Below the pieces are notes generated by a model. The model searched no databases. It saw only the letters and a list, made by a program, of their open reading frames with translations, and was not told the DNA's origin. The translations under genes were made by a program, and so were the position numbers. A DNA stretch of 64,000 bases from Moniliella sp. 'wahieum' (Eukaryota). Location of the stretch: positions 62,001 to 126,000 of the forward strand of contig RSEE01000100.1 in the NCBI GenBank assembly GCA_003971905.1. The letters are read 5' to 3'. Shown here piece by piece: positions 1-64,000 of this stretch. Position 1 is the stretch's first letter; the number at the start of each line of letters is the position of its first letter.

Positions 1-2948
1 ATCACCGCCCTGGTTTTTTGCCAAAGCGTCCAGTGGCATCTACTGCATGCCTTGCCACGAAGAGCGCGTAGCCAATCACAATCGCCAACGCGCTGCGCGC
101 AAGCGTCAGCAACAACAACAACAACAACAACTGCAGCAGCAGCAGCAGCAGCAACACAACAACAACAAAATCGCCGGCCACACCAGCAGCAGCAGCAGCA
201 GCAGCCTCAGCCAGCCCCCGCGGCCAAGAGCGGCGCAGGTCGAGCAACGATGCAATCTCCGAACCGATGATGGGGCAGCAGCCCATACGCTCAACTGGAT
301 CGGATACCTCCCCCTCTGATGCCGCATCTTTCCCCGCGGCCACCCATCATTACACACCCTCTTTTGAAACCAACCCGGGTCCCTTACCGCCACGCCGAGA
401 GGAGACAACCCTCCATTGGTTCGAGCTCCTCTCTCGTGTCCAAGTCCCGCCGCCCGTCCCAGCCGGCGTCCAACCCTGCTCCCATACCTCCATCTGCCTC
501 CCCTCCCCTGACCCCTCCATTCCGTGCGACGAGATCCACGTTCTTCTCCCTCCTTTCTCCAGGAGCTGGATGCCGGCGAGACCCCGCTCGCCAGCCGGGC
601 GCGTCTTGACCCGGTCGAGGATCCGAGCATCCGATCCATGTCCAGCACCGATGACCTTTCTCGGCCTTCGACTTCGACCCAGACGCGCGGCCCGGCCTCG
701 GGTCAAGAAAGTCCGTTTACCGGCTGGCTATTCCCTGACTCGGGATCGCCTACCAGCGCGCTATTTGACCCGTCCGTGTCGACAAGGAAAGTACCACCAC
801 CTCTATCTCCTCTGCCCCGCCGGCCGCACTTTCCTCTACAACGAATCTCAGCTTGGGGGGAAATCTAACTGGACAAGGGTACTTTCTTCGTTCCCACTCG
901 CCTCCAGTGAACCCAAGTCAGCTCCCGCGCGCACCCGGACACAACATCGTCCAACCTGGACGAAGGATCCTCCGACTTAGAGCCCGAGCCTGCGTTTCTC
1001 TCTGGACAGGACCCCCGATCGGTCTTGCGCTCCGTACTGGCTTCTTCGGAGGGGGGGCTCGTTTCTCTCTCTGCAGAGATGGCCACGCGGATGCTGGCAC
1101 TGCTCCCCTCGCACTCGGGACGGGAGCGGGCGGGTTCCGTGTCGATGGAGGAAGAGGTCGTGTCGCTGCGTGCCGGTACACGGTTGAAGTACCAGCGTTC
1201 CAAAGAGCATATTCAAGAAACGTCATCGCGACTGGTACCGCACGTACGAATCCAATGCCCATGCCCAGCTGCGCGAGTTGGAAACGGTTGGCTCGACTGA
1301 AGAGTTCTTGCGAGCTCAAGGCGTCCGAGCTGGCAGAGCTAATGGCACGAGAGGAAAAGGAAAAGCCCAGGGGCACGACCCCGCCCCTCCTCCGGTCGAA
1401 CTGGAACGCAACTTGTCTCGTCGGCTCGAACGTGTCTCCTCCAGCTTCCGCACCGAACTCGATTCGCTTTTAGAGCAGCGTGATGCGATGTTAATTGAGG
1501 TGGAGGAGCTGGTTCAGAGCAAGGCTCTCTCCAAAAGGAGAAGGAGGAATTGTCCTTGTCCATTTCTGCTTTGCACAAAGAGAGGGAAGGGAGCAGCATG
1601 CACTGGAACAGGCCAAGCTCGCCTGGCAACGCATGCGGTCCCTCCCTGACCCACCAGTAGGAGAAGCACCTTCACCATCTTTGCCATCTCCAGCCCCTTC
1701 TCCTGATCCGTCCCTGCATGAAGGAGGCAAGATGTTCCGTTGGATGCGAGGCACGGGCCACCGGGCCAGCACCCTCGTTTTCCCTCCACCCCAGCGGCCG
1801 GCCATGTCGCATTCCCCCTCCTCTCCCTTTCTTCAGCACGACTTGGGATGCACCGCCTCAACCGCTCTTCCACCTCTCTCTCAATTGGAGGGGGACTCTA
1901 CTCGCAAGTGGGCGGATCGACTCCCAACCTATTTGCTTCGCATCCCAATGAGTCTGGTGGGGACCTGTCCTTGGTGCCCACCCAGTCCCACGAGCGCAGT
2001 GGGTCCACGTCTGGCTTCCCCGTTCCATCCAAGGGAGGCCATGATCTGCACTCTTTTATCGCGGTCCGTCCCACCCGGTGTATGGTGTGCCAGCGAAGCA
2101 TGTGGGGCCAGACGGAGGTACGATGCGCGTGGTGCAATGGCGCGATGCACCAGCGGTGCATGGAGGGCCAGGTTCCTTTTTGCCAAGTGGGCGAACGGGA
2201 CGAGAGTTTACCCGCCATTCCTGCCCCGCCCTCGGCCTTGGTCGAAGACGGTGAACGCGGAGAGCGCAGCAAGATTCTCCTGGGTTTAGCTGTTCGATTG
2301 GCACCGACTTGTCCGTCCAAGCTGCGCTGGAGGGCGGCCTGGTCCCCCACATCCTGTCCAAATGCATCGAGGCAATCGAGGCCACCGCGCTGCGTTCCGA
2401 GGGCATCTATCGCCAGACGGGCGGGTCGGGACAGGTGACGCTCATCACCTCCCTGTTTGAGCAAGGGTGCGAATTTGATCTGCTTGACTCGTCTCGGTTC
2501 AACGATCCCGATGCGATTGGGTCGGTGCTCAAGAACTATTTACGTGCTTTGCCCGTGGCCCTTATCCCCCCCCCGCCACCCACGCCCACCTGGTTTCTCT
2601 CTCCTCGAAGTTAGCCAGCCGGACCTGGAGGAGGTGAGGAAGCGGTTCGAACCCTTCCACCTGCCCACAAGGCTTCGGCTGCGCTTCTGGTGCGTCATCT
2701 CAACCACATCCACCAAGCCCGCAAGGACAATCTGATGAATGCACGAAACTTGGGGACCGTGTTCGGACCCACCCTCTTCCGATCGCTCACTGCCGCCCAA
2801 GAATTTGCGCAGATGGGACCCAATGCCCGGCTGGTTGAGTGTACGTTGTCTCTCCTCTTGTCTCCTTTCCTTTGCGTTCCACCTACTTACTCACCTTTTG
2901 TGGCCAGTCCTCATCCTTCATCCGGATGTGTTTGACGATGATGTGTGA
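1..2948 (+). CDS. Rga1/Rga2-like RhoGAP (LIM tail, polyQ, coiled coil, C1 domain, RhoGAP domain); 5'-truncated, frameshifted
   Basis: LIM end FAKASSGIYCMPCHEER at the window start; C1 domain HSFIAVRPTRCMVCQRSMWGQTEVRCAWCNGAMHQRC (~2040-2160); RhoGAP motifs VPHILSKCIEAIE..SEGIYR, IGSVLKNYLRALP, NLMNARNLGTVFGPTL; probable last intron ~2841-2907 (GTACGT..CAG); stop TGA 2946-2948. Confidence 0.85.
106..205 (+). repeat. CAA/CAG trinucleotide tracts (polyQ and polyS/N) in the RhoGAP gene
   Basis: (CAA)n and (CAG/AGC)n runs read directly. Confidence 0.9.
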
Positions 2949-3799
2949 CGTGTGACGTGTGACGTGTGACAATGTGAAGCCTCTTGCGTCAGAGGCCAAG
3001 ATATACCCTCGTACTCTTGATATTCCCCTATCTCGCTGATCCGTCCTTTCTCTCTCTATCTCGCTCCTTTTTGCACCTTGCCGGGTTTCCCTACTCCACT
3101 TGCTTTTTGTTGCCGAGAAATTTGCTCTTCTCGCTTAGATTCCCCTCTGCTGGCACAGAACTCTCATTTGCTTCCTTTTGCCACCATTCAATGTCGTAGC
3201 AGTAGAATGGGACGGACACCTCAGAAATCAATAATGTGTTAAGATAGCACCTTTGTTCCACACTACATCGACCTTCTGTCCGTCGGTGTACATGATCTGC
3301 ATGATCCACGTCCCCCGGCCTCCGGTTGGGGGTTTAGTAGTCTCGCAGCCGGCAATACATTTGCACGGTTCTTGCATTATGCGAGGCGTTGCGAGTACGG
3401 GTGATTAGCATCCCTGAGTGTGCGATATACGGTTGTGGCCAGCAGCAGGGTTACTCACTGGATTGGCACTAGCCTGTGAAAGGCTGGTTCGGCGTCCTCG
3501 GAGCAAGGGCATGACAGTTCGGTGGGCCTTCGAAGGCGTTTGACAATTGTGGTCTATTCCTTCGCCCGGCTCTAGAGAGCAGGCCTGCTCGGCAGTACAT
3601 TGACTAGCAGCTCGGCTCAAGGCAAGTGGCTCTCTCAGTGCGAACACCAGAGAGCCGGCCAGCTCGGCAGCACAGTGACTAACCTAGCGTGAGCACAAGA
3701 GACTCTCTGTGGGACGCACCACAGGGCAGGCTGGCTCGGGTAGAGGCAGGCACCACAGGGTATTTATACATGTCACGAGGCACTTAGGGCCTGGTTCCT

Positions 3800-4316
3800 A
3801 CTGTATGCAAGCAGCCGTGTCTAAGGCTTGTTGCTATAGCTGTCGTGCTTATCGGCCATCCTGTCCCTGGTCCCCCGACTGTCCATTCCGCTCTCGCCCT
3901 TCCACCTTCCACCACCCTCACGAATTTACGACTCACATCGATTACACTGCACGTTGCGGGTATCTCAGTAGTCCCTTTGCTTTTCATCACGACTCTGTCC
4001 GATTCCACCTACTCCAACGAGCAGAGTGTGGTAACGCCACCGGGAAGAGCGTTACCCCGGAGCTCCTGCCGACCCTACTTTCAACTGGTCTGACGACCTA
4101 CGTACGCGACTTCTACCTCGGAGGGTCTGCGCTGCGGCCTTTTTGCACACAGTCAGCCATCCAAACTAGTAGAGGGTCTTCCCCTTCCCTCTACACCCGC
4201 TCGGTTCAACCAGATCTGAATCAGAACCTAATGGACGTGGCTCCGATTGGCCGTCCAAGGGTTTGTACCCCTAAACAACAGGGGTGGGTCCCCCTTCAGG
4301 ACTCACCCCCCTGACG
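3800..4316 (+). mobile_element. Degenerate solo-LTR relic related to the LTR at 61519-62189; 5' boundary uncertain
   Basis: Collinear shared blocks: ACGAATTTACGACT, AGTGTGGTAACGCC, TACACC.GCT.GGTTCAACCAG..ATCTGAA..AG.ACCTAA; ends CCCCTGACG versus CCCCATGACA. Confidence 0.65.
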
Positions 4317-4845
4317 CCTTGCATTCATGCCTGGGTTCTGCTGTGTCCGGGTCCGACCTAATACGTCTGTACTACTCACTCCTTCTGCATGTCCACATTC
4401 AAGAAAAAGGCCCTCATATTCGGGACTCTGTCGCAGTCATCAGCTGCATCAGCTCTCTCCATTTTGGGAGTATCCGTACGAAGCATAGTAGTAGTCTGCT
4501 CCGACCTACAATCGCCCTCAACCACCGCAACGTCGGATCCCATCGGGCAATCGATCAGGTCTTCGTCGCCGTGTGTTCGTAGTTTCGCCACCACCAACAC
4601 AAACGAAAGCAACATATGCATATATATCCCTCAACTTTTTCATACGATCGACAGGAGGGCGGAAGAGGAGAATAGGAGAGAAACGCGGCCGGTGATGGGA
4701 GTAGGGTTCAACGTTTTACCATTCACCGTCCAATTATTACCCCTTCAATTCAATGTGATGGAACAAGCTGCGGGAGCGAATACTCGAGATGAGGATGGGA
4801 AGGGGAAGGGGGGGTTAGGGGACACTAGCCTACGTCCATATGGAA

Positions 4846-7800
4846 TCATATGCGTTCACACCTGGCTGTTGCGGCGGACGGTTCGCCTCGCGGCGCTTCG
4901 TCGCCCGAGTCGGCGGTGAGGGGCGAGGGGGCCTCCAAACCATAGGTCACCGCATCCCGCCGACGCTTGAAGAGAGATTGCTGCGCCACAAGCAGCTCTT
5001 TGGTTTTCGGCATCAACCGCTTTGCGCGTCGCGCTGCTCCGTTTGGGATTGTAATTGTTGTTGCCGCCTTCGGCGGGAGTGAGCGTGCCAGGGCTGACGG
5101 AGGTGCTGGGCGGGAGGGGCAGGTGGTGGGGCAAGGAGGTAGTGGCAGGTGGTGAGGCAGAAACCGTGCGTGGTTCCCCGGGCCCATTGAGACGCGGGGA
5201 GGCGGCCAAGGGGGTGTTGCGTTTGGGCGTGAATACGAGGCCTCCATCCTCAGCGTCCGACGAGGAGGCGGGCTGGTGGGACGAGACGGTGACGGAAACA
5301 GGAGGACGCGGGGAGTTGTGGCGGTCGGGGGAAGGGTGGGAAAGGGGCGAGGCAAGGAGCGATGGCGATGTAGGCGAGGCGACAAGGAAGCCAAATTTTT
5401 CGGACGGGGCATGCTGAAATGGGCCTGTGCTTCGGCCGTCGCTTGTTCCCGCTCGGTTTGACGTTCCTCGTACAGGTCAAAGGTATCGCCCATCCAAAAG
5501 CCGAGATAGCGGATCACTTTGATCGCTTCGGGCATGATGCTGCTCATTTGCATAAAGCCATGGGACCAACCTTCGAGGATGCGAAGATGGACAAACTCGT
5601 CCTCAGGCTCGTCCCACTCCTCTTCTTCCTCCTCTCCTCCCGCTCCAGCCATGGGGAAGGTCATCCGCAGCGTCTCATCCAGCCGGGCGCGCGCTTGCTC
5701 CTGCTGCGCCCGCTTGCGCTCCAATCCGGCCCGCCGCGCCATTTTGGCCTCCCAAATGCGGCCCGCGAGCACAACCGAGTCGTCGCACAACGGATCTTTT
5801 TCTCCGCACACGATGAGGGTAGGAGGGAACTGGGCCAAGACAGAGGCGGGGGCCTTGATAGGGGAAAGGTAGTAATTGGTCGCTAGATTCGGCTGGCGAT
5901 GCGGACCAATGTACAAAATGGCCATGGAACGCATCATGCCCGGGGTCAGGATCCTGTCTTGGAAGTAAGCCGTTGTCGAGCTCATTGTCAGTCGTGTCTC
6001 GACCGGGCCAGCCTTGTGGCTCTGTTGTTGCTTTTCCAAGCGTGCATCCTCGTCGGCCTTGGCCAAAGCTAGTGCCGTCTGCAACTGCTCATCCTTTTTC
6101 TGCCGTGCTGCCAACGAAGCGGAGCGAGAGCGAGAGCGTGTGGACCGCTGCCACTCTTGCGCGTCATTCAGAAGAGAATTCATGCCTACCAAGAGCCCCG
6201 GAAGCCCAGAGACGGTAGGATCATCAAACAAGGGCTGTTGCACTCGGGGTTGCTCGTCGGCCGTGGTGTCTTCCGATGCCACACCCTGTCCTTCCTTCCC
6301 ATCCTCCCAATCATCCGTATCTTCTGCACGGGAAAACTCTGCCCGCTCAGCAAGATGCTTGCGTGCCTCACTTGCCAGGGAAGAGAAGTGGCTTGCCGAT
6401 TTGGCGCGCGACATTTGAGGCCGTTGGGGCTTGGTAGCACGCGAGGGAGACACAGTAGAAGGGTTACCAGAGTTTGCGTCCTGGGCTGACAAGCCAGAAG
6501 CAGCCGTAGCCTGAGTAGCTAGATTGGGGAAACTGCCCGAGGCGCGGCGGATGTGCCGCAGCTCGGCGGCTGAGTATTTACGGGACAGACGGGAGAGAGA
6601 CCGAGACCGAGGGCTAGACGGACGCTCGGACGATGATTCTCCACTGCAGTTACCGTTTCAGCGGGAGTCCCCATCTCGTGCAAGCTGCGTTCACTCTGTT
6701 TGCGCAGCACTCGCAGTGTCTCGGGGTCGAGCCAGACACTGTAGTTGACATTGACCGAAGGGTAAGCGAGTAGGAGCCCAATGGGCTTGGGAAGTGGGGG
6801 GGGGTCTCGCCATTCGGCACGCCGAGCTCTTTACACTGCTCTTCTTCAAGCGGCGTGCGATCCACATGGTAGGCAGCACGAACGTGATGGTCCGGGTACT
6901 CGATGGTACGAATGGCACAGCTTGCGGCCATGTGCCCTCCAGCCGAATCCCCAGTGATAATCACTTGGAAATCATCGCTGCCGCTCATGCCAATTACGCG
7001 ACCCTTGGTGAGGTGGAGGATGCGATAAGCATCAAAGCACTCCTCTTGTGCGTATGGGAAGACAAACTCGGGAGCCTTGGCATAGTTGAGCGACAGCACC
7101 ACTTTGCCCGTTTCCTTGGCCAGTTGCCGAAGACGCTCTTCATGGTGCTCGGGGGACTGCGGAGAGGAGTCAACACAGAGGAAGAGGAGGGATGGGCAAG
7201 GGGGATGAAGAATGGGCGAGAAGACGTACCATGGAGATCCATCCACCCCCAGGAAAGTCGAGGATAAGCTGGTATTGGTCGCGCAGCTGGGTATAGGAGC
7301 CGTTGAAGAAAAGCATGGCTTGGATGGGGCGGCGTGCATAGGCGCCGATGGGCGGGCGGGGCAAGAGGAGCTTCTTGACCAGCTTGGGGCGGTACCAGGT
7401 GAGGGAGGTGGCAAAGCGGATGTAGGGGTTGGTGGTCTTGTGCCACTGGGTGCGGAGCATATCAATGGTGGAGTAGGCGCGGTACTTGCGCAGGCGCTCG
7501 TCGGCGGCACGGTCAAAGACGAGGAAGTAGAAGGTAACAGGACGCTGCAGAGGTCGCGCAGCCACTTGGGCGGATGGCATGCTGGTGGTGAAGGCCGTGT
7601 CGAGGGCGCAGTTGATCCAGGTGGCGCGGTAGAAGTTGCGGTTGTACATGCGTGCCAGGGCTCGGGGGGGGCGAGGCCGAGGACCGAGTCGAAGTTCTTG
7701 AGCCCATACAGCGACACGAGCACGCCGACGACGAGCTGCCAGGGCGAGGCGTGGCGCAGACGGCGGCCGGCCCAGCGCAGGGGCGCGACGCGGGGGCCAT

Positions 7801-7902
7801 GGCGGGGGCCCCAGGCGAGGAGAGCAGACCAGAAGAGGAGAGGACGATGGTCTGGTAGCGCTTGATGCGCCGCGACGGACGCCCGAGCAGATTGTCGATC
7901 AT
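4846..7902 (-). CDS. Hormone-sensitive-lipase-like alpha/beta hydrolase; frameshifted
   Basis: N-terminus MIDNLLGRPS; oxyanion region DFPGGGW; LNYAKAPEFVFPYA; nucleophile elbow GDSAGG; CGEKDPLCDDS; WSHGFMQM; probable intron ~7156-7228. Confidence 0.85.
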
Positions 7903-8811
7903 GGCGTGGGGGCACGCAGCACTGGCGGCGTTGGCGGCGTTGGCGAGCTGGTCGGGGACAACCGAGGACAAACGAGGGAATATGGCCGCCTCCGCTTTCA
8001 CAGCGCGGCGGGCATTCCTGCCCCTCCGCCCGGGCCGGTGTGCCGATGGACGCGCGGCACCACACCGCACCCATGCCGCGCCCCCGAAAGCCGGGTACGC
8101 GGGTACCCGTGACGTCACCCGTGGCTGGCGGCCCCCGCACGGTCATGTGACCGGGCGCGTGCGTTCTGCCCCGGCCTCTCACCTCCACCATATCTTCAGC
8201 TGCATGCGCTTTGTGTTGCTTTGCCAGGGAAGTACTTGTCAGAGGCTGCTGCCTGGTCAAGCTCCACAGCCCGCCTGTTGCGCACGCTACCTCCCAGCCG
8301 AACGAATCCCTGCTGTCGGACCAAAGAAAAAAGTGCCGGCGTGCTAGGAGTGATAGTGGCGCGTGATCATGTGATAGGCGATGCGCATGTAGCACAGGTA
8401 GCACTGCAAGCAGCAAATTGAATGTCTTCCACATCTCGATCGCTCCACGCACGGAGCAGGTAATAGGTCTACTGGTCCACGTCGATAATCGAGCTATCAG
8501 AGCATCACTGAGTGTGCCCAGTAGGTCAGTGGCCCAGCTGCAAGATCCTCTCGCAAGCGCATTACCAGCTTCTGGTCACGGGACCCGTCACGTGGTGTGT
8601 GGCGTGTGGCGGCGTAGGACGCTATCGACCAGGCTTTTGGTTTTCATTGGCCTGAACCCTTTTATTGATGCACTTGATTGAAGTTACCAGCCGGCTACCG
8701 GCTGTCCTAGTAGGTTTGACCTGACCTCAAACTTCTGTGACACCCTATAAACACGCGGCCTCTCCCTCATGCCACATCACAACCACACTCTCCGCCATCC
8801 TTCCTTTTCCC

Positions 8812-9737
8812 ATGGACGCCCTTGTTGCCCACACTACGCTGGGCGTAGCACACAGCGCTGCCGAGTGGTTCTCGCGCGCCCTCGGCTGGAGATACGTGGC
8901 TCTTTGGGCCGTGTCATTTATCCCCCAAATCCTCCACAGTCAGCAAACCCAAAGTGTGGCCGGCGTCAGCAGCGACTTCATCTTCCTTAACGTGACCGGC
9001 TTTTTATCCTATCTCTCTGCCACTCGCGCACTTCTGGTGAATACAACCGTTCGCCGCGAATATGCTGAGCGGCACAATGGATGTCACCCTTTGGCCCGTT
9101 GGAACGATGCGGTCTTTGCTGCCTGGGCGTCCTTCTGTGCCTTAGTCCAACTGGGCCAGGCTGTTGCGTTTCATCGCACTACCAACCCCGTGTCCCGACC
9201 AACCGTTTTCCTCTTGTTCGTTTTTTGCAAGTGTCGTGTCGGGATTCCTGGTGACTATCACGAGCGCTGAACAGTGGTGAACTGGCTCGACTATGTCAAC
9301 TTTCTCTTTTTCGTCAAACTCAGCATTACCCTTATCAAATACATCCCCCAGGTTGCTCTCAACTACCATCGCAAATCGACACGAGGCTATCGAGTCGAAA
9401 ACCTCTGTTTTCCGATCTCGGTGGAGGCATGTTATCCTTCGCTCGCTCAGCTTGTACTCGACGCATTCATAGAGGGCGACTGGAGCGCATCACCGGCCAT
9501 CCCGCCAAGCTGTATGTCATGATTTGTATTGTATCATTGGTGAAAACGTACGCTAACTTCGTCTTTCCTGTTCTCTCGTTTAGTGGGATTGCTCTTATTG
9601 CGCTCGGTATGGACGTCATCTTGATTATTCAGTGGGCAGCATACGACAAGAAGCCTGCCGGCTCTGTCGTGACCGACGAGGAAGCAAGCCCAGGTGAGGC
9701 CACTGAACGAACGTCACTTCTTTTCGAACGCTCATAA
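8812..9737 (+). CDS. Cystinosin/ERS1-like PQ-loop vacuolar amino-acid transporter; frameshifted
   Basis: Two PQ motifs (WAVSFIPQI; KYIPQVALNYHRKSTRG); GVSSDFIFLNVTGF; C-terminal acidic dileucine-like ERTSLL; probable intron ~9511-9583. Confidence 0.85.
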
Positions 9738-10060
9738 ATCCCTTCAGCCTTACCTCGACTCAATGCAGCTTGTACGGGTTCCGCATTCATCCACCTTCAT
9801 TGCCTCGACGCTCATCGCCCACACCGTTCAACACTTTGATACGGTGCTTTCTTCGACGACCATATATGCCACTGATTAATTATTGTACGATAGGCTCAAG
9901 AGTTTCTCTTTCGTGTATGAATGTCATGCCAGTTTCACGTGTTCTCTTCTTGTTCAAGACCCTGGATGCCTTTTCCGTTTCGGCATCCATGCCCACCAGA
10001 CATGCCATGACCAAGAAAATGAAGATCCATTGTGACGACCCGAGGTGGATGTGGGGGGCT

Positions 10061-10560
10061 TCACTCGACGATCTTCAGCCCCATAGATCGCAAAGATCCA
10101 GCAACGCTTCGTACAACAGCCTCGAGTGTCAAGTTGGGTTTCTTAGTGCTCCCTACACCGCTATTTTGAGTCTGGTAATGCGGTAGATCTGCTTCGTGTG
10201 GTCACTGTGTCGGCTACCTCTCACGCCAGGCCCATGAGAAGATCCATTTTCGATTCCGGTCGCTTTATGTAGCAGCCAGCTCGCGTGATTTGTTGGTTAC
10301 AGCAGGCTGTGCAAATCATACTCATTTGCCCCACCCGCATTGCGCCGGCCCATCCCCGCATAAAGACCTTGACGGGGGGGGGGGGGGGGGGGATGTCGAG
10401 GAGGACGTGGGCAGTGCGGGCATTGAACTGCTTGGCAAAACCAATGGCCTTCACGTCGTTGGATCAAGGCACGGGGCCCACAGGGGTCTGAGCCGAAACC
10501 TTGCCAGCCGGCATGACCAAGCGACCCTCCTTGGTGGCCCAGCTGGGGGCTGGCCTTCGG
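10061..10560 (-). pseudogene. Degenerate mitochondrial ribosomal protein uL11 gene
   Basis: Minus-strand pieces RLVMPAGKVSAQTPVGPVP*SNDVKAIGFAKQFNARTAH, WLLHKATGIENGS, KQIYRITRLK and LEAVVRSVAGSLRSMGLKIVE* follow the uL11 motif order; in-frame TGA, frameshifts and a 19-nt G/C run. Confidence 0.75.
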
Positions 10561-10824
10561 TTGGATCCCCACTGCCTGCCCTCGGCTCTTAACATGCCAA
10601 CATTTCGAAGCAGCAGGCGGAACAACTAGCTAGGATGTGGGGTCGGGGCGGAATTTGCGACATGGAATTTCAAATTTCAGCAGGCCCCATACCCGGTATG
10701 CCCACTGTTTTTTTCCGGGGATCAGGCGGTCAGGCCAGGGAGAAAATCAGATAGTAGTCGAGCAAGATCTTGGGCGGAGAAAGGGAGGTACGGCCAGAGT
10801 CGCACCATCTTTGCTCTGATTTGA

Positions 10825-11977
<1,153 letters not shown>

Positions 11978-12892
11978 TGATTGGGCTTTCACTCTGGCAA
12001 TACATGCAGGGTCTTGGTCATGTTATCACAGACACAGGACGCCCTTTCTTCAGAAAAATCCACCAGTACGACAGGGGACAATCATAGCTGTATAGTATAA
12101 TTGTTGCCAAACAGGGCGAATTTGGACTAAATACGAAGATGGAATGCATTGGAGGCAAAGGATCCACTAAAGGCGACTACAATGAGAAAACAAAAGCATG
12201 TGAAGAATCAAAGGGACCTGTGGGCAATCATGCGGTAGTCCACCATGTCGCAAAGGTGTACACGGATGCCAACTCATTTTGAGGGTAGTAGATGGTGTGC
12301 GAGACACACCCGTCCACTGTCAGATCTCAGAACAAAACAGATCTACTGCACAGCAGAGGAGAGTGTGTGCCACTCTACTGGCTAGCATTCGAACGAGCTC
12401 GATCACTTGATCTGGATCCTTCCTCATCAGGTAGCGAAGTTCCTACTCGGCGCGTTGCTCCGCGGTAGAACTGGGCGAGCGGATAAAGCTGGTATTGGGA
12501 ACCTTTCGTACTGCTATAAAAGAAAGATGCTGATTGTTGTGTGTTTAACATGGAGACGCTATAGCTTCCCGAGACCGGGTGCAACGGTGGCACTACAACA
12601 GGTCACTCATACTCACTGCTCCGTCGGCGTGCCTGCCCTTTCCTTTTTGTGCTCCTGCGTTCGCATCCTCTCCTGTCTTCTCTCCCCCGCTTCCACTCGA
12701 TACTTCGTTCGATAATCGATACCGTCCACCGATCACATTATGGTCACACCCTCCCTGCTCGTGATCTGTGTGATCAGTCGATCACTCCCTAGCTTTTTTC
12801 AGTCAGTATGCTCAGTTGGGGCATCTGATCGGGGCCAGTTGGCCACGGAACATCAGTTAAACTTATGGGAGCAAAGGAAACGGATACGACCA

Positions 12893-12933
12893 TTGAAGCT
12901 TGAAGCTTGAAGCTTGAAGCTTGAAGCTTGAAG
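12893..12933. repeat. (TTGAAGC)n heptamer tandem repeat; second array at 13087-13120
   Basis: Five full copies plus a partial copy; the unit contains palindrome AAGCTT. Confidence 0.95.
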
Positions 12934-15104
12934 AGGCATCTCTGTTACGTTGTTGAGCCACAGGGTGGCTCGTGCGTTTCTGACCAAAGCTGGTCCCTTC
13001 ACTCCCTCCTCAGACGTTGGAGCTCCGATATTTTCTCGCTTATATTTTCCCTGGTCCGCTTCCAGGCCCGGGGGGAATGGCTGTTCGCTTGAAGCTTGAA
13101 GCTTGAAGCTTGAAGCTTGACCTCTGAAGCTCTGAAGCTTGGTACCCTGAGGCCTGAGAAGGGACTGAACGCGACTTGGGCCTTATTGGCCGGCTAAACG
13201 CACAAGCCGCCCTGTGGTTCATCATCGAGTGCACGGTGAGAAGGGAAGAGACGGTATCCGATGTCCGATGTCCGATGACCGGTGACCGGCCTGACCGGCG
13301 ACCGATGATCGGGGAAACGACATGCAAGGGCGACGACACTGACGCAAGGGAGACAAGGGGATGCGCGCGCTTTGCTCGTCCGATCTCACCCGGCACGTAC
13401 ATGCTCGTGGAGATGCAGAATGGGTCGCCATGGGTCCAGCCTGGGTCACCGGTCACATGTCACGCACCATGCATCATGGCAGATGCATCCAGTGGCTTCT
13501 GGAGGGGAGTGCCAGCAGAGCAGGGGTAGCAGTTTCTGCCGATCCATCCATCTCCTCCCAGATCCCCCCCCCCCTTGCGCCGATGGGAGACAGGAAACGG
13601 AAAACGCGGCGGAGGTGGTGGGTCGCGTGGGCGTGGCCCTGCGTGGACTGGCACGGAGCAGGGCGGAGCAGCGCGGAGCCCGGAGTCGTGGGACGACTGC
13701 TTTACATAAGAATGCCACGTGAGGGTGAGTAGGTAGTGCACGCTCACCGTTTTCCGTTGCCCCCCCCCACCAACCCACCATCTGATGGAAGAGCGACGTA
13801 CCCCTTACCTCGAGACTTGGAGATTGTATCAGCAAGCACGCTGCACGCGAGCCCCTTGCACCAGTTGGCAACGTGTTGCACGCACTCGCTCGGCCGTCCC
13901 AGTGGGGAAAAGACAAATGATTGATGAGATCCCCATAACGAACAGTTCTTGACCATGGTCACGAAGATGATGCTTGAGCTTGAAGGTCGGAGGTGGGTCG
14001 GAGGGGTCGGACCGGCACTGTGGTCACTACTGGGGTCACTACTAGCTACTGGTCACTAGGACCTGGCTTGGGCTGTCTCCTGAGCCTGCCGCTGTGTTGG
14101 CATGTGGCTCTCAACAATCAGCGTCAACAATCGTTAATCATTAATCAGCGTTCAACGTGTTCATCGTATTGAAGTTCAACGTACGTTCAACGTTCAGCGC
14201 GTCAAGAGCTCTTCGAGCTTGCATTCAATATTCGCACGATGCATGATGCATGATCCGAGCGACCGGTTGCCAACAGTTCCTCTCCATTGTGTGGATGTGT
14301 GATTGGTGTTCCATGCTGTTTGTGGGAAGATGTGCAAGGCAACGACGCATGGGGTGTGGAATGCCGTGCCTATAGTACCTACGAGGAGGTGACTAAGTTG
14401 TGGCTCACGTCGTCTGCTCCGGCATCGAGCATCCCAGCGCACACATGTGCAAAACAATAGTCCGCATTCAAGTTTAGACGCCATCAATATACGTACCGCG
14501 GCATCGCCCACATCCGAGCGAGAGAGGCGGCAACGCGGCGCCCTGAGACGCAATAATCCGACACGTTATTGGCTGCGATAAACACGGCCAGTCACTAGTT
14601 ACCGGCTACCATATAGTTCTTGGCTGCCGACTCCCGCAGGATCGCCGGCGCGTCGACGCGCCGATGAGAGACTGCCGAAGGATCGTAATCGATAATCGAT
14701 AATGGATCATCCGTCCCCGGGCGCTCGCTTCAGCGCCCTAAAGCTTGAGCCTACCCAGCCTTCTGGCTACTACTGTGCGAAGTGCCCCTTCTTTCGCCTG
14801 AGTGTGAGAAGGCGTCTTGCCGGAGAAGGTTTGCACGCAGGGTTCAGGCAGCACTCGGTGGGGGGCGCACAAGACGTTTGTATGCTTTTAGCCGCGCTTG
14901 ATCAACTCGCTAAATAGCGCGCCCCCCCCGCCCCCCCCGTTGTCCGTCCCCCCTCCGCCGCCCCCAGCCCTTTTGTTTTTCCAGCCGACAGCCAGCCGCA
15001 TCGCATATAGCGGTCCCCGCCGCTCTTTTCCTGCGCCTCCGCCTCCACCTCTCCCTCCCCCCACCCCCAGCCCGTGCTGTCCCATAGCCGTACCAGCCAC
15101 AGGC

Positions 15105-17936
15105 ATGCGCGTCTCCTCGCCCTTCCTCCCCACATTCATTGTCGCCGCTGCCCTGCAGACGACTGTCCATGCTATCCCCGCCACTTCCGACAACACCCAC
15201 CGTCCCACCACTGCCGCCGCCGCCGAAGCAGCGTGCCATGCTCTCCCCGCAGCCCTGGGCCATTCGGTTACGGCTTCCGACGGCAGCACACTCCAACTCA
15301 ACGGATCCTTCTCCCAGTGGTACGCTGACGGGGCCAACCCTTCGCTTGAGCTCCTGGGCCTGAGCTACCCCCCTGGTTGGGTCCCCTCGACCAAGAAGAC
15401 GCTCAAGATCATTGATGGGCCTGCAGCCGTCGCACCCGACTTGGACTTGACCCAAGACTTTGGCTATGGCCGCCAAGGCACCAACGAACGAGCTCGATCG
15501 ATTGCCAACCACGGCCCTCTTGGTGGCCTCCCCGCATTTTGCCGGTACGTCTTTCGCCGTGGCACGCGGTGCTGTGGGTAGTATATGCCGGGCTCACAAG
15601 ATACTGACATGCTTTTCTCATTCCCTCCTTGTGTTCTCGCACCACCCGTAGACTCGGCGTTCGAATCGTGACCAGCGATAAGACACAGGTGATGACGGAA
15701 GTGTGGTTGCCGCAGGCGGACGATACTGCGTACGGGGGCAAGCCTGGTGCGGTCACAACTGGCCCACTTGCCCCGCTCAACCATTCCGATTACCCTCAAC
15801 CTTCTACGCCCGATTGTTGGATGTTGCCGATGCCACCTTTCCCATCCGGACTGGAAACGCGCATGGGGCAACCGCACGGTTACAACCAGTCCGACCCAGC
15901 TACGGTCTTTACCAACCTTCATGCCTCGCATTCCTCCTCTTCCTCCTCTGGTTCGTCATCCGGTGCTTCGCGCCGAAAACGAGAAGAGCCCCATCTTGAC
16001 CCGCGCAAGGCACCGCCTCCTGGGCACCACTCTCATCATGGCATTCTTTCGGGTGCCGAAGTCTATGGCAATGGCGATTCGATCTACTGGAACGGACGGA
16101 TGATGTTTTTGGGCAATGGCGGTCTTCGCGGCTGGATACCGTACCCGACCATGAAACAAACGTTGGCTCGGCATCGCTATGCCGTGGGCAGCAACATGGG
16201 TCATTCAGGTTCCACGGGCGACGCAACCTTTTCCAATGGCACCCAACACGTGGAAACGCTCAAGGACTTTAGCGGTCGTGCAACTCATGTTTCTACCCAA
16301 CTGAGTCACGTTGTCCTAGATACGTTTTATGGTCCAGAAGCTGGGGTCAGGGTAGCCCAGCACAATCACCCACCACCACGGTGGATCGGCCAAGCGAACC
16401 GAATCCGTCCCGGGTTCTCCAACCAAAGGCGGGACTTCGACAGAGAGCAAACAGGGACGGGTACGATCGTACTTTGCTGGTTGCTCCGACGGAGGCAAAG
16501 CTGGTTTTGCTAGTGCTTCTTTGTACCCGACCGACTTTGATGGCATTTACGCCGGCTCGCCAGGGTCAACTTTAATGGGCTGAATGCGGGGCAGATCCGT
16601 GCGCAGGCGTTGTTCCGTCAGGCTGTCATGCGGCCCAAGGGCGCCTATGTCGCCATGAAGAAACATTGGGCCTCGATTCATAATGTCGTCTTGGCCCAGT
16701 GCGATCATTTGGACGGTGTCGTGGATGGCGTCGTGTCCGATCCCAAGGCTTGCTTGCGCAAACTCGACTTTGCAAAGGACTTGCAGTGCCGTGTGTCGAG
16801 AAAGTCGTCGTCATCGAAGTCGTCTTCATCGACCAAGTCGTCGTCGTCCTCCAAGTCGTCGTCATCCTCCAAGGCGTCGGCATCGTCCAAGTCATCTAAA
16901 TCGTCCGGGCGTCTTCCCATTCCAACTCGCAGGCCGGCACGTCCACGCTGGCATCCATCAACGGTAGTAGCAGTCTATCGCATTCCCATCACCATGACGA
17001 TTCCGCAGCCACCCTCGTCTCGAAGCGAGAGCATCACTCGCCTCACTCAGCTCTTATGCTGCAGCCGCAAGCGCGTCTGGCACCAGACACCGCAAGGGGC
17101 TCCCTGTACGGCTATGATCGACAACAGTGCTTGAATGCGTCCCAGATTTCCACGCTGAACGCCATGTTTGAACCCACGGTTCTGACTGACAAGAACCATC
17201 AGAACCATACCGTCTTCCCAGGCTGGTATCCAGGGTACGAGACCATGCCCGGTACGCTCAAGGGTGCGGAGAAAGGCGATTGGGTGGTTGGAGCTGGCGC
17301 TTTTGGATGGCCCAACGAAGATTATGAAAAGTGGGATCCTTATACCCAATTGACCTATGACCAATTCGCCCTCTCTCTCCAACCCAACGTGACCTTCCTC
17401 AACACGAACAACCCGGACTTGACTGCCTTCTTTTCCGATCCGTCCCGTAAGTTGATCCACACCCACGGTACAACCGACATTACCATTGCCCCTGCCAACT
17501 CGGAGCAATTTTTTGAGCGCGTGACCAGCCATTCCACTCCTGCCAATGGCCACTCAGTCGATGAGAGTTACAAGCTATTTCTCGTTCCGGGTATGGGCCA
17601 TTGTCGAGGCGGCGATGGCGCGTTCCATTTCGGTAGTGTGACTCAAGAAGCCCCAGGCAACCGGCCGTACAAGTTTGACACGGAGCACGATGTACTTCTG
17701 CGTCGCGTCTGTCGCATGGGTGGAACAGGGCAGAAGTACGAACCGAACCACTTGGTCGCGGCATCTTATCCTACCATCGGTCAAGTCTATACCGATGCAG
17801 CTCCCTTTTGGACCTCCAACTATGCATGGGGGCTCCGCTTTACGCGCAAACTCTGTCCCTACCCACAAAAGCCCGTGTACAACGGTGGGGACCCACTTGG
17901 GGGCCTAACGCGCAGCACAGCTTTTCGTGCCAGTGA
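15105..17936 (+). CDS. Secreted tannase/feruloyl esterase family protein; frameshifted
   Basis: Signal-peptide-like N-terminus; WNGRMMFLGNGG; YFAGCSDGG; CDHLDGVVDGVVSDP; KLIHTHGTTD; FLVPGMGHCRGG; RKLCPYPQ; intron ~15545-15650. Confidence 0.88.
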
Positions 17937-20291
17937 TCCCTGGGCGATGGGTATGATACAGATTCCTGATCGGTCATTGTTGATGCATCTCAATCTGGCG
18001 CAGCATGATGCATGACCCACCTTTTCATTTCTTCCCTTGGGTCTTCCACCTACTTTTTCTTCTGATTACGGACACCCGCAATTCGTCTTCTTTCGCGGCC
18101 CCTGTTGTTGCCTTTGCGGTTTTCCTCGCAAGAAGGCGCTAGAACGCTGCAACCGGCACGATACCGTCCCCTGAATAGGTTTTTTCATTATATATGCCAA
18201 CAAACCGTTTAAGGTTTTCTATGCGTTGTTCCCAAATCCCCCCCACCCCCCCCCCCCCCCCCCGCCCCCAATCCTTCCTAACGAGGGTCCTAACGAGGGT
18301 GATCAGTAACCAACCCCATCCCGCCCCCCGCCCCCTCTCCGGCGTTTTATGAGAACCCGAACCCATTGCATATAACTTTCTTTTGCTCTCAGAGTCAGAC
18401 CCTGAAGCTCGAAATTTGACCCTTTTTTATTACCTGAGAGAGATGGCCGGCATGATCGATGGCCATCGACCAGGACCGTAACTGGTAAACCCCCTACCAC
18501 AGCCCATTTACATGCAGCTACGATAGCCTATTCTGCAGTGGTGTTGGTACAGATTGTGAACAAAAGACGGGGGAAGTATCAGCTGCAAAAGGAAACCTCT
18601 GCAGGTATAATAAGGCGTGAAGGTCACGTGGTGAGCCACCCACAGTTTTCTTCAGGGAACGTCGGAATACTATAGCGGGAGGAAACAGGAGATGATAGGG
18701 GAGGCATGCAGACAGGGCAGCTGAGGTGGAGTGACATCTGCATCATTGGAGCGAGCAGCGGGATGCGTGCTGATACTAATTTTCTGCGAGCGGAATCGGA
18801 AAACTCTTTCGCTCCCCCGGTCAACATGTGAGCTTAAGGGCCGTGCAGGGGGAAACAGGGGAACAGGGGAGAACAGGGGAGATCCCCAAGCACTGCTCTA
18901 CCTTCTCACATCTCTGTGGTACATCTGAGTCACTAGTCACTAGTCACTAGGCACTCTACAGATAGTGACTACCGCGAATAACAAAATAAACGAGAGTAGT
19001 TAATAACCTATAGTGACTAGGGACTAGAGTCACTACTGATAGCCCCCACACGGCCATCTGCCCGGCGCTGGCCTTGCGTATCTCGAACCCAACTTGGTTT
19101 GTAGTAGATCGAAGATCCTGCACCCCCCGAACATCCCATGCTATAGCAATCGCGGATGAAGCACAACCTAACTACTAACGCCAATAGGGCCCAAGTCCTA
19201 TTGCAACCAAAACCCCGCGTTTTGGGTGGATCGATCATCGATTCGGTGTGAGATCTGAGATGTGAAAAGGGTGCATGGTTCAAACCTAGATCTTGTCGGG
19301 AGGAACTAATAGCGCGCAACGCGTAACGCCGCATGTTGGACAAAGGAGATGGGTTTCGCACTTCATTCATTTTTGGATGCCAGTGGGGGGTGGAATCTGC
19401 TCCAGAGTCGAACGTTGATTGCTGTAGTGGGATGGAATATGGAGGGGGCTACCCGCAGGCCACAGGACACAGACAGCGTGTTGGAGCGGAGGGAGAAGGT
19501 GTGCAGGCAGGGCGCCTGTGGAGCGCGCGGCAATCACAGCGGCTTTTGGAGGCCATACCCCCCGCCCCTTGCATTGGTGGATGTGAGGGGAAGACACACT
19601 CTCTGCAGTGGTAGGGGGGTGGGGCATATGGAGGCAGTTCTGCGGAAGGTGCCACCCCACACCGCCTATAGGCAAAGCGCGTCGGCGTCTGTTTATAGCA
19701 CGCACAGAGCATAACACTGAGGACGAGGCAGTCCTTGGCGTTTTTACTGCTCTAGAGCCTCGTGCAAAGCCTCTCATCGGCTGCTGCTGGGCCACCGTCG
19801 GCAATAGCACATTCCGTTGTGTATTACATGCACGGGGCACGTTATATACAGCGTGCGCCTGTCCATAGCCCATGCTCGCCTGCTCGCAACTCCGACCCAA
19901 GCACAGCCTGAGTGCTAGTGCCCATGGCCGACGCTTGCTGCTTACAGCCAACCAACCAATCGACGCTGGGTGTGCGGCCCAGTGCCACCCCAATCCCAAT
20001 CCCCATCCCAACCAGTCCCAGCCCCGGCTGCTGCTGCGGCCCGAAGGCGGAGAAGCAGCAGCGCGGATTAGCACTGCAGAGGCCGCAGCATTCACTCACC
20101 CCCCAGCAGCCACCTGCAGCAGCCCCCCCCCCCCCCCCCCCCCCCCCGCCCCAGGCTTATATTAACCCCTGCCCTTATACGCCCCACCCCCGTTGCGTCC
20201 GCACGCACCTACCCCCGCCCCGCCCCTCTCGCTTCTTGCTCCCCCCCCTCCTTCACTTGCACTCCCGCTTCCCCTGTCCTCCCACGGTAGA

Positions 20292-21487
20292 ATGAGCAAC
20301 AGCCAGAAGGACGAGCACCTCAGCCTCAACATGAACACCATCATCACAGTGACCCATAGGACCTAGGCACTGGCCGGGCGAATGGCATCCCACTTTTGCG
20401 CAACCTCACCCGTACGTTTGCTCTCCCTCTCCTCTCTTCCCTCTCGTATTGTCCCACCCCCGGTACTTGTTTTTTTTGCTGACCCACTGCCCCCCTCCTC
20501 GCCGTTTTCTGTTATAGCGGGGGGGCATGCCCTGGACACCCACACAGCCGCGCTTCCCGTATACCACCGGTACGTGCATTTTTCTCTTTTATGTTCTACC
20601 TTGAGTCCTCTCCTCCGCAGAGAATGTGTACTGACTGTAACGCGGATGGGTTCGGACCCCTATATTACTCTTCGTTTGTATATCATGCACAGAAAGTTTG
20701 CCAACCCAGCGCCACTCGGCCTGATGGGCTTTGCCAGCACCACCTTCATCCTCTCACTGTTCAACGTTGGCGCTCGGGGCATCAGCCATCCCAACCTCAT
20801 CATTGCCCCCGCCTTGGCCACGGGCGGACTGGCCCAGTTTCATGGCTGGTGTCTGGGAGTTTGCTGCGGGTACGTAGTCGCCATCATACACCCCGCTTCT
20901 CTTGCTCGCTATGCCCATCTTCGTTAGAGAAAAAAAGACTTATACCTGCTATCTGTTTCTTTGTTTTTACCGTCTACAGGCAACACATTTGGGGCCACAG
21001 CATTTTGCATGGTGAGTTTTTCTTCCCACCTCATTCTCCGTGCCTAGAGGGTTTTTTTCTGCGAGTCACAACCTAACCAGTACCCTTTCCCGTCTCCACC
21101 TGGCCATGGTACATACAGTATGGAAGCTTTTGGTTTAGCTTTGCCATCATCTTCATCCCCTGGTTTGGCATTGGTGCGGCGGTGCCGGCCAAGGAACTCG
21201 ATTCGAGCATTGGCATCTTCCTTGCCACATGGTTTATTGTGACCTTTATTCTGATGCTGGCCACCCTACGTGCTTCCGTTGCGCTTGTGTGCGTCTTTGT
21301 CAGCCTCAGCGTCACTTCCTCTTGCTCTTCTGCCACTACTTTTCTGGCAACGCTCATGTTGGCACAGCAGGCGGAGCGATGGGCATCGTGTGTGCCGCTT
21401 GTCGTTTTATATACGCCGCCACGGGCGTGTAACCGCCGAAACGTCCGTCATGGCCCTTCCGGCCGGCGAGTGAGCCGTAAAGATTAA
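20292..21487 (+). CDS. GPR1/FUN34/YaaH (Ady2-like) acetate transporter, multi-intron
   Basis: RKFANPAPLGLMGFASTTFILSL signature; GGLAQF; GNTFGATAF; YGSFWFSF; GIFLATWFIVTF; several GT..AG introns. Confidence 0.88.
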
Positions 21488-22720
21488 TGCTCGGTACGGA
21501 GTGCTGAGTCGGCGTGGTTGTAAGAGGTGTGTCTGCACTAAGCATCTCTCCCACCACCGCACCATACTACATCTACACCGCACCATACCATTCCACCTGA
21601 TACACTCCCACTTTTGTCCTCTCTTTTAACTCTACACAACCCGCATGTGCTTTCCCTTCCCCTTTTTTTTCTTCGCACGGACACGGCGGCGTGTCCATGT
21701 GTGGGCCCTTCTGATCCTCCTCTCGCACCACTCGTTTTTTTTGGCTCATTACCCTCCGTCTCTCCTATCCGCCGCTGATATGCTCCCCCACAACGATTGA
21801 AACCACATACCTGAAAAGGGCTTGAATAGGCGCTCAGCTTCTTTACTTGAATTGATGGCTCCCCCTGCTCGTCTTGACACATAGATGCCTGGATGGTATT
21901 GGTGCCGGTAAAATGTAAATGATTGAGGACGAAGGAGCCATGCTCCGCTCGGCGCTAACAGGGGTGGTCTCTTTTTGTACGTTCGTTCGGGTTTCACATC
22001 GTCCACTGGTGGTCTTTTCATTGGTGGTCATCGATATCATCTATCCTCAGCCGTTTGACATGCCCCACCTGCGCCGGGTTGCTTTGTTGTTGGGTTGGAA
22101 ATGCACCCGGTCAGTTTGACTTGTTGTGGTGAGTTGTTCACAGGTTGGTGCCAAGAAGCGGCTCGGGAATTACTAGTTACTAGTTACTGTAGAAACTTGA
22201 TACGCTAAATAGGCCAATGTGGGGGCACAGAGTGGAATCCCCGAAAAGCTCATGATTGAGCGCGATATAACCTACCCCGATCAACATTTAACACGTGCGG
22301 TTCCACCACGTTCACCACGTTCACCATACTCTCTGTAGATATGAGAATCGCAGGTCTCGCCTACGCAGTTCTAGACTCCATACGTCTTTCCCAGCCCCTC
22401 GTTGGGACATCTGTCCTCCCTCCAACAGTCCATCTCGTAGAATCCCAGCAGGCGCAATTTTTACCATCATCCAAAGGGGCAACTCAGTAAGTACTCACAC
22501 GAACTCAGTTTGGAAGTGCTCCCACTTTGAAGCTTGATACAGGTACGTTTGAGCTCGTGTTTTCTTGCACTCTGTTGTTAGAGGGTACTGCTAGGGTTCT
22601 CCTGCGCGGCCCTCAATGGATCGGTGACGCTCGCCTAGCCGAGCGGAAGCGTTCCGCTCGCAGGCCGCGCACGCCCTGCTCGCTCCATCTCCCTTCTCTC
22701 TCTCCTTTCTCCTTCCCTTC

Positions 22721-22874
22721 AGACGTTGCTTGAAGACTTGTGGCTCACCACTTTGCCTTCACGCCTTGTCTGAAGGTACGCCTCTGCTTCCTTTCTTGAC
22801 CTGTTGCTCCTCACAATGAGACGTTGCTTGAAGACTTGTGGCTCACCACTTTGCCTTCACGCCTTGTCTGAAGG
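22721..22874. repeat. 56-bp perfect direct repeat (22721-22776 and 22819-22874)
   Basis: AGACGTTGCTTGAAGACTTG...GCCTTGTCTGAAGG occurs twice with a 42-bp spacer. Confidence 0.9.
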
Positions 22875-22984
22875 CTGCTTTGCAGCTGATCCATAGGATC
22901 GCGAGTGCTCCCTGTCACAGGCCTAGCTAGCGATGCTGGCGATGGTCGATGGAGATGGCATTCAAGAGCTAAGGAGAGCTAGAG

Positions 22985-25900
22985 CTATGGGCCTTGATAG
23001 GCTCCTGGCCTGGAGGCCAGTGGAAACCCGTGGAAGGGTCGGAACTCACTGCCCCGGTGCACTGTGTGGATCGGGCCACGTGTCACTGAAGGCCGATGGG
23101 CTCTAGACCACTGGTGGTCAACACCCCCCTGGCCAGAGGTCTCAGTGGCACGATGGAAGGTTGTAACGTCCTCAAGCTTGAGGCGAGGCAAGTTGGCCAG
23201 GAGTGAGACCTTAGTGGCTGGTTTGGTGAGGATGTCGGCCGGGTTCTCGTTTCCAGCAATGTGCGCGATTTTGACTTCGCCCGAGTCGACATGCTGGCGT
23301 ACGTTGTGGTACCGGATGTTCAGCTCACGTAGTTTGCCCGTGCTGCCCACTTTTTCGGCCAAGGCAAGTGCCGCCATGTTGTCGCAGTACCAGTGTATGG
23401 GCTCGTCTGAGGTGATGGCACCGAGCTCCAGTAAGATGTTTTTAACGTAGTTCGCATCAATGAGGCCCTCATATCCCGCCGTATATTCGGCCGCAGCAGT
23501 GTTGGTGACGCTCTTGGGTTGACGCACGCTCCTCCAGGACACTGGAACCCCGTAGACGAAAAGCAGGCATCCCGACGTGGAACGCCATTGGTCAGGGTCT
23601 CCAGCCAGGTCGGCATCCGTGTATAGCGCGAGAGCGGGTGCGTTAGGCTCGGGTGTTAGTCGGAGACCGTAGCCCTTGGTACCGTAGAGGTAGCGGAGGA
23701 AGTTTGTTGCCGCAGCGCGGTGGGCCTTGGAGGGATCGGCAGTTGCTCGGCTTAGAGCTGAGATGCCGAACAGCGCATCAGGGCGGCACATGCGGGCAGC
23801 CCACAGCCCAGATCCTACTTTGGCTTGATAGTCGCGTCTCTCGGCGGGCAGTGCGGGCGGTTCGGGGTCGGTGCGCGCGGGGATCATCTTGCTGGGGTGG
23901 GGGAGGCCCATAACCAGGGGTGGCGGAACCTCATGTTTGGCAATGGATTCCTCAATGAATTTTGGCTGGCTAAGGTACAGTTTCCCGTTTATGGTGTCGT
24001 ACTGGCAGCCAAGATGGTAGTGTAGGGGGCCGTTTCCCCGCACCTCGATATGGGTGTTGATCTCAGTGAGGAAGGAATCGTAGCGTGCGTGAGACGTGCA
24101 GGCGATGAGAAGATCGTCGGTGTGCACGGCAAGGAGGACCGTGTCGCCTTTACGGGGTCGGATGAACAAGCACGGCTCAGCCAGAGATTGTACAAAACCC
24201 ATGTCTCCGCGGAGCAAGTCACGGATGAATACCGCCCAGTTTGCGCCGGATTGGTGGAGGCCATATAGGCTTTTCCGGAGACGCCAGACCTTGCCTTTTT
24301 CCTCGGGAAAGAATGGGGGTGGGCGGAGGTACACTTTTTCCGTGAGGGGAGCGTTCAAATAGGCAGAGTGCACATCAGCAGTGAAGAGGTGGAGGCCGAA
24401 CTTTCCAGCAAGGGCGATAAGGCTGAGGATGGCAGGAGTGCGCACGGCAGGGGCGAATGTTTGTCCCCATGTGTCAGCATCCTGCTGGTGGCCCCCGGCA
24501 ACGAGACGGGCTCGGTAGCGTAGGAAATTTCCGTCCGCGTCCGTTTTGGTGTTGATGCGCCACAGACCAATCAGCAGCTGCGCGTCTGGAGGGGGCGTGA
24601 CGACTTCGAATGTGCCGTAGCGGGCTAGGGTGTCGATTTCCGTGCGCATCGCCTCCAGCACTGGTTCGAATGAGGGGTGTGATTGGAGGCCCTTCATTGT
24701 CTTGGGTGCAACAGGTACTCCGTCCTTGGTGAGCTGGATGCGCTCGTGCGGCCCTGGCTCGCTAAGGGCGATCATCGCCTTGTATTCAGGCGGATGGAGA
24801 CCGTCGCTGTACGCGGGCAGGGCAGTGTCGGGCAGTGGGAAGCGTAGGCCGATCGCAGGACTACGACTACCGTCAGGGAGGGGAACCGGAGGCAGCGCGG
24901 CAGCGTGTGCGTGGAAGTCACCATCATGAGGGTCGTCCGCTACGGGGAGCTGTGCCCAGTCAAGGTCAAAACGGCGCTGGTGGGTCCGGGCGGGGTACCG
25001 TCTGGTGGTGGGGGTGGTTGGATGGGTGTCGTTTTGTCTTGCGATGGTCGCGTCAGTATCAGTGTTGATTCTCGGTGGTGTGTTGGGATTTGCAACTTCA
25101 ATTTTGTTCATTTTTTCTTCTCCCTTTTTGGTTTCAGTGTCAGTCATAGTTCTGTCAGGCAGGGGTTGAGCGGGGAAGCGAGATACGTCAGGCGGAAAGC
25201 GGTCGGGGAAAACCTCGTGGTATTGGCGCTGGGTCCACTTGTATGGTTTTGCCCATTGGGATCGGAACGTGCCCATGGACGGGTCGTACACAGCCCAGCG
25301 CCAACCCTTTGTACCTCGACCTGCGTCGTACCCGACGAGCATGGCTTCGACAGCCCGCGGACTGAGCTTATGGTCACGTTGGTCCTGGGCCAGGTGAAGG
25401 TACGCCAAGGATCCGAAGGCGTGCATTGGCAGCGGTGGGGGTGACCCCTTGTACAGCTCAGCCCGAGATTGTGTGCCCTGGCGTGGAGATGTCGGTGGCA
25501 TGAGGTTGTGCGTCCAGCACCCTGCCAGCAAGGCATCCTGCCACCAGTTTGATGTCGGGAGGCCCGAGGCGATGATGAGTTGGCGCGCGCGTGTGGTGAT
25601 TGCCTGGATGGCTCGCTCGGCCACCCCATTTGATTGACTTTGGCCTGGTATGGTGGTTTCCGTCGTGATACCTTCGGATTCAAGGAACGGACGGAGTGCG
25701 CTGGTGAGCTCGGGGGCATTGTCTGTCTTCAAGATGCGAAGCAGACGGTCCTTTCCGATGCGTTGCTCGCGGGTGATGAGTTTTTTCAGCTCCGCCGTGG
25801 CTTGTCCTTTCGTCTTTAGGGGAACAGCGAAGGTGTAACGGCTCCAGTCATCAACCGCGACCAGGGCGTATCCATGTCCCATGCCAGTGATGCGAGGGAG

Positions 25901-26593
25901 GTCGACTACGTCGGCGTGCAGTACTTCGAAAGGACGTTCCGAAATGCGGCGGCCGTGGCGCGAAGGGTGGCTGGGCGCTTTGGCCAGAGCTTTTGTGCAG
26001 GTGGGACAATGCCAGAAGGGGCGGATGCGTCGGATTTGGGCAGGGCTGACGCGGAGGCTCGCTCGCGCGTTGGCGGTTAGTGTCGGGAGTAGGTCTAGCG
26101 CGGCGTGGTTGTACTGTTGGTGAACGTACATGACGTGCTCGATGGTGTTGGCTGCGGTGTGTTGGGTGGCGACGGCAGCTTTGGCCGCGTGTTCGTTTGT
26201 GGGTGTCGGTTTCGGGACGATGTTCAGCTTGTATGAGGAATCCGCGATTTGGTGATATTTGCCATGCTTGTCATTTAACCAGATACCTTTTCGGTGGGGG
26301 GCGAACCAGGATGCGTGGCCTGCGTCACTTATTTGCGCTACGCTCGTGAGATTGCTTGCTATGCCGGGGACGTATAGACTGCCGGGTAGGTCTACATGGA
26401 TACATTTGCCGTCGGTACACTTGATACCGATGCTACATGTTCCGCGTCCACTGGCTTTAATATGTTTTCCATCAGCGATTTCGATTGAGCGGTTGCTGGG
26501 CTTGAGGGTTTTGAATACCCTGAGATCCTTCCAGATGCTAGGATCCGCGCCCGAGTCGTGACGAGACTGGATGTCCTGGTTGCCCGCGAGTTC
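22985..26593 (-). CDS. pol: Copia Pol (protease, integrase, reverse transcriptase, RNase H), in frame with gag after a UAG
   Basis: Open frame from 26593: protease HDSGA; LYVPGIASNL; HHCC (HQQYNH..CPTC); DDE (LHAD, KTDNAPE, NGVAER); RT ADVHSAYLN, KSLYGLHQSG, VHTDDLL; RNase H YTDAD, AEY, YCDN, NPADILTK. Confidence 0.95.
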   Translation of the reverse strand, partial: ELAGNQDIQSRHDSGADPSIWKDLRVFKTLKPSNRSIEIADGKHIKASGRGTCSIGIKCTDGKCIHVDLPGSLYVPGIASNLTSVAQISDAGHASWFAPHRKGIWLNDKHGKYHQIADSSYKLNIVPKPTPTNEHAAKAAVATQHTAANTIEHVMYVHQQYNHAALDLLPTLTANARASLRVSPAQIRRIRPFWHCPTCTKALAKAPSHPSRHGRRISERPFEVLHADVVDLPRITGMGHGYALVAVDDWSRYTFAVPLKTKGQATAELKKLITREQRIGKDRLLRILKTDNAPELTSALRPFLESEGITTETTIPGQSQSNGVAERAIQAITTRARQLIIASGLPTSNWWQDALLAGCWTHNLMPPTSPRQGTQSRAELYKGSPPPLPMHAFGSLAYLHLAQDQRDHKLSPRAVEAMLVGYDAGRGTKGWRWAVYDPSMGTFRSQWAKPYKWTQRQYHEVFPDRFPPDVSRFPAQPLPDRTMTDTETKKGEEKMNKIEVANPNTPPRINTDTDATIARQNDTHPTTPTTRRYPARTHQRRFDLDWAQLPVADDPHDGDFHAHAAALPPVPLPDGSRSPAIGLRFPLPDTALPAYSDGLHPPEYKAMIALSEPGPHERIQLTKDGVPVAPKTMKGLQSHPSFEPVLEAMRTEIDTLARYGTFEVVTPPPDAQLLIGLWRINTKTDADGNFLRYRARLVAGGHQQDADTWGQTFAPAVRTPAILSLIALAGKFGLHLFTADVHSAYLNAPLTEKVYLRPPPFFPEEKGKVWRLRKSLYGLHQSGANWAVFIRDLLRGDMGFVQSLAEPCLFIRPRKGDTVLLAVHTDDLLIACTSHARYDSFLTEINTHIEVRGNGPLHYHLGCQYDTINGKLYLSQPKFIEESIAKHEVPPPLVMGLPHPSKMIPARTDPEPPALPAERRDYQAKVGSGLWAARMCRPDALFGISALSRATADPSKAHRAAATNFLRYLYGTKGYGLRLTPEPNAPALALYTDADLAGDPDQWRSTSGCLLFVYGVPVSWRSVRQPKSVTNTAAAEYTAGYEGLIDANYVKNILLELGAITSDEPIHWYCDNMAALALAEKVGSTGKLRELNIRYHNVRQHVDSGEVKIAHIAGNENPADILTKPATKVSLLANLPRLKLEDVTTFHRATETSGQGGVDHQWSRAHRPSVTRGPIHTVHRGSEFRPFHGFPLASRPGAYQGP

Positions 26594-27826
26594 CTATTTG
26601 TCAGATAGGGCAAGGTCCACAGACAGGGTCTCCCCTTCGGAGACGTCGTCTTCGGTGGCAATGTGCGCTCGCGCGGAGCTGTTGCGGTGCCATTTGTTGT
26701 TCGAAGGAACCCCGGTGTGGCCGGACGGCTTTCTCGCAAGAGCACCCCCGCTACGGGGAGATGCACCGGCAGGAGGACCCCCGCTATGCTGCTGGGATCC
26801 CGCGCTGTCGTGTTTGCCAGCGCCCGAGTTGGCGGTCCGGGGGTGACGGCCCCGGTACGGAATTCTGTACTCTGGGTCCGCTGGGATTCTCTCCACGTCT
26901 TGCATTGTCTCCGCCAGAGTCATGTGCTCTAGGCGGCGACGGTCACCAGGGTCGCGGAGGGCCCCGACGAGGATACGGCGGAATTGCTCGTCCGACATCG
27001 GTGTGGTTGCGCTGATCCGGTTGCGGAGCGTCCCCATTTCAGATAGGAACTCGCTCCCGCTGCGCCGGTTTTGGTAGCAGTGGTGAAAGCGACTGGACAA
27101 TTCATGATACGTCTTGCAGTCGACCGTACCGTATTTGTTTCGCAGGGCACGGAGCAAGTCAGCTGACGTGTCAACGTTGTCCTGTGCAATAATGGCAGAT
27201 TGAACGTCGTTCGGGAGGTGGGACCACAGAAGGTTCTGGAGGCGTAGATCGAGGGACGAGTCGTAGTGTGGTGACGATGGACCGGAGCGAACGATGTCCT
27301 TCGCGGCGGGGTGGATGCGGTCCAGGATGTTGAGGATGGAGGGCTCCCAGAGCACATATTCGGTGGGGTCGCGGAAGGCGTCCTTGCGCGTCGCGTTGGT
27401 ACGCTCGATCTCTTTTGACGCGCGTTTCTCAGCGTGGCGAAGCTCGGCCATGTCCTCACTCGCGGATGCAAGGGCCTCACGGGTGTTTTGCGGCTTCGTG
27501 AATTCAACGGCCAATACATATTTCTCCAACGCGAGGGTGAGCGTGTAGATCCAATTTTCCTTTCCGCCCGGTGTTTTCTTGCTCTTCGGTCCATACGCCG
27601 CCGTGTGTGCATCCGTAGCGAACGAGCGGCATGTGGAGCGGAGATTGTCAGCGCTGGTGGGCTTGAACGCGCGGGTGCTTGCGAGGAGGTTGTCTCTGAC
27701 GTCGGTGAGGGCCTGTTGCCAGGTCGGGTCGGAGACAGGGGTGGTGGTCGGTTCGTCGATGTCCTGCGCCTCTTCGATGACAGAGACTTCGGGAGGAGGG
27801 GTGTTTTCTTCCAGTTCGGGGGGCAT
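26594..27826 (-). CDS. gag: Copia Gag (410 aa) ending in TAG
   Basis: Position downstream of the 5' LTR/PBS; copia-gag-like segment SADLLRALRNKYG..SEFLSEMGTLRNRI; no CCHC knuckle visible. Confidence 0.85.
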   Translation of the reverse strand: MPPELEENTPPPEVSVIEEAQDIDEPTTTPVSDPTWQQALTDVRDNLLASTRAFKPTSADNLRSTCRSFATDAHTAAYGPKSKKTPGGKENWIYTLTLALEKYVLAVEFTKPQNTREALASASEDMAELRHAEKRASKEIERTNATRKDAFRDPTEYVLWEPSILNILDRIHPAAKDIVRSGPSSPHYDSSLDLRLQNLLWSHLPNDVQSAIIAQDNVDTSADLLRALRNKYGTVDCKTYHELSSRFHHCYQNRRSGSEFLSEMGTLRNRISATTPMSDEQFRRILVGALRDPGDRRRLEHMTLAETMQDVERIPADPEYRIPYRGRHPRTANSGAGKHDSAGSQQHSGGPPAGASPRSGGALARKPSGHTGVPSNNKWHRNSSARAHIATEDDVSEGETLSVDLALSDK

Positions 27827-27960
27827 GGTGGCTGATTTTTCCTTTGTTTTTTTTTTGAATTGGTTGGTGTGTGGTGCCGATGGTGGCGTTGGGGTGGTGG
27901 TGGTGACGGTGGGCGCCGATGGTGGTGCTGAGTATTGATCCTTTGCGCCAGTGGGGTGCT

Positions 27961-27974
27961 TCAGATTGTAGCTC
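27961..27974 (-). promoter_or_regulatory. Putative primer-binding site complementary to a tRNA anticodon arm
   Basis: GAGCTACAATCTGA directly abuts the 5' LTR with no TGG; its complement reads TCAGA-TT-GTA-GC-TC, the layout of an anticodon stem-loop. Confidence 0.6.
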
Positions 27975-28586
27975 TGTCACAGGCCTAGCTAGCGATGCTG
28001 GCGATGGTCGATGGAGATGGCATTCAAGAGCTAAGGAGAGCTAGAGCTATGGGCCTTGATAGGCTCCTGGCCTGGAGGCCAGTGGAAACCCGTGGAAGGG
28101 TCGGAACTCACTGCCCCGGTGCACTGTGTGGATCGGGCCACGTGTCACTGAAGGCCGATGGGCTCTAGACCACTGGTGGTCAACACTCCCAAGTCGCACT
28201 CTAGCATCTGTACAGTAGGATCCATGGAGGGACGCCTGCATGTGACATGTGGTTCTCTGGCAGACCTCAGATCTCACTCCTGTATTAGTTTAGTCGTGCA
28301 GCTTGAGGCTCTCGGGATAATCGATAATCGATCATGCATCATGGATCGTCTTGCCTTTTGCGTCTTCTTACAAAAAGGCGCAGTCGAATGGGTCACTGCG
28401 TTTCCTTTCCCCCTTCAATTAATTGCTCTTTAGTCTGCCAGTTACCAGTGAGCTGCGCTCAAGCTTCAAATTGGATGTCAAGATTCAAGCTTCACGTTTT
28501 GCGCATGCTCTTCTGTGCGCTGTGGAAGAATACACAACGTGCGGGGAAGACCATTCTGATAGGAATGGTTAATGGACTGGGCTGGG

Positions 28587-28663
28587 GATCATCGATCATC
28601 GATCATCTCGATCATCGATCATCTCGATCATCGATCATCTCGATCATCGATCATCTCGATCAT
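28587..28663. repeat. Compound GATCATC / GATCATCTC array (16-bp higher-order unit x4)
   Basis: Read directly. Confidence 0.9.
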
Positions 28664-29195
28664 GCATCACACATCACATCGCATGCTCCACTCCCTCCCT
28701 GTGCCGGTACGTACTAGTGGTGGGCGGGGAACCTCTCCGACGAGCAGTCTGCAGCAGAGATGCCGGTGGCCAGTCAATCGGTCGCCAGGAGCGGAACGAG
28801 GGTAGCGGTTAACCCGTAGCGCGCGTTACGCGTTACGCGTTACGAGTCAAGCGAAGAGCGGGCCGTGGTGCGGAGACAGACAGGATACCAACCACCAGAA
28901 AAGGAGACAGGAAAGGCGCTTTCCCGCGCGCGCAGTGCGTGCTCTGGCACGAACAGGTGTCTAGTGCCCCTACCAGCTTACGCTTAGACAAGCTACCGAT
29001 ATCACCCCCACGTCACAATCTGGATACTGATCAATACTGAGACTGAGCACTGAGTTGCAGAGTTGCAGTCGCGCCAGCCGAGTCACCGGCCGGCCACCGG
29101 CGGCCTGCCCTGGCCAATCATTAATCAGATCAGGTCGATCAGCGGAGGTTCCTGGCCCAGTTGGGGGCGGATGCTGCTGCGTCTGCTCCACCATC

Positions 29196-30180
29196 ATGAC
29201 CGAGCTCACCGTCGCCCAGGCCACGCACCAAGGTCTCTTCACCAGCCTACCTGAACCGCTGGTGCAGCGCGTCTTGGCTGCTGCGCCCTTCCTCACCGTA
29301 TCGGGGGTGCACAATGTGCGCGATGTAGGACAATGCGGCACCGACATGCAAGCTGCTCCGACGTTGAAGTCCGGCCCGTGTTCCGCTCGGCATCGCTGCA
29401 CCAACTCACACACACGCAAGGATCCAGGACCTGGTCAGGCTCGGCGTGGTCACAGTGTTTGATCTGCGGTCAGAGCAGGAGCGCGCGGCGCTCCCGCCGC
29501 CGCCAATGGAGGGCATCAAGATAGTTTGGTTCCCGCCCGCTCAGCCTCCAAGCTCCCTGGACTTTTCTACACGTTTACCGGTTCCTCGGAGCAGGTGGGC
29601 AAGGCGTTCGAAGTACTCTACATGGACATCTTGGTTACCCACACCCCGGTCTACCGTGCTGTGTTCGAACATATTCGAGATGCCCGGACGGTCACAACCT
29701 CCTCTTCCATTGCCAGGTGGGCAAGGACCGCACGGGCGTGCTCGCTGCTTTGATCCTCGACCTGGTAGGCGTCCAGGACAGGTTGATTGCGCATGACTAT
29801 TCTTTGTCCCGCATCGGCCTCGAGCCAGCACGAGACCAGTTACGTCAACTTTCCCTCGTCTACTCAAGTGCCAAGCAGCACGCGTCCGCGTCCCAGTCCG
29901 CGTCTCAGTCTGCCACCTCCCCTCCCCCCACTGCTCCGCCCGTATCTAGCCTCGGCCCTCGCTCAGCCAGTTCTGGGCCAGTGGACAAGACGCGTTCCAG
30001 CAGGACGCCGCCCCCCCCCCAAGTTGGCGTTCATGGAGAACCTGATGCGATCCGACGAGCAAGTGATGATGAACTTCCTCGCTTGCCTCCGCGCCACACG
30101 GAGGCGCACAAGGTTACCTCACGAACCAGCTCGGATTCTCCTCCCTTGACCTCGACCGCATTCGCGCCCGGCTGGTGTAA
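29196..30180 (+). CDS. Tyrosine-phosphatase-like protein (Y_phosphatase3 type); frameshifted
   Basis: PFLTVSGVHNVRDVG; VFRSASL; VTVFDLRS; P-loop FHCQVGKDRTG; IAHDYSLS. Confidence 0.85.
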
Positions 30181-31167
30181 AAGTGAGTGCTGAGCACCAA
30201 GTACGGAGTACTGAGTACTGTGTACTTTGGCTGCCGCCTCACCTTTTAGCGCCAAAACAAAAAGCATAGTGGTGCGCTGTTGTCCAAGGCGCACGAGGGT
30301 CAATGATTAATGATCGATGATCAATGAGCCACCTTTTTGCTCGCTTGCGGGTTGTGGGTTGTGGGTTGTGGGTTGTGGGTTGTCGCTCTCGTAGCTCGTT
30401 GCACTTGGCCTTCTGTGCCACCTACATCCTTCACGTTGTGAAATCTGCTATGCTGGGACGATAACAGGGACCGGGGGGTGGGGGGTGGGGGGCGTAACGC
30501 GTACCATATGCCAAAGGGCGCCGTGTGAATAGCTTGTAGGCGGGCAATTCGCGCTCCGTGGCGCAGGACTCACATGCCATATGTCACAGCTGCTCAGGCT
30601 CTGTGCTCGGCTCAGGCGCTCAGGTGTTGATCTCCAGCATGGGGGCTCACCGGCTTCAACCGAAGCCAATTTTCGTTGCGAGTTCGGCCACAGGATGTCT
30701 GTCCATGCACCATGCCATCGGCTGTTGGCGGGTACTTACTACTTACTACTTACTACTTACTATTTACTACTTGCTGTTGGGCCCCAGAGCGCCCCCGTAT
30801 GGTCGTCTCAGGCTTAAGGTCGAACCGGCACCTGCGGCAACCGGCCCGTAACCTTTAGGCCGTGGGGCCTTGGGCCTTTTAATTTTAACCCCAACCGCAC
30901 AAGGCTGCCGGGTGGGCGTGTGGGGTATTTCTCATTCCGCCTTTCCCGCCCCATCGGCGGCGCACGGCGCGGGGTCACCGGTCATCGGTCACCGGGCATC
31001 ACTCACCGACCGGTCCCAGTGGGGTCACTGACTCAGCGTGAGCTCCGTGGGATGATGGATGATGGATGATGGCTGAGCTCAGCCGGCAGGCAGGCGGGCA
31101 GCGCACGCACCCGACCGACCCTCCGCCCGCCCGATCCACGCCGAGCGCCCCAGCCGCCCGCGAGCAC

Positions 31168-31247
31168 GGTTCTGGGTTCTGGTTCTGGGTTCTGGGTTCT
31201 GGGTTCTGGGTTCTGGGTTCTGGGTTCTGGGTTCTGGGTTCTGGGTT
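31168..31247. repeat. (GGGTTCT)n heptamer repeat, about 11 copies
   Basis: Read directly; one unit lacks a G. Confidence 0.95.
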
Positions 31248-31479
31248 GTCTCTGCCTCTGCCTCTGGGCGGACCACCACCGTGCAAGGACCCACTGTTGA
31301 CGCGTTGACGGCAGCCCCCCCCGCTTAGATCAGCTCTGCCTTCTGCTCCCTCAGGCCTCAGCCCTCAGCTTCCCGAGCTTCGACGTACACGGCGTCCTTT
31401 GTTCTTCTCTTGCTTGCTCTAGCGTGCGTTGTGCTTTTGCTTGTTTATTCCTGCCACCACCATCCTTCCCTCGTGCCCA

Positions 31480-32931
31480 ATGCCCTTGGCTTTCCTGTCC
31501 CCTGCTGCTCGTCTCGCTGCCCCGGGCCTGCTCGCCCGCGCGCCCCTCCTGCCCTTGGCCCACTCGCGTGGCTATGCCACGTCGCAGTCCAGTGGCCCGT
31601 TCAATATGACCAGTACGTTGTGCGCTTCCTTGTTCCTCCTTTGAGGACCGACTGACTGGGCCCACACTGCGCTGTTCTCTTGGGGTTTTTCTTCCGTCTG
31701 TCTGTGTATCTGTTTGTTGACCGTTGTGTGCTTTTCGCCTTTTCGCCTCAGAATTTTCCAAGTACAACTGGGAGGATCCGGTGGGGTTGGAAACCAACTT
31801 GACCGACGACGAAAAAGCGATTCGCGACACGGCCGCTGAGTTTGCTACGGACTACTTGGCGCCGCGGGTGAAGGAGATGGCACGGAACGAAACGTGGGAC
31901 CCGACCCTCTTGCCTGCCATGGGCAACGTTGGTCTCCTAGGCCCGACCATCCAAGGGTACGGCTGTGCCGGTGAACAATGTCGCGTACGGGTGATTGCGC
32001 GTGAAATCGAGAAAGTTGATTCGGGTTACCGCTCCATCTTGTCCGTTCAATCTTCTTTGGCGATGGGTGCGATTGCCCAGTTCGGTACCGACGCACAGAA
32101 GGAACGGCTTTTGCCCCGGATGGCACGCGGCGAGCTGGTAGGGTGTTTTGGTCTGACGGAGCCCAACCATGGATCGGACCCGAGCGGGATGGAGACCACA
32201 GCGGAAGATGTGGGGGACGGTGAGGTGGTGTTGAATGGGAGCAAGACGTGGATTTCCAACTCGCCGTATTCGGATGTGTTTGTGGTATGGGCCAAGGCCA
32301 AGTGGGATGGTAAGGTGCATGGGTTTGTGCTGGAACGCGGTACAAAGGGGTTGGAGGCGCCCAAGATTGCGCATAAAACCGCTTTGCGCGCTTCGGTCAC
32401 AGGATCCATCTTCCTGGATAATGTACGCGTCAAGATGGAGGCAAGTCACTTGGCTCGCGCCAAGCCGGGCTTGGGCGCGCCGTTCGAGTGCTTGAACAGT
32501 GCTCGGTACGGTATCAGTTGGGGCTCGATGGGCTCGCTCGAGGCGTGCATTGCCGAGGCTCGCGAATACGCTTTGGCTCGGCACCAGTTCCACAAACCCC
32601 TGGCGGGATTCCAATTGGTCCAGAAGAAATTGGTCGATGCGCATGCAGAGGTCCAGCTGGGGCTGCTGCTTTCGCTCCAGGTAGGCCGGGCCAAGACGCA
32701 GGCACGTACAACCCGCAAATGATCAGCTTGGCCAAACGCAACAATTGCGGTAAGGCCCTGCACCACGCTCGCATCCTGCTGGAAATCCTGGGCGGGAACG
32801 CGGCCTCGGACGAGTACCACCTCCCCCGCCACGCGGCTAACTTGTACGTCGTCAATACGTACGAGGGCACGTACGATGTCCATGGCTTGATCTTGGGCAA
32901 TGCCTTGACTGGCGTGCCTGCCTTTGCGTAG
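31480..32931 (+). CDS. GCDH: Mitochondrial glutaryl-CoA dehydrogenase (acyl-CoA dehydrogenase family)
   Basis: Presequence-like exon 1; intron 31613-31751; [61 protein letters not shown]. Confidence 0.92.
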
Positions 32932-33833
32932 GCCACCGCTGGGCTTGCCCGTGTCGCCGCATCCCCTTCCCGCGGTGGGAACGGGCGAGATGCATGAGGA
33001 TTCACAAGGCTTTTGTTTTGTCCCCAGGGACTAGGGGGGATGGGGGTCGGGGGCGAGGCAGGATACGTAGGACTAGGGCTGATGCGGTAGAGCGCGGGGG
33101 GGGGGGGGGGGCGATGCTGCTGCGCAATCAGCCTGATTCATCTTTCCCCTCGTGGGCAATTTACAGCCGTTGCAGTGCGAGGCAAGGCCCGCATTTAGCC
33201 TCGACTGGCTAAGCCCCCTGTTATTTACCCCGCACCTCTCTGTCGATCGACGATGGCTGAGGCAGCTGGCAGAGCGGAACCGACGCGGCGGAAGACGGGG
33301 CAGGCCGGGTTAGCATTCAATATTCAACGTTCAAATGTGCAATGCTGAGCAGGTGGGGACAGAGGCACGGGGGGCGTGTGGCGGTGGGGACAGGGCACGG
33401 GCATGCGTGTTTGCCTCCACGCGGCCAGATCCACATTGCTGCAGGTGCAGTGATCGATGATCGTCCAGGGCGATGCTCGCCCTGTGCCGCGTGCCCCAGG
33501 CAGCCACCGCGGCACAGCGCTGGGTGTGGTGGGTGGGGTGCTGGGCGGCGCACTGCTGCAGTGTCGCGCGCGCCCTCCACGCGTCGCTCGGCCTGGGCGG
33601 CGGCCGGCGGCTTGCCTAGCCGCTTGCCGCATGCGTGCTGGATATGGGTACTGGGCCATGATCTCGATGATCCACTCGGTGTGACATGGAGCACTGCCTG
33701 CCTCTTCCAGCACCCACTAGTACGTGCGACTCAGCGCAGCCGCCGCTCCCTCTTCCAGTCCCTCTCGCCCGCTCCCCCACCGCCTTCTTGCCTCCATCTC
33801 CACCGCCACCGCCACCCCACCGCCCACCCCACC

Positions 33834-36290
33834 ATGGCTCCCGCCAAGGGCAAGGGCAAGGGCAACGCGCCCGCCAGCCGCATGACCGCCAGCCAGCTCT
33901 ACACCCACATGGTCAGCACCAACCAGCTCGCCCAAGCGAGCATCGACGACCTCCACCGCCAAGAGGCCTTTGCAGCCTCCCAAGTCTCCCTTGCCGCCCA
34001 GTCCACCGACACCCTCGCGCTCAAGTCCACCAAGCGCCACGACGGCTCCTCCTACATTGCCCTCGGCCTCGACGGCGACAGCGAAGAAGAAACAGGCCTG
34101 CTCGACGGCGACGAGCAGCCCGAAACCGAGCGGGAAAAGGCCCAGCGCGTCGGCCGCACCCCAGGATGGTTCACCAACACCCATCGCGCCATCGACGAGT
34201 GGGTCAACACGTGCAGGGAAACGTTCCGACAGAGTCGCCGCGTGCGCATCGTGTCCTACCTGACCATTTTTGTCCTCGGCATGCTGCTTGTTGGCTCCTT
34301 CCTTTCGCCCGAGCGTCGTGCTTCCCTCTCCTCTATGGCCCCGTGGAAATCCGCCGATGAAGACCGACCCCTGACGCCCGAGGAGCAGGCCGCTGGTACC
34401 CACGCCTCTCCCGCGCTCGACCACCCTGACGACGCACAGGGGCTGGGCAATGGCCTGCTGGATCTCCGCCCGGGCGAGGCCGGCACATGGTACAAGTCCC
34501 ACCCTGGCCCCATGGCTACTGGCACGCTCCCCTTTTGGGCGTCGGCAGCGGCGCTGCCCACGGGTGCATCGCACACCCGTGGTCACCAGGTCTACCAAAC
34601 CGCTTTGGCCGGCGACCAGGCCGTGCAAACCTTGGCGCCATTTGACCACATGGGCCCGCTTACGCCTTACCGCTCTGCGCCTGGCTTTGGCATAGACAAT
34701 CTCCGCTACCGCGACGCATCGGGCTTGATGCCCAACGCTCAAGGACAAGGCTCCTGCACCATCGATCAAGTTCACATTCTTCATCGTCACGGCGCTCGCT
34801 ATCCTACCTCTGGCTCTCCCGTTCATGCGCTTCAGTCCCTCACCCGTGCCCGCGAGGCTGGCAAAGTCACCTTTTCGGGTCCTCTCGCGTTCCTCCAGTC
34901 TTGGTCTTACCAGTTGGGCAGCGAGTTGCTCACGCCCCCGGACGATTGGAACTGTACCACAGCGGTGTGCAGGCGCACATGCAGTACGCCCACCTGGTCG
35001 GCGACCAACACCAAGGTGTGGCCGTGTCGAGCCATGCGACATCGTCGACCCAGAAGAGAGATAAGTGGACTAAGCGCGCTGCACTCCGTGCCAGTCGCCG
35101 CCAATGGGGTTGGAGCACATCTACCGCCGACCACTCTTGGTCCGCGCTGGCTCTCAACGCCGCATTGTCGATTCCGCCCCTGTCCTGGCTCCAAGGGTTC
35201 TTTGGCCCGCAGCTCTGGAACGATTTTGCCGTCCCACCCGAAACGGACTTGGTCCCGCCCGATGGTGAGATGGTCTCCCACCCTCTTGGTAACCAGGTCG
35301 CACGCATCGATTTTCAAGTCCACCCAGAAGCTCCCGGATGGAACACTACCTTGGCAAGTAACTTTGCTTGTCCCGCCGCCGCCGGGGGGAACGCCACAAC
35401 GGCAGAACGCTTGACTGCCTTCCGTCAGACCTACCTCCACCAAGCGCTCGAACGCCTGCAGCCTCACATCCACATTGTTGGTGGTGGTGCTGCGGCGGCG
35501 CAGGGCCAGGACCAAGGACAAGAACAAGCAGATTGGGATGGTAAGTTGACCCCGGCATTGTTGAATGCGATGCAACAGCTGTGCTCGTACGAAACTGTCG
35601 CCCTGGGCCAATCTTCCTTTTGCTCCTTGTTCACCGCGGCCGAGTGGGAGGGGTACGAGCGGCTGTGGGACATGCAGTTCCACGGGTACGATGGGGCTGG
35701 TACGCCCTTGGGCGCGGCACAGGGCGTAGGGTGGACACAAGAGTTCCTCGCTCGCTTGACCAACCAGGCTTGGAACGCAACCGCCCAAACGAGTGAAAAC
35801 ACAACGGTCAACATGGACCCAACTAAGTTCCCCACCTCGGCGTCTCAACGCGTCTTTGTCGATTTCACCCACGACAGTATCCTCACCTCTGTCTTGGCTG
35901 CCTCGGCACCCAGGACCTCAATACCCTCCCGCCGTTCGATCCTGCCTCCCCGTCCTCGCTAGACGCACACGCTCGCTTCCGCACCAGCCATCTCGTGCCC
36001 TTTGCCGCGCGCATGGTCTTCGAACGCTTAACGTGTACTGAGGATGCCTCCCCGTCCGCCCACGGAGCGGGACAATACGTTCGCATGATCTTGAACGATG
36101 CTTTGGTCCCACTCGCTTCGGTCGGATGTACAGATCGTCCGGACGGCCTGTGCTCCGTACAGGAACTCCTGCGCGTACTTACCCCCGCTTGGAACGTACT
36201 ACCCACTCGTTTGCACAGGTGTGTGCGACGAATGCCACCACCACTACCTCTGCGCCTGCGTTGTAGGTTTCTCATCCCTCGATGCATCAC
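33834..36290 (+). CDS. Histidine acid phosphatase/phytase with N-terminal membrane anchor; frameshifted, 3' end approximate
   Basis: HRHGARYPT; LCSYETVALGQSSFCSLFT; DFTHDS; VPFAARMVFE; VRMILNDALVPL; TM segment IVSYLTIFVLGMLLVGSFL. Confidence 0.88.
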
Positions 36291-39180
36291 GTTGCGGTCC
36301 GCGCTGCGGTTGGTTTGCTGTTCCGCTTGCCGTCTTGCTGTTTCGCCTGGTGTTTCGCCTGGTGTTGAGATCCCTTCCTTTCATCCCTTTCCTTTCGCTT
36401 TTCCGTCCTTCCCCATTGTCTAATCCATCTTGAGCATATGCCCACGTGACACGGGACACAGGACGAAGGTACCCCCCTACCCGTGCCATGCATAGCCGTT
36501 CTCCGTTCCCATAGTCCTGGTGCTTTGCTTTCCCTGTTCTCTACCTCCTTACCGGTTACCTCCCTCCCGCGCTCACTCGTTTCTGGTACGTCTTCTTTCG
36601 CACTGGTGCCGTGTGGCATGTGGAACGAGAGAGTGGAGGCCGTGAGTAGTGAGTACTGAGTACTGAGCGGCGCATTGAGTACCGAGAGTATAACTCAGTT
36701 TCAGTACCTGAGGACGAGGCGTACCTCGAATGCCTACAGTAGACTCTTCCGTATTATCAATTTCCTGGTTGGGGTCGCTGCTTGCTACATAGGTGCTCAG
36801 GACTCTCCGTGTTTACTCTGAGTTGACCAAGTTGAGTACCTTGGGTTCAGTAGAAGCGTTGAAGCTTGAAGTTTGAAGCTTGAAGAGCTTTTGAAGGAGC
36901 CGCTCCGGTCAAGCGAGGTTCTTCCCAAGGTATAAGGTAGCTGGTAACTGGGAACGGTGACCGGTACCGATGCTTGCGGGGATGATGTCGATGATGTCAT
37001 CCGAGGGGAGTAACTAGTAACTAGTAGGAAAGAGCAGGATGGGTGATTAGTGATTCTGCAGTTAGAGGGTGGTTAGTTACTATTATGGTTTTAGAGACTT
37101 GTGACAATGTGTGCTGTGACATGTGACGTGTGACAGAGTGGGTGCCCAAAGTCCCAGATGGCCACGCACGGGGGCGGCACAAGCCCAGCAGCCCAGCGGT
37201 TGTGCGTTTCGCGTGGGGGCGCGGTTGGAGGGGAGCTTGGAGTGGGTTTGAAATGCAATCGCATCGCACACGAAGCACCAAGAGGGCAGTGCAGCGACAA
37301 ACGACCAGCGCCATCCCGAACCAGTGTCATGGACACACACTAGTACCCACGACTATACTCGCACTCGGTACACTCGGTTGCTTCTATCCCATGCGCCATG
37401 TCCTTCCTCGATCGACGCGCTGCTCTCGGAGGCGCCACGCCATGCCCCCGGCGCCACGCTGCTCCGCTTGCCTAAACCGTAAACGGCTCAGCGCGCCCAG
37501 CGTCCAGCCGCCCCAGCACTGCCACCGTCCTTGGTCCAGCGCGCCTAGTCACTAGTCACTAGACACTAGTCACGGCTATAGTCGTTCAGCGCCCACCTCC
37601 GGTGCCCATCGCCCTTAGCAAAGCGCTCATCGATCATCATCGATCATCGATCATCGCTCATCCCAGACGAGCGGGAGAATTGTCAAGGCATAACCCCCAC
37701 GGCTTCCCCCCTCCAAAGTGGCCAACCCTAACCGGGGGCTTCCCCTCCCCTTGCCGAGTTGGCTTGGTTCAGCCTGAACGCTTACCTATATAGTGCCAGG
37801 CCGCCTAAAGTGGCCTTGCACCGCACTCGGCTGCACTGCCCGCTGCGCCCCCTCCAGCTCCGCTTCCACCCGGTCGATGCACCGCGTGTCCGCGAGCCCG
37901 AACGGGGCCCAAGGTAAGCTAGAGTAAGGAGTGATGGTGACACGTGAAAAAAAACAAGAAACTCTGGCGTCAGTACGTCTCTCCATACCTCTCCGTAACT
38001 CCGTAGTACTCATTGCAGTACCCTCAGTAGGGAGTACCCACTGTCTGTACGACATGGTATACTGTAGCGTAGAGCGGATCGACGGCGGTCAGGGCCCAGG
38101 CCTGGCTCCGCCAGTCGTGGAGACTTCTGTAGCATGCCGAGCACGGCTGAGCCTCAGCAGCGCTCAACCCCATGTCGGCCACGATGGGATCATGGAGATG
38201 ATCCGCTACAAATCACGACGACCCCCCAGCCGGATGGCAGCCGAGGCGGCCGCCATCTTGTTGGTGAGTACAATGTGGTGCGCGAGCAGGCAGCATGTAA
38301 GAGAATCATACAAACCCACCGATCCCAAGGCCTCCCTGCTCCGAGCACTGGCCTGCGGCCTTACTCGTTACTGCTGGGGACCGGAGACGCGTGACGCGTG
38401 ACGTACGGGCTGTGGCCAGGTGCCCCCCCACCCGTGCTGCGCTCATTCATTCTGCACCTGATCGATGGTTACGGTTAGGATGGCTGATCGTCATGCATCA
38501 CAGATCCACCTAGGAAACGGCGTTCGCCGATCGCTCGCTGGGCCTGCGCTGCCCCCGCGCGCCGCCGCCTGCGACCGCACTGCCGCCACGCGGCGCCCGC
38601 CCGCCGCCACTGGCCACTGCTCTGACGCCCGCCACGCGCCCGCCCGGCACACCGCCCCTGCGCCCGACGCGTGCGGCCGCTGTGCAACGTGCGCAGAACC
38701 TCCCAGCAGCCATGGCACTCAGCTCGAGCGGCCCACGGCGCCTGCGCCCCGCCCGCACCCCAGCACACTGCACCACACCCGCCGTTGCTCCGAACGCACA
38801 GCAACGCTCCCGCACTGCAGCACAGCAGCACACACACTGCATGCATCTGCATTGCATCACCCCCAGGAGGCCAAGAGCGCAGCCCCGAGCAGCACACGCA
38901 CAGCGCCAGTGTGCGCGTACGCTACATGCTGGCTGCTTGGCGCCCCGCCGCCTGCCTCCGCTCTCCGCCGCTCGCTTCTTGGACCGCTCCTCCCTCTCCC
39001 TCTCCCTCTCCCTCTCCCTCTCCTCTCCTTCCGCCCCCTCCCCGCCCTGCCGCCCCGCCTCGCCCGTTGCGCCCTTGCGCCGCGCCCCTCCCGCCCCCAC
39101 GCTCTCCTCGCCCCGCCGTCGCCCGTGTGGGGCACCGCGACGCTGTTGGAGTCCTGGCTGCGACGCTCGACGGTGCTCCG

Positions 39181-42100
39181 ATGAAGGCCTTCCGTCGCCT
39201 GCGCTCCGCCCGCGCCGAGCGCGACGCTGGACAGCCGCAAACCCAACCCCAAATCCAACCCCAATCCCAGCCCCAACCCCAACCGCCGGCCCCACGCCGC
39301 TCCCTCGGCCCTCGTCCACCTGCCCCGCTCCCCGCTCTTGCCCGCCTCGTCCCCGCGTGGTTCGGCCTCGCGCGGCCCCCCTCGGCCTACCCCTTCCGTC
39401 CACACGCACCAGCAGCCGCCATCGCCGTCGGCTGCCAGGCATCGCCAGCAGCCATCCACCTTCTCCCGCCTCTCCCGCTCCACCCCGACTTGCTGTCCGG
39501 CATGTCGCCCAGCGCCGCCGCTGTCGCCGCCACGCCGTCTCACTCGGACCTGCTCAGTACCGCCGCCACCCCTCGGTCGTCACCAGGCGCGCCCCCATCG
39601 CCACCACCACCCACCGCCTCCACCTCCGCTTCCACCTCCTCCACCCTCAGCCGCGCGCGTGGCGTCTTTTCCCGCGCTGCCGCTCGCATCAAGCAGCAGC
39701 CAGGCGTACCCCCTCCTCTTTCTGACAGCCGCGTGTCGCTCTCCATCGACGATCACAGCACCAGCTTCAGCCACGACGCCAGTACCAGCCTAAGCTACAA
39801 CACCATGGCCCCAATCTCAGTGGTGGCGACACTCAGGCTCCTACCTGCGCCTACCCACACTGTCACCCCCATTTCCTCCCAGGGTTATGGGACCCAGGTC
39901 AGTCCCTTGTCGACCCGACCACTCCTTCCACGGGCCTCGCCGCACCTGCCGTTGCCCAACCTGCCGCGCTCAGTCCAGGTCTCTCTCGCTCCGCCCCGCC
40001 TCCCTTGGCTGCACCGCGGTAGCTCGAGCAATGGCCACAGTTCCACTTCCCTCTCTCTCTCCGACCCATTTTCCCACTCTACCGCTTCGGTCTCTGCTCC
40101 TCCTTCGCCAGCAGCTGACGACCCAATCTCCATCTCCTCCTCCTCTTGGTCGAGTCACCACGGCCGCCGCTCCTGCCCTGGCCCTCCGACCCTGAGAGCA
40201 CCATCCTCCACCGAGCCGCCTAAAAATCCCGTTGGCGTAGATTCCGTACCAGTTCCTTCAACTTGCTCAAGAAAACGAACGATTGCCTCTTGCGTCCCTG
40301 TTGCACCTGAGGAACCCGAGGCACAACCCACCTGCCCAGCTCCTCAGTTTTCCACCACCTATTCCCAGTCCCCGTCGAGGGCGTCATGTCGACTTGCCTC
40401 GCCCGCTCCCATTGGCACGGCGCGCAGACACGCCTCCTCGCCTCGAACCACTCGCCCACCCAGTCCTTCCATTCCTGCTCGGCAGAACAACTGTCAATGG
40501 AGATGACCAGGCCCACACCACAGCAGGCACAGCCACCGTGCTTACCCCCGCTGTCTTTCGACATGGCTTCCGATCGTCTTATTACCTCTCCGTCGCAGCG
40601 CCTTTGGATGGCTTGGATCTTACCCCCGGCCAAATTGTCGACCGGAATGGCAAGGTGGTCGCAGCGGTGCGTAGAATTCTCCCCTCCCGCCCCCCGCGCA
40701 CGCGTACACGTACGCATCGTACCCTACTCTTGGTCGCGCATGAGTGTTGGGAGTTGTCACTAACAGGTTTTCTCTCTTTTTCATTCTTGCCGTTTAGCCT
40801 CCTGTTGCTCGGGAGAATTATTCATCTGTTCCGTCATTGCATCATGACGAACGCACGCCGCTTGGTTCTTCTGCGCTCTCATCGACCCAGTAAAAGAGTC
40901 GGTCGACGCAAATGTCCATTCGGAGAACGTTTCGAAGCCCCGCTCGCCTCGTTCCCCTCGCTCTTTTGCCTTCCCCATCCCCGATTTCCTATCGGGTGCC
41001 CTCAATTTTGAGCCCGACCTTGCAGTGGATACGCCGGTTGTCACCTCCACTCATCTGCCACCCATCGACCCACATCTCGGTCAAGACAAGCGGATCAAGT
41101 CTCGGTGGCGAACCGATCCAGGAAGGTTTGAAAGCAACCACCACCAAGGATGCCCTTCCATGGACAACCTGCCTGCACCGGACTCTATAGCGCCCCCTTC
41201 TCTTAGGTCGTCCTCTCCTCCCTCAACGAGACCCGCATCCGTCGTGGCGCCAGTCGCCGTTCTCCGGCCGCGTCGGCTCGTGCTGCCAAGCCAGGTTTGA
41301 CGTCACCCAATCCGAACCAAGTGGCTTACTTCTCGCTCCCAATCGGATGGCTCGCTCTCCGTCCCCCATCCAGGATTCCCTGTCGCCCACCGGGCGGCGA
41401 TCCTCGGGAGCAGCGCCTCCCCGTGCTAGTTCGCCCGGATTCAAGAAACCAACGCGCTCTTCCGGGTTCGCTTCGGCTGGAGCATTTAAGCGGCCAGGTC
41501 CCCAGGTCCAGTTGCTGGACTGGACCAGAACGAGGGGCCAGCCGGCGCCTCAGCTCAGTCAATCCAGGCCCCCTGATGTACGCAGGCTCCTCGACTCGGG
41601 GGCCAAACGGGCACTTATAAGACACTGTTCAAAGTAGCCTCGGGTGGCCGTGGCGCTTCGGGACGCAATGCTCGCCGAGAGGACCTGTGTGGCTACGAGC
41701 CGCGGTAGCATGGTCGCACTTGAATCCAGTGGTTATCAGGCACGCCAAACCACCCAACCTTGGCCCGCAGTGTCATGGCTGCCGTTGTCTCTCCAACGGT
41801 GGCCTGAGCAGCCACATGCGTGCTTTGATGATGACGGCCACCTCGCTGTAGACAAGGGTCTGGTTATCGAACTTCCGTTCCCACGCAGCATGAGCTTGAC
41901 CTCCAAGGCATCGGTACACGAAAGTGCGTATGCGGCCTCTCGAAACCTGCGCGCCGCTCTGGGTCGCTCCATCATCCTAGGCCGCCTTTTCACCACCAAC
42001 CCCATCACTGGCACTGGCATCCCGCTGCCGCGCCACCAGGCTCAGAGATTGCCTCGCTTCAGATCCGGTATGGCCGCGACCCTTCTCCCGCTGTCGTTCA

Positions 42101-44504
42101 CCTTGCTGCCAAATCGGCTCCGGGCGCTCGGCCAGAAGCGTTGGCTTCCCTGCTATGGTCGCGGTTGATTCCCAAGGGCCAGCAGGGCCGGCGCATGGCT
42201 TGGCTCGTTGGGTGGCCCGGCCTTCGTTTGCGGAACGGTGTCAAGTGTGGACCTCCTCTTCCGACGGAAGGGATGCCGCGCCGCATGCCATCATGACTGC
42301 ACCCACTCACTCGCACATGCACACCTACCCGTACCCGTACCCTCACCCACAACCGCTTTCGCTTTAGCCCGCGGATCAATCACTGGTTGCACCCTCGGCC
42401 CGACTGGCCACGAGGTGCACCCCCTCGGCGGGTCCGGCTCAGCCGGGGCGCCAACGTAGAAGTTCAACGTCATGCCCGGCCGTGCACTTTCCACCACGCC
42501 CACTCCGTCCGACTCGCCCTTCCGCCGTCGCCGATCAGCCAAGCTGCCCCCATCGAGCAACCGCATGTTTAGTGCCGACCGACGTGACAAGCGTGCCTCG
42601 TCCGCCTCTCTCCTTTCCAGTGTCGCAGGGGCAGTGGTCCTCATTCGCATCGTGATGCCGACTCGCCGAACCCTAGCCCTAGGGCCACCCCGGCCCCGGC
42701 CTCCATCGCCTTTCCACCCTCTCCATGGCCAGTGTGGGTCAAGTGCGTCTCTAGGCGCTCGACGCTCGGCTCCTTGGGTGGCACCACGCCACCACGTCCG
42801 CCTTCGATGGGGAAGAGAGGATCGCGGCAGACGGAGAAAGTAAACGCCTTTCGACTTATTCCATCGCAGGCTCTTCTACTTCCTTTGCCCCTCTTCCCTC
42901 GGCCGCGTCGTTGGGTCAGATGCCAACCCATCTCGGCCCACCACGAAGTCCCTCGCCACTCACGGGGAAGCAAAGCGATTCGGACCTGGGGTACGACCTA
43001 CCGTGCCCCGGTCTACCTCGGCGCCCAGGGACCAATGGACCAACGGCGCCAGTCGCTCAGATGAGCCAAAGTTCCTCCCAGGAAGTCATACGCAGTCCAT
43101 TGGTAGAACCGCGCGAGTCCGAGGACTAGAGGAAGAACGGCCCGCTCTCCCAACTTGGTCACGACGCACACAGCAGCCAAACTCCAATTCCCGCCCGATC
43201 TCCCTCGTCTCTTCCCAGGGCCGTGTCTCGCCCGGCCCGGTTCGCTCTCGCGCCCCAGCAGCCTCCCGGCCCCATCTTCCTTCCAGCGCACTGGTGGCAG
43301 TGTGTTGATGTCCGCACCGACGGTTCCAGCAACCTCCACGAACTGGCAGTGCCCTAGCTGGCCCGACGCTGCGCTCATTTCGCCTGCCCCGATCGACCTC
43401 TTAGTCTTAAAGATGTCCGATCAACTACTGGCCTGACCGGTGAGGCGAGGCAACGCAGTGCTTCTCAAACCCGCGAATCGGCCTTGCAAGAAGCCTCACA
43501 AGGCTATGCTCAAACAAAATCGCGATCGGCGACGGACCAGTCGAGGACCTCAAGCTTTGTTGGATCCAACTTAGGCGCAGGTCATGCTGGTGCCCGCGCA
43601 CCAGCTCAGACTTTGCTGGCTCCCATGCCCGATCAGGGTCCTACCGCTCCAGTTCGGCTTCGTTCGGCTTTCGGCTTCGACTTCGGCTCTGGGTTCTCGT
43701 CTGCCCTCTCTGACCGCGTCCCACTTCCGCCCGAGTCGTTCCCTCCTGGCACGGAATCGCGCACCTCGGGCTCGGGGTCCGGAACCAGTGGCGAGACCAG
43801 CCCGCCTCAGCCAGCAACGCCTTCGGATAATGGGGTACCTGTGCCGGTGGTGGGCCCGGACCCGGACCGGTCCGACCAGCGTCGCTGTAGGCTCCTATGC
43901 CGCTTCCAACGTACCTTCTTCCCGAACCAAACGACCTTCGTCCGCTTAAGTGGCATGGCCATCTCTCCGGTCGACGTTCGCCCGGCCCTAACCATGCTCC
44001 GTTGGTCGACTTGAGTCGCGATGCTGGTTTGGTCCGTGTCGCACCGCGTTCCGTGGTGGATGACGATGGTCGGGAAGGTAGGTCGGTGGGCGGACGAAGG
44101 CCGGAGAAACGGACCGAACGCGTAGGTCGGCAGTCGGACCAGTATGGCCTCAGCCCCGGGCGGTATGATGAGCCATTCTTCCTCCGTCGCACGGGATAGT
44201 TGGAACATGCCGCATGGGATACGGAATGGGTAGGGTATGGGGTATGGGTAGGCATGGGTATGGGATGGGCATGGGTATGGGGTCGATGCAACAGACCCAA
44301 ATCCATCAGCAGATGGCCCTGCAGCAACAGCAAATGCAGCAGATGCAGATGCAAATGCAAATGCAAATGCAGATGCAACAGCAGATGAACATGCACCACC
44401 CTTCCATGGGCATGGTACCCCTCCCACCATGTTGGGATGGGATGCCGCCCATGTACGGGCACGCTGCTTCGTCCCACCACTCGCGCACGCACGAACGGAG
44501 ATGA
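39181..44504 (+). CDS. Long Pro/Ser-rich uncharacterised protein with a Gln/Met/Gly-rich tail; fragmented, possibly more than one gene
   Basis: Consecutive plus-strand low-complexity ORFs from ATG 39181; CTAAC-AG acceptor at ~40766; terminal MGYGMG..QMQMQM segment ending TGA 44502-44504; no recognisable domain. Confidence 0.45.
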
Positions 44505-45859
44505 ACAGGGGAAAACTGAACGAGGAAAACGCGAACATTCACCTAAATGGCCTGTCTGTAAGGCCTGGCCCGGTTGGTTCGCCCTGATTCGCGTGTTGGC
44601 GTGGTCGGGATGCGGTGGTCTGGACTTTTTGGACTTTTCTTTGTACCAATAGCATCCCCCTTTGTTTTCTCTCCTCTCCTCTCCTTCTCCCCTCTTTCCA
44701 TTTTCCTACCTTTCCCTACGTTTCCCTACTTCCCCCTACTTCCCGTTTCCCTCGTCCCTCTTCCCCTTTCCCCTTTCCCCTTTCCCCTTTCCCTTCCCCG
44801 TTCTTCTCGTCCCTCTTCCTTCACTCGTCTTCATCCGCCTCCTCCTGCCTTTCCTTTTGTCTGATGTCACTTCCTGCATTGTTACACGTTTTGTTCGCTT
44901 AGCTTTTGATTGGTAACCCTCCTCGCCGGTGTGACCCTTGTCGCTACAGTTTTATCTTCCCCCACCAGCCTTGTGCCTCCGTGCAGTAACCTCACTCAGT
45001 GAACTGCAATTATGGCGGTCCAACAACACCACTCATTTTTGCCCCCCCCCCCCCCCCCTCCCCCTGTGCCCAGTACCCCCAACAGTGCCCACTCTTAGTT
45101 CCGAAATGTCACCCTTCCACCTGCTTAGGCGAGAGAGGGCTTTCCTCCCGGTACATGGCTACCTACGTCCTCTTCACACGTTTCCATCAGTGCACGCAGT
45201 AGACATCTTCCATCAATGACTTGAAGGTTGTCTGTTGGTAGATGCATCGCGTTCAAACGCGTTGACTTGTTGAGTGCTACCACATCGCTTTTGCCAGCTG
45301 TCACTTTTTGCCTCGCTCCCATGACCGGTGACCGGTAACCTGATGACTTTTCACCCCACACCTTTGAACGCTCCCCGCCATTCATTAACAGCCGTATACT
45401 GGTTGTTGGCACGATGGATGATGGATGATGGATGAAATGGGAACTGTCAACCTCAGACACTCAAGGACCTTTATTCCTGTTTGACTCTTCCCCTTCTCCC
45501 CGTTTCGCTGCGGCTTTCCTTTTTCCCCTTTAACGTGTGCCAACTTCCCTCTTCGTCCTCTCCCCGCACCTGGCTTGGTACCGTCTGTAACACCAGCGGT
45601 ACCAGCCTCATCAACAGCCCTGGGCTACGCGGAAACGTGGTCCCAACGTTCTCCCGTGGTGTATTATACACGTCTTCCAGCAGCGGTCAGGTCAGCTGCA
45701 TGGGAGATAATGGCCTCTCGACAATAACCTCACAGTCATAATGTGACTCTCAATGACACCCGTGCCCTTCCCGTGTCCTCCCTCAGTTCCGGTTACATTC
45801 CTTTGGCTTATTCGCCCCCTCTCCTTCCAGTGGAGCTACTTATCAGTGTCCTCGGTTCC

Positions 45860-45942
45860 CTCAGTTCCCTTGAGTTCCCTGAACTTTTGGAGTTCCCTGA
45901 AGAGTGTTTTGAGTTCCTTGAGTTCCCTGAGTTCCCTGAGGT
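45860..45942. repeat. Imperfect 9-bp repeat (GAGTTCCCT)n
   Basis: Several degenerate copies read directly. Confidence 0.75.
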
Positions 45943-46859
45943 TTCTGGGACCCGCCCTCCCACGAGCCGTCGCCTTCCCTGTGCCGCCTTACTCTGGCGG
46001 ATGTAGCGCGACGCATCAACCAGATGCATAATTTGATCTCCCTCTTCCAGTACCTGTGGAACCTGGGCTCCCGCAGGTTAGGGGTGGTGTCCGTCACATT
46101 GTGGTTCGCTACACTGCGCAACAGGCTCTTGGGATACATTCAAGTAGTACTCTCATGCGTTGTGGTTCTTATGGTGTTTTTTGGTTTTCTTTATCCCTCC
46201 CCTGTTTCCAAAAAAGTCATCGATGAGCCTCAGTTGCGTCTCAGATCTCGGAACTCTTCATCCCATGAAACGTCCCACACTCATAACCCCCCAAAGCCTC
46301 ACTCAATCTCAACGGGATTGCTCCCTGCGGTTCCAGTCCTACCTCCTTTGGGGTTCAGGAAGAAAACCAGAAGGAAACCATATGGTGTGCTAATGCTTTT
46401 GTCGGGGGGCGTGTGCATATTTACCGCGGGCACAGCGTTACAGCGTTAGTACCGGTTGCAGGTTACCGGTTCCCAAAGATGTGGTGACACTGGCATGTCT
46501 GCAGTGAGCGGTCGGTGAGACCTGAGAGAAATGATTCATGAGCAGACCTGTTGAGGAACTTGGTTCGACCAGGAGGCGGTCTCATGTGTTCGTGATCGGT
46601 GGCAATTCACATGAAGATATGTGTAAATACCGAGGGACCTCATATATATATATCCTCTTGTGTTGGTAGGTGTCCCAACCTTCAAATGCACAGCTCGTGG
46701 CATGCTGGATGTCTCGAGATCTTTTTATTCTTGAAGGTCTACTTGCCGGTTGCTGGCCTCTCGTTGGTCCATACGTCCAATACGAGAGCTGAACAAATCG
46801 TCGCCTCTTGTCCAAGTAAATTGGTGGACGCCGCATGGCCACCCAATTGTCAGTATTTT

Positions 46860-47533
46860 CTTTTGCGACGATAGTCGCCCCGTGCCTGTTTACTTGACCT
46901 TTCTACGTTGCCCGTGCGACAACCGTCCTCCCTGTTCTCCTGTTCCCCGTTCGTCCTCTATTGCGTTAAATTGTTCCCCTTTTCGTCCCTGTGTCTGTTA
47001 ACCATGGTTTTAGGCTTCCCGCCCATGGTCCATTAATGTCTCCCCCTACTCTCCTCGCCAATTGATCAACCCAGTACAGGAGCTCCTCTTAGTTGATCTT
47101 CAGCTCCCGTCTTCAGCTCTCCGTCTATATCAGATAACCCAGTTAGCGTGTGCCCTTTACCCAGGTTCCCCGCCGAAACCTAGCTGAGTTCAGCCGCGTG
47201 TGATCCGGCGTCCAGCGACACCTCCCCAGTCCCAGCCCAGCTCCAGCCCGGCAGTGTTGGTGCTCCGCTCCGCCACTCTCCGTCTCTGAGCGCGAAGAAG
47301 TCAGATACGCTACTGCCTCCTAAGCCGGTGCTACGTAACGTAGTCTTTCCACACTTGCAGCCGCCTCTGCACGCGCGGTGAGGCCTGTCCTTGTCCTTAT
47401 ATGGGCCGGCGCGGATCCACCACCAATCAGCCCAACTAAGCGCGTAACTACCGTGAGTCGACCTTGGGATGTCCAAAAGGTATTGTACCTCTTAAACCCA
47501 GCGGCCGAGCCCCCTGGTGATGCCTTCCCATAA
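46860..47533 (+). mobile_element. Degenerate solo-LTR relic related to the LTR at 52614-53715; 5' boundary uncertain
   Basis: Shared collinear blocks GCGAC.ATAGTCGCC, TCTCCTCGCCAATTGAT, AAGCCGGTGCTACG, CCACACTTGCAGCCGCCTCTGC, AAGCGCGTAACTA.CGTGAGTCG, ATTGTACC.CTTAAACCC. Confidence 0.75.
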
Positions 47534-49160
47534 TGGCCCACTTCAATCCGCAATCAGCACCCGCCCTGCCCTTAGTCCTAATCTGAGGTTCTCACTGTCC
47601 AGTAGATCCGGGCTTCTGCGCTCGCATTATTCTATCTTCTTCTCCATTCCTCACCGGCGAATCTTTGCTCATTTTCAGGTCTCTCGATTACCCCAGCACC
47701 TAGAAGTACATTCCGGTCGGTGGTATAAGAACGCAGTTGTGCAATAGACAGTGGTTTGAACCATTTATTGCATGGGAGAGGGGATGAGTATGTGAATGTT
47801 CATCTCATTTTGTACTCCGCTATGCTATCCATATAAGGCCTCCAGCAAATCTTTTCACACGTGCATGGCATGGATAAGACCAACGTGGCATTAAATGGTA
47901 ACGATCCTGGTTCCCCAGCGATGTCTCCTAAATGTAGTTTCTATCCAGTGGTGAAGAGAAAGCAGGAGCTGAGTTGAACCCAGACTGAGAGGCAGAGAAG
48001 AAGAAGAAGTGGCACAGGGCCAGAGGATAGGGATACTGGCATGGTGCTCGCGCATGCCTAAAAGGTCAGAGTGATCTCGGAGGTGGCTGGCCCTCAGACC
48101 CTTGGTCAACATCCTCCACTGACCTCTATTCGGTCACCATATCATTGACGGAGCTTAAGGTTGGGCCAAAAGGAACGCTGTGCCCAAACCGATCTGTCCA
48201 TCCGGTGCGCGTTGCTTGGTAGGGCCTACTTCGTTTAGGGAACCAGGGGAATTGCCAGAAGATCAGGTCCCTCTGGTGCCCACAATTGGTTGTCATATAC
48301 CCGGGGTAGCGACTGTGGATACGGATGAACGTGGTAGACAACCGTGCAGTGAACTATCTCCACTGAGACTCAGTTGTTAATTCCTTGCAGTTTCGAGAAG
48401 CATCTTGCCCATCGTCTTGGTAGCTTTTAGTATTCTCGCCGTGCCAAAACCGAAGGGAAATGGATATTGGTTACGTTGGTTAATCCCTTAATTAACGTTC
48501 TGGTCGCATTCTGTCTGTTCCACAAGCTGAAGCACCTTGTTCTCTCTCGGCATTCCAAGGGGATGGCGGTCTTCTCATTTTAACAATACGTATTATATCT
48601 CTCACCGGCGTGGAATGTAGAACGGTGGAACGGTGACCAAGGTGGGGACGCTGGAACAATAAGGATGGAGGTGGCTCAGTCTAACAAGCTGGGACGAAAC
48701 CCCCAGAAGACCGGGCCGTAGGGCGGGGGGTCTCCCCGTTATCATTATTGGGGATACAGACCCTATTTGTTCTTCCAGGTGCCAGAGTGCGATTCAGAAG
48801 GGAAGGGAGATAGCAGAGCAAAAAGGGGGGAGATGGAACGCGCACGGGGTGCGCAACCTGTGAACGGAGCTCTTCCCCCTGGGTAGGCGAGCGTCACCGA
48901 TCAACTGCGGTTATCCAAGGGGCCTTCGCACGCCCTGTAGCATAGGGGTATGGAATCTCAGAAAGAAACCTTTGGTAACCCTGCGGCCAGGGTTAGGAGT
49001 GATAGCTGTCATGCCTGGATTTCAGAATTATGTCACTTTCTCGCTTTCACAACGGATCACGAAATACATCATTTATGTTTAAGATATAGAATACCTGAGA
49101 GGAGTAATTTGTCGTGGGTGAGGCAATTGTGTCAGCGCGCTGCAAGTCAGTGACGTCGCT

Positions 49161-49265
49161 GATGTCACCACCCTGAACGTCAGATATGTCCTCGATGTCA
49201 TCCCCTTGAACGTCAAATACATCCTCGACGTCACCCCCTTGAATGTCAGAAACGTCATTGATGTG
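49161..49265. repeat. 33-bp tandem repeat x3 (acidic 11-aa unit on the minus strand)
   Basis: Units translate as NDVSDIQGGDV / EDVFDVQGDDI / EDISDVQGGDI. Confidence 0.8.
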
Positions 49266-52200
49266 CCCATGGACGACGTATCTGACGAATCTGATCTTCC
49301 TATGCTCGCTCTCCCTGTGTTTCTATTGGAATTACATTTTATACTACTACTCATTCTAGCACCATCGAATGCTGTGCAATCGTCTTCGAGAGTACTTTTG
49401 TTGCATTGTGATGGGTCAATATGGACTTGTAAAGAATGATACCTACAAATCTCAGATTTACACGGTCGCTCATTGTGATCTTTATTAACTATCGAGTCTA
49501 TACTCTCTCGTTTGTTCATCATCCCTACTTGTGCCCCTATTTCTTTAGGTGGGGGAGTATTTACCTGTCGGTAGAGGGAGATCAGCTTCTCGTTTTTACG
49601 CCATCGAGTACATCCCTGTAAAATTAAACTGCTTCGACGTTTTCGTGAAGGCAGAATCTGATATAAAAGCACTTACAGCGCCCCAGGAAGTGCTATGGCG
49701 TACACGTGTGTGAAAATCTACAATGGAAAGGTGGGTTGCTGGATATGGGGCCATAACGTGCCGGTGCAATGGTGGACAATGGAAAAGTGGAAGTAATAGA
49801 CTCGCGAATCACTTTTAAAATGTCGTCAGCGAGGCCACTTCCGAGGATGCAACTGACCCTGATAATATTATTTTTGTTGCCCCGCTAATCATCTGCGTAC
49901 ACTAGATCTCCAACGGCAAGTTCCAAAGGAAAAAAAAAGATAGATTTATCTAGGGAGATGTTCGGTAAGCAAGCGCGGATAGGAGAACGAGCATTAAGGA
50001 GGGAAAGTGGCAAGCTTGTACGTGTGATATCATTTGGTTGACGTTTCGCTCTAAGGCCGCCATGATCAGAACAATGAGAGGACAGGATAATCAATTATCC
50101 CCAGCTATGGTGCCATCGGGATGCACATGGCGATCGTACTTGTTGTATGTTAGCCTGCGTACTCACCATGAGATCACTAACAAGCATGCCATACCTATTG
50201 GCAAAACGCAGTGTCGGCCTCCTTAGTACCACAGAATGTGTGCACTGAACGTCTATTCGTCTAAGGAGCTTCTGCGACTGACTCATTGAGAAGACTGGTG
50301 CCAGCTGGGAAGGAATGAAAACTAACTCAACGTGACTCATGGTTCGCGCGGTCCTAGTACAGATGTCAACACGCCGTTCATGCGCACGATCAGAAAATAT
50401 CTTCCAACATCTTTACGGGCGTATCCCTAATCAATAATGATTCCTAATTGGCCGACTTGCACTTGCCCCAACTCATTTGATCTAAACGCTGCCATGTTAA
50501 TCATTTTCAAGACTCCATGACGTACCGGGTGCCTGAATATTGGCGTTTAATATGCTCCTGGATTAAGGGCGTGAATACGAGTTGAAACACACCTGCGTAT
50601 ATATATCAACACCGGTGTTTCGTCATCCCATCGTTGGCTTGTTCGCTTAGTCCTATTTGTTGCCCGGATTCCGCCTCTCCGACCTACTAGCTTTGCTTCT
50701 ACGCCCATACCACCGTCACTGGCTCTTTTCAAGTTCCTATTGTTAACCTAAACCGCTGTGACATATGAGGGCGGTGTGTGCGTAAATAGATCATTGGTCC
50801 CATGGGAAAGGAAACGGAGCGACCTTATTTTATGTTTTCTTTCTCCTCCTTCTAACCAACCCCCCCCCCCCCTCTCTCTGCTGTAGACGTGGCTTCACGT
50901 TGCATTCATGCCTTGTCTGACAGATGCATTACCGCCGATCCTCAAAAGCGCAAATGCTAGTTTCCAAGTCGCAATCTAGAGGTTTTGAAGATGCTGTTGG
51001 TGATATTTTGGATAAGGCTCGAAGGCGTTTAAGCAACTTGCCCGTTGTCTGCTGTATAGGCATGCCCTTGCATGCCAAGTCCTATCAAAAGCGTATGTAG
51101 CCGGCTTCAGGTCTCGCATTCAGGTACCACAGACCTCACCCCTTACCCGGGGCACCTTTTGCACGCCAACTTTCGCAAGCACCCATGATTGAGTATCAAT
51201 CGCGAGCATATCTCTCGTATCTCTCTATAATATCACCAGATCACCTTTACTTCGGTCGCTATCGTTATCTCAACCAAACACTCGCCAATCTCCTAGTAGA
51301 CTTGTGAGAGTGTGTCACCGGGCAAATTATCTTCCAGGCTGCGGAGATCCTCCGCGGCCAGTCATGATCGCATATGCTCGATCGGTATACGTTGCGCCCA
51401 TCCTGCTTTACGGCGCAACTTCCTTTCCTCCGTTGGCTCTAGCATTATACGAATTTTATGACTCGCGTTGTTCGTACTAGGTGAACAAGCCACCGTTACC
51501 TGAATTAGCGCAGTCTGTTCTTCAGGCATACAAGCACACACACCGTTTGATTCCGCATTCGGCCGATGCCGCGTTCAATGTGACAACTAGAATCGGCTTA
51601 TACAGCCGCCTCCACTCCCTTGTCATTACTCTCGCTTTCGGCTTCTCACCCTATCTACTGAAGTTCTTTCTCTTTCTCTATCCTGACTCGGATTCTCGGC
51701 CTAACTACAAAACCGACAATAAATCGTCTCTTCTCCGCTCGCGCTCGTCTACTAATCTCAAACACTACATTTGGGGTTCGACCCGGTTTCTCGCCTCGTT
51801 TCCCGTCTCGGGTCCGCGTGCCCTTAACCCTCGCCTCATCTTTCATATTGTGCCTTTCGTGCTTAGTCCTCACTTCTTCCCCTTGACTTGTTTCCCCTTT
51901 CATTCGCTGTGAATCAGTTGGTCTTTCCTTGCTCCCCTTCTTTTCTATGAAGCCTGCCTGTTCTTAGATGCAAGTGTGATGGCCCAAAAGGCTAACCATT
52001 TCCCCCTCGCCCTTCTTCTAGGTGAACTCCACTCTAGAGGAACCACCTTTCCGATTAGCTCGCTTGCCTTCCCTTGCCCATCGGACCTCTCCACTTTCTC
52101 GTCCGGCCCCTTCCGCGCAACCTCCTTGCAGATGCTGTCTGGCTCTGCCCGACGAACAGCAAAGCAGTACTCGCGACCCTCCTACGTTCACACCGCTGTG

Positions 52201-52613
52201 CCTCCGACTTTGGATATAAGACGCGTTCAGTCACTCCGTGGGTCTTGTCTCCGATGAACAGGGAAGGTCTCCGCCTGGGAAGCCAGCAACCCCCCGTTAC
52301 ACCCGTGCGCTACCCGGAAATACCTGGACCCTTCAACTCTTTTGAGAACCTACGCATCACACTGCTCAGGCCTTGATGGAGAGTCTGATGTCGGAAATGT
52401 AGCCCTTCGTAGGCAGCCACTCAACTACTGGAGAGGGTCTCCCTCAGCTCTAGCACATTCGCTCGGTCGGCCAGGATCTAAAGCCGGACATATCGTGTTA
52501 GTCATCCCTCCCGGTCTTACATGCCAGTCAAAACCAAGAGAATATAGTAAAGTCACGAAGGAGTATACGGCCTAGAACATCACATGAATTTGTTGCGACA
52601 AGACGGCAGGAAT

Positions 52614-53715
52614 TGTCACGGGCCAAGGCGGGATGGCAAGCCCAGCGGCGCCGGCGTGCGCCCTTCGCCATCCTAACCCCGTCCCGGTTGGTCAATGGTT
52701 CGGATCCGACTCGATCCGATCGGCAAGCTGAGACCTGTCTGCTCTATCCGATCAAAGAGCTCGCTCCCAAGTTTAATCCAGTTCCATCGCGGCTGGCTCG
52801 ACCGCCAGCGCGATTATCGAGTCTACTACGTATCCAGCGACAATAGTCGCCTTCCGCCTCAGTGAATTGAGAACCTCTCAGTTTCGTCTCTCCCCGCTTC
52901 CCTGTTGTGTTTCTTGCGACGCTAGTCGCCCCTGCTTGTTGATCTTACTTCTCTCAGTGTGTCTGATAGCGACGCTAGTCGCCCCATGCCTGTTTCCCTT
53001 ACCTTCCTGGGCTGCCGCGCGGCAGCTGTCTCCCCTGTTTTAGCCTGTCCCCCGTTCTCCCTCTGTTGCCTTGTTTCCCTTTTAGTCCCCCTGCCTGTTA
53101 GCAATGGTTCGTGGCTTTCCCCCACGGTCCATCTTGTCGCTTGTCCACCTCTTGTCCCCTTCGTCGCCCTTGTCCTCCACCCTTGCCTCCTCGCCTGTTC
53201 ACCCCTTCACCCCCTGCCCGCTTCTCCTCGCCAATTGATTCAGTACAGGCAACTCCTCCCGCTCTTAGTCGCCTTTCGACTCCCGGCGTAGATCGCCAGC
53301 CCTCGTCCTCGTCCTCAGCACTCAGTACTCAGTACTCAGTTCCCCTAGTCCGCGTGAGCCCTCCTCGTGCCACGCCTCGGTCCCGCCCAGTTAAGCCGCG
53401 TGTGATCTGGTTCTTCGCCACGCCGCTCCCAGTCTCAACCCAGCCTCAGTCTAGCAGCATCGGTCCTCTTCTGCCTTCCCTTCCCTGAGCCCGAAGGCTT
53501 CAAACACGCTACTCGCCGCCCAAGCCGGTGCTACGCAGCCTTGCCACACTTGCAGCCGCCTCTGCTATACGCCGAGAGGCTTCTCCTTGTCCCTAGCTCC
53601 CCAGCGGACCCACCAACCAGCCCAAGCGCGTAACTATCGTGAGTCGCCCTTAGGACCCCAAGGATTGTACCCCTTAAACCCTCCGGCGGGCCCCTGGCGG
53701 CGCCCGCCCATGACA
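52614..53715. mobile_element. Solo LTR (1102 bp)
   Basis: Ends TGTCA..TGACA; 5-bp TSD GGAAT (52609-52613, 53716-53720); internal duplication GCGACGCTAGTCGCCCC. Confidence 0.9.
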
Positions 53716-56700
53716 GGAATATACCCGGTCCAATCGTAGTAACCGTCTAAAGGTGGAAAGGGGCTGTGAGGTTTTTGCAGGAGACCAAAACGGGGTGATG
53801 AAATGAAGTCGGCCGACATGAATAAAGAGGAAGAGCCGTAAACGAGTAAGAGACGATGGCCATATGCCAGCAGTCGAATGGAAGAGATTCAAAGGCTCAA
53901 GCTTCATTTGAGCCACAGGTTTTGAAGCACGCTTGAAAGAGAACCGGCCCAGCACTCGGCGGCACCCCGGAATCGGATTGAAGGAAATGTTGCTGCGTTT
54001 AGTGAGCCAGAAGATGGGGAAGCAGGCCATGCCTGAAGCAGCGATCTGTCACAACCCGCAGGTAAGCCTTCTGTACACAGTATACACACGACTGGAGGAT
54101 ACGCACAAAGCAAATCAGAACGCCGAATGCGGTCCAACGGTAATTGAAGGGCATATCCAGAGTCTTGAGGAAATCATCGCCAGTGGCGTACTGACAGTAG
54201 TCACACAAGTCCGTCGCGTTCGGGTTGTAGATCCGGCCGCCGGCCTCAGTAGCCCAAGCGCCAGCGTACTGCCCACATGTTTGTCCTGGCGGGGGAATAA
54301 AGTGGAAGAGTTCAGAGCGGGCACACACAAACTTGTCGATCGTGTAAAATGTTGGCAACCTGGCCTCGGACGTAATGGACGATTGGACTAGCCCAGGACA
54401 CTGCCTTCCAGATCCCAGGAAGGAGACGGCGAGGAATGAAGCTGCAGAGACATGCTCATTAGTCCGGATGAAAGCAGGTCGAGGAATGGAATACTTACAT
54501 CCATTGGCGACAAAGAGAAAGGGAAGGACGAGTGGCACGCCCTGGGACGCAATGGTGGCAGTCGGTGCACTGCAGGCAATCAGGAGGGAGAAGACCAAAG
54601 CATAAACCGACAGAAGAAGCGTCATAAGGTAGAAGTAGCCCGCGCGCCAAGTGGCCTCGGAGTAGAAGCAATGAAGAACGCTGGGAGGAAACTGGAGTAG
54701 GAGTCCATGGTAAGCCTACGGTGTGCAGACCCATAGTAAGAAGAGAGGAAGATAACGTACTAGACTGTGGCAGTCAGGTATAGCGAGTGGGAGAGCGAGC
54801 GCAATCATGCTCACAATGAGCACCCACCAAGCATAAACCTTGCTTTTGTCCTCACGAGCATCAAAAATATCGGTCTGATCGAACCAGCGAGCGAGGATGC
54901 TGTTGACGTAAACCGGGAAAGAAAGCATGATCAAGATGACGAGGAAGGCCGCCCCTTGCATCCCATGCACATTCCACTCCATATGAGCATAGACGGAGGA
55001 ACCGACAAAACCCGTCAGAATGTATCTGTATAAAAGGAAAAAGGGTGTGAGCCAACAGTGAACACAGTGAATCGAATTCGCAGAGATAGGAAACATACGA
55101 GAAAATGAGCGAGTATGTAAAGGAACCGTCGCGGTAAGCATCCTTGTATGACGGATGACCACTTCCCGAATCTGGGTCAAGGCTGGGCAGCGAATTCGCC
55201 GGCCAACTCGAGGTTGACCGCGTCACCGGCGAACTTGCTGCGACGGGCATTCGTTTGTTCGATAATTGCTTCCACCTCGCGTCGTTCAGGGCTGGCGTCC
55301 CATACGAGGACCAGTGACCTGTGGGGTCGCGTGTGGTCGCCGTCAACTCCAGAATATATTCAGCGACGTTGTCATTGGGTCCACAAGGTGCATGAGCACG
55401 CTCGAAATAGGAACGAATCTTGTTGCTGTGCGGGAAGCCATGGCCAAGCCTTCATCTTTGCTGTTGACCACACCCTGGTCACCAATCTGGCCATTATACA
55501 CTACCCGCCCACCCTTTTGGAGAAGAAGACACCGGTCAAATTGCTGGAACAGGTCTTCACTGGGCTGGTGGATGGTGCAAACAATGGCTTGGCCGGACTG
55601 GGCCAAACGGCGGAGCAAGCGACAGATGCTGCAGCGCCTGCCGAGTCCAGGCCACTGGTCGGTTCGTCAAGGAGAGAGCGAGCGAAGGCTTAGCGGCAAG
55701 TTCAACAGCAATTGTCACTCGTTTGCGGCGCTCATGCTCAAACCGGCGCCCGGCTCGCCAATCAATGCATCCTCCAAATCCTCCAGCTCAAGAAGACGCA
55801 AGATCTCGTCCACGTCGCGCATCTTTTGAGCATGCGGAACGGAGTGTGGCTGCCGCAGCACGGCCGAGAAACGCAATTGCTTCCCTCACCGTCTGAGTCG
55901 GGAGATGGATGTCATCCTGCATCACGAACCCAACGTCTTTCCAAAGGAGGCAGGCAATGGACCCCGTCAACCTCCACATTCCCTTCCAGTTTCCCAAAGT
56001 TGATCCGTCGGGCAATAGCGTTCATCGCTGTGGTCTTTCCAGCACCCGAAGACCCCATCACGTCACAAAGATCGCGTTAGCTTTCCGTTCCATATAAAAT
56101 GTGGGCACGTATGGGCACAAGAGAAATACGCACAAGCAATCATTTCTCCAGGCAGCGCCAAGCCAGAAACTTGATGCAATAGTTCCCTTCCATTGTCAAG
56201 CGTGAGGTTGAGGCCGCGCCAAGACAGAACAGGATGGTCGTCGAAGTTCGTCTTCGGAGAAGGCATAGATTCAGGGTCGTGCACAGGTGAGGGACACTGG
56301 GTCGGCACCCGTGTACTGTCGTTATCGAAATGGAAGACGAGTCCTTCTCGTCCTTCTCCGAAAGTTTCGGCGTAGCGCGGCGAATGGCCTGCTTGGCCCG
56401 TTTAGTACGGGCAAAGACAGTGACTGAGACTCCGCTTCCCCAAGATATCGTCTCGGAGGCAACAAGATTGACCAACATATATGCGGAGAATGCACAAGAA
56501 ATCCCAATGGCTCGTCCAAGATTGTTCATTTTAACCATAAGCCGCCTGTATGTAGCTTTTACCCGGCACCACAATCTCCCCCGGTCGACTGCCAGCCAAG
56601 AGACAGGTCTGATACCGAGCGTCACGGAGCTCTGAGAAGGGGCAATGTCAGCGGGCACGCAGGGAATATTTTCCCGGAAGTTGTTGGCCATCAAAGCTTC

Positions 56701-59070
56701 AGAATGTATGCCACATTGCCGACGTATGACAACCACAACCCAACCATCTCACGGCGCGGCTGGATGTAGCCACTGAATGAAGACGACGTTACGTCAACGC
56801 GCACCATCTGATTTAGAAGAGTTAGTCCCAAATTCTGAGAATGACGCAACGGAGCATAAGGATCCAGATACTTACCGGATGGCCTCGCTGAAGCCAGGAG
56901 ATAAGCACAACAAGCACGTACATTTGCATGAGTGTGTAGGTGCCAAAGAAAGTCAAAAGCCAAAAGAGTGCCATGCCTCGCCTGTTACGCGCAGATGAGA
57001 CATGAAGTACAGCATAACTAGGGCACGAAAGAATTAGTACGCAACACGCGTTAGTGGTTAACAGATGAGGGCAACCAACGTACTGCAAAACGGGTAGGGG
57101 TAACGAGCAGGAAGATGTAAAGCACATCGGTGATGGCACGGGCAATGACGGTAGCAGAGGGTCGTGCGAATCCAAAACGTTTGTGGCGGTCGAGAATGGT
57201 GCGACCTTTGACGGCAACCCAAACTTCTGAGAGAATTGACCATCCGACAAGACCGAGGAGGAAGGCAAGGGAACTTGTAGCGATGAATGCGCCTTCCGAA
57301 TCGTTTTTCGCATTCAGAAGAGCGACCCAATATATAGGGGCACGATTGTAGCGGTGAGAATCTGTACTAACAAGTCCCACCGGTTGGCCCACTTCAGTAG
57401 CAGCTCACGGCGAATCACCGCGTCAACTTGCTTCCAAAATGGGACGGTAAAGTTGCTGGTCTTGCGCACCCGTTGTTCTTCTCACTACGCACATGTTTCT
57501 TGAGTCCATCGCTTCTTGCATCTGTCCTGCTGCAATCGCACTGAGGTAGTCTGCATGCTGACCCTGGAGCTGGGATAGAGCGGACTAGCAACCCAGGCAG
57601 CCTCACGCGACGCTGCATCATGCGGCACGCGTCTTTCAAACCCATACCGTACGATCGTCTGCTGCGGATCCGTGACAGCAGTAACAAAATCATACGTAGT
57701 TTGGCGTGGACCGGCGTAGTAGCCCAAGTCGGTAAAGTATTGGCGCACTGGTCGCGGGGACCGTAATAAATAAACGCGTCCTTTGTCCATGACAGCAACC
57801 ATGTCGAACTGGGCAAGGATAGTTTCACTCACCTGGTACAAGGTGGCAAGGATAGTGCGCTGCGACACATCGGCAAACAAGCGAAGCGAACGGGCATAGT
57901 CCAGCGCCGTGGAGGCATCCAGGCCACGGGTGGTGTTGTCGTTGGCTTGAACCGCAGCACGGGTGATCATCGACTCGGCGATGGTCACTCGCTTCCTTTC
58001 ACCCCAGAGATCCCACGCACCGTCTCGCTCCCAACGATGGTGTCTCGAACGTGGGCATCCCGAACATATCCAGGTAGACGTTGACCAGTTGTTCGATAAA
58101 CTCTTCCCGTGTCTGGCCCCACGGGTGGTAGACCGGGGCACCTTGCACCGCAGAGCGAACGAAGCGTCTCGGCTACGGAAAGTTTGGCAAAGTGATCATC
58201 CTCTTCACCCAGAAAAACGACCTATGTTACCAGAATGGCTGTCAGTACACTGTCACAACAACCCCTCGCGAGGCGAAAAGAGAAACGATAGGAGGCCGAC
58301 GTACCTCGCCACGGAATTTGTTCTGAATCTGCTCGGAGGAGAGCCCACCGTAAGTGACATCGCCTCCGGTGTGACCGAACGATCTAGAGAAGAGTGATGG
58401 CTTTGAGGAAAGTAGTACATCCGGATCCAGGGCTGCCGAGTACGAGAAGCATCTGTCCCGCACGGAGCAGACCTGTGGTGGGGTGGATGATGTTAACCAT
58501 ATCCTGGCTGCCAGGTGTAAGCTTGCGGAGGGGAGGTATGAGGGTCGACAGGATGTTCCAAGGATCCTTCCAGACCGTGTTCCACATCGCGATGGGCGTC
58601 GTCTTGACTAACACGCCCCCGGCAACAGCCTTAGGGGGCGGAAACGCTCAGGTTGGTCCACGCCACGCCCAGCGGCTTGATGTCGGTGGGTGATTGGTGG
58701 CTCTGGCTAGCAGAAAGTTGCGAAGATTGAAGCCGTCCTCTTTGTCGTTTCATCTCCCAGTTCAGCGTCAGGGTTTAAGCCTCATGGCAGAGAGTTTGAG
58801 CAACGCGCGTCCCTCCTGCTCGGCCTCAACTTCTCAATCTGACGGCGTGCCCGAGAAACATCCACCGCATGAGCAGCCGCTTCGCCCCATGTGCCATCGA
58901 CAGCACTTTCAGTACGCTCGAGCGCCTTTTCACCATCTAGTAGATGTGGAATAGGAACAGCGATTTAGGATAAAAGGTTGGGAATTCACTTGTCTCAAGG
59001 ATATACGAAGTTGGCTGAGCTTGGTGGTTCAAAAGGAAGCGACAGGCGAGTGGGCTTTCTGGATGGTATG
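53716..59070 (-). CDS. Full-size PDR/ABCG multidrug transporter, multi-intron, frameshifted; both ends approximate
   Basis: NBD1 [53 protein letters not shown]2 [48 protein letters not shown]. Confidence 0.92.
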
Positions 59071-60841
59071 CGCTTCAGTATCGGAAGGACAATTGACACT
59101 ATAGTATATACCTTGCCTCAATAATTGACCAAATTTTAATACACGCTTGGCCACCGCGCAAGTGGATAAACGGCGTTAGGCAAGGAGTTAGCTAGTTACC
59201 ACCGCTAGCGCCGTGGTCGACCATCCCATCCACTACCGGGAATCTAGCGTAGTAACTAATACATCTGGGCCTGACGGGAACCACCGAGGTTATAAGGCAA
59301 CGCCGTTCTATGTTCGAGTCCTTTCAGATCTTTCAGACGAGGGCAAGCGCTATAGAGACTGCGTTAGCACCTAAGCCCTGAGTACTAGCCGCGGAAAACC
59401 TTAGGGTTAGTGACCTCAGTTCTCCGTGTAGGGCCCTGTAGTGTGTAGGAAAGTGAGGCTAGCAGAGCATGTTGGGGTACGTGCGGAGCGAACGACAGGT
59501 GAGGACGAGGAGTCGATCCCCCAGAGCACTCAGAATCCAGTTTGTCCGGCGTTAATGCCGGGATAGCTCCGAGCCTCCAATGGGTCAAGGGCCTGTGCAC
59601 GACAGAGAAGAGAAGGTAGAGTCACAGATAAAGCTCTTTTGTAGGCTCCTGACGCAGTAGCCCAATCTTGAGAACAACAAGGAGAGGAGCAAGGAAAAGG
59701 ACGATGCGCGAACGCTATCTGATGGATTCGAGGCGCTCGGTGACACCCAGTTTCGCTTACACCAGCGACTTGGCCGATAGAACCATGCCAAGTGATGGTG
59801 TCATTTCCGACCACACACTCTTAGAACGTATAGACCGCACGCGGTGGCACCCCAGGGTTGGTCGGAGGTGGTTCTCATCCTGGCACACGGGGATTAGTGG
59901 CTATAACAACCGCCTTCGGCTCGGAGTATACGCGAATGAATGCGGCGGGCGAAGCTGTGGGGCCTCTGCCGCCACCGTTTGATTGAAACAACTGGCTCGT
60001 ACAAAAGAGACTCTAGTTGCATGGATCGAAAGGAACACGTGCACCGTTTAGACCACAACGATGTTACGTGCAATGTTATAGAAACGTTTCATCCCAGCCT
60101 TGAAGCCTTTGACGTAGGTTTAGTATAGCCCAGGCAAGGGAGACAAAAGGGTGCTATAGTGCGGCTTGGGAGCACTCATGATCCTACATGGATCAAACTC
60201 AAAAAGCAGTCTCCAGGCAATGCGTGAAGGCAAACGTGGTGAGCCACAAGCCTGCAAGCAACGTTTAAAGGGAAACGGAGACAGAGGGAGAGGATGAGGG
60301 AGATACAAAGCAAGCTCGCTCCAATGTCCAAATTCTGCATCCTGGCATATATATCTCGCTCTCCATTTTCCCATTTGCTCTTTTGTACCTTGGCTGTTTC
60401 TCTGTGGTTTCCTCACATGGTGGTAATGAGAGCACCGCGACTGTCGGCCTCGCTATATTGCCACAGGATGTGAGCACTGAACGTAGTATTGGACTAAAGA
60501 GCTTTTCTGCGATGAGAAGCGTCCAGAAAAGACTGACGCGAGCTCGGAAAGGAATGATGAAAGCGGACTCCGTGACTCAGGCTCGCCCGGCCTAGGACGG
60601 ATGTCAACAGCGACGCCTTTGGAAGCCAGGAGAAGGACGAGCTGCTTCGGCTGCTGGAGCAAGCAGAGGCGCAACAAGCAGCACACGCAAGGTGAACGGG
60701 TCGGTTTAGCCGTAGCGTTCCCTGTGCCAGCCTTATAATAAAGCTTTGCCAATGATATGGATGCAGAATAGAGATGGGATCCGCCAGTCAGTATTTTTGA
60801 CCATTCTGATTCAAAACTATGGGTTGGATTACATTCCGTCT

Positions 60842-60941
60842 GGCGAGATAGCGAAGTGGTCTAACGCGCTGTGTTAAGGAGTCTACTTGGAATCCGCAAC
60901 CGCAGTCCTCCGGGGCGTGGGTTCGAATCCCACTCTCGTCA
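60842..60941 (+). tRNA. tRNA-Leu(AAG) with a 20-nt intron (60880-60899)
   Basis: Acceptor stem GGCGAGA/TCTCGTC; anticodon stem CTGTG/CGCAG; anticodon AAG 60876-60878; long variable arm; GGTTCGAATCC; downstream TTTT. Confidence 0.92.
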
Positions 60942-61518
60942 CTTTTGTATCTCTTTCGAAGAAAAGGCATTTTTACTGTTCCATTGCACGCCCTCTCATT
61001 TGGAGTGGAACAGTGCCCATCCGTGTGATGGCATCTCCCGGGGGCGCAATCGTTGCTCTGATTCTTTTAAAGGGGAGAAACTCATGTTTTGGGGGGCAAA
61101 AGCAAAAAAGGAGAGAAGTCAACGCAGTGTTTGTAGTGCATCGCGGCATCAAGTGGAGCAGTCGTAATGGGAAGCACTGAATCTTCTGTGGCACCTGTCA
61201 CAGTCGGGGCTAAGACGAGGGAGATCAGGATCGGACTAGGCCAAGGGGTGTGGCAATCGTTCGTGGGGAAGAAGCAAGAACAGAACATGGTGCGAAGTGG
61301 AAGGAACAGGGAAGGAGCGAGGCGCTCGAGACGAAGAAATTGGAAATGGGATGAGCGAGATCAGCCAAACTATGACAGCACCACCAACTCATTTGCATCT
61401 GTGCTGTGGCCATCAGTTTCGAAAGCCTAGGTGCATCATAATATAAAAAGTTGACCGTCAGCAGTGTGTCTAAGCCTATATATATTGGCTTGGAGCTGGC
61501 AGATCTGCATGCGCACGC

Positions 61519-62189
61519 TGTTATGGGGCGCTCGGTCATCTCTCCGGACACGAGCCCCGCATGTCGTAGAACCCTCATCGACGCACACGCCATTCCCACG
61601 ACACTTGTGAGTAAGAGCCAGCGCGGACCACTTGTCGCGGACGTTTCCCGCGGAGAGCCAGGAGAGGACCGGACTTACGGTACGAAGCTTCGTATCCGCG
61701 GCATCCAGTCTTGATAGAACTCCTATCGACTGCCGCCCACAGGATCGCAGTCTGGGCAGAACAGGCCGCCTTTTTTACGACTGTAGATTCCCTTCCTTCT
61801 GTTGATGCCTGTTCCGATGTTACGATATATAAGCAGCCCGGCCGGAGGCTTGCTGGCGGTGATCCTCACCGCCCAACCCCTACGTCAACCCCCACGTCAA
61901 TCCCGTCTATACTCCCGACTTCCCTCTTCACTCTTCACCCTTACACACTTACGAATTTACGACTTACGTCGAGCACTCTGCAAGTCGCGGTTACTATCAG
62001 TAGCACTTGCTTTTCTTTAGGACTCTGTTGCTCCGCCAACTATAGCGTACCAAGTGTGGTAACGCCGCGAGGAACGGAGTAATTCCGGAGATCCTCTACA
62101 CCTGCTAGGTTCAACCAGGATCTGAAACAGGACCTAAGGACGTCTAATGCCATGTCCAACGGCTTTTACCCCGGGCTCGCCCCATGACA
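61519..62189. mobile_element. Solo LTR (671 bp)
   Basis: Terminal inverted repeat TGTTATGGGGCG..CGCCCCATGACA (11/12 match); 5-bp TSD CACGC on both sides; TATA-like ATATAAG ~61826. Confidence 0.88.
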
Positions 62190-63050
62190 CACGCGACCAA
62201 TCCGCTTCCCAATCTAGGCCGGTCGAGCCCGCACCATCGCTTAAGCCAGATCTTTCTTCCTCTCTGTGTGGGAACATGGGCGAGCACGTATAGGCAAACG
62301 TTTGTTGTTGCTTTGGGCCCAATCCGCTCTCAACGCGTGCAGTGCAAATGGTCAGGATACTCTTCGATTTGCCTGCATGTACAATTGTTCCCCTGCACGC
62401 TACCAGGGCCAAGCCCCTCGTCTCTTTGGCGTGATATTTAGAAAGATTTTTTCGGTCAGGTCAAGATCGCCCTGTCCGTATATATTGAGCAGCAAGCAGT
62501 TCCTTAGTTGCCAAATAGAGCCGAGGCGGGGGGCTGTAGTGGGATGGTTGGTAGCATGACGTCAGCCTTCCACGTTGGCTGTCGTTGGCTGCTTATCGAT
62601 TGACGAGTACAGGGAGGCTCTGCAGGGCACTCTGGACTCTCATCGCTGATCTGACATTAGAGTCTAGCACTGCTTATGTCAGCCGGCACGGCCTACCAGC
62701 GCGAGCAGCCGAACCCAGGACCTCTGCGTACCAATCAACCAATCAACCAACCCAACTCCAGTGCTTCTAGCGGTGCGTCTGCGCGTCTACGCGTCTCCCT
62801 TCGTTTTCGACCACCTGCCCGCCCCAAACAAGGCATGGATGGCGGGCGTGACCCTCACTTTCGTCCAGCCGAAAGAAAGCAGACATCCTCCGAGGCAAGC
62901 ACGCACATTTTGCCTTGCCCTGCCATACCATGCTTGCCCCGATCAAGCGGAGGTTGCCGTTGCTGTGGTATTCCCATGCGCCACTCTGTACTGACCCACC
63001 TGTGACCTTCTGCTGCATCCCCCCCTTGTCGTTGTCCTCCCAGACCCACC

Positions 63051-63568
63051 ATGACCCGCCCCGTTGGTTCCAAAAACAAGCCCAAAAAGGCCTCTACAAA
63101 GGCCTCTACCACCACGAAAAAGGTGAGGCGCGCCAAGAAGGACCGGTCCAAGCCCAAGCGCGCTTTGACGGCCTATGTCTTGTTCTCGCAGCAGACGCGC
63201 AACCAGGTCAAGGAGGACAATCCAGATGCTGGGTTCGGTACGTGTTGATGGCATGTTGGTGGGGGTATGGCAGGTGGGCTGACTTGGCTTTGATCTCATG
63301 GTTGCGGTTGTTGTTATTGTCGGTGTGTTGCTGCTGTTGCTGCTGACGTTGGTGGGGGGTGTTGGATATTGGCGTGGGCACGCTTGTTGGTGGGTGGTGT
63401 GGGTGAGCAGGTGACATTGGCCGCATCCTAGGGCAGATGTGGAAGGACATGGACGAAGAGGGCAAGAAGCGGTTCAGGGACCTGGCTGAGAAGGACAAGC
63501 TGCGGGCCGAACGCGAAATGGCCGAGTGGAAGGCGGCGCAGGCGGCAGCGGCAGAGGACGAGGGGGGG

Positions 63569-63600
<32 letters not shown>

Positions 63601-63607
63601 CGAGTAA
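63051..63607 (+). CDS. Nhp6-like HMG-box protein with acidic tail
   Basis: PKRALTAYVLFSQQTRNQVKEDNPDAGF, intron 63238-63410, GDIGRILGQMWKDMDEEGKKRFRDLAEKDK; poly-Glu tail; TAA 63605-63607. Confidence 0.9.
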
Positions 63608-63955
63608 GCGCTCGGCGGCTAAGATTATGCTCATGACTGGCAAGTGCGCTGGCAAGCACGGCAGGGGGGCAGCAGAGCAGAGCAGGTAGGCCGCAGACAC
63701 GCCCCGTGGGAGACGCGGCGGGGCACAGCGATAGTGGGAGGACGGGTGATCACCGCGTGCTGGAACAATTGCATGACGCCTGTTTGAACATTGCAACGGG
63801 GCGGTGGGCCGGCTGTGGTCGGTTGTGGAAAACGGCTGGGACGGGAGCTGGCATCGGCTGGATCGATCGGCGGGCGGCCTCTGCCCTTTCTCCTGCTCCT
63901 CCTGCTCCCCCGCTCCTCCGCCGACGCACCTTGCCCTCGTGCTGCGTCGCCCACC

Positions 63956-64000
63956 ATGTCAGGCAAGATGATGATCTACAAGCTTGTCGTCCTCGGTGAC
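63956..64000 (+). CDS. ras2: Ras GTPase (Ras2-type), N-terminus only
   Basis: CCACC-ATG context; MSGKMMIYKLVVLGD leads into the G1 P-loop. Confidence 0.85.
   Translation, partial: MSGKMMIYKLVVLGD

Follow-up and report, generated by a model that had tools for sequence, protein, structure and literature searches.

The UAG at the conserved gag-pol stop of a young fungal Ty1/copia retrotransposon is a probable site of stop-codon readthrough

That gammaretroviruses and several fungal gypsy elements express Gag-Pol across an in-frame stop codon is well established. The precedents described in the excerpts of the literature considered here comprise Moloney murine leukaemia virus (MuLV, UAG), the copia element Tca2 (UGA), and the gypsy elements Tj1, Tosmo, and Tcry1 (UGA). 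Among copia elements, the literature searched gave in-frame stops between gag and pol only for Tca2 and the related Tca4; one paper also names SIRE1, placing its stop at either the gag/pol or the pol/env border. A survey by Gao et al. (2003, RNA 9:1422) may add others. Tca2 (pCal) from Candida albicans is, as far as these excerpts describe it, an active Ty1/copia element with few copies, in which gag and pol lie in one frame with a single stop between them. This stop is a UGA, and 3' of it come an 8-nt purine-rich spacer (AAAACAGG) and a pseudoknot that has been predicted there. According to the part of the report considered, 300 nt around this stop did not drive readthrough in S. cerevisiae (PMC2194720); thus, an in-frame stop alone is no proof of canonical readthrough. 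In MuLV, the UAG lies within one frame at the gag/protease border, with G as the next base, and a normal tRNA is reported to misread it at a frequency of about 5% to give the fusion protein; a purine-rich spacer and a pseudoknot are described as necessary. Tj1, Tcry1, and Tosmo1-3 from fission yeasts are LTR retrotransposons of the Ty3/gypsy type, whose one stop between gag and pol is a UGA within a conserved 8-bp GAA TGA CT, with AA on its 5' side; in the accounts considered, this stop is conserved among related elements and is essential for transposition of Tj1.

The minus strand of the window (the whole stretch of 64,000 nt analyzed) contains one copy of a complete Ty1/copia LTR retrotransposon at 22913-28185. 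It is bounded by a 5' LTR (27975-28185, 211 nt, TGTTG...TGACA) and a 3' LTR of the same length (22913-23123) with no mismatch between the two, both having TG...CA ends, and is flanked by a 5-bp target-site duplication, GGGAG, at 28186-28190 (upstream copy) and 22908-22912 (downstream copy). A purine run, AGGGGGG (23124-23130), abuts the 3' LTR and is the likely polypurine tract, to judge from its position only. The primer-binding-site region that follows the 5' LTR reads GAGCTACAATCTG...; no tRNA gene was found within the window. In two public sequencing runs from related organisms (X1 and X2), contigs join position 22912 directly to the 13 letters beyond 28190, which corresponds to the empty site. 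The identical LTRs, the duplication, and the empty site mark this as a young, recently inserted, and complete copy; the element is apparently also active.

A single in-frame TAG separates gag from pol at 26594-26596 (minus strand). The letters at the junction are CTA TCT GAC AAA TAG GAA CTC GCG GGC, and the frame of gag then stays open for a further 1202 codons (22988-26593) up to a TAG at 22987-22985, inside the 3' LTR. From the gag ATG across 1613 codons, no in-frame stop other than the junction TAG occurs. A reading made from the letters alone (the sequence-only reading) had described gag as ending in GAC AAA TAG with the same frame continuing, the protease DSG as lying 13 codons downstream, and the 1048-aa pol ORF as joining in frame at an offset of 462 nt, with no Met between the stop and the protease; all of this was reproduced. 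The D-S-G of the protease active site occupies codons 13-15 after the stop (26549-26557, minus strand), and the first AUG of the pol frame is codon 155 (26129-26131, minus strand), 154 codons past the stop and 3' of the protease. Thus, the protease can arise only as a continuation of Gag. A single in-frame stop with no start codon ahead of the protease is the layout of a readthrough element. As in MuLV, the stop is a UAG at the gag/protease border followed by G, although MuLV, a retrovirus and not a copia element, has its pol domains in the order PR-RT-IN.

Pfam assigned to pol, in this order, Pol_BBD (the protease barrel, residues 13-92, which includes the DSG), rve, SH3_retrovirus, and RVT_2. 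The integrase core (rve, residues 219-318; 25640-25939, minus strand) has HHCC and D,D35E signatures that are readable in the translation, and the reverse transcriptase (RVT_2) extends over residues 660-888 (23930-24616, minus strand). This succession of protease, integrase, and reverse transcriptase is the copia-type order. No Pfam match was obtained for RNase H in pol; the terminal ADILTK fits the motif ADxxTK, which is named as an RNase H motif in PMC5445492.

The gag ORF comprises 410 codons (26597-27826, minus strand, ATG at 27826) and lacks a CCHC knuckle; its position and size fit Gag. A comparison with Pfam gave nothing above threshold, and the sub-threshold matches were to Gag families only (E = 0.048-0.085), the best being Retrotran_gag_4 with E = 0.048. 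Leads from Atlas were TYA and Retrotran_gag_2 (0.88). The AlphaFold model, built on a 2-row alignment, was helical and of low confidence (mean pLDDT 48). No match emerged when gag was compared at the profile level with P0025, a copia protein that includes gag (probability 0.2%).

A sister copy of the element was present in the independent public run X1 on a contig of 5089 nt that spans 23046-28137 and differs from the window at 180 of 5092 positions (3.5%). Its only indels relative to the window are at 23123 (+1) and 27843 (-4), so none lies between gag and pol. The sister gag protein (P0046) has exactly 410 aa, is identical to the gag of the window in 386/410 residues, and ends with the same C-terminus, LSVDLALSDK; the sister stop therefore lies at the same codon as that of the window, as known by position from the end of P0046, not by its letters. 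Since the gag of a 3.5%-diverged sister ends at the same residue, the stop is neither a private mutation nor an assembly error. The variant is common to runs X1, X2, and X3, which together with the window makes two lineages; the 614-nt X2 contig of the variant covers 26444-27057, X3 has no contig at the junction, and run X7 gave no aligned sequence.

The sister pol protein (P0002), as predicted, starts at the first Met downstream of the junction, and in the comparison, which starts at that Met, 40 of 1004 residues differ from the pol of the window, with no stop. Drift would be expected to produce around 75 nonsynonymous changes and 2.6 stops over P0002, assuming evenly spread differences. Among the differences listed (23128-24029), there were 31 substitutions in pol, of which 21 were synonymous and 10 nonsynonymous; the synonymous share expected from the observed mutation spectrum for a drifting pol is 29.8%, and the probability of at least 21 in 31 is 1.4e-5. 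The substitution pattern thus shows purifying selection on pol in stop-bearing lineages, two of which were compared, and a pol under such selection must be translated past the stop. With the stop kept in diverged copies and the downstream frame selected, both in two lineages, the element again agrees with what characterizes readthrough elements. The sequence-only reading had proposed that Pol is made by UAG suppression; the position of the sister stop and the synonymous bias support the part of this proposal that makes the stop a designed feature that is bypassed, and decoding of the UAG itself is what we infer beyond that.

The nucleotides around the stop were compared with the known stimulatory contexts. 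As the sequence-only reading had stated, the TMV-type signal (UAG followed by CAR YYA) is absent, the stop being followed by GAA CUC. Nor is a signal of the MuLV/Tca2 type evident, in which a pseudoknot follows an 8-nt purine-rich spacer: the corresponding spacer, GAACUCGC, has 4/8 purines, and a scan for H-type pseudoknots after the stop gave a best score that was equalled or beaten by 140 of 300 shuffles, as judged by a crude custom script that leaves room for a nonstandard structure. The sequence-only reading had proposed a hairpin (26537-26596, minus strand) from the pairings UAGGA/UCCUA and UCGCG/CGCGG around an inner AGUC/GACU stem. These pairings do exist and give the isolated 60 nt its minimum-energy fold (-15.7 kcal/mol), but as a stimulatory signal they do not hold up: 99 of 200 dinucleotide shuffles matched or bettered this energy (z = 0.07), so the hairpin is no more than chance would give. 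Moreover, its stem includes the stop codon and would be melted when a ribosome sits on the stop. The fold of the 120 nt after the stop showed no outstanding structure (z = -0.75), and in none of the three windows folded near the stop (z = -0.75, 0.07, and -0.20) did the RNA beat its shuffles. The sole match to a known leaky context was the AAA codon directly 5' of the UAG; an AA dinucleotide at this place, which Tj1, Tcry1, and Tosmo1-3 also have, was reported by Tork et al. (2004), whom the part of PMC10085805 considered quotes, to favor readthrough in S. cerevisiae. The element resembles Tca2 in layout and superfamily but differs from it in the stop codon, in the spacer, and in having no outstanding pseudoknot; the last two also set it apart from MuLV. 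From the fission yeast elements it differs in superfamily and in its stop.

The best explanation, to which we assign a probability of roughly 0.6, is that UAG readthrough yields Gag-Pol in this intact young copia element and that the family keeps this layout as a stable design. At the UAG, most ribosomes would halt and release Gag alone, whereas a small fraction would decode it with an ordinary near-cognate tRNA and continue into a Gag-Pol fusion. The protease, which starts about a dozen codons past the UAG, would then cleave the fusion, and the rate of UAG bypass would set how far Gag exceeds Pol, an excess that retroelements require. We infer translational readthrough as the form of the bypass, together with its frequency and the signal that drives it. 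The stop accordingly looks like a built-in limiter of enzyme production, of the kind already known from a few other retroelements. Rather doubtful, and put forward tentatively, is the further suggestion that the bypass takes place without a local stimulatory RNA structure and depends on the minimal context AAA-UAG-G, on remote cis elements, or on a trans-acting factor. If true, a structure-free bypass would make this element, with its different stop codon, a second and independent copia system for the problem left by Tca2. Being a young copia element with a conserved UAG stop, without an obvious pseudoknot, and with the empty site known from related strains, it would be a clean natural system in which to look for the minimal signal that a fungal ribosome needs to read through a stop. 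For genome annotation, one stop should not mark such elements as dead.

The layout would also be produced by a shared defect, in which a nonautonomous sub-lineage with a nonsense mutation at the border is copied in trans by the enzymes of stop-free masters. New retrotransposon insertions are often dead on arrival (for two wheat families, the part of PMC9744471 considered gives an estimate of approximately 0.3 in-frame stops in each new copy), and identical LTRs are therefore no proof of competence; in addition, only two lineages were compared and contigs drop rare variants, so that a stop-free master may exist. Such a defect is nevertheless improbable, since it does not account for the purifying selection on pol in the differences listed, for the 40 differences in the 1004 residues of P0002 with no further stop, or for a stop placed exactly at the gag/protease border with no other defect across the 1613 codons. 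Protein searches also revealed no stop-free variant; apart from P0002, the candidates of 915-2912 aa were distant (24-35% identity). A further objection, that the TAG arose in sequencing or assembly or is a mutation of this one copy only, can draw on the single copy in the window and on several host genes of the window that are split between frames, which may indicate either assembly errors or introns. It is next to negligible in view of the diverged copy from the independent run, whose gag ends at the same residue. A sense meaning of TAG was rejected as well: the codon occurs once in the 1613 codons of the element, and TAG terminates two Pfam-supported host ORFs in the window, which argues against a sense TAG in this organism.

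Pol might also be obtained by other routes past the stop. Transcription from an internal promoter, initiation at a non-AUG codon 3' of the stop, or ribosome hopping across it could each supply Pol without ordinary readthrough. The Tca2 junction is described as having weak promoter activity in addition to its failure to support readthrough in S. cerevisiae, and hopping over an in-frame stop is discussed as a hidden alternative to readthrough in the part of PMC5009743 considered. We regard these routes as quite improbable: no AUG precedes the protease in the frame after the stop, codon 155 being the first and lying past the protease barrel; the GAA after the stop differs from the AAA that would serve as take-off codon for a hop; free Pol would require a separate entry route into particles; and for Tca2 itself, the authors concluded that Pol derives from an LTR-driven gag-pol RNA (PMC2194720, as far as considered). 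Stop-restart was rejected for want of an AUG close to the stop. Removal of the stop from the RNA by editing or by a short in-frame intron, with a minority mRNA encoding continuous Gag-Pol, has a parallel in Drosophila copia and in plant copia elements, in which splicing is reported to set the Gag:Pol ratio. GT..AG pairs do surround the stop, for example those bounding in-frame intervals of 27 nt and 45 nt from GTGGAC (26620), which hold a branch-like CTGAC motif. However, 48 in-frame GT..AG pairs could excise the TAG while sparing the DSG, and not one of them has a GTRNGT donor; the shortest candidate introns measure 27-54 nt. This is very short for fungal introns, and removal at the RNA level is accordingly very improbable.

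A 204-aa junction protein with the stop read as X gave 339 candidates in the protein search, none of them significant. The exhaustive protein search with gag yielded three matches at E ≤ 0.001, namely P0046 of the sister copy, P0047, and P0048, of which the last was discarded as a repeat artefact; P0047 is a weak, standalone gag-like protein of 507 aa with 25% identity, known from the protein alone. No relative was found among viral contigs, and metagenome contigs contained one locus, with 30 residues matched at 37%. After the sister copy, the nearest relatives of pol were single-ORF copia elements from Ustilago hordei and its relatives, with 24-31% identity and the same Pfam domains; they differ from the element of the window in that the annotation gives each as one protein of about 930-1400 aa. 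In one of these single-ORF copia relatives (P0003), the gag-like N-terminus continues through DSGA with no stop. Since such relatives lack it, the in-frame stop appears to be derived in the lineage of the window's element.

A complete Ty1/copia LTR retrotransposon occupies positions 22913-28185 on the minus strand and is the only copy of this element within the window (n = 1). Both LTRs are 211 nt long (TGTTG...TGACA) with no mismatch between them, the flanking 5-bp duplication is GGGAG, and a purine run (AGGGGGG, minus strand) adjoins the 3' LTR. The sequence following the 5' LTR, where a primer-binding site would be expected, is GAGCTACAATCTGAAGC... (27945-27974); no tRNA genes were found in the window. 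The gag ORF (410 codons, minus strand) extends from an ATG at 27826 to a TAG at 26596-26594, after which the pol frame continues in the frame of gag for 1202 codons and terminates within the 3' LTR (TAG, 22987-22985). The junction RNA reads ...CUA UCU GAC AAA UAG GAA CUC GCG GGC AAC CAG GAC AUC..., followed by CAG UCU CGU CAC GAC UCG GGC..., and its TAG is the only in-frame stop over the 1613 codons from the gag AUG. The D of the protease DSG motif is the 13th codon past the junction stop, and the first in-frame AUG, codon 155, comes 462 nt after that stop and past the protease barrel. The frame, the UAG, the DSG distance and the first-Met offset reported by the sequence-only reading were all correct when rechecked, as was its statement that the context is not CARYYA (the hexamer past the stop is GAA CUC).

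Pfam analysis of the long ORF identified domains in copia order: Pol_BBD, the protease barrel (pol residues 13-92), the integrase core (residues 219-318), SH3_retrovirus between the latter and RVT_2, and RVT_2 (residues 660-888). The gag ORF had no Pfam match at threshold; its only signals were weak, all toward retrotransposon Gag families (Retrotran_gag_4, E = 0.048; Atlas leads TYA and Retrotran_gag_2, 0.88; for the Gag of the sister copy described below, Retrotrans_gag, E = 0.084). The AlphaFold model of Gag was helical but unreliable (pLDDT 48). A CCHC zinc knuckle was absent from Gag (26597-27826), and predicted disorder covers the C-terminal ~90 residues, which are rich in G, S, P and R. 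This Gag is almost an orphan: an exhaustive search retrieved only the sister protein, one weak standalone gag-like protein of 507 aa and one artefact.

A diverged sister copy was present in the metagenome run X1, in which a 5089-nt contig spans 23046-28137 and differs from the window at 180 letters (~3.5%); neither of its only two indels (+1 at 23123, -4 at 27843) falls between the gag AUG and the end of pol. Its predicted Gag (P0046) and Pol (P0002) derive from a 5089-nt Logan contig, taken as the X1 contig. P0046 has exactly 410 aa, is identical at 386/410 positions and ends in LSVDLALSDK as in the window; P0002, called from the first post-junction Met, has 1004 aa, 964/1004 of them identical. 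The sister copy, at 3.5% divergence, thus has a stop codon (TAG, TAA or TGA) at the same position and the same gag/pol frame relation. The runs X2 and X3 contain the same variant as X1 at the positions listed, so the lineages compared are in effect two, not four. In contigs of X1 and X2, position 22912 is joined directly to 13 letters beyond window position 28190. This is an empty target site, and the window copy is therefore a recent, polymorphic insertion. At the 3' end, the 3' LTR contributes 46 codons to the pol frame of the window copy, up to its TAG (22985-23123), and the sister pol, with its 1-nt insertion at 23123, ends a few codons past ...TETSGQ; the C-terminal tail is not conserved and probably non-functional.

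Differences between the two copies were scored among the 40 of 199 rows listed, 34 of which lie in the element (the 6 outside were unused); 23076, 23081 and 23113, in the LTR past the sister's insertion, were left out. Among these rows, the 31 scored pol differences (23128-24029; two adjacent changes in codon 985 scored singly) comprised 21 synonymous and 10 non-synonymous changes, against a synonymous share of 29.8% expected at random from the X1 mutation spectrum in the same stretch (P(≥21/31) = 1.4e-5). The whole of P0002 showed 40 residue differences and no stops, versus ~75 non-synonymous changes and 2.6 stops expected under drift if differences are evenly spread (31 observed versus 32.9 expected in the listed stretch). 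Gag differed at 24/410 residues, versus ~30 non-synonymous changes expected under drift, and is less constrained than pol. pol has thus been under selection along stop-bearing lineages and must be translated from them.

An assembly error at the junction TAG is essentially excluded, as the sister copy has a stop there too. A defect shared by both copies and mobilized in trans is possible in principle, and dead-on-arrival copies are described as common (PMC9744471), but such a defect is at odds with the selection on pol. Splicing out of an in-frame intron is a further candidate, but a GTRNGT donor was found in 0/48 in-frame GT..AG pairs able to excise the TAG and still leave the DSG. TAG probably does not encode an amino acid here, since the 1613 codons contain it only once and two Pfam-supported host ORFs end with it. 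Pol may also be expressed independently or by stop hopping, but neither has sequence support.

Since no AUG precedes the protease, Pol must be produced as an extension of Gag, and translational readthrough is the simplest candidate bypass, with direct precedents. The suppression of UAG put forward by the sequence-only reading gains from the selection on pol past a shared stop and loses its proposed hairpin. The pairing exists, and the 60 nt taken in isolation adopt it as their minimum-energy fold, yet it is at chance level (z = 0.07; 99/200 shuffles as good), and longer fold windows gave z = -0.75 and -0.20. Moreover, the structure pairs the stop codon itself and therefore could not persist with a ribosome at the stop. 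In a crude search for H-type pseudoknots starting 4-15 nt past the stop, the best candidate was equalled or beaten by 140/300 shuffles. Readthrough signals at the junction are weak: only half of the 8 nt past the stop are purines, and the AAA directly upstream is the sole match to a published leaky context (Tork et al. 2004, as quoted in PMC10085805).

Several elements are already known to separate gag and pol by an in-frame stop, and the layout would not surprise a specialist. MuLV uses UAG with a spacer and pseudoknot (~5% readthrough); the Candida copia element Tca2 has UGA with a purine-rich spacer and predicted pseudoknot, and the gypsy elements Tj1, Tcry1 and Tosmo1-3 of fission yeasts have UGA within a conserved 8-bp context. 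A 300-nt segment spanning the Tca2 stop gave no readthrough in S. cerevisiae, and that study invoked remote cis elements or a different non-canonical route past the stop (PMC2194720). Our literature search retrieved no copia element with UAG between gag and pol; the survey by Gao et al. 2003 may name some. The closest pol relatives after the sister are Ustilago hordei and allied copia elements (24-31% identity). Annotation gives these relatives as proteins of ~930-1400 aa, and in P0003, the one whose sequence was read, a gag-like N-terminus leads into DSGA with no intervening stop; the junction stop therefore looks derived in the window's lineage. A young element with a conserved stop, no obvious stimulatory structure and natural empty sites is a useful test case for copia-type stop bypass.

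Beside the insertion site, a 71-nt direct repeat is present in two copies (22706-22874; 98 nt start-to-start, 92% identical). A contig of run X1 lacks precisely 98 nt of this region (22720 to 22819), so related organisms differ in repeat number. Four host genes, for a tannase/feruloyl esterase, an Abhydrolase_3 protein, an acyl-CoA dehydrogenase and a histidine phosphatase, are split into 2 or 3 ORFs each (15608-18012, 4846-8434, 31721-32722 and 33342-35962); two of the tannase pieces overlap in different frames. These splits could be introns or indel errors and bear on the earlier remark that errors in this assembly are mostly deletions. A simple-sequence tract (~31080-31330), seen as short tandem repeats in translations of both strands (e.g. 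PEPRTQN, GSGFWVL), lies between the element and the gene for the acyl-CoA dehydrogenase.

What the first reader, a model, noticed from the sequence alone, without database searches (positions are those of the whole stretch)
27953..27980. Primer-binding site matches a tRNA anticodon arm (GTA), not a tRNA 3' end
Seen: the sequence abutting the 5' LTR is GAGCTACAATCTGA, without the TGG that pairs with CCA. Its complement TCAGA TT GTA GC TC has the layout of tRNA positions 27-40. Established: Drosophila copia and Ty5 prime with a cleaved 5' half of initiator tRNA-Met, and Tca2 with a tRNA-Arg fragment. Inference: this element primes from a 5' half of tRNA-Tyr(GUA). tRNA-His(GUG) via a G:U wobble is an alternative, since the TT-nnn-GC loop also fits His. 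Either would be an unusual primer.
Basis: partly seen in the sequence, partly recalled or inferred. Interest (0 to 1): 0.7.

Follow-up and report, generated by a model that had tools for sequence, protein, structure and literature searches.

The report
Copia retrotransposon with non-standard primer site
An intact, recently inserted Ty1/copia retrotransposon in a basidiomycete fungus has a primer-binding site that cannot pair with a tRNA 3' end and most likely pairs with an internal tRNA segment, a priming mode already known in fungal copia elements; which tRNA it uses could not be checked.

Summary
A 5.27-kb Ty1/copia element lies on the minus strand. It has two identical 211-nt LTRs (27975-28185 and 22913-23123), a 5-bp target duplication (GGGAG), a polypurine tract, and gag and PR-IN-RT-RH joined by one in-frame TAG. 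Directly after the 5' LTR comes GAGCTACAATCTGA. There is no TGG until +25.

The complement, TCAGATTGTAGCTC, fits tRNA positions 27-40 (Y32, U33, anticodon GUA, R37, pairs 31:39 and 30:40). This is weak statistically. 0.72% of window 14-mers fit in that register, and 7.6% fit in any register 38-43.

No host genome is held, so no tRNA could be matched. The one tRNA in the window does not fit.

Internal-tRNA primer sites are already documented in fungal copia elements: Ty5 (iMet), Candida Tca2/gamma (Arg-UCU), FunCo1 (Lys), and the ICTV genus Hemivirus. So the mechanism is not new. Only the tRNA species (Tyr, or His by wobble) would be.

Self-priming has only 6 nt of support, and a GalEa-type hairpin site is absent. 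An empty-site allele and a 96.5% variant in public runs point to recent mobility, so the site probably works.

Verdict: probably a new member of a known kind; tRNA identity unproven; modest interest.

The parts
27975..28185 (-). 5' LTR, 211 nt, TGTTG...GTGACA
   Evidence: Direct repeat found. Boundaries. 211/211 identical to the 3' LTR.
22913..23123 (-). 3' LTR, 211 nt
28186..28190 (-). Target-site duplication GGGAG, upstream copy
22908..22912 (-). Target-site duplication GGGAG, downstream copy
27961..27974 (-). Candidate primer-binding site GAGCTACAATCTGA, directly abutting the 5' LTR. Its complement has the layout of tRNA positions 27-40.
23124..23130 (-). Polypurine tract AGGGGGG, directly upstream of the 3' LTR
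26597..27826 (-). gag ORF (410 aa, no Pfam match), ending at an in-frame TAG at 26594-26596
22985..26593 (-). pol in the same frame as gag. The protease motif DSGA follows the TAG, then integrase (rve), an SH3-like domain, RVT_2 and the RNase H region. The stop codon lies inside the 3' LTR.
28028..28049 (-). Three copies of TAGCTC in the LTR (LTR positions 137, 143, 153), complementary to the first 6 nt of the candidate PBS. This is the only support for self-priming.

Best explanation
The 14 nt after the 5' LTR are the minus-strand primer-binding site of an active Ty1/copia (Pseudoviridae) element. The element primes reverse transcription in the hemivirus manner. An internal stretch of a host tRNA, the anticodon arm at positions 27-40, anneals to the site. 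The tRNA is cut in the 3' strand of the anticodon stem, and the new 3' end (position 40) is extended into U5. If the match is exact the tRNA has anticodon GUA (Tyr). tRNA-His(GUG) with one G:U pair is second choice. Shown here: the element's anatomy, the absence of a 3'-end-type site, the tRNA-like layout, and signs of recent mobility. Inferred: that a tRNA is the primer, which tRNA it is, and where it is cut.
For: 1. The site is where a PBS must be. LTR ends and the target duplication are exact, so priming must start at 27974.
2. There is no TGG within 24 nt.
3. The complement fits Y32, U33, R37 and pairs 31:39 and 30:40. 0.72% of window 14-mers do so in this register.
4. [quoted passage not shown]
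5. The element looks functional and recently mobile, so its PBS probably works. The LTRs are 211/211 identical. gag and pol are open. Run X2 holds a contig that joins the two flanks, ending at 22912 and running on with 13 letters equal to 28191-28203, which is an empty site. A 96.5% variant spans 23046-28137 in X1, and X3 holds an LTR copy with a different flank.
6. An anticodon loop TTGTAGC does exist in real tRNA-Tyr genes: fish mitochondrial tRNA-Tyr printed in PMC9724258. This shows the loop is feasible, nothing more.
Against: 1. No tRNA with this arm was found, because no host tRNA set could be reached. The only tRNA in the window (60842-60941) does not match.
2. The layout is weak evidence. 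7.6% of positions fit in some register 38-43.
3. The Rfam tRNA model gives no hit with E up to 10 on 27900-27977, so nothing beyond the 14 nt looks like a tRNA 5' half.
4. The site implies G37. G37 is widely methylated to m1G37 (passages). By established knowledge (recalled), m1G cannot form a Watson-Crick pair and stops reverse transcriptases. That would weaken annealing and cut short the plus-strand copy of the primer. The known half-tRNA primers (iMet, Arg-UCU, Lys) are, as I recall, all A37 tRNAs. A partial answer exists for Tyr: the review's passages (shown there for tRNA-Phe) say Trm5 acts in the nucleus and only on spliced tRNA. By my inference, intron-bearing tRNAs therefore pass through a spliced, G37-unmodified state in the cytoplasm.
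5. As I recall, eukaryotic cytosolic tRNA-Tyr usually has C32 and A38, not U32 and C38. U32/G37/C38 is more typical of His and Asp.
6. The 17-mer with a perfect stem was found in at least 120 prokaryotic contigs, and 0 of the 60 scanned held a tRNA. This arm is therefore not a common tRNA arm, though prokaryotes say little about a fungus.
Confidence: 0.55

Rival explanations
1. The primer is the extreme 5' end of a tRNA (positions 1-13: acceptor strand CAGATTG, U8, A9, D-stem strand GCTC). It would be cut at the end of the duplex, as Tf1 cuts its own RNA.
For: The same 13 nt read equally well as acceptor strand + TA + GCTC. An 11-mer of the site (GATTGTAGCTC) occurs in exactly that position in a tRNA-His whose northern probe is printed in PMC12907706. 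The first base would be C1. As I recall, C1 is the identity base of eukaryotic tRNA-Tyr. No base that blocks reverse transcriptase is expected in positions 1-13 (recalled).
Against: I know of no retroelement that primes this way. No host tRNA was available to test it. The tRNA features seen in this register (U8, G10) are few, so chance is not excluded.
Confidence: 0.1
2. Self-priming of the Tf1 type. The 5' end of the element's own transcript folds back onto the site, is cut by RNase H, and primes.
For: TAGCTC occurs three times in the LTR (positions 137, 143, 153 of 211) and is complementary to the first 6 nt of the site. A TATA-like CTATCAAGG lies just upstream of these motifs, read by eye. 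The minimum-energy fold of 28050-27915 pairs the first motif with the LTR/PBS junction.
Against: Only 6 nt are consistent with the LTR end. The 7th pair would use the last LTR base, and 7- and 8-mers do not match. Tf1 uses 11 nt (passage). 6.3% of random window 6-mers have a complement in this LTR. The fold is no better than shuffles (z = +0.86; 162 of 200 shuffles fold at least as well). As I recall, self-priming is described for Ty3/gypsy-type elements, not copia.
Confidence: 0.1
3. This is not a tRNA site. Priming would go through an element-encoded structure or another unknown primer, as proposed for fungal GalEa copia elements, which lack a PBS and carry a conserved hairpin site.
For: Fungal GalEa elements show that copia elements without any tRNA-matching PBS exist. 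No tRNA match could be shown here. A small hairpin, CAGA-GCTACAA-TCTG, straddles the LTR end.
Against: The GalEa signature is absent. The 9-10 nt that include the last LTR base are not palindromic, and no reverse-complementary second box lies 12-41 nt downstream: none of the 10 inverted repeats in 27900-28200 links 27961-27974 to the leader. The hairpin has only 4 pairs, 2 of them from the universal LTR-terminal CA.
Confidence: 0.2

Closest known systems
Hemivirus-type Ty1/copia elements (Ty5 of Saccharomyces; copia of Drosophila)
   Same: Ty1/copia gene order. The PBS directly after the LTR lacks TGG and is complementary to a tRNA anticodon arm rather than a 3' end (Ty5; genus definition; copia itself recalled).
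   Different: Those elements use initiator tRNA-Met. This site cannot pair with a CAU anticodon arm and implies anticodon GUA (or GUG by wobble) and G37 instead of A37. RT phylogeny against these elements was not done.
Tca2 and related families of Candida albicans
   Same: Fungal copia elements whose PBS matches an internal region of a non-initiator tRNA, Arg-UCU. As I recall, Tca2 also separates gag and pol by one in-frame stop codon, as this element does (TAG at 26594-26596).
   Different: A different tRNA species and a different host phylum (ascomycete yeast versus a Ustilaginomycotina-like basidiomycete).
FunCo1 copia clade of filamentous ascomycetes
   Same: The PBS (ATTAAGAGTCT) is complementary to an internal region of tRNA-Lys. 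This shows that fungal copia elements use several tRNA species this way.
   Different: A different PBS sequence. Whether the two are related in RT was not tested.
Tf1/Tf2 self-priming elements of Schizosaccharomyces pombe
   Same: No tRNA 3'-end site. A short complement of the PBS is present in the LTR.
   Different: Tf1 has 11 nt of complementarity at the exact 5' end of the RNA. Here there are 6 nt and the transcript start is unknown. Tf1 is a Ty3/gypsy element (recalled).
Fungal GalEa copia elements with a conserved hairpin site
   Same: Fungal copia elements without a classical PBS.
   Different: Their palindromic box plus a second complementary box is not present here.

Membership tests
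Ty1/copia LTR retrotransposon (Pseudoviridae) | pol order PR-IN-RT-RNase H with a copia-type RT | tested here: met
   rve at residues 65-164, SH3-like domain at 236-286, RVT_2 at 506-734 of P0001. The DSGA protease motif lies upstream of integrase.
Ty1/copia LTR retrotransposon (Pseudoviridae) | Two LTRs ending TG...CA, a 5-bp target duplication, and a polypurine tract before the 3' LTR | tested here: met
Hemivirus-type priming (half-tRNA) | PBS not complementary to a tRNA 3' end (no TGG next to the LTR) | tested here: met
   the first TGG is at +25.
Hemivirus-type priming (half-tRNA) | PBS complementary to an internal segment of an identified host tRNA | not testable with these tools
   No host genome is held. 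The only tRNA in the window does not match. Only the tRNA-like layout could be scored.
Hemivirus-type priming (half-tRNA) | RT/IN phylogeny groups the element with copia, Ty5 and Tca2 | not tested
Of the 27 pol relatives found, the named ones are plant, algal and dinoflagellate entries at 23-32% identity.
Tf1-type self-priming elements | About 11 nt at the transcript's 5' end complementary to the PBS | tested here: not met
   Only the 6-mer TAGCTC matches anywhere in the LTR, and 7- and 8-mers do not. The transcript start is unknown.
Fungal GalEa conserved hairpin site | A 9-bp box that is palindromic with the last LTR base, plus a reverse-complementary second box 12-41 bp downstream | tested here: not met
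   The sequence after the LTR is not palindromic. No inverted repeat links it to the leader. Criteria taken.

The most novel reading that the evidence does not exclude
This would be the first retroelement known to prime from a 5' fragment of tRNA-Tyr(GUA). All eukaryotic tRNA-Tyr genes carry an intron (recalled). The element might therefore draw on the freshly spliced cytoplasmic pool of tRNA-Tyr, which is not yet methylated at G37. That would link retrotransposition to the tRNA splicing and retrograde-transport cycle.
Probability: 0.25. Interest if true: 0.5.

Novelty: new member of a known kind. Interest (0 to 1): 0.3.

Why it matters
If a host tRNA-Tyr (or His) with this anticodon arm exists, the list of tRNAs used as internal 'half' primers (iMet, Arg, Lys) gains a member with G37. 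That raises a question: how does an m1G37-type tRNA serve as primer and as template for the plus-strand copy? The element is also a young, apparently active copia family in a poorly sampled Ustilaginomycotina-like fungus, so it could be tested at the bench. Otherwise this is an ordinary retrotransposon.

Tried and rejected
- Host genome: none is held.
- Earlier scan notes: none by place, by words or by sequence.
- ARAGORN on the window: 0 tRNAs by default. Rfam finds one tRNA, at 60842-60941, unrelated to the site.
- Rfam at E up to 10 on 27900-27977: no tRNA hit, only three chance matches.
- Plasmid collection with the whole element: no match, and not a sensible target.
- Sequencing runs: 3 holders in 3 studies, with word shares 0.34, 0.26 and 0.12. 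No RNA holder is listed.
- Read laying: the X1 contig covers the PBS, but the table of differences shows only 40 of 193 rows and stops at 24380. Variation at the PBS could not be read, and the cap is one call.
- Relatives in metagenome contigs: 80 loci at 23-36% identity. None has this PBS within 2 mismatches next to an LTR: the 3 loose matches are elsewhere. Of the 26 loci with a detectable LTR pair, roughly ten carry a TGGTATCAGAGC-like 3'-end site, judged by eye, and none carries a site like this one. They are too distant to inform this element. ARAGORN run over all 80 loci (710 kb) found no tRNA; I viewed the printed result for L001-L075.
- Viral contigs and genome contigs with the pol alignment: no relatives.
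- Genome contigs with a hypothetical perfect-stem 17-mer: at least 120 hits, and 0 of the 60 scanned are tRNAs.
- Full-text search for the site and its parts: the 14-mers are not in print. The 11-12-mers hit PCR primers, one fish mitochondrial tRNA-Tyr and one tRNA-His probe.
- Supplements of PMC5445492: no occurrence of the site.
- Exact look-up of three window proteins: not in the collection.
- HMMER search with the 110-aa ORF that spans the PBS, in the hope of a relative's leader: one hit, a CRISPR-repeat translation, irrelevant.
- TGG at +25 as the PBS: rejected, because the LTR end fixes the priming point.
- A D-arm-like stretch (GCGC...GTGC) upstream of the arm: rejected as evidence, because positions 14 and 21 are non-canonical and the tRNA model does not score it.

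Full report
**Anatomy**

A direct repeat in 20000-42000 and reading of both ends define an LTR retrotransposon on the minus strand.
- The 5' LTR is 27975-28185 and the 3' LTR is 22913-23123. Each is 211 nt and runs TGTTGACC...CCTGTGACA.
- The two LTRs are identical. The one mismatch in the 216-nt blast is in the 5 nt outside the LTR.
- GGGAG flanks both ends (28186-28190 and 22908-22912).
- AGGGGGG (23124-23130) precedes the 3' LTR.
- gag (27826-26597, 410 aa, no Pfam hit) ends at a TAG. pol continues in the same frame.
- pol has a DSGA protease motif, then integrase, an SH3-like domain and RVT_2. That is the Ty1/copia order.
- There is no other copy and no solo LTR in the window.

**The observation**

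Directly after the last LTR base, the element strand reads GAGCTACAATCTGAAGCACCCCACTGG. There is no TGG until +25. Because the LTR ends and the target duplication fix where minus-strand synthesis begins, a site 25 nt away cannot be the PBS.

The complement, TCAGATTGTAGCTC (27961-27974), reads as tRNA positions 27-40: stem strand TCAGA, loop TTGTAGC (U33, anticodon GTA, G37), then TC pairing back to positions 31 and 30.

How much this means is limited. In one search, 0.72% of the window's 14-mers meet the same criteria in this register, and 7.6% of positions meet them in some register with the primer ending at 38-43. The two extra stem pairs use the LTR's terminal CA, which nearly all LTRs have. 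The Rfam tRNA model does not score 27900-27977 at all, so nothing beyond the arm looks like a tRNA half.

**Is the site likely to be functional?**

The element has identical LTRs and open gag and pol. Public runs add further signs.
- A 5089-nt contig in X1 covers 23046-28137 with 180 differences (about 96.5% identity), so a diverged copy of the same family exists.
- X3 has an LTR copy joined to a different flank.
- One X2 contig lies on 22822-22912 and then continues with 13 letters identical to 28191-28203. That is an empty site with a single GGGAG.

The family is therefore polymorphic in position and recently mobile, which argues that its primer site works. I could not see whether the PBS differs in the X1 copy, because the difference table was cut at 24380.

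**Which primer?**

No host genome is held. The only tRNA in the window (60842-60941) is unrelated to the site. Host proteins place the window in a basidiomycete. The best named hits to its glutaryl-CoA dehydrogenase are Ustilaginomycotina (Tilletia, Violaceomyces, Tilletiaria, Ceraceosorus and others, 69-71% identity). No tool here holds such genomes.

Searches for relatives with DNA context gave nothing usable.
- Metagenome contigs gave only distant copia elements (23-36% identity). Many of those with a detectable LTR pair have the ordinary TGGTATCAGAGC site.
- Viral contigs and genome contigs gave no relatives.
- A perfect-stem version of the arm occurs in at least 120 prokaryotic contigs, but 0 of the 60 scanned are tRNAs.
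- The site is not printed in any paper of the library.

Two hits from that paper search are instructive.
- Fish mitochondrial tRNA-Tyr genes have exactly the loop TTGTAGC, so such a Tyr loop can exist.
- A probe to the 5' end of a tRNA-His contains the complement of GATTGTAGCTC as acceptor strand + UA + D-stem strand. The same letters can therefore be read in a second tRNA register, positions 1-13.

**What is known**

Internal-tRNA primer sites are a defined, named feature of part of this family.
[quoted passage not shown] - C. albicans PBS classes include internal regions of tRNA-Arg(UCU) and of iMet (passages).
- FunCo1 elements of filamentous ascomycetes have a PBS complementary to an internal region of tRNA-Lys, while fungal GalEa elements have no PBS and carry a hairpin site instead (passages).
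- Tf1 primes itself with its first 11 bases (passage).
- The copia case itself, and Tca2's in-frame stop between gag and pol, are recalled, not read here.

**Weighing**

The position, the lack of TGG, the arm layout and the strong precedent in fungal copia elements make half-tRNA priming the best reading (about 0.55).

Within it, an exact match means anticodon GUA, which is Tyr. His needs a G:U pair. As I infer from the standard replication scheme, in which the plus strand copies the primer, such a mismatch tends to be erased.

Against the reading:
- The site implies G37. m1G37 is widespread (passages) and, by established knowledge, blocks pairing and reverse transcription.
- The known half-primers are, as I recall, A37 tRNAs.
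- As I recall, U32 and C38 are more typical of His and Asp than of Tyr.
- One mitigating point: Trm5 acts in the nucleus and only on spliced tRNA (shown for tRNA-Phe). By inference, intron-bearing tRNAs would have an unmethylated spliced form in the cytoplasm.

Rivals:
- **5'-end register (0.1).** It has no precedent.
- **Self-priming (0.1).** TAGCTC occurs three times in the LTR, but this is only 6 nt, 6.3% of random 6-mers do as well, and the fold is no better than shuffles.
- **A non-tRNA mechanism (0.2).** The GalEa signature is absent.

**Verdict**

The mechanism is already known; only the tRNA species would be new. Interest is modest. One tRNA scan of the host genome would settle the question.

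Noticed in passing
window 26594-26596 (minus strand): gag and pol are in the same frame, separated by a single TAG (...GAC AAA TAG GAA CTC...). pol would be made by stop-codon read-through, or the copy carries a nonsense change. As I recall, Tca2 of Candida has the same arrangement.
   Followed up: partly
window 22822-22912 and 28191-28203: A contig of run X2 joins the two flanks of the element with one copy of the target site. This is an empty-site allele in the coded organism A. After 13 matching letters the contig diverges from the window.
   Followed up: partly
window 60842-60941 (+): An intron-containing tRNA gene (Rfam 47.1 bits) that ARAGORN misses by default. With introns allowed, ARAGORN calls it Cys(ACA) with an odd intron position. 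By eye it is a long-variable-arm tRNA with loop TTAAGG, a 20-nt intron after position 37 and anticodon AAG (Leu).
   Followed up: partly
window 27843 region (minus-strand leader, A-run before the gag ATG): The related copies in X1 and X2 lack 4 and 5 letters of the homopolymer run, a length polymorphism in the 5' leader.
   Followed up: no
window about 22720-22875: Two copies of a roughly 55-nt direct repeat (CTTCAGACAAGGCGTGAAGGCAAAGTGG...), about 98 nt apart, lie in the host flank just beside the insertion site.
   Followed up: no
window 22985-23123: The pol reading frame runs about 139 nt into the 3' LTR before its stop.
   Followed up: no
window 4846-8452, 15629-18015, 31724-32722, 33342-35414: Host ORFs with Abhydrolase_3, tannase/feruloyl esterase, glutaryl-CoA dehydrogenase and histidine-phosphatase domains. 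The dehydrogenase is 69-71% identical to Ustilaginomycotina proteins and 86% identical to unnamed Logan proteins.
   Followed up: partly
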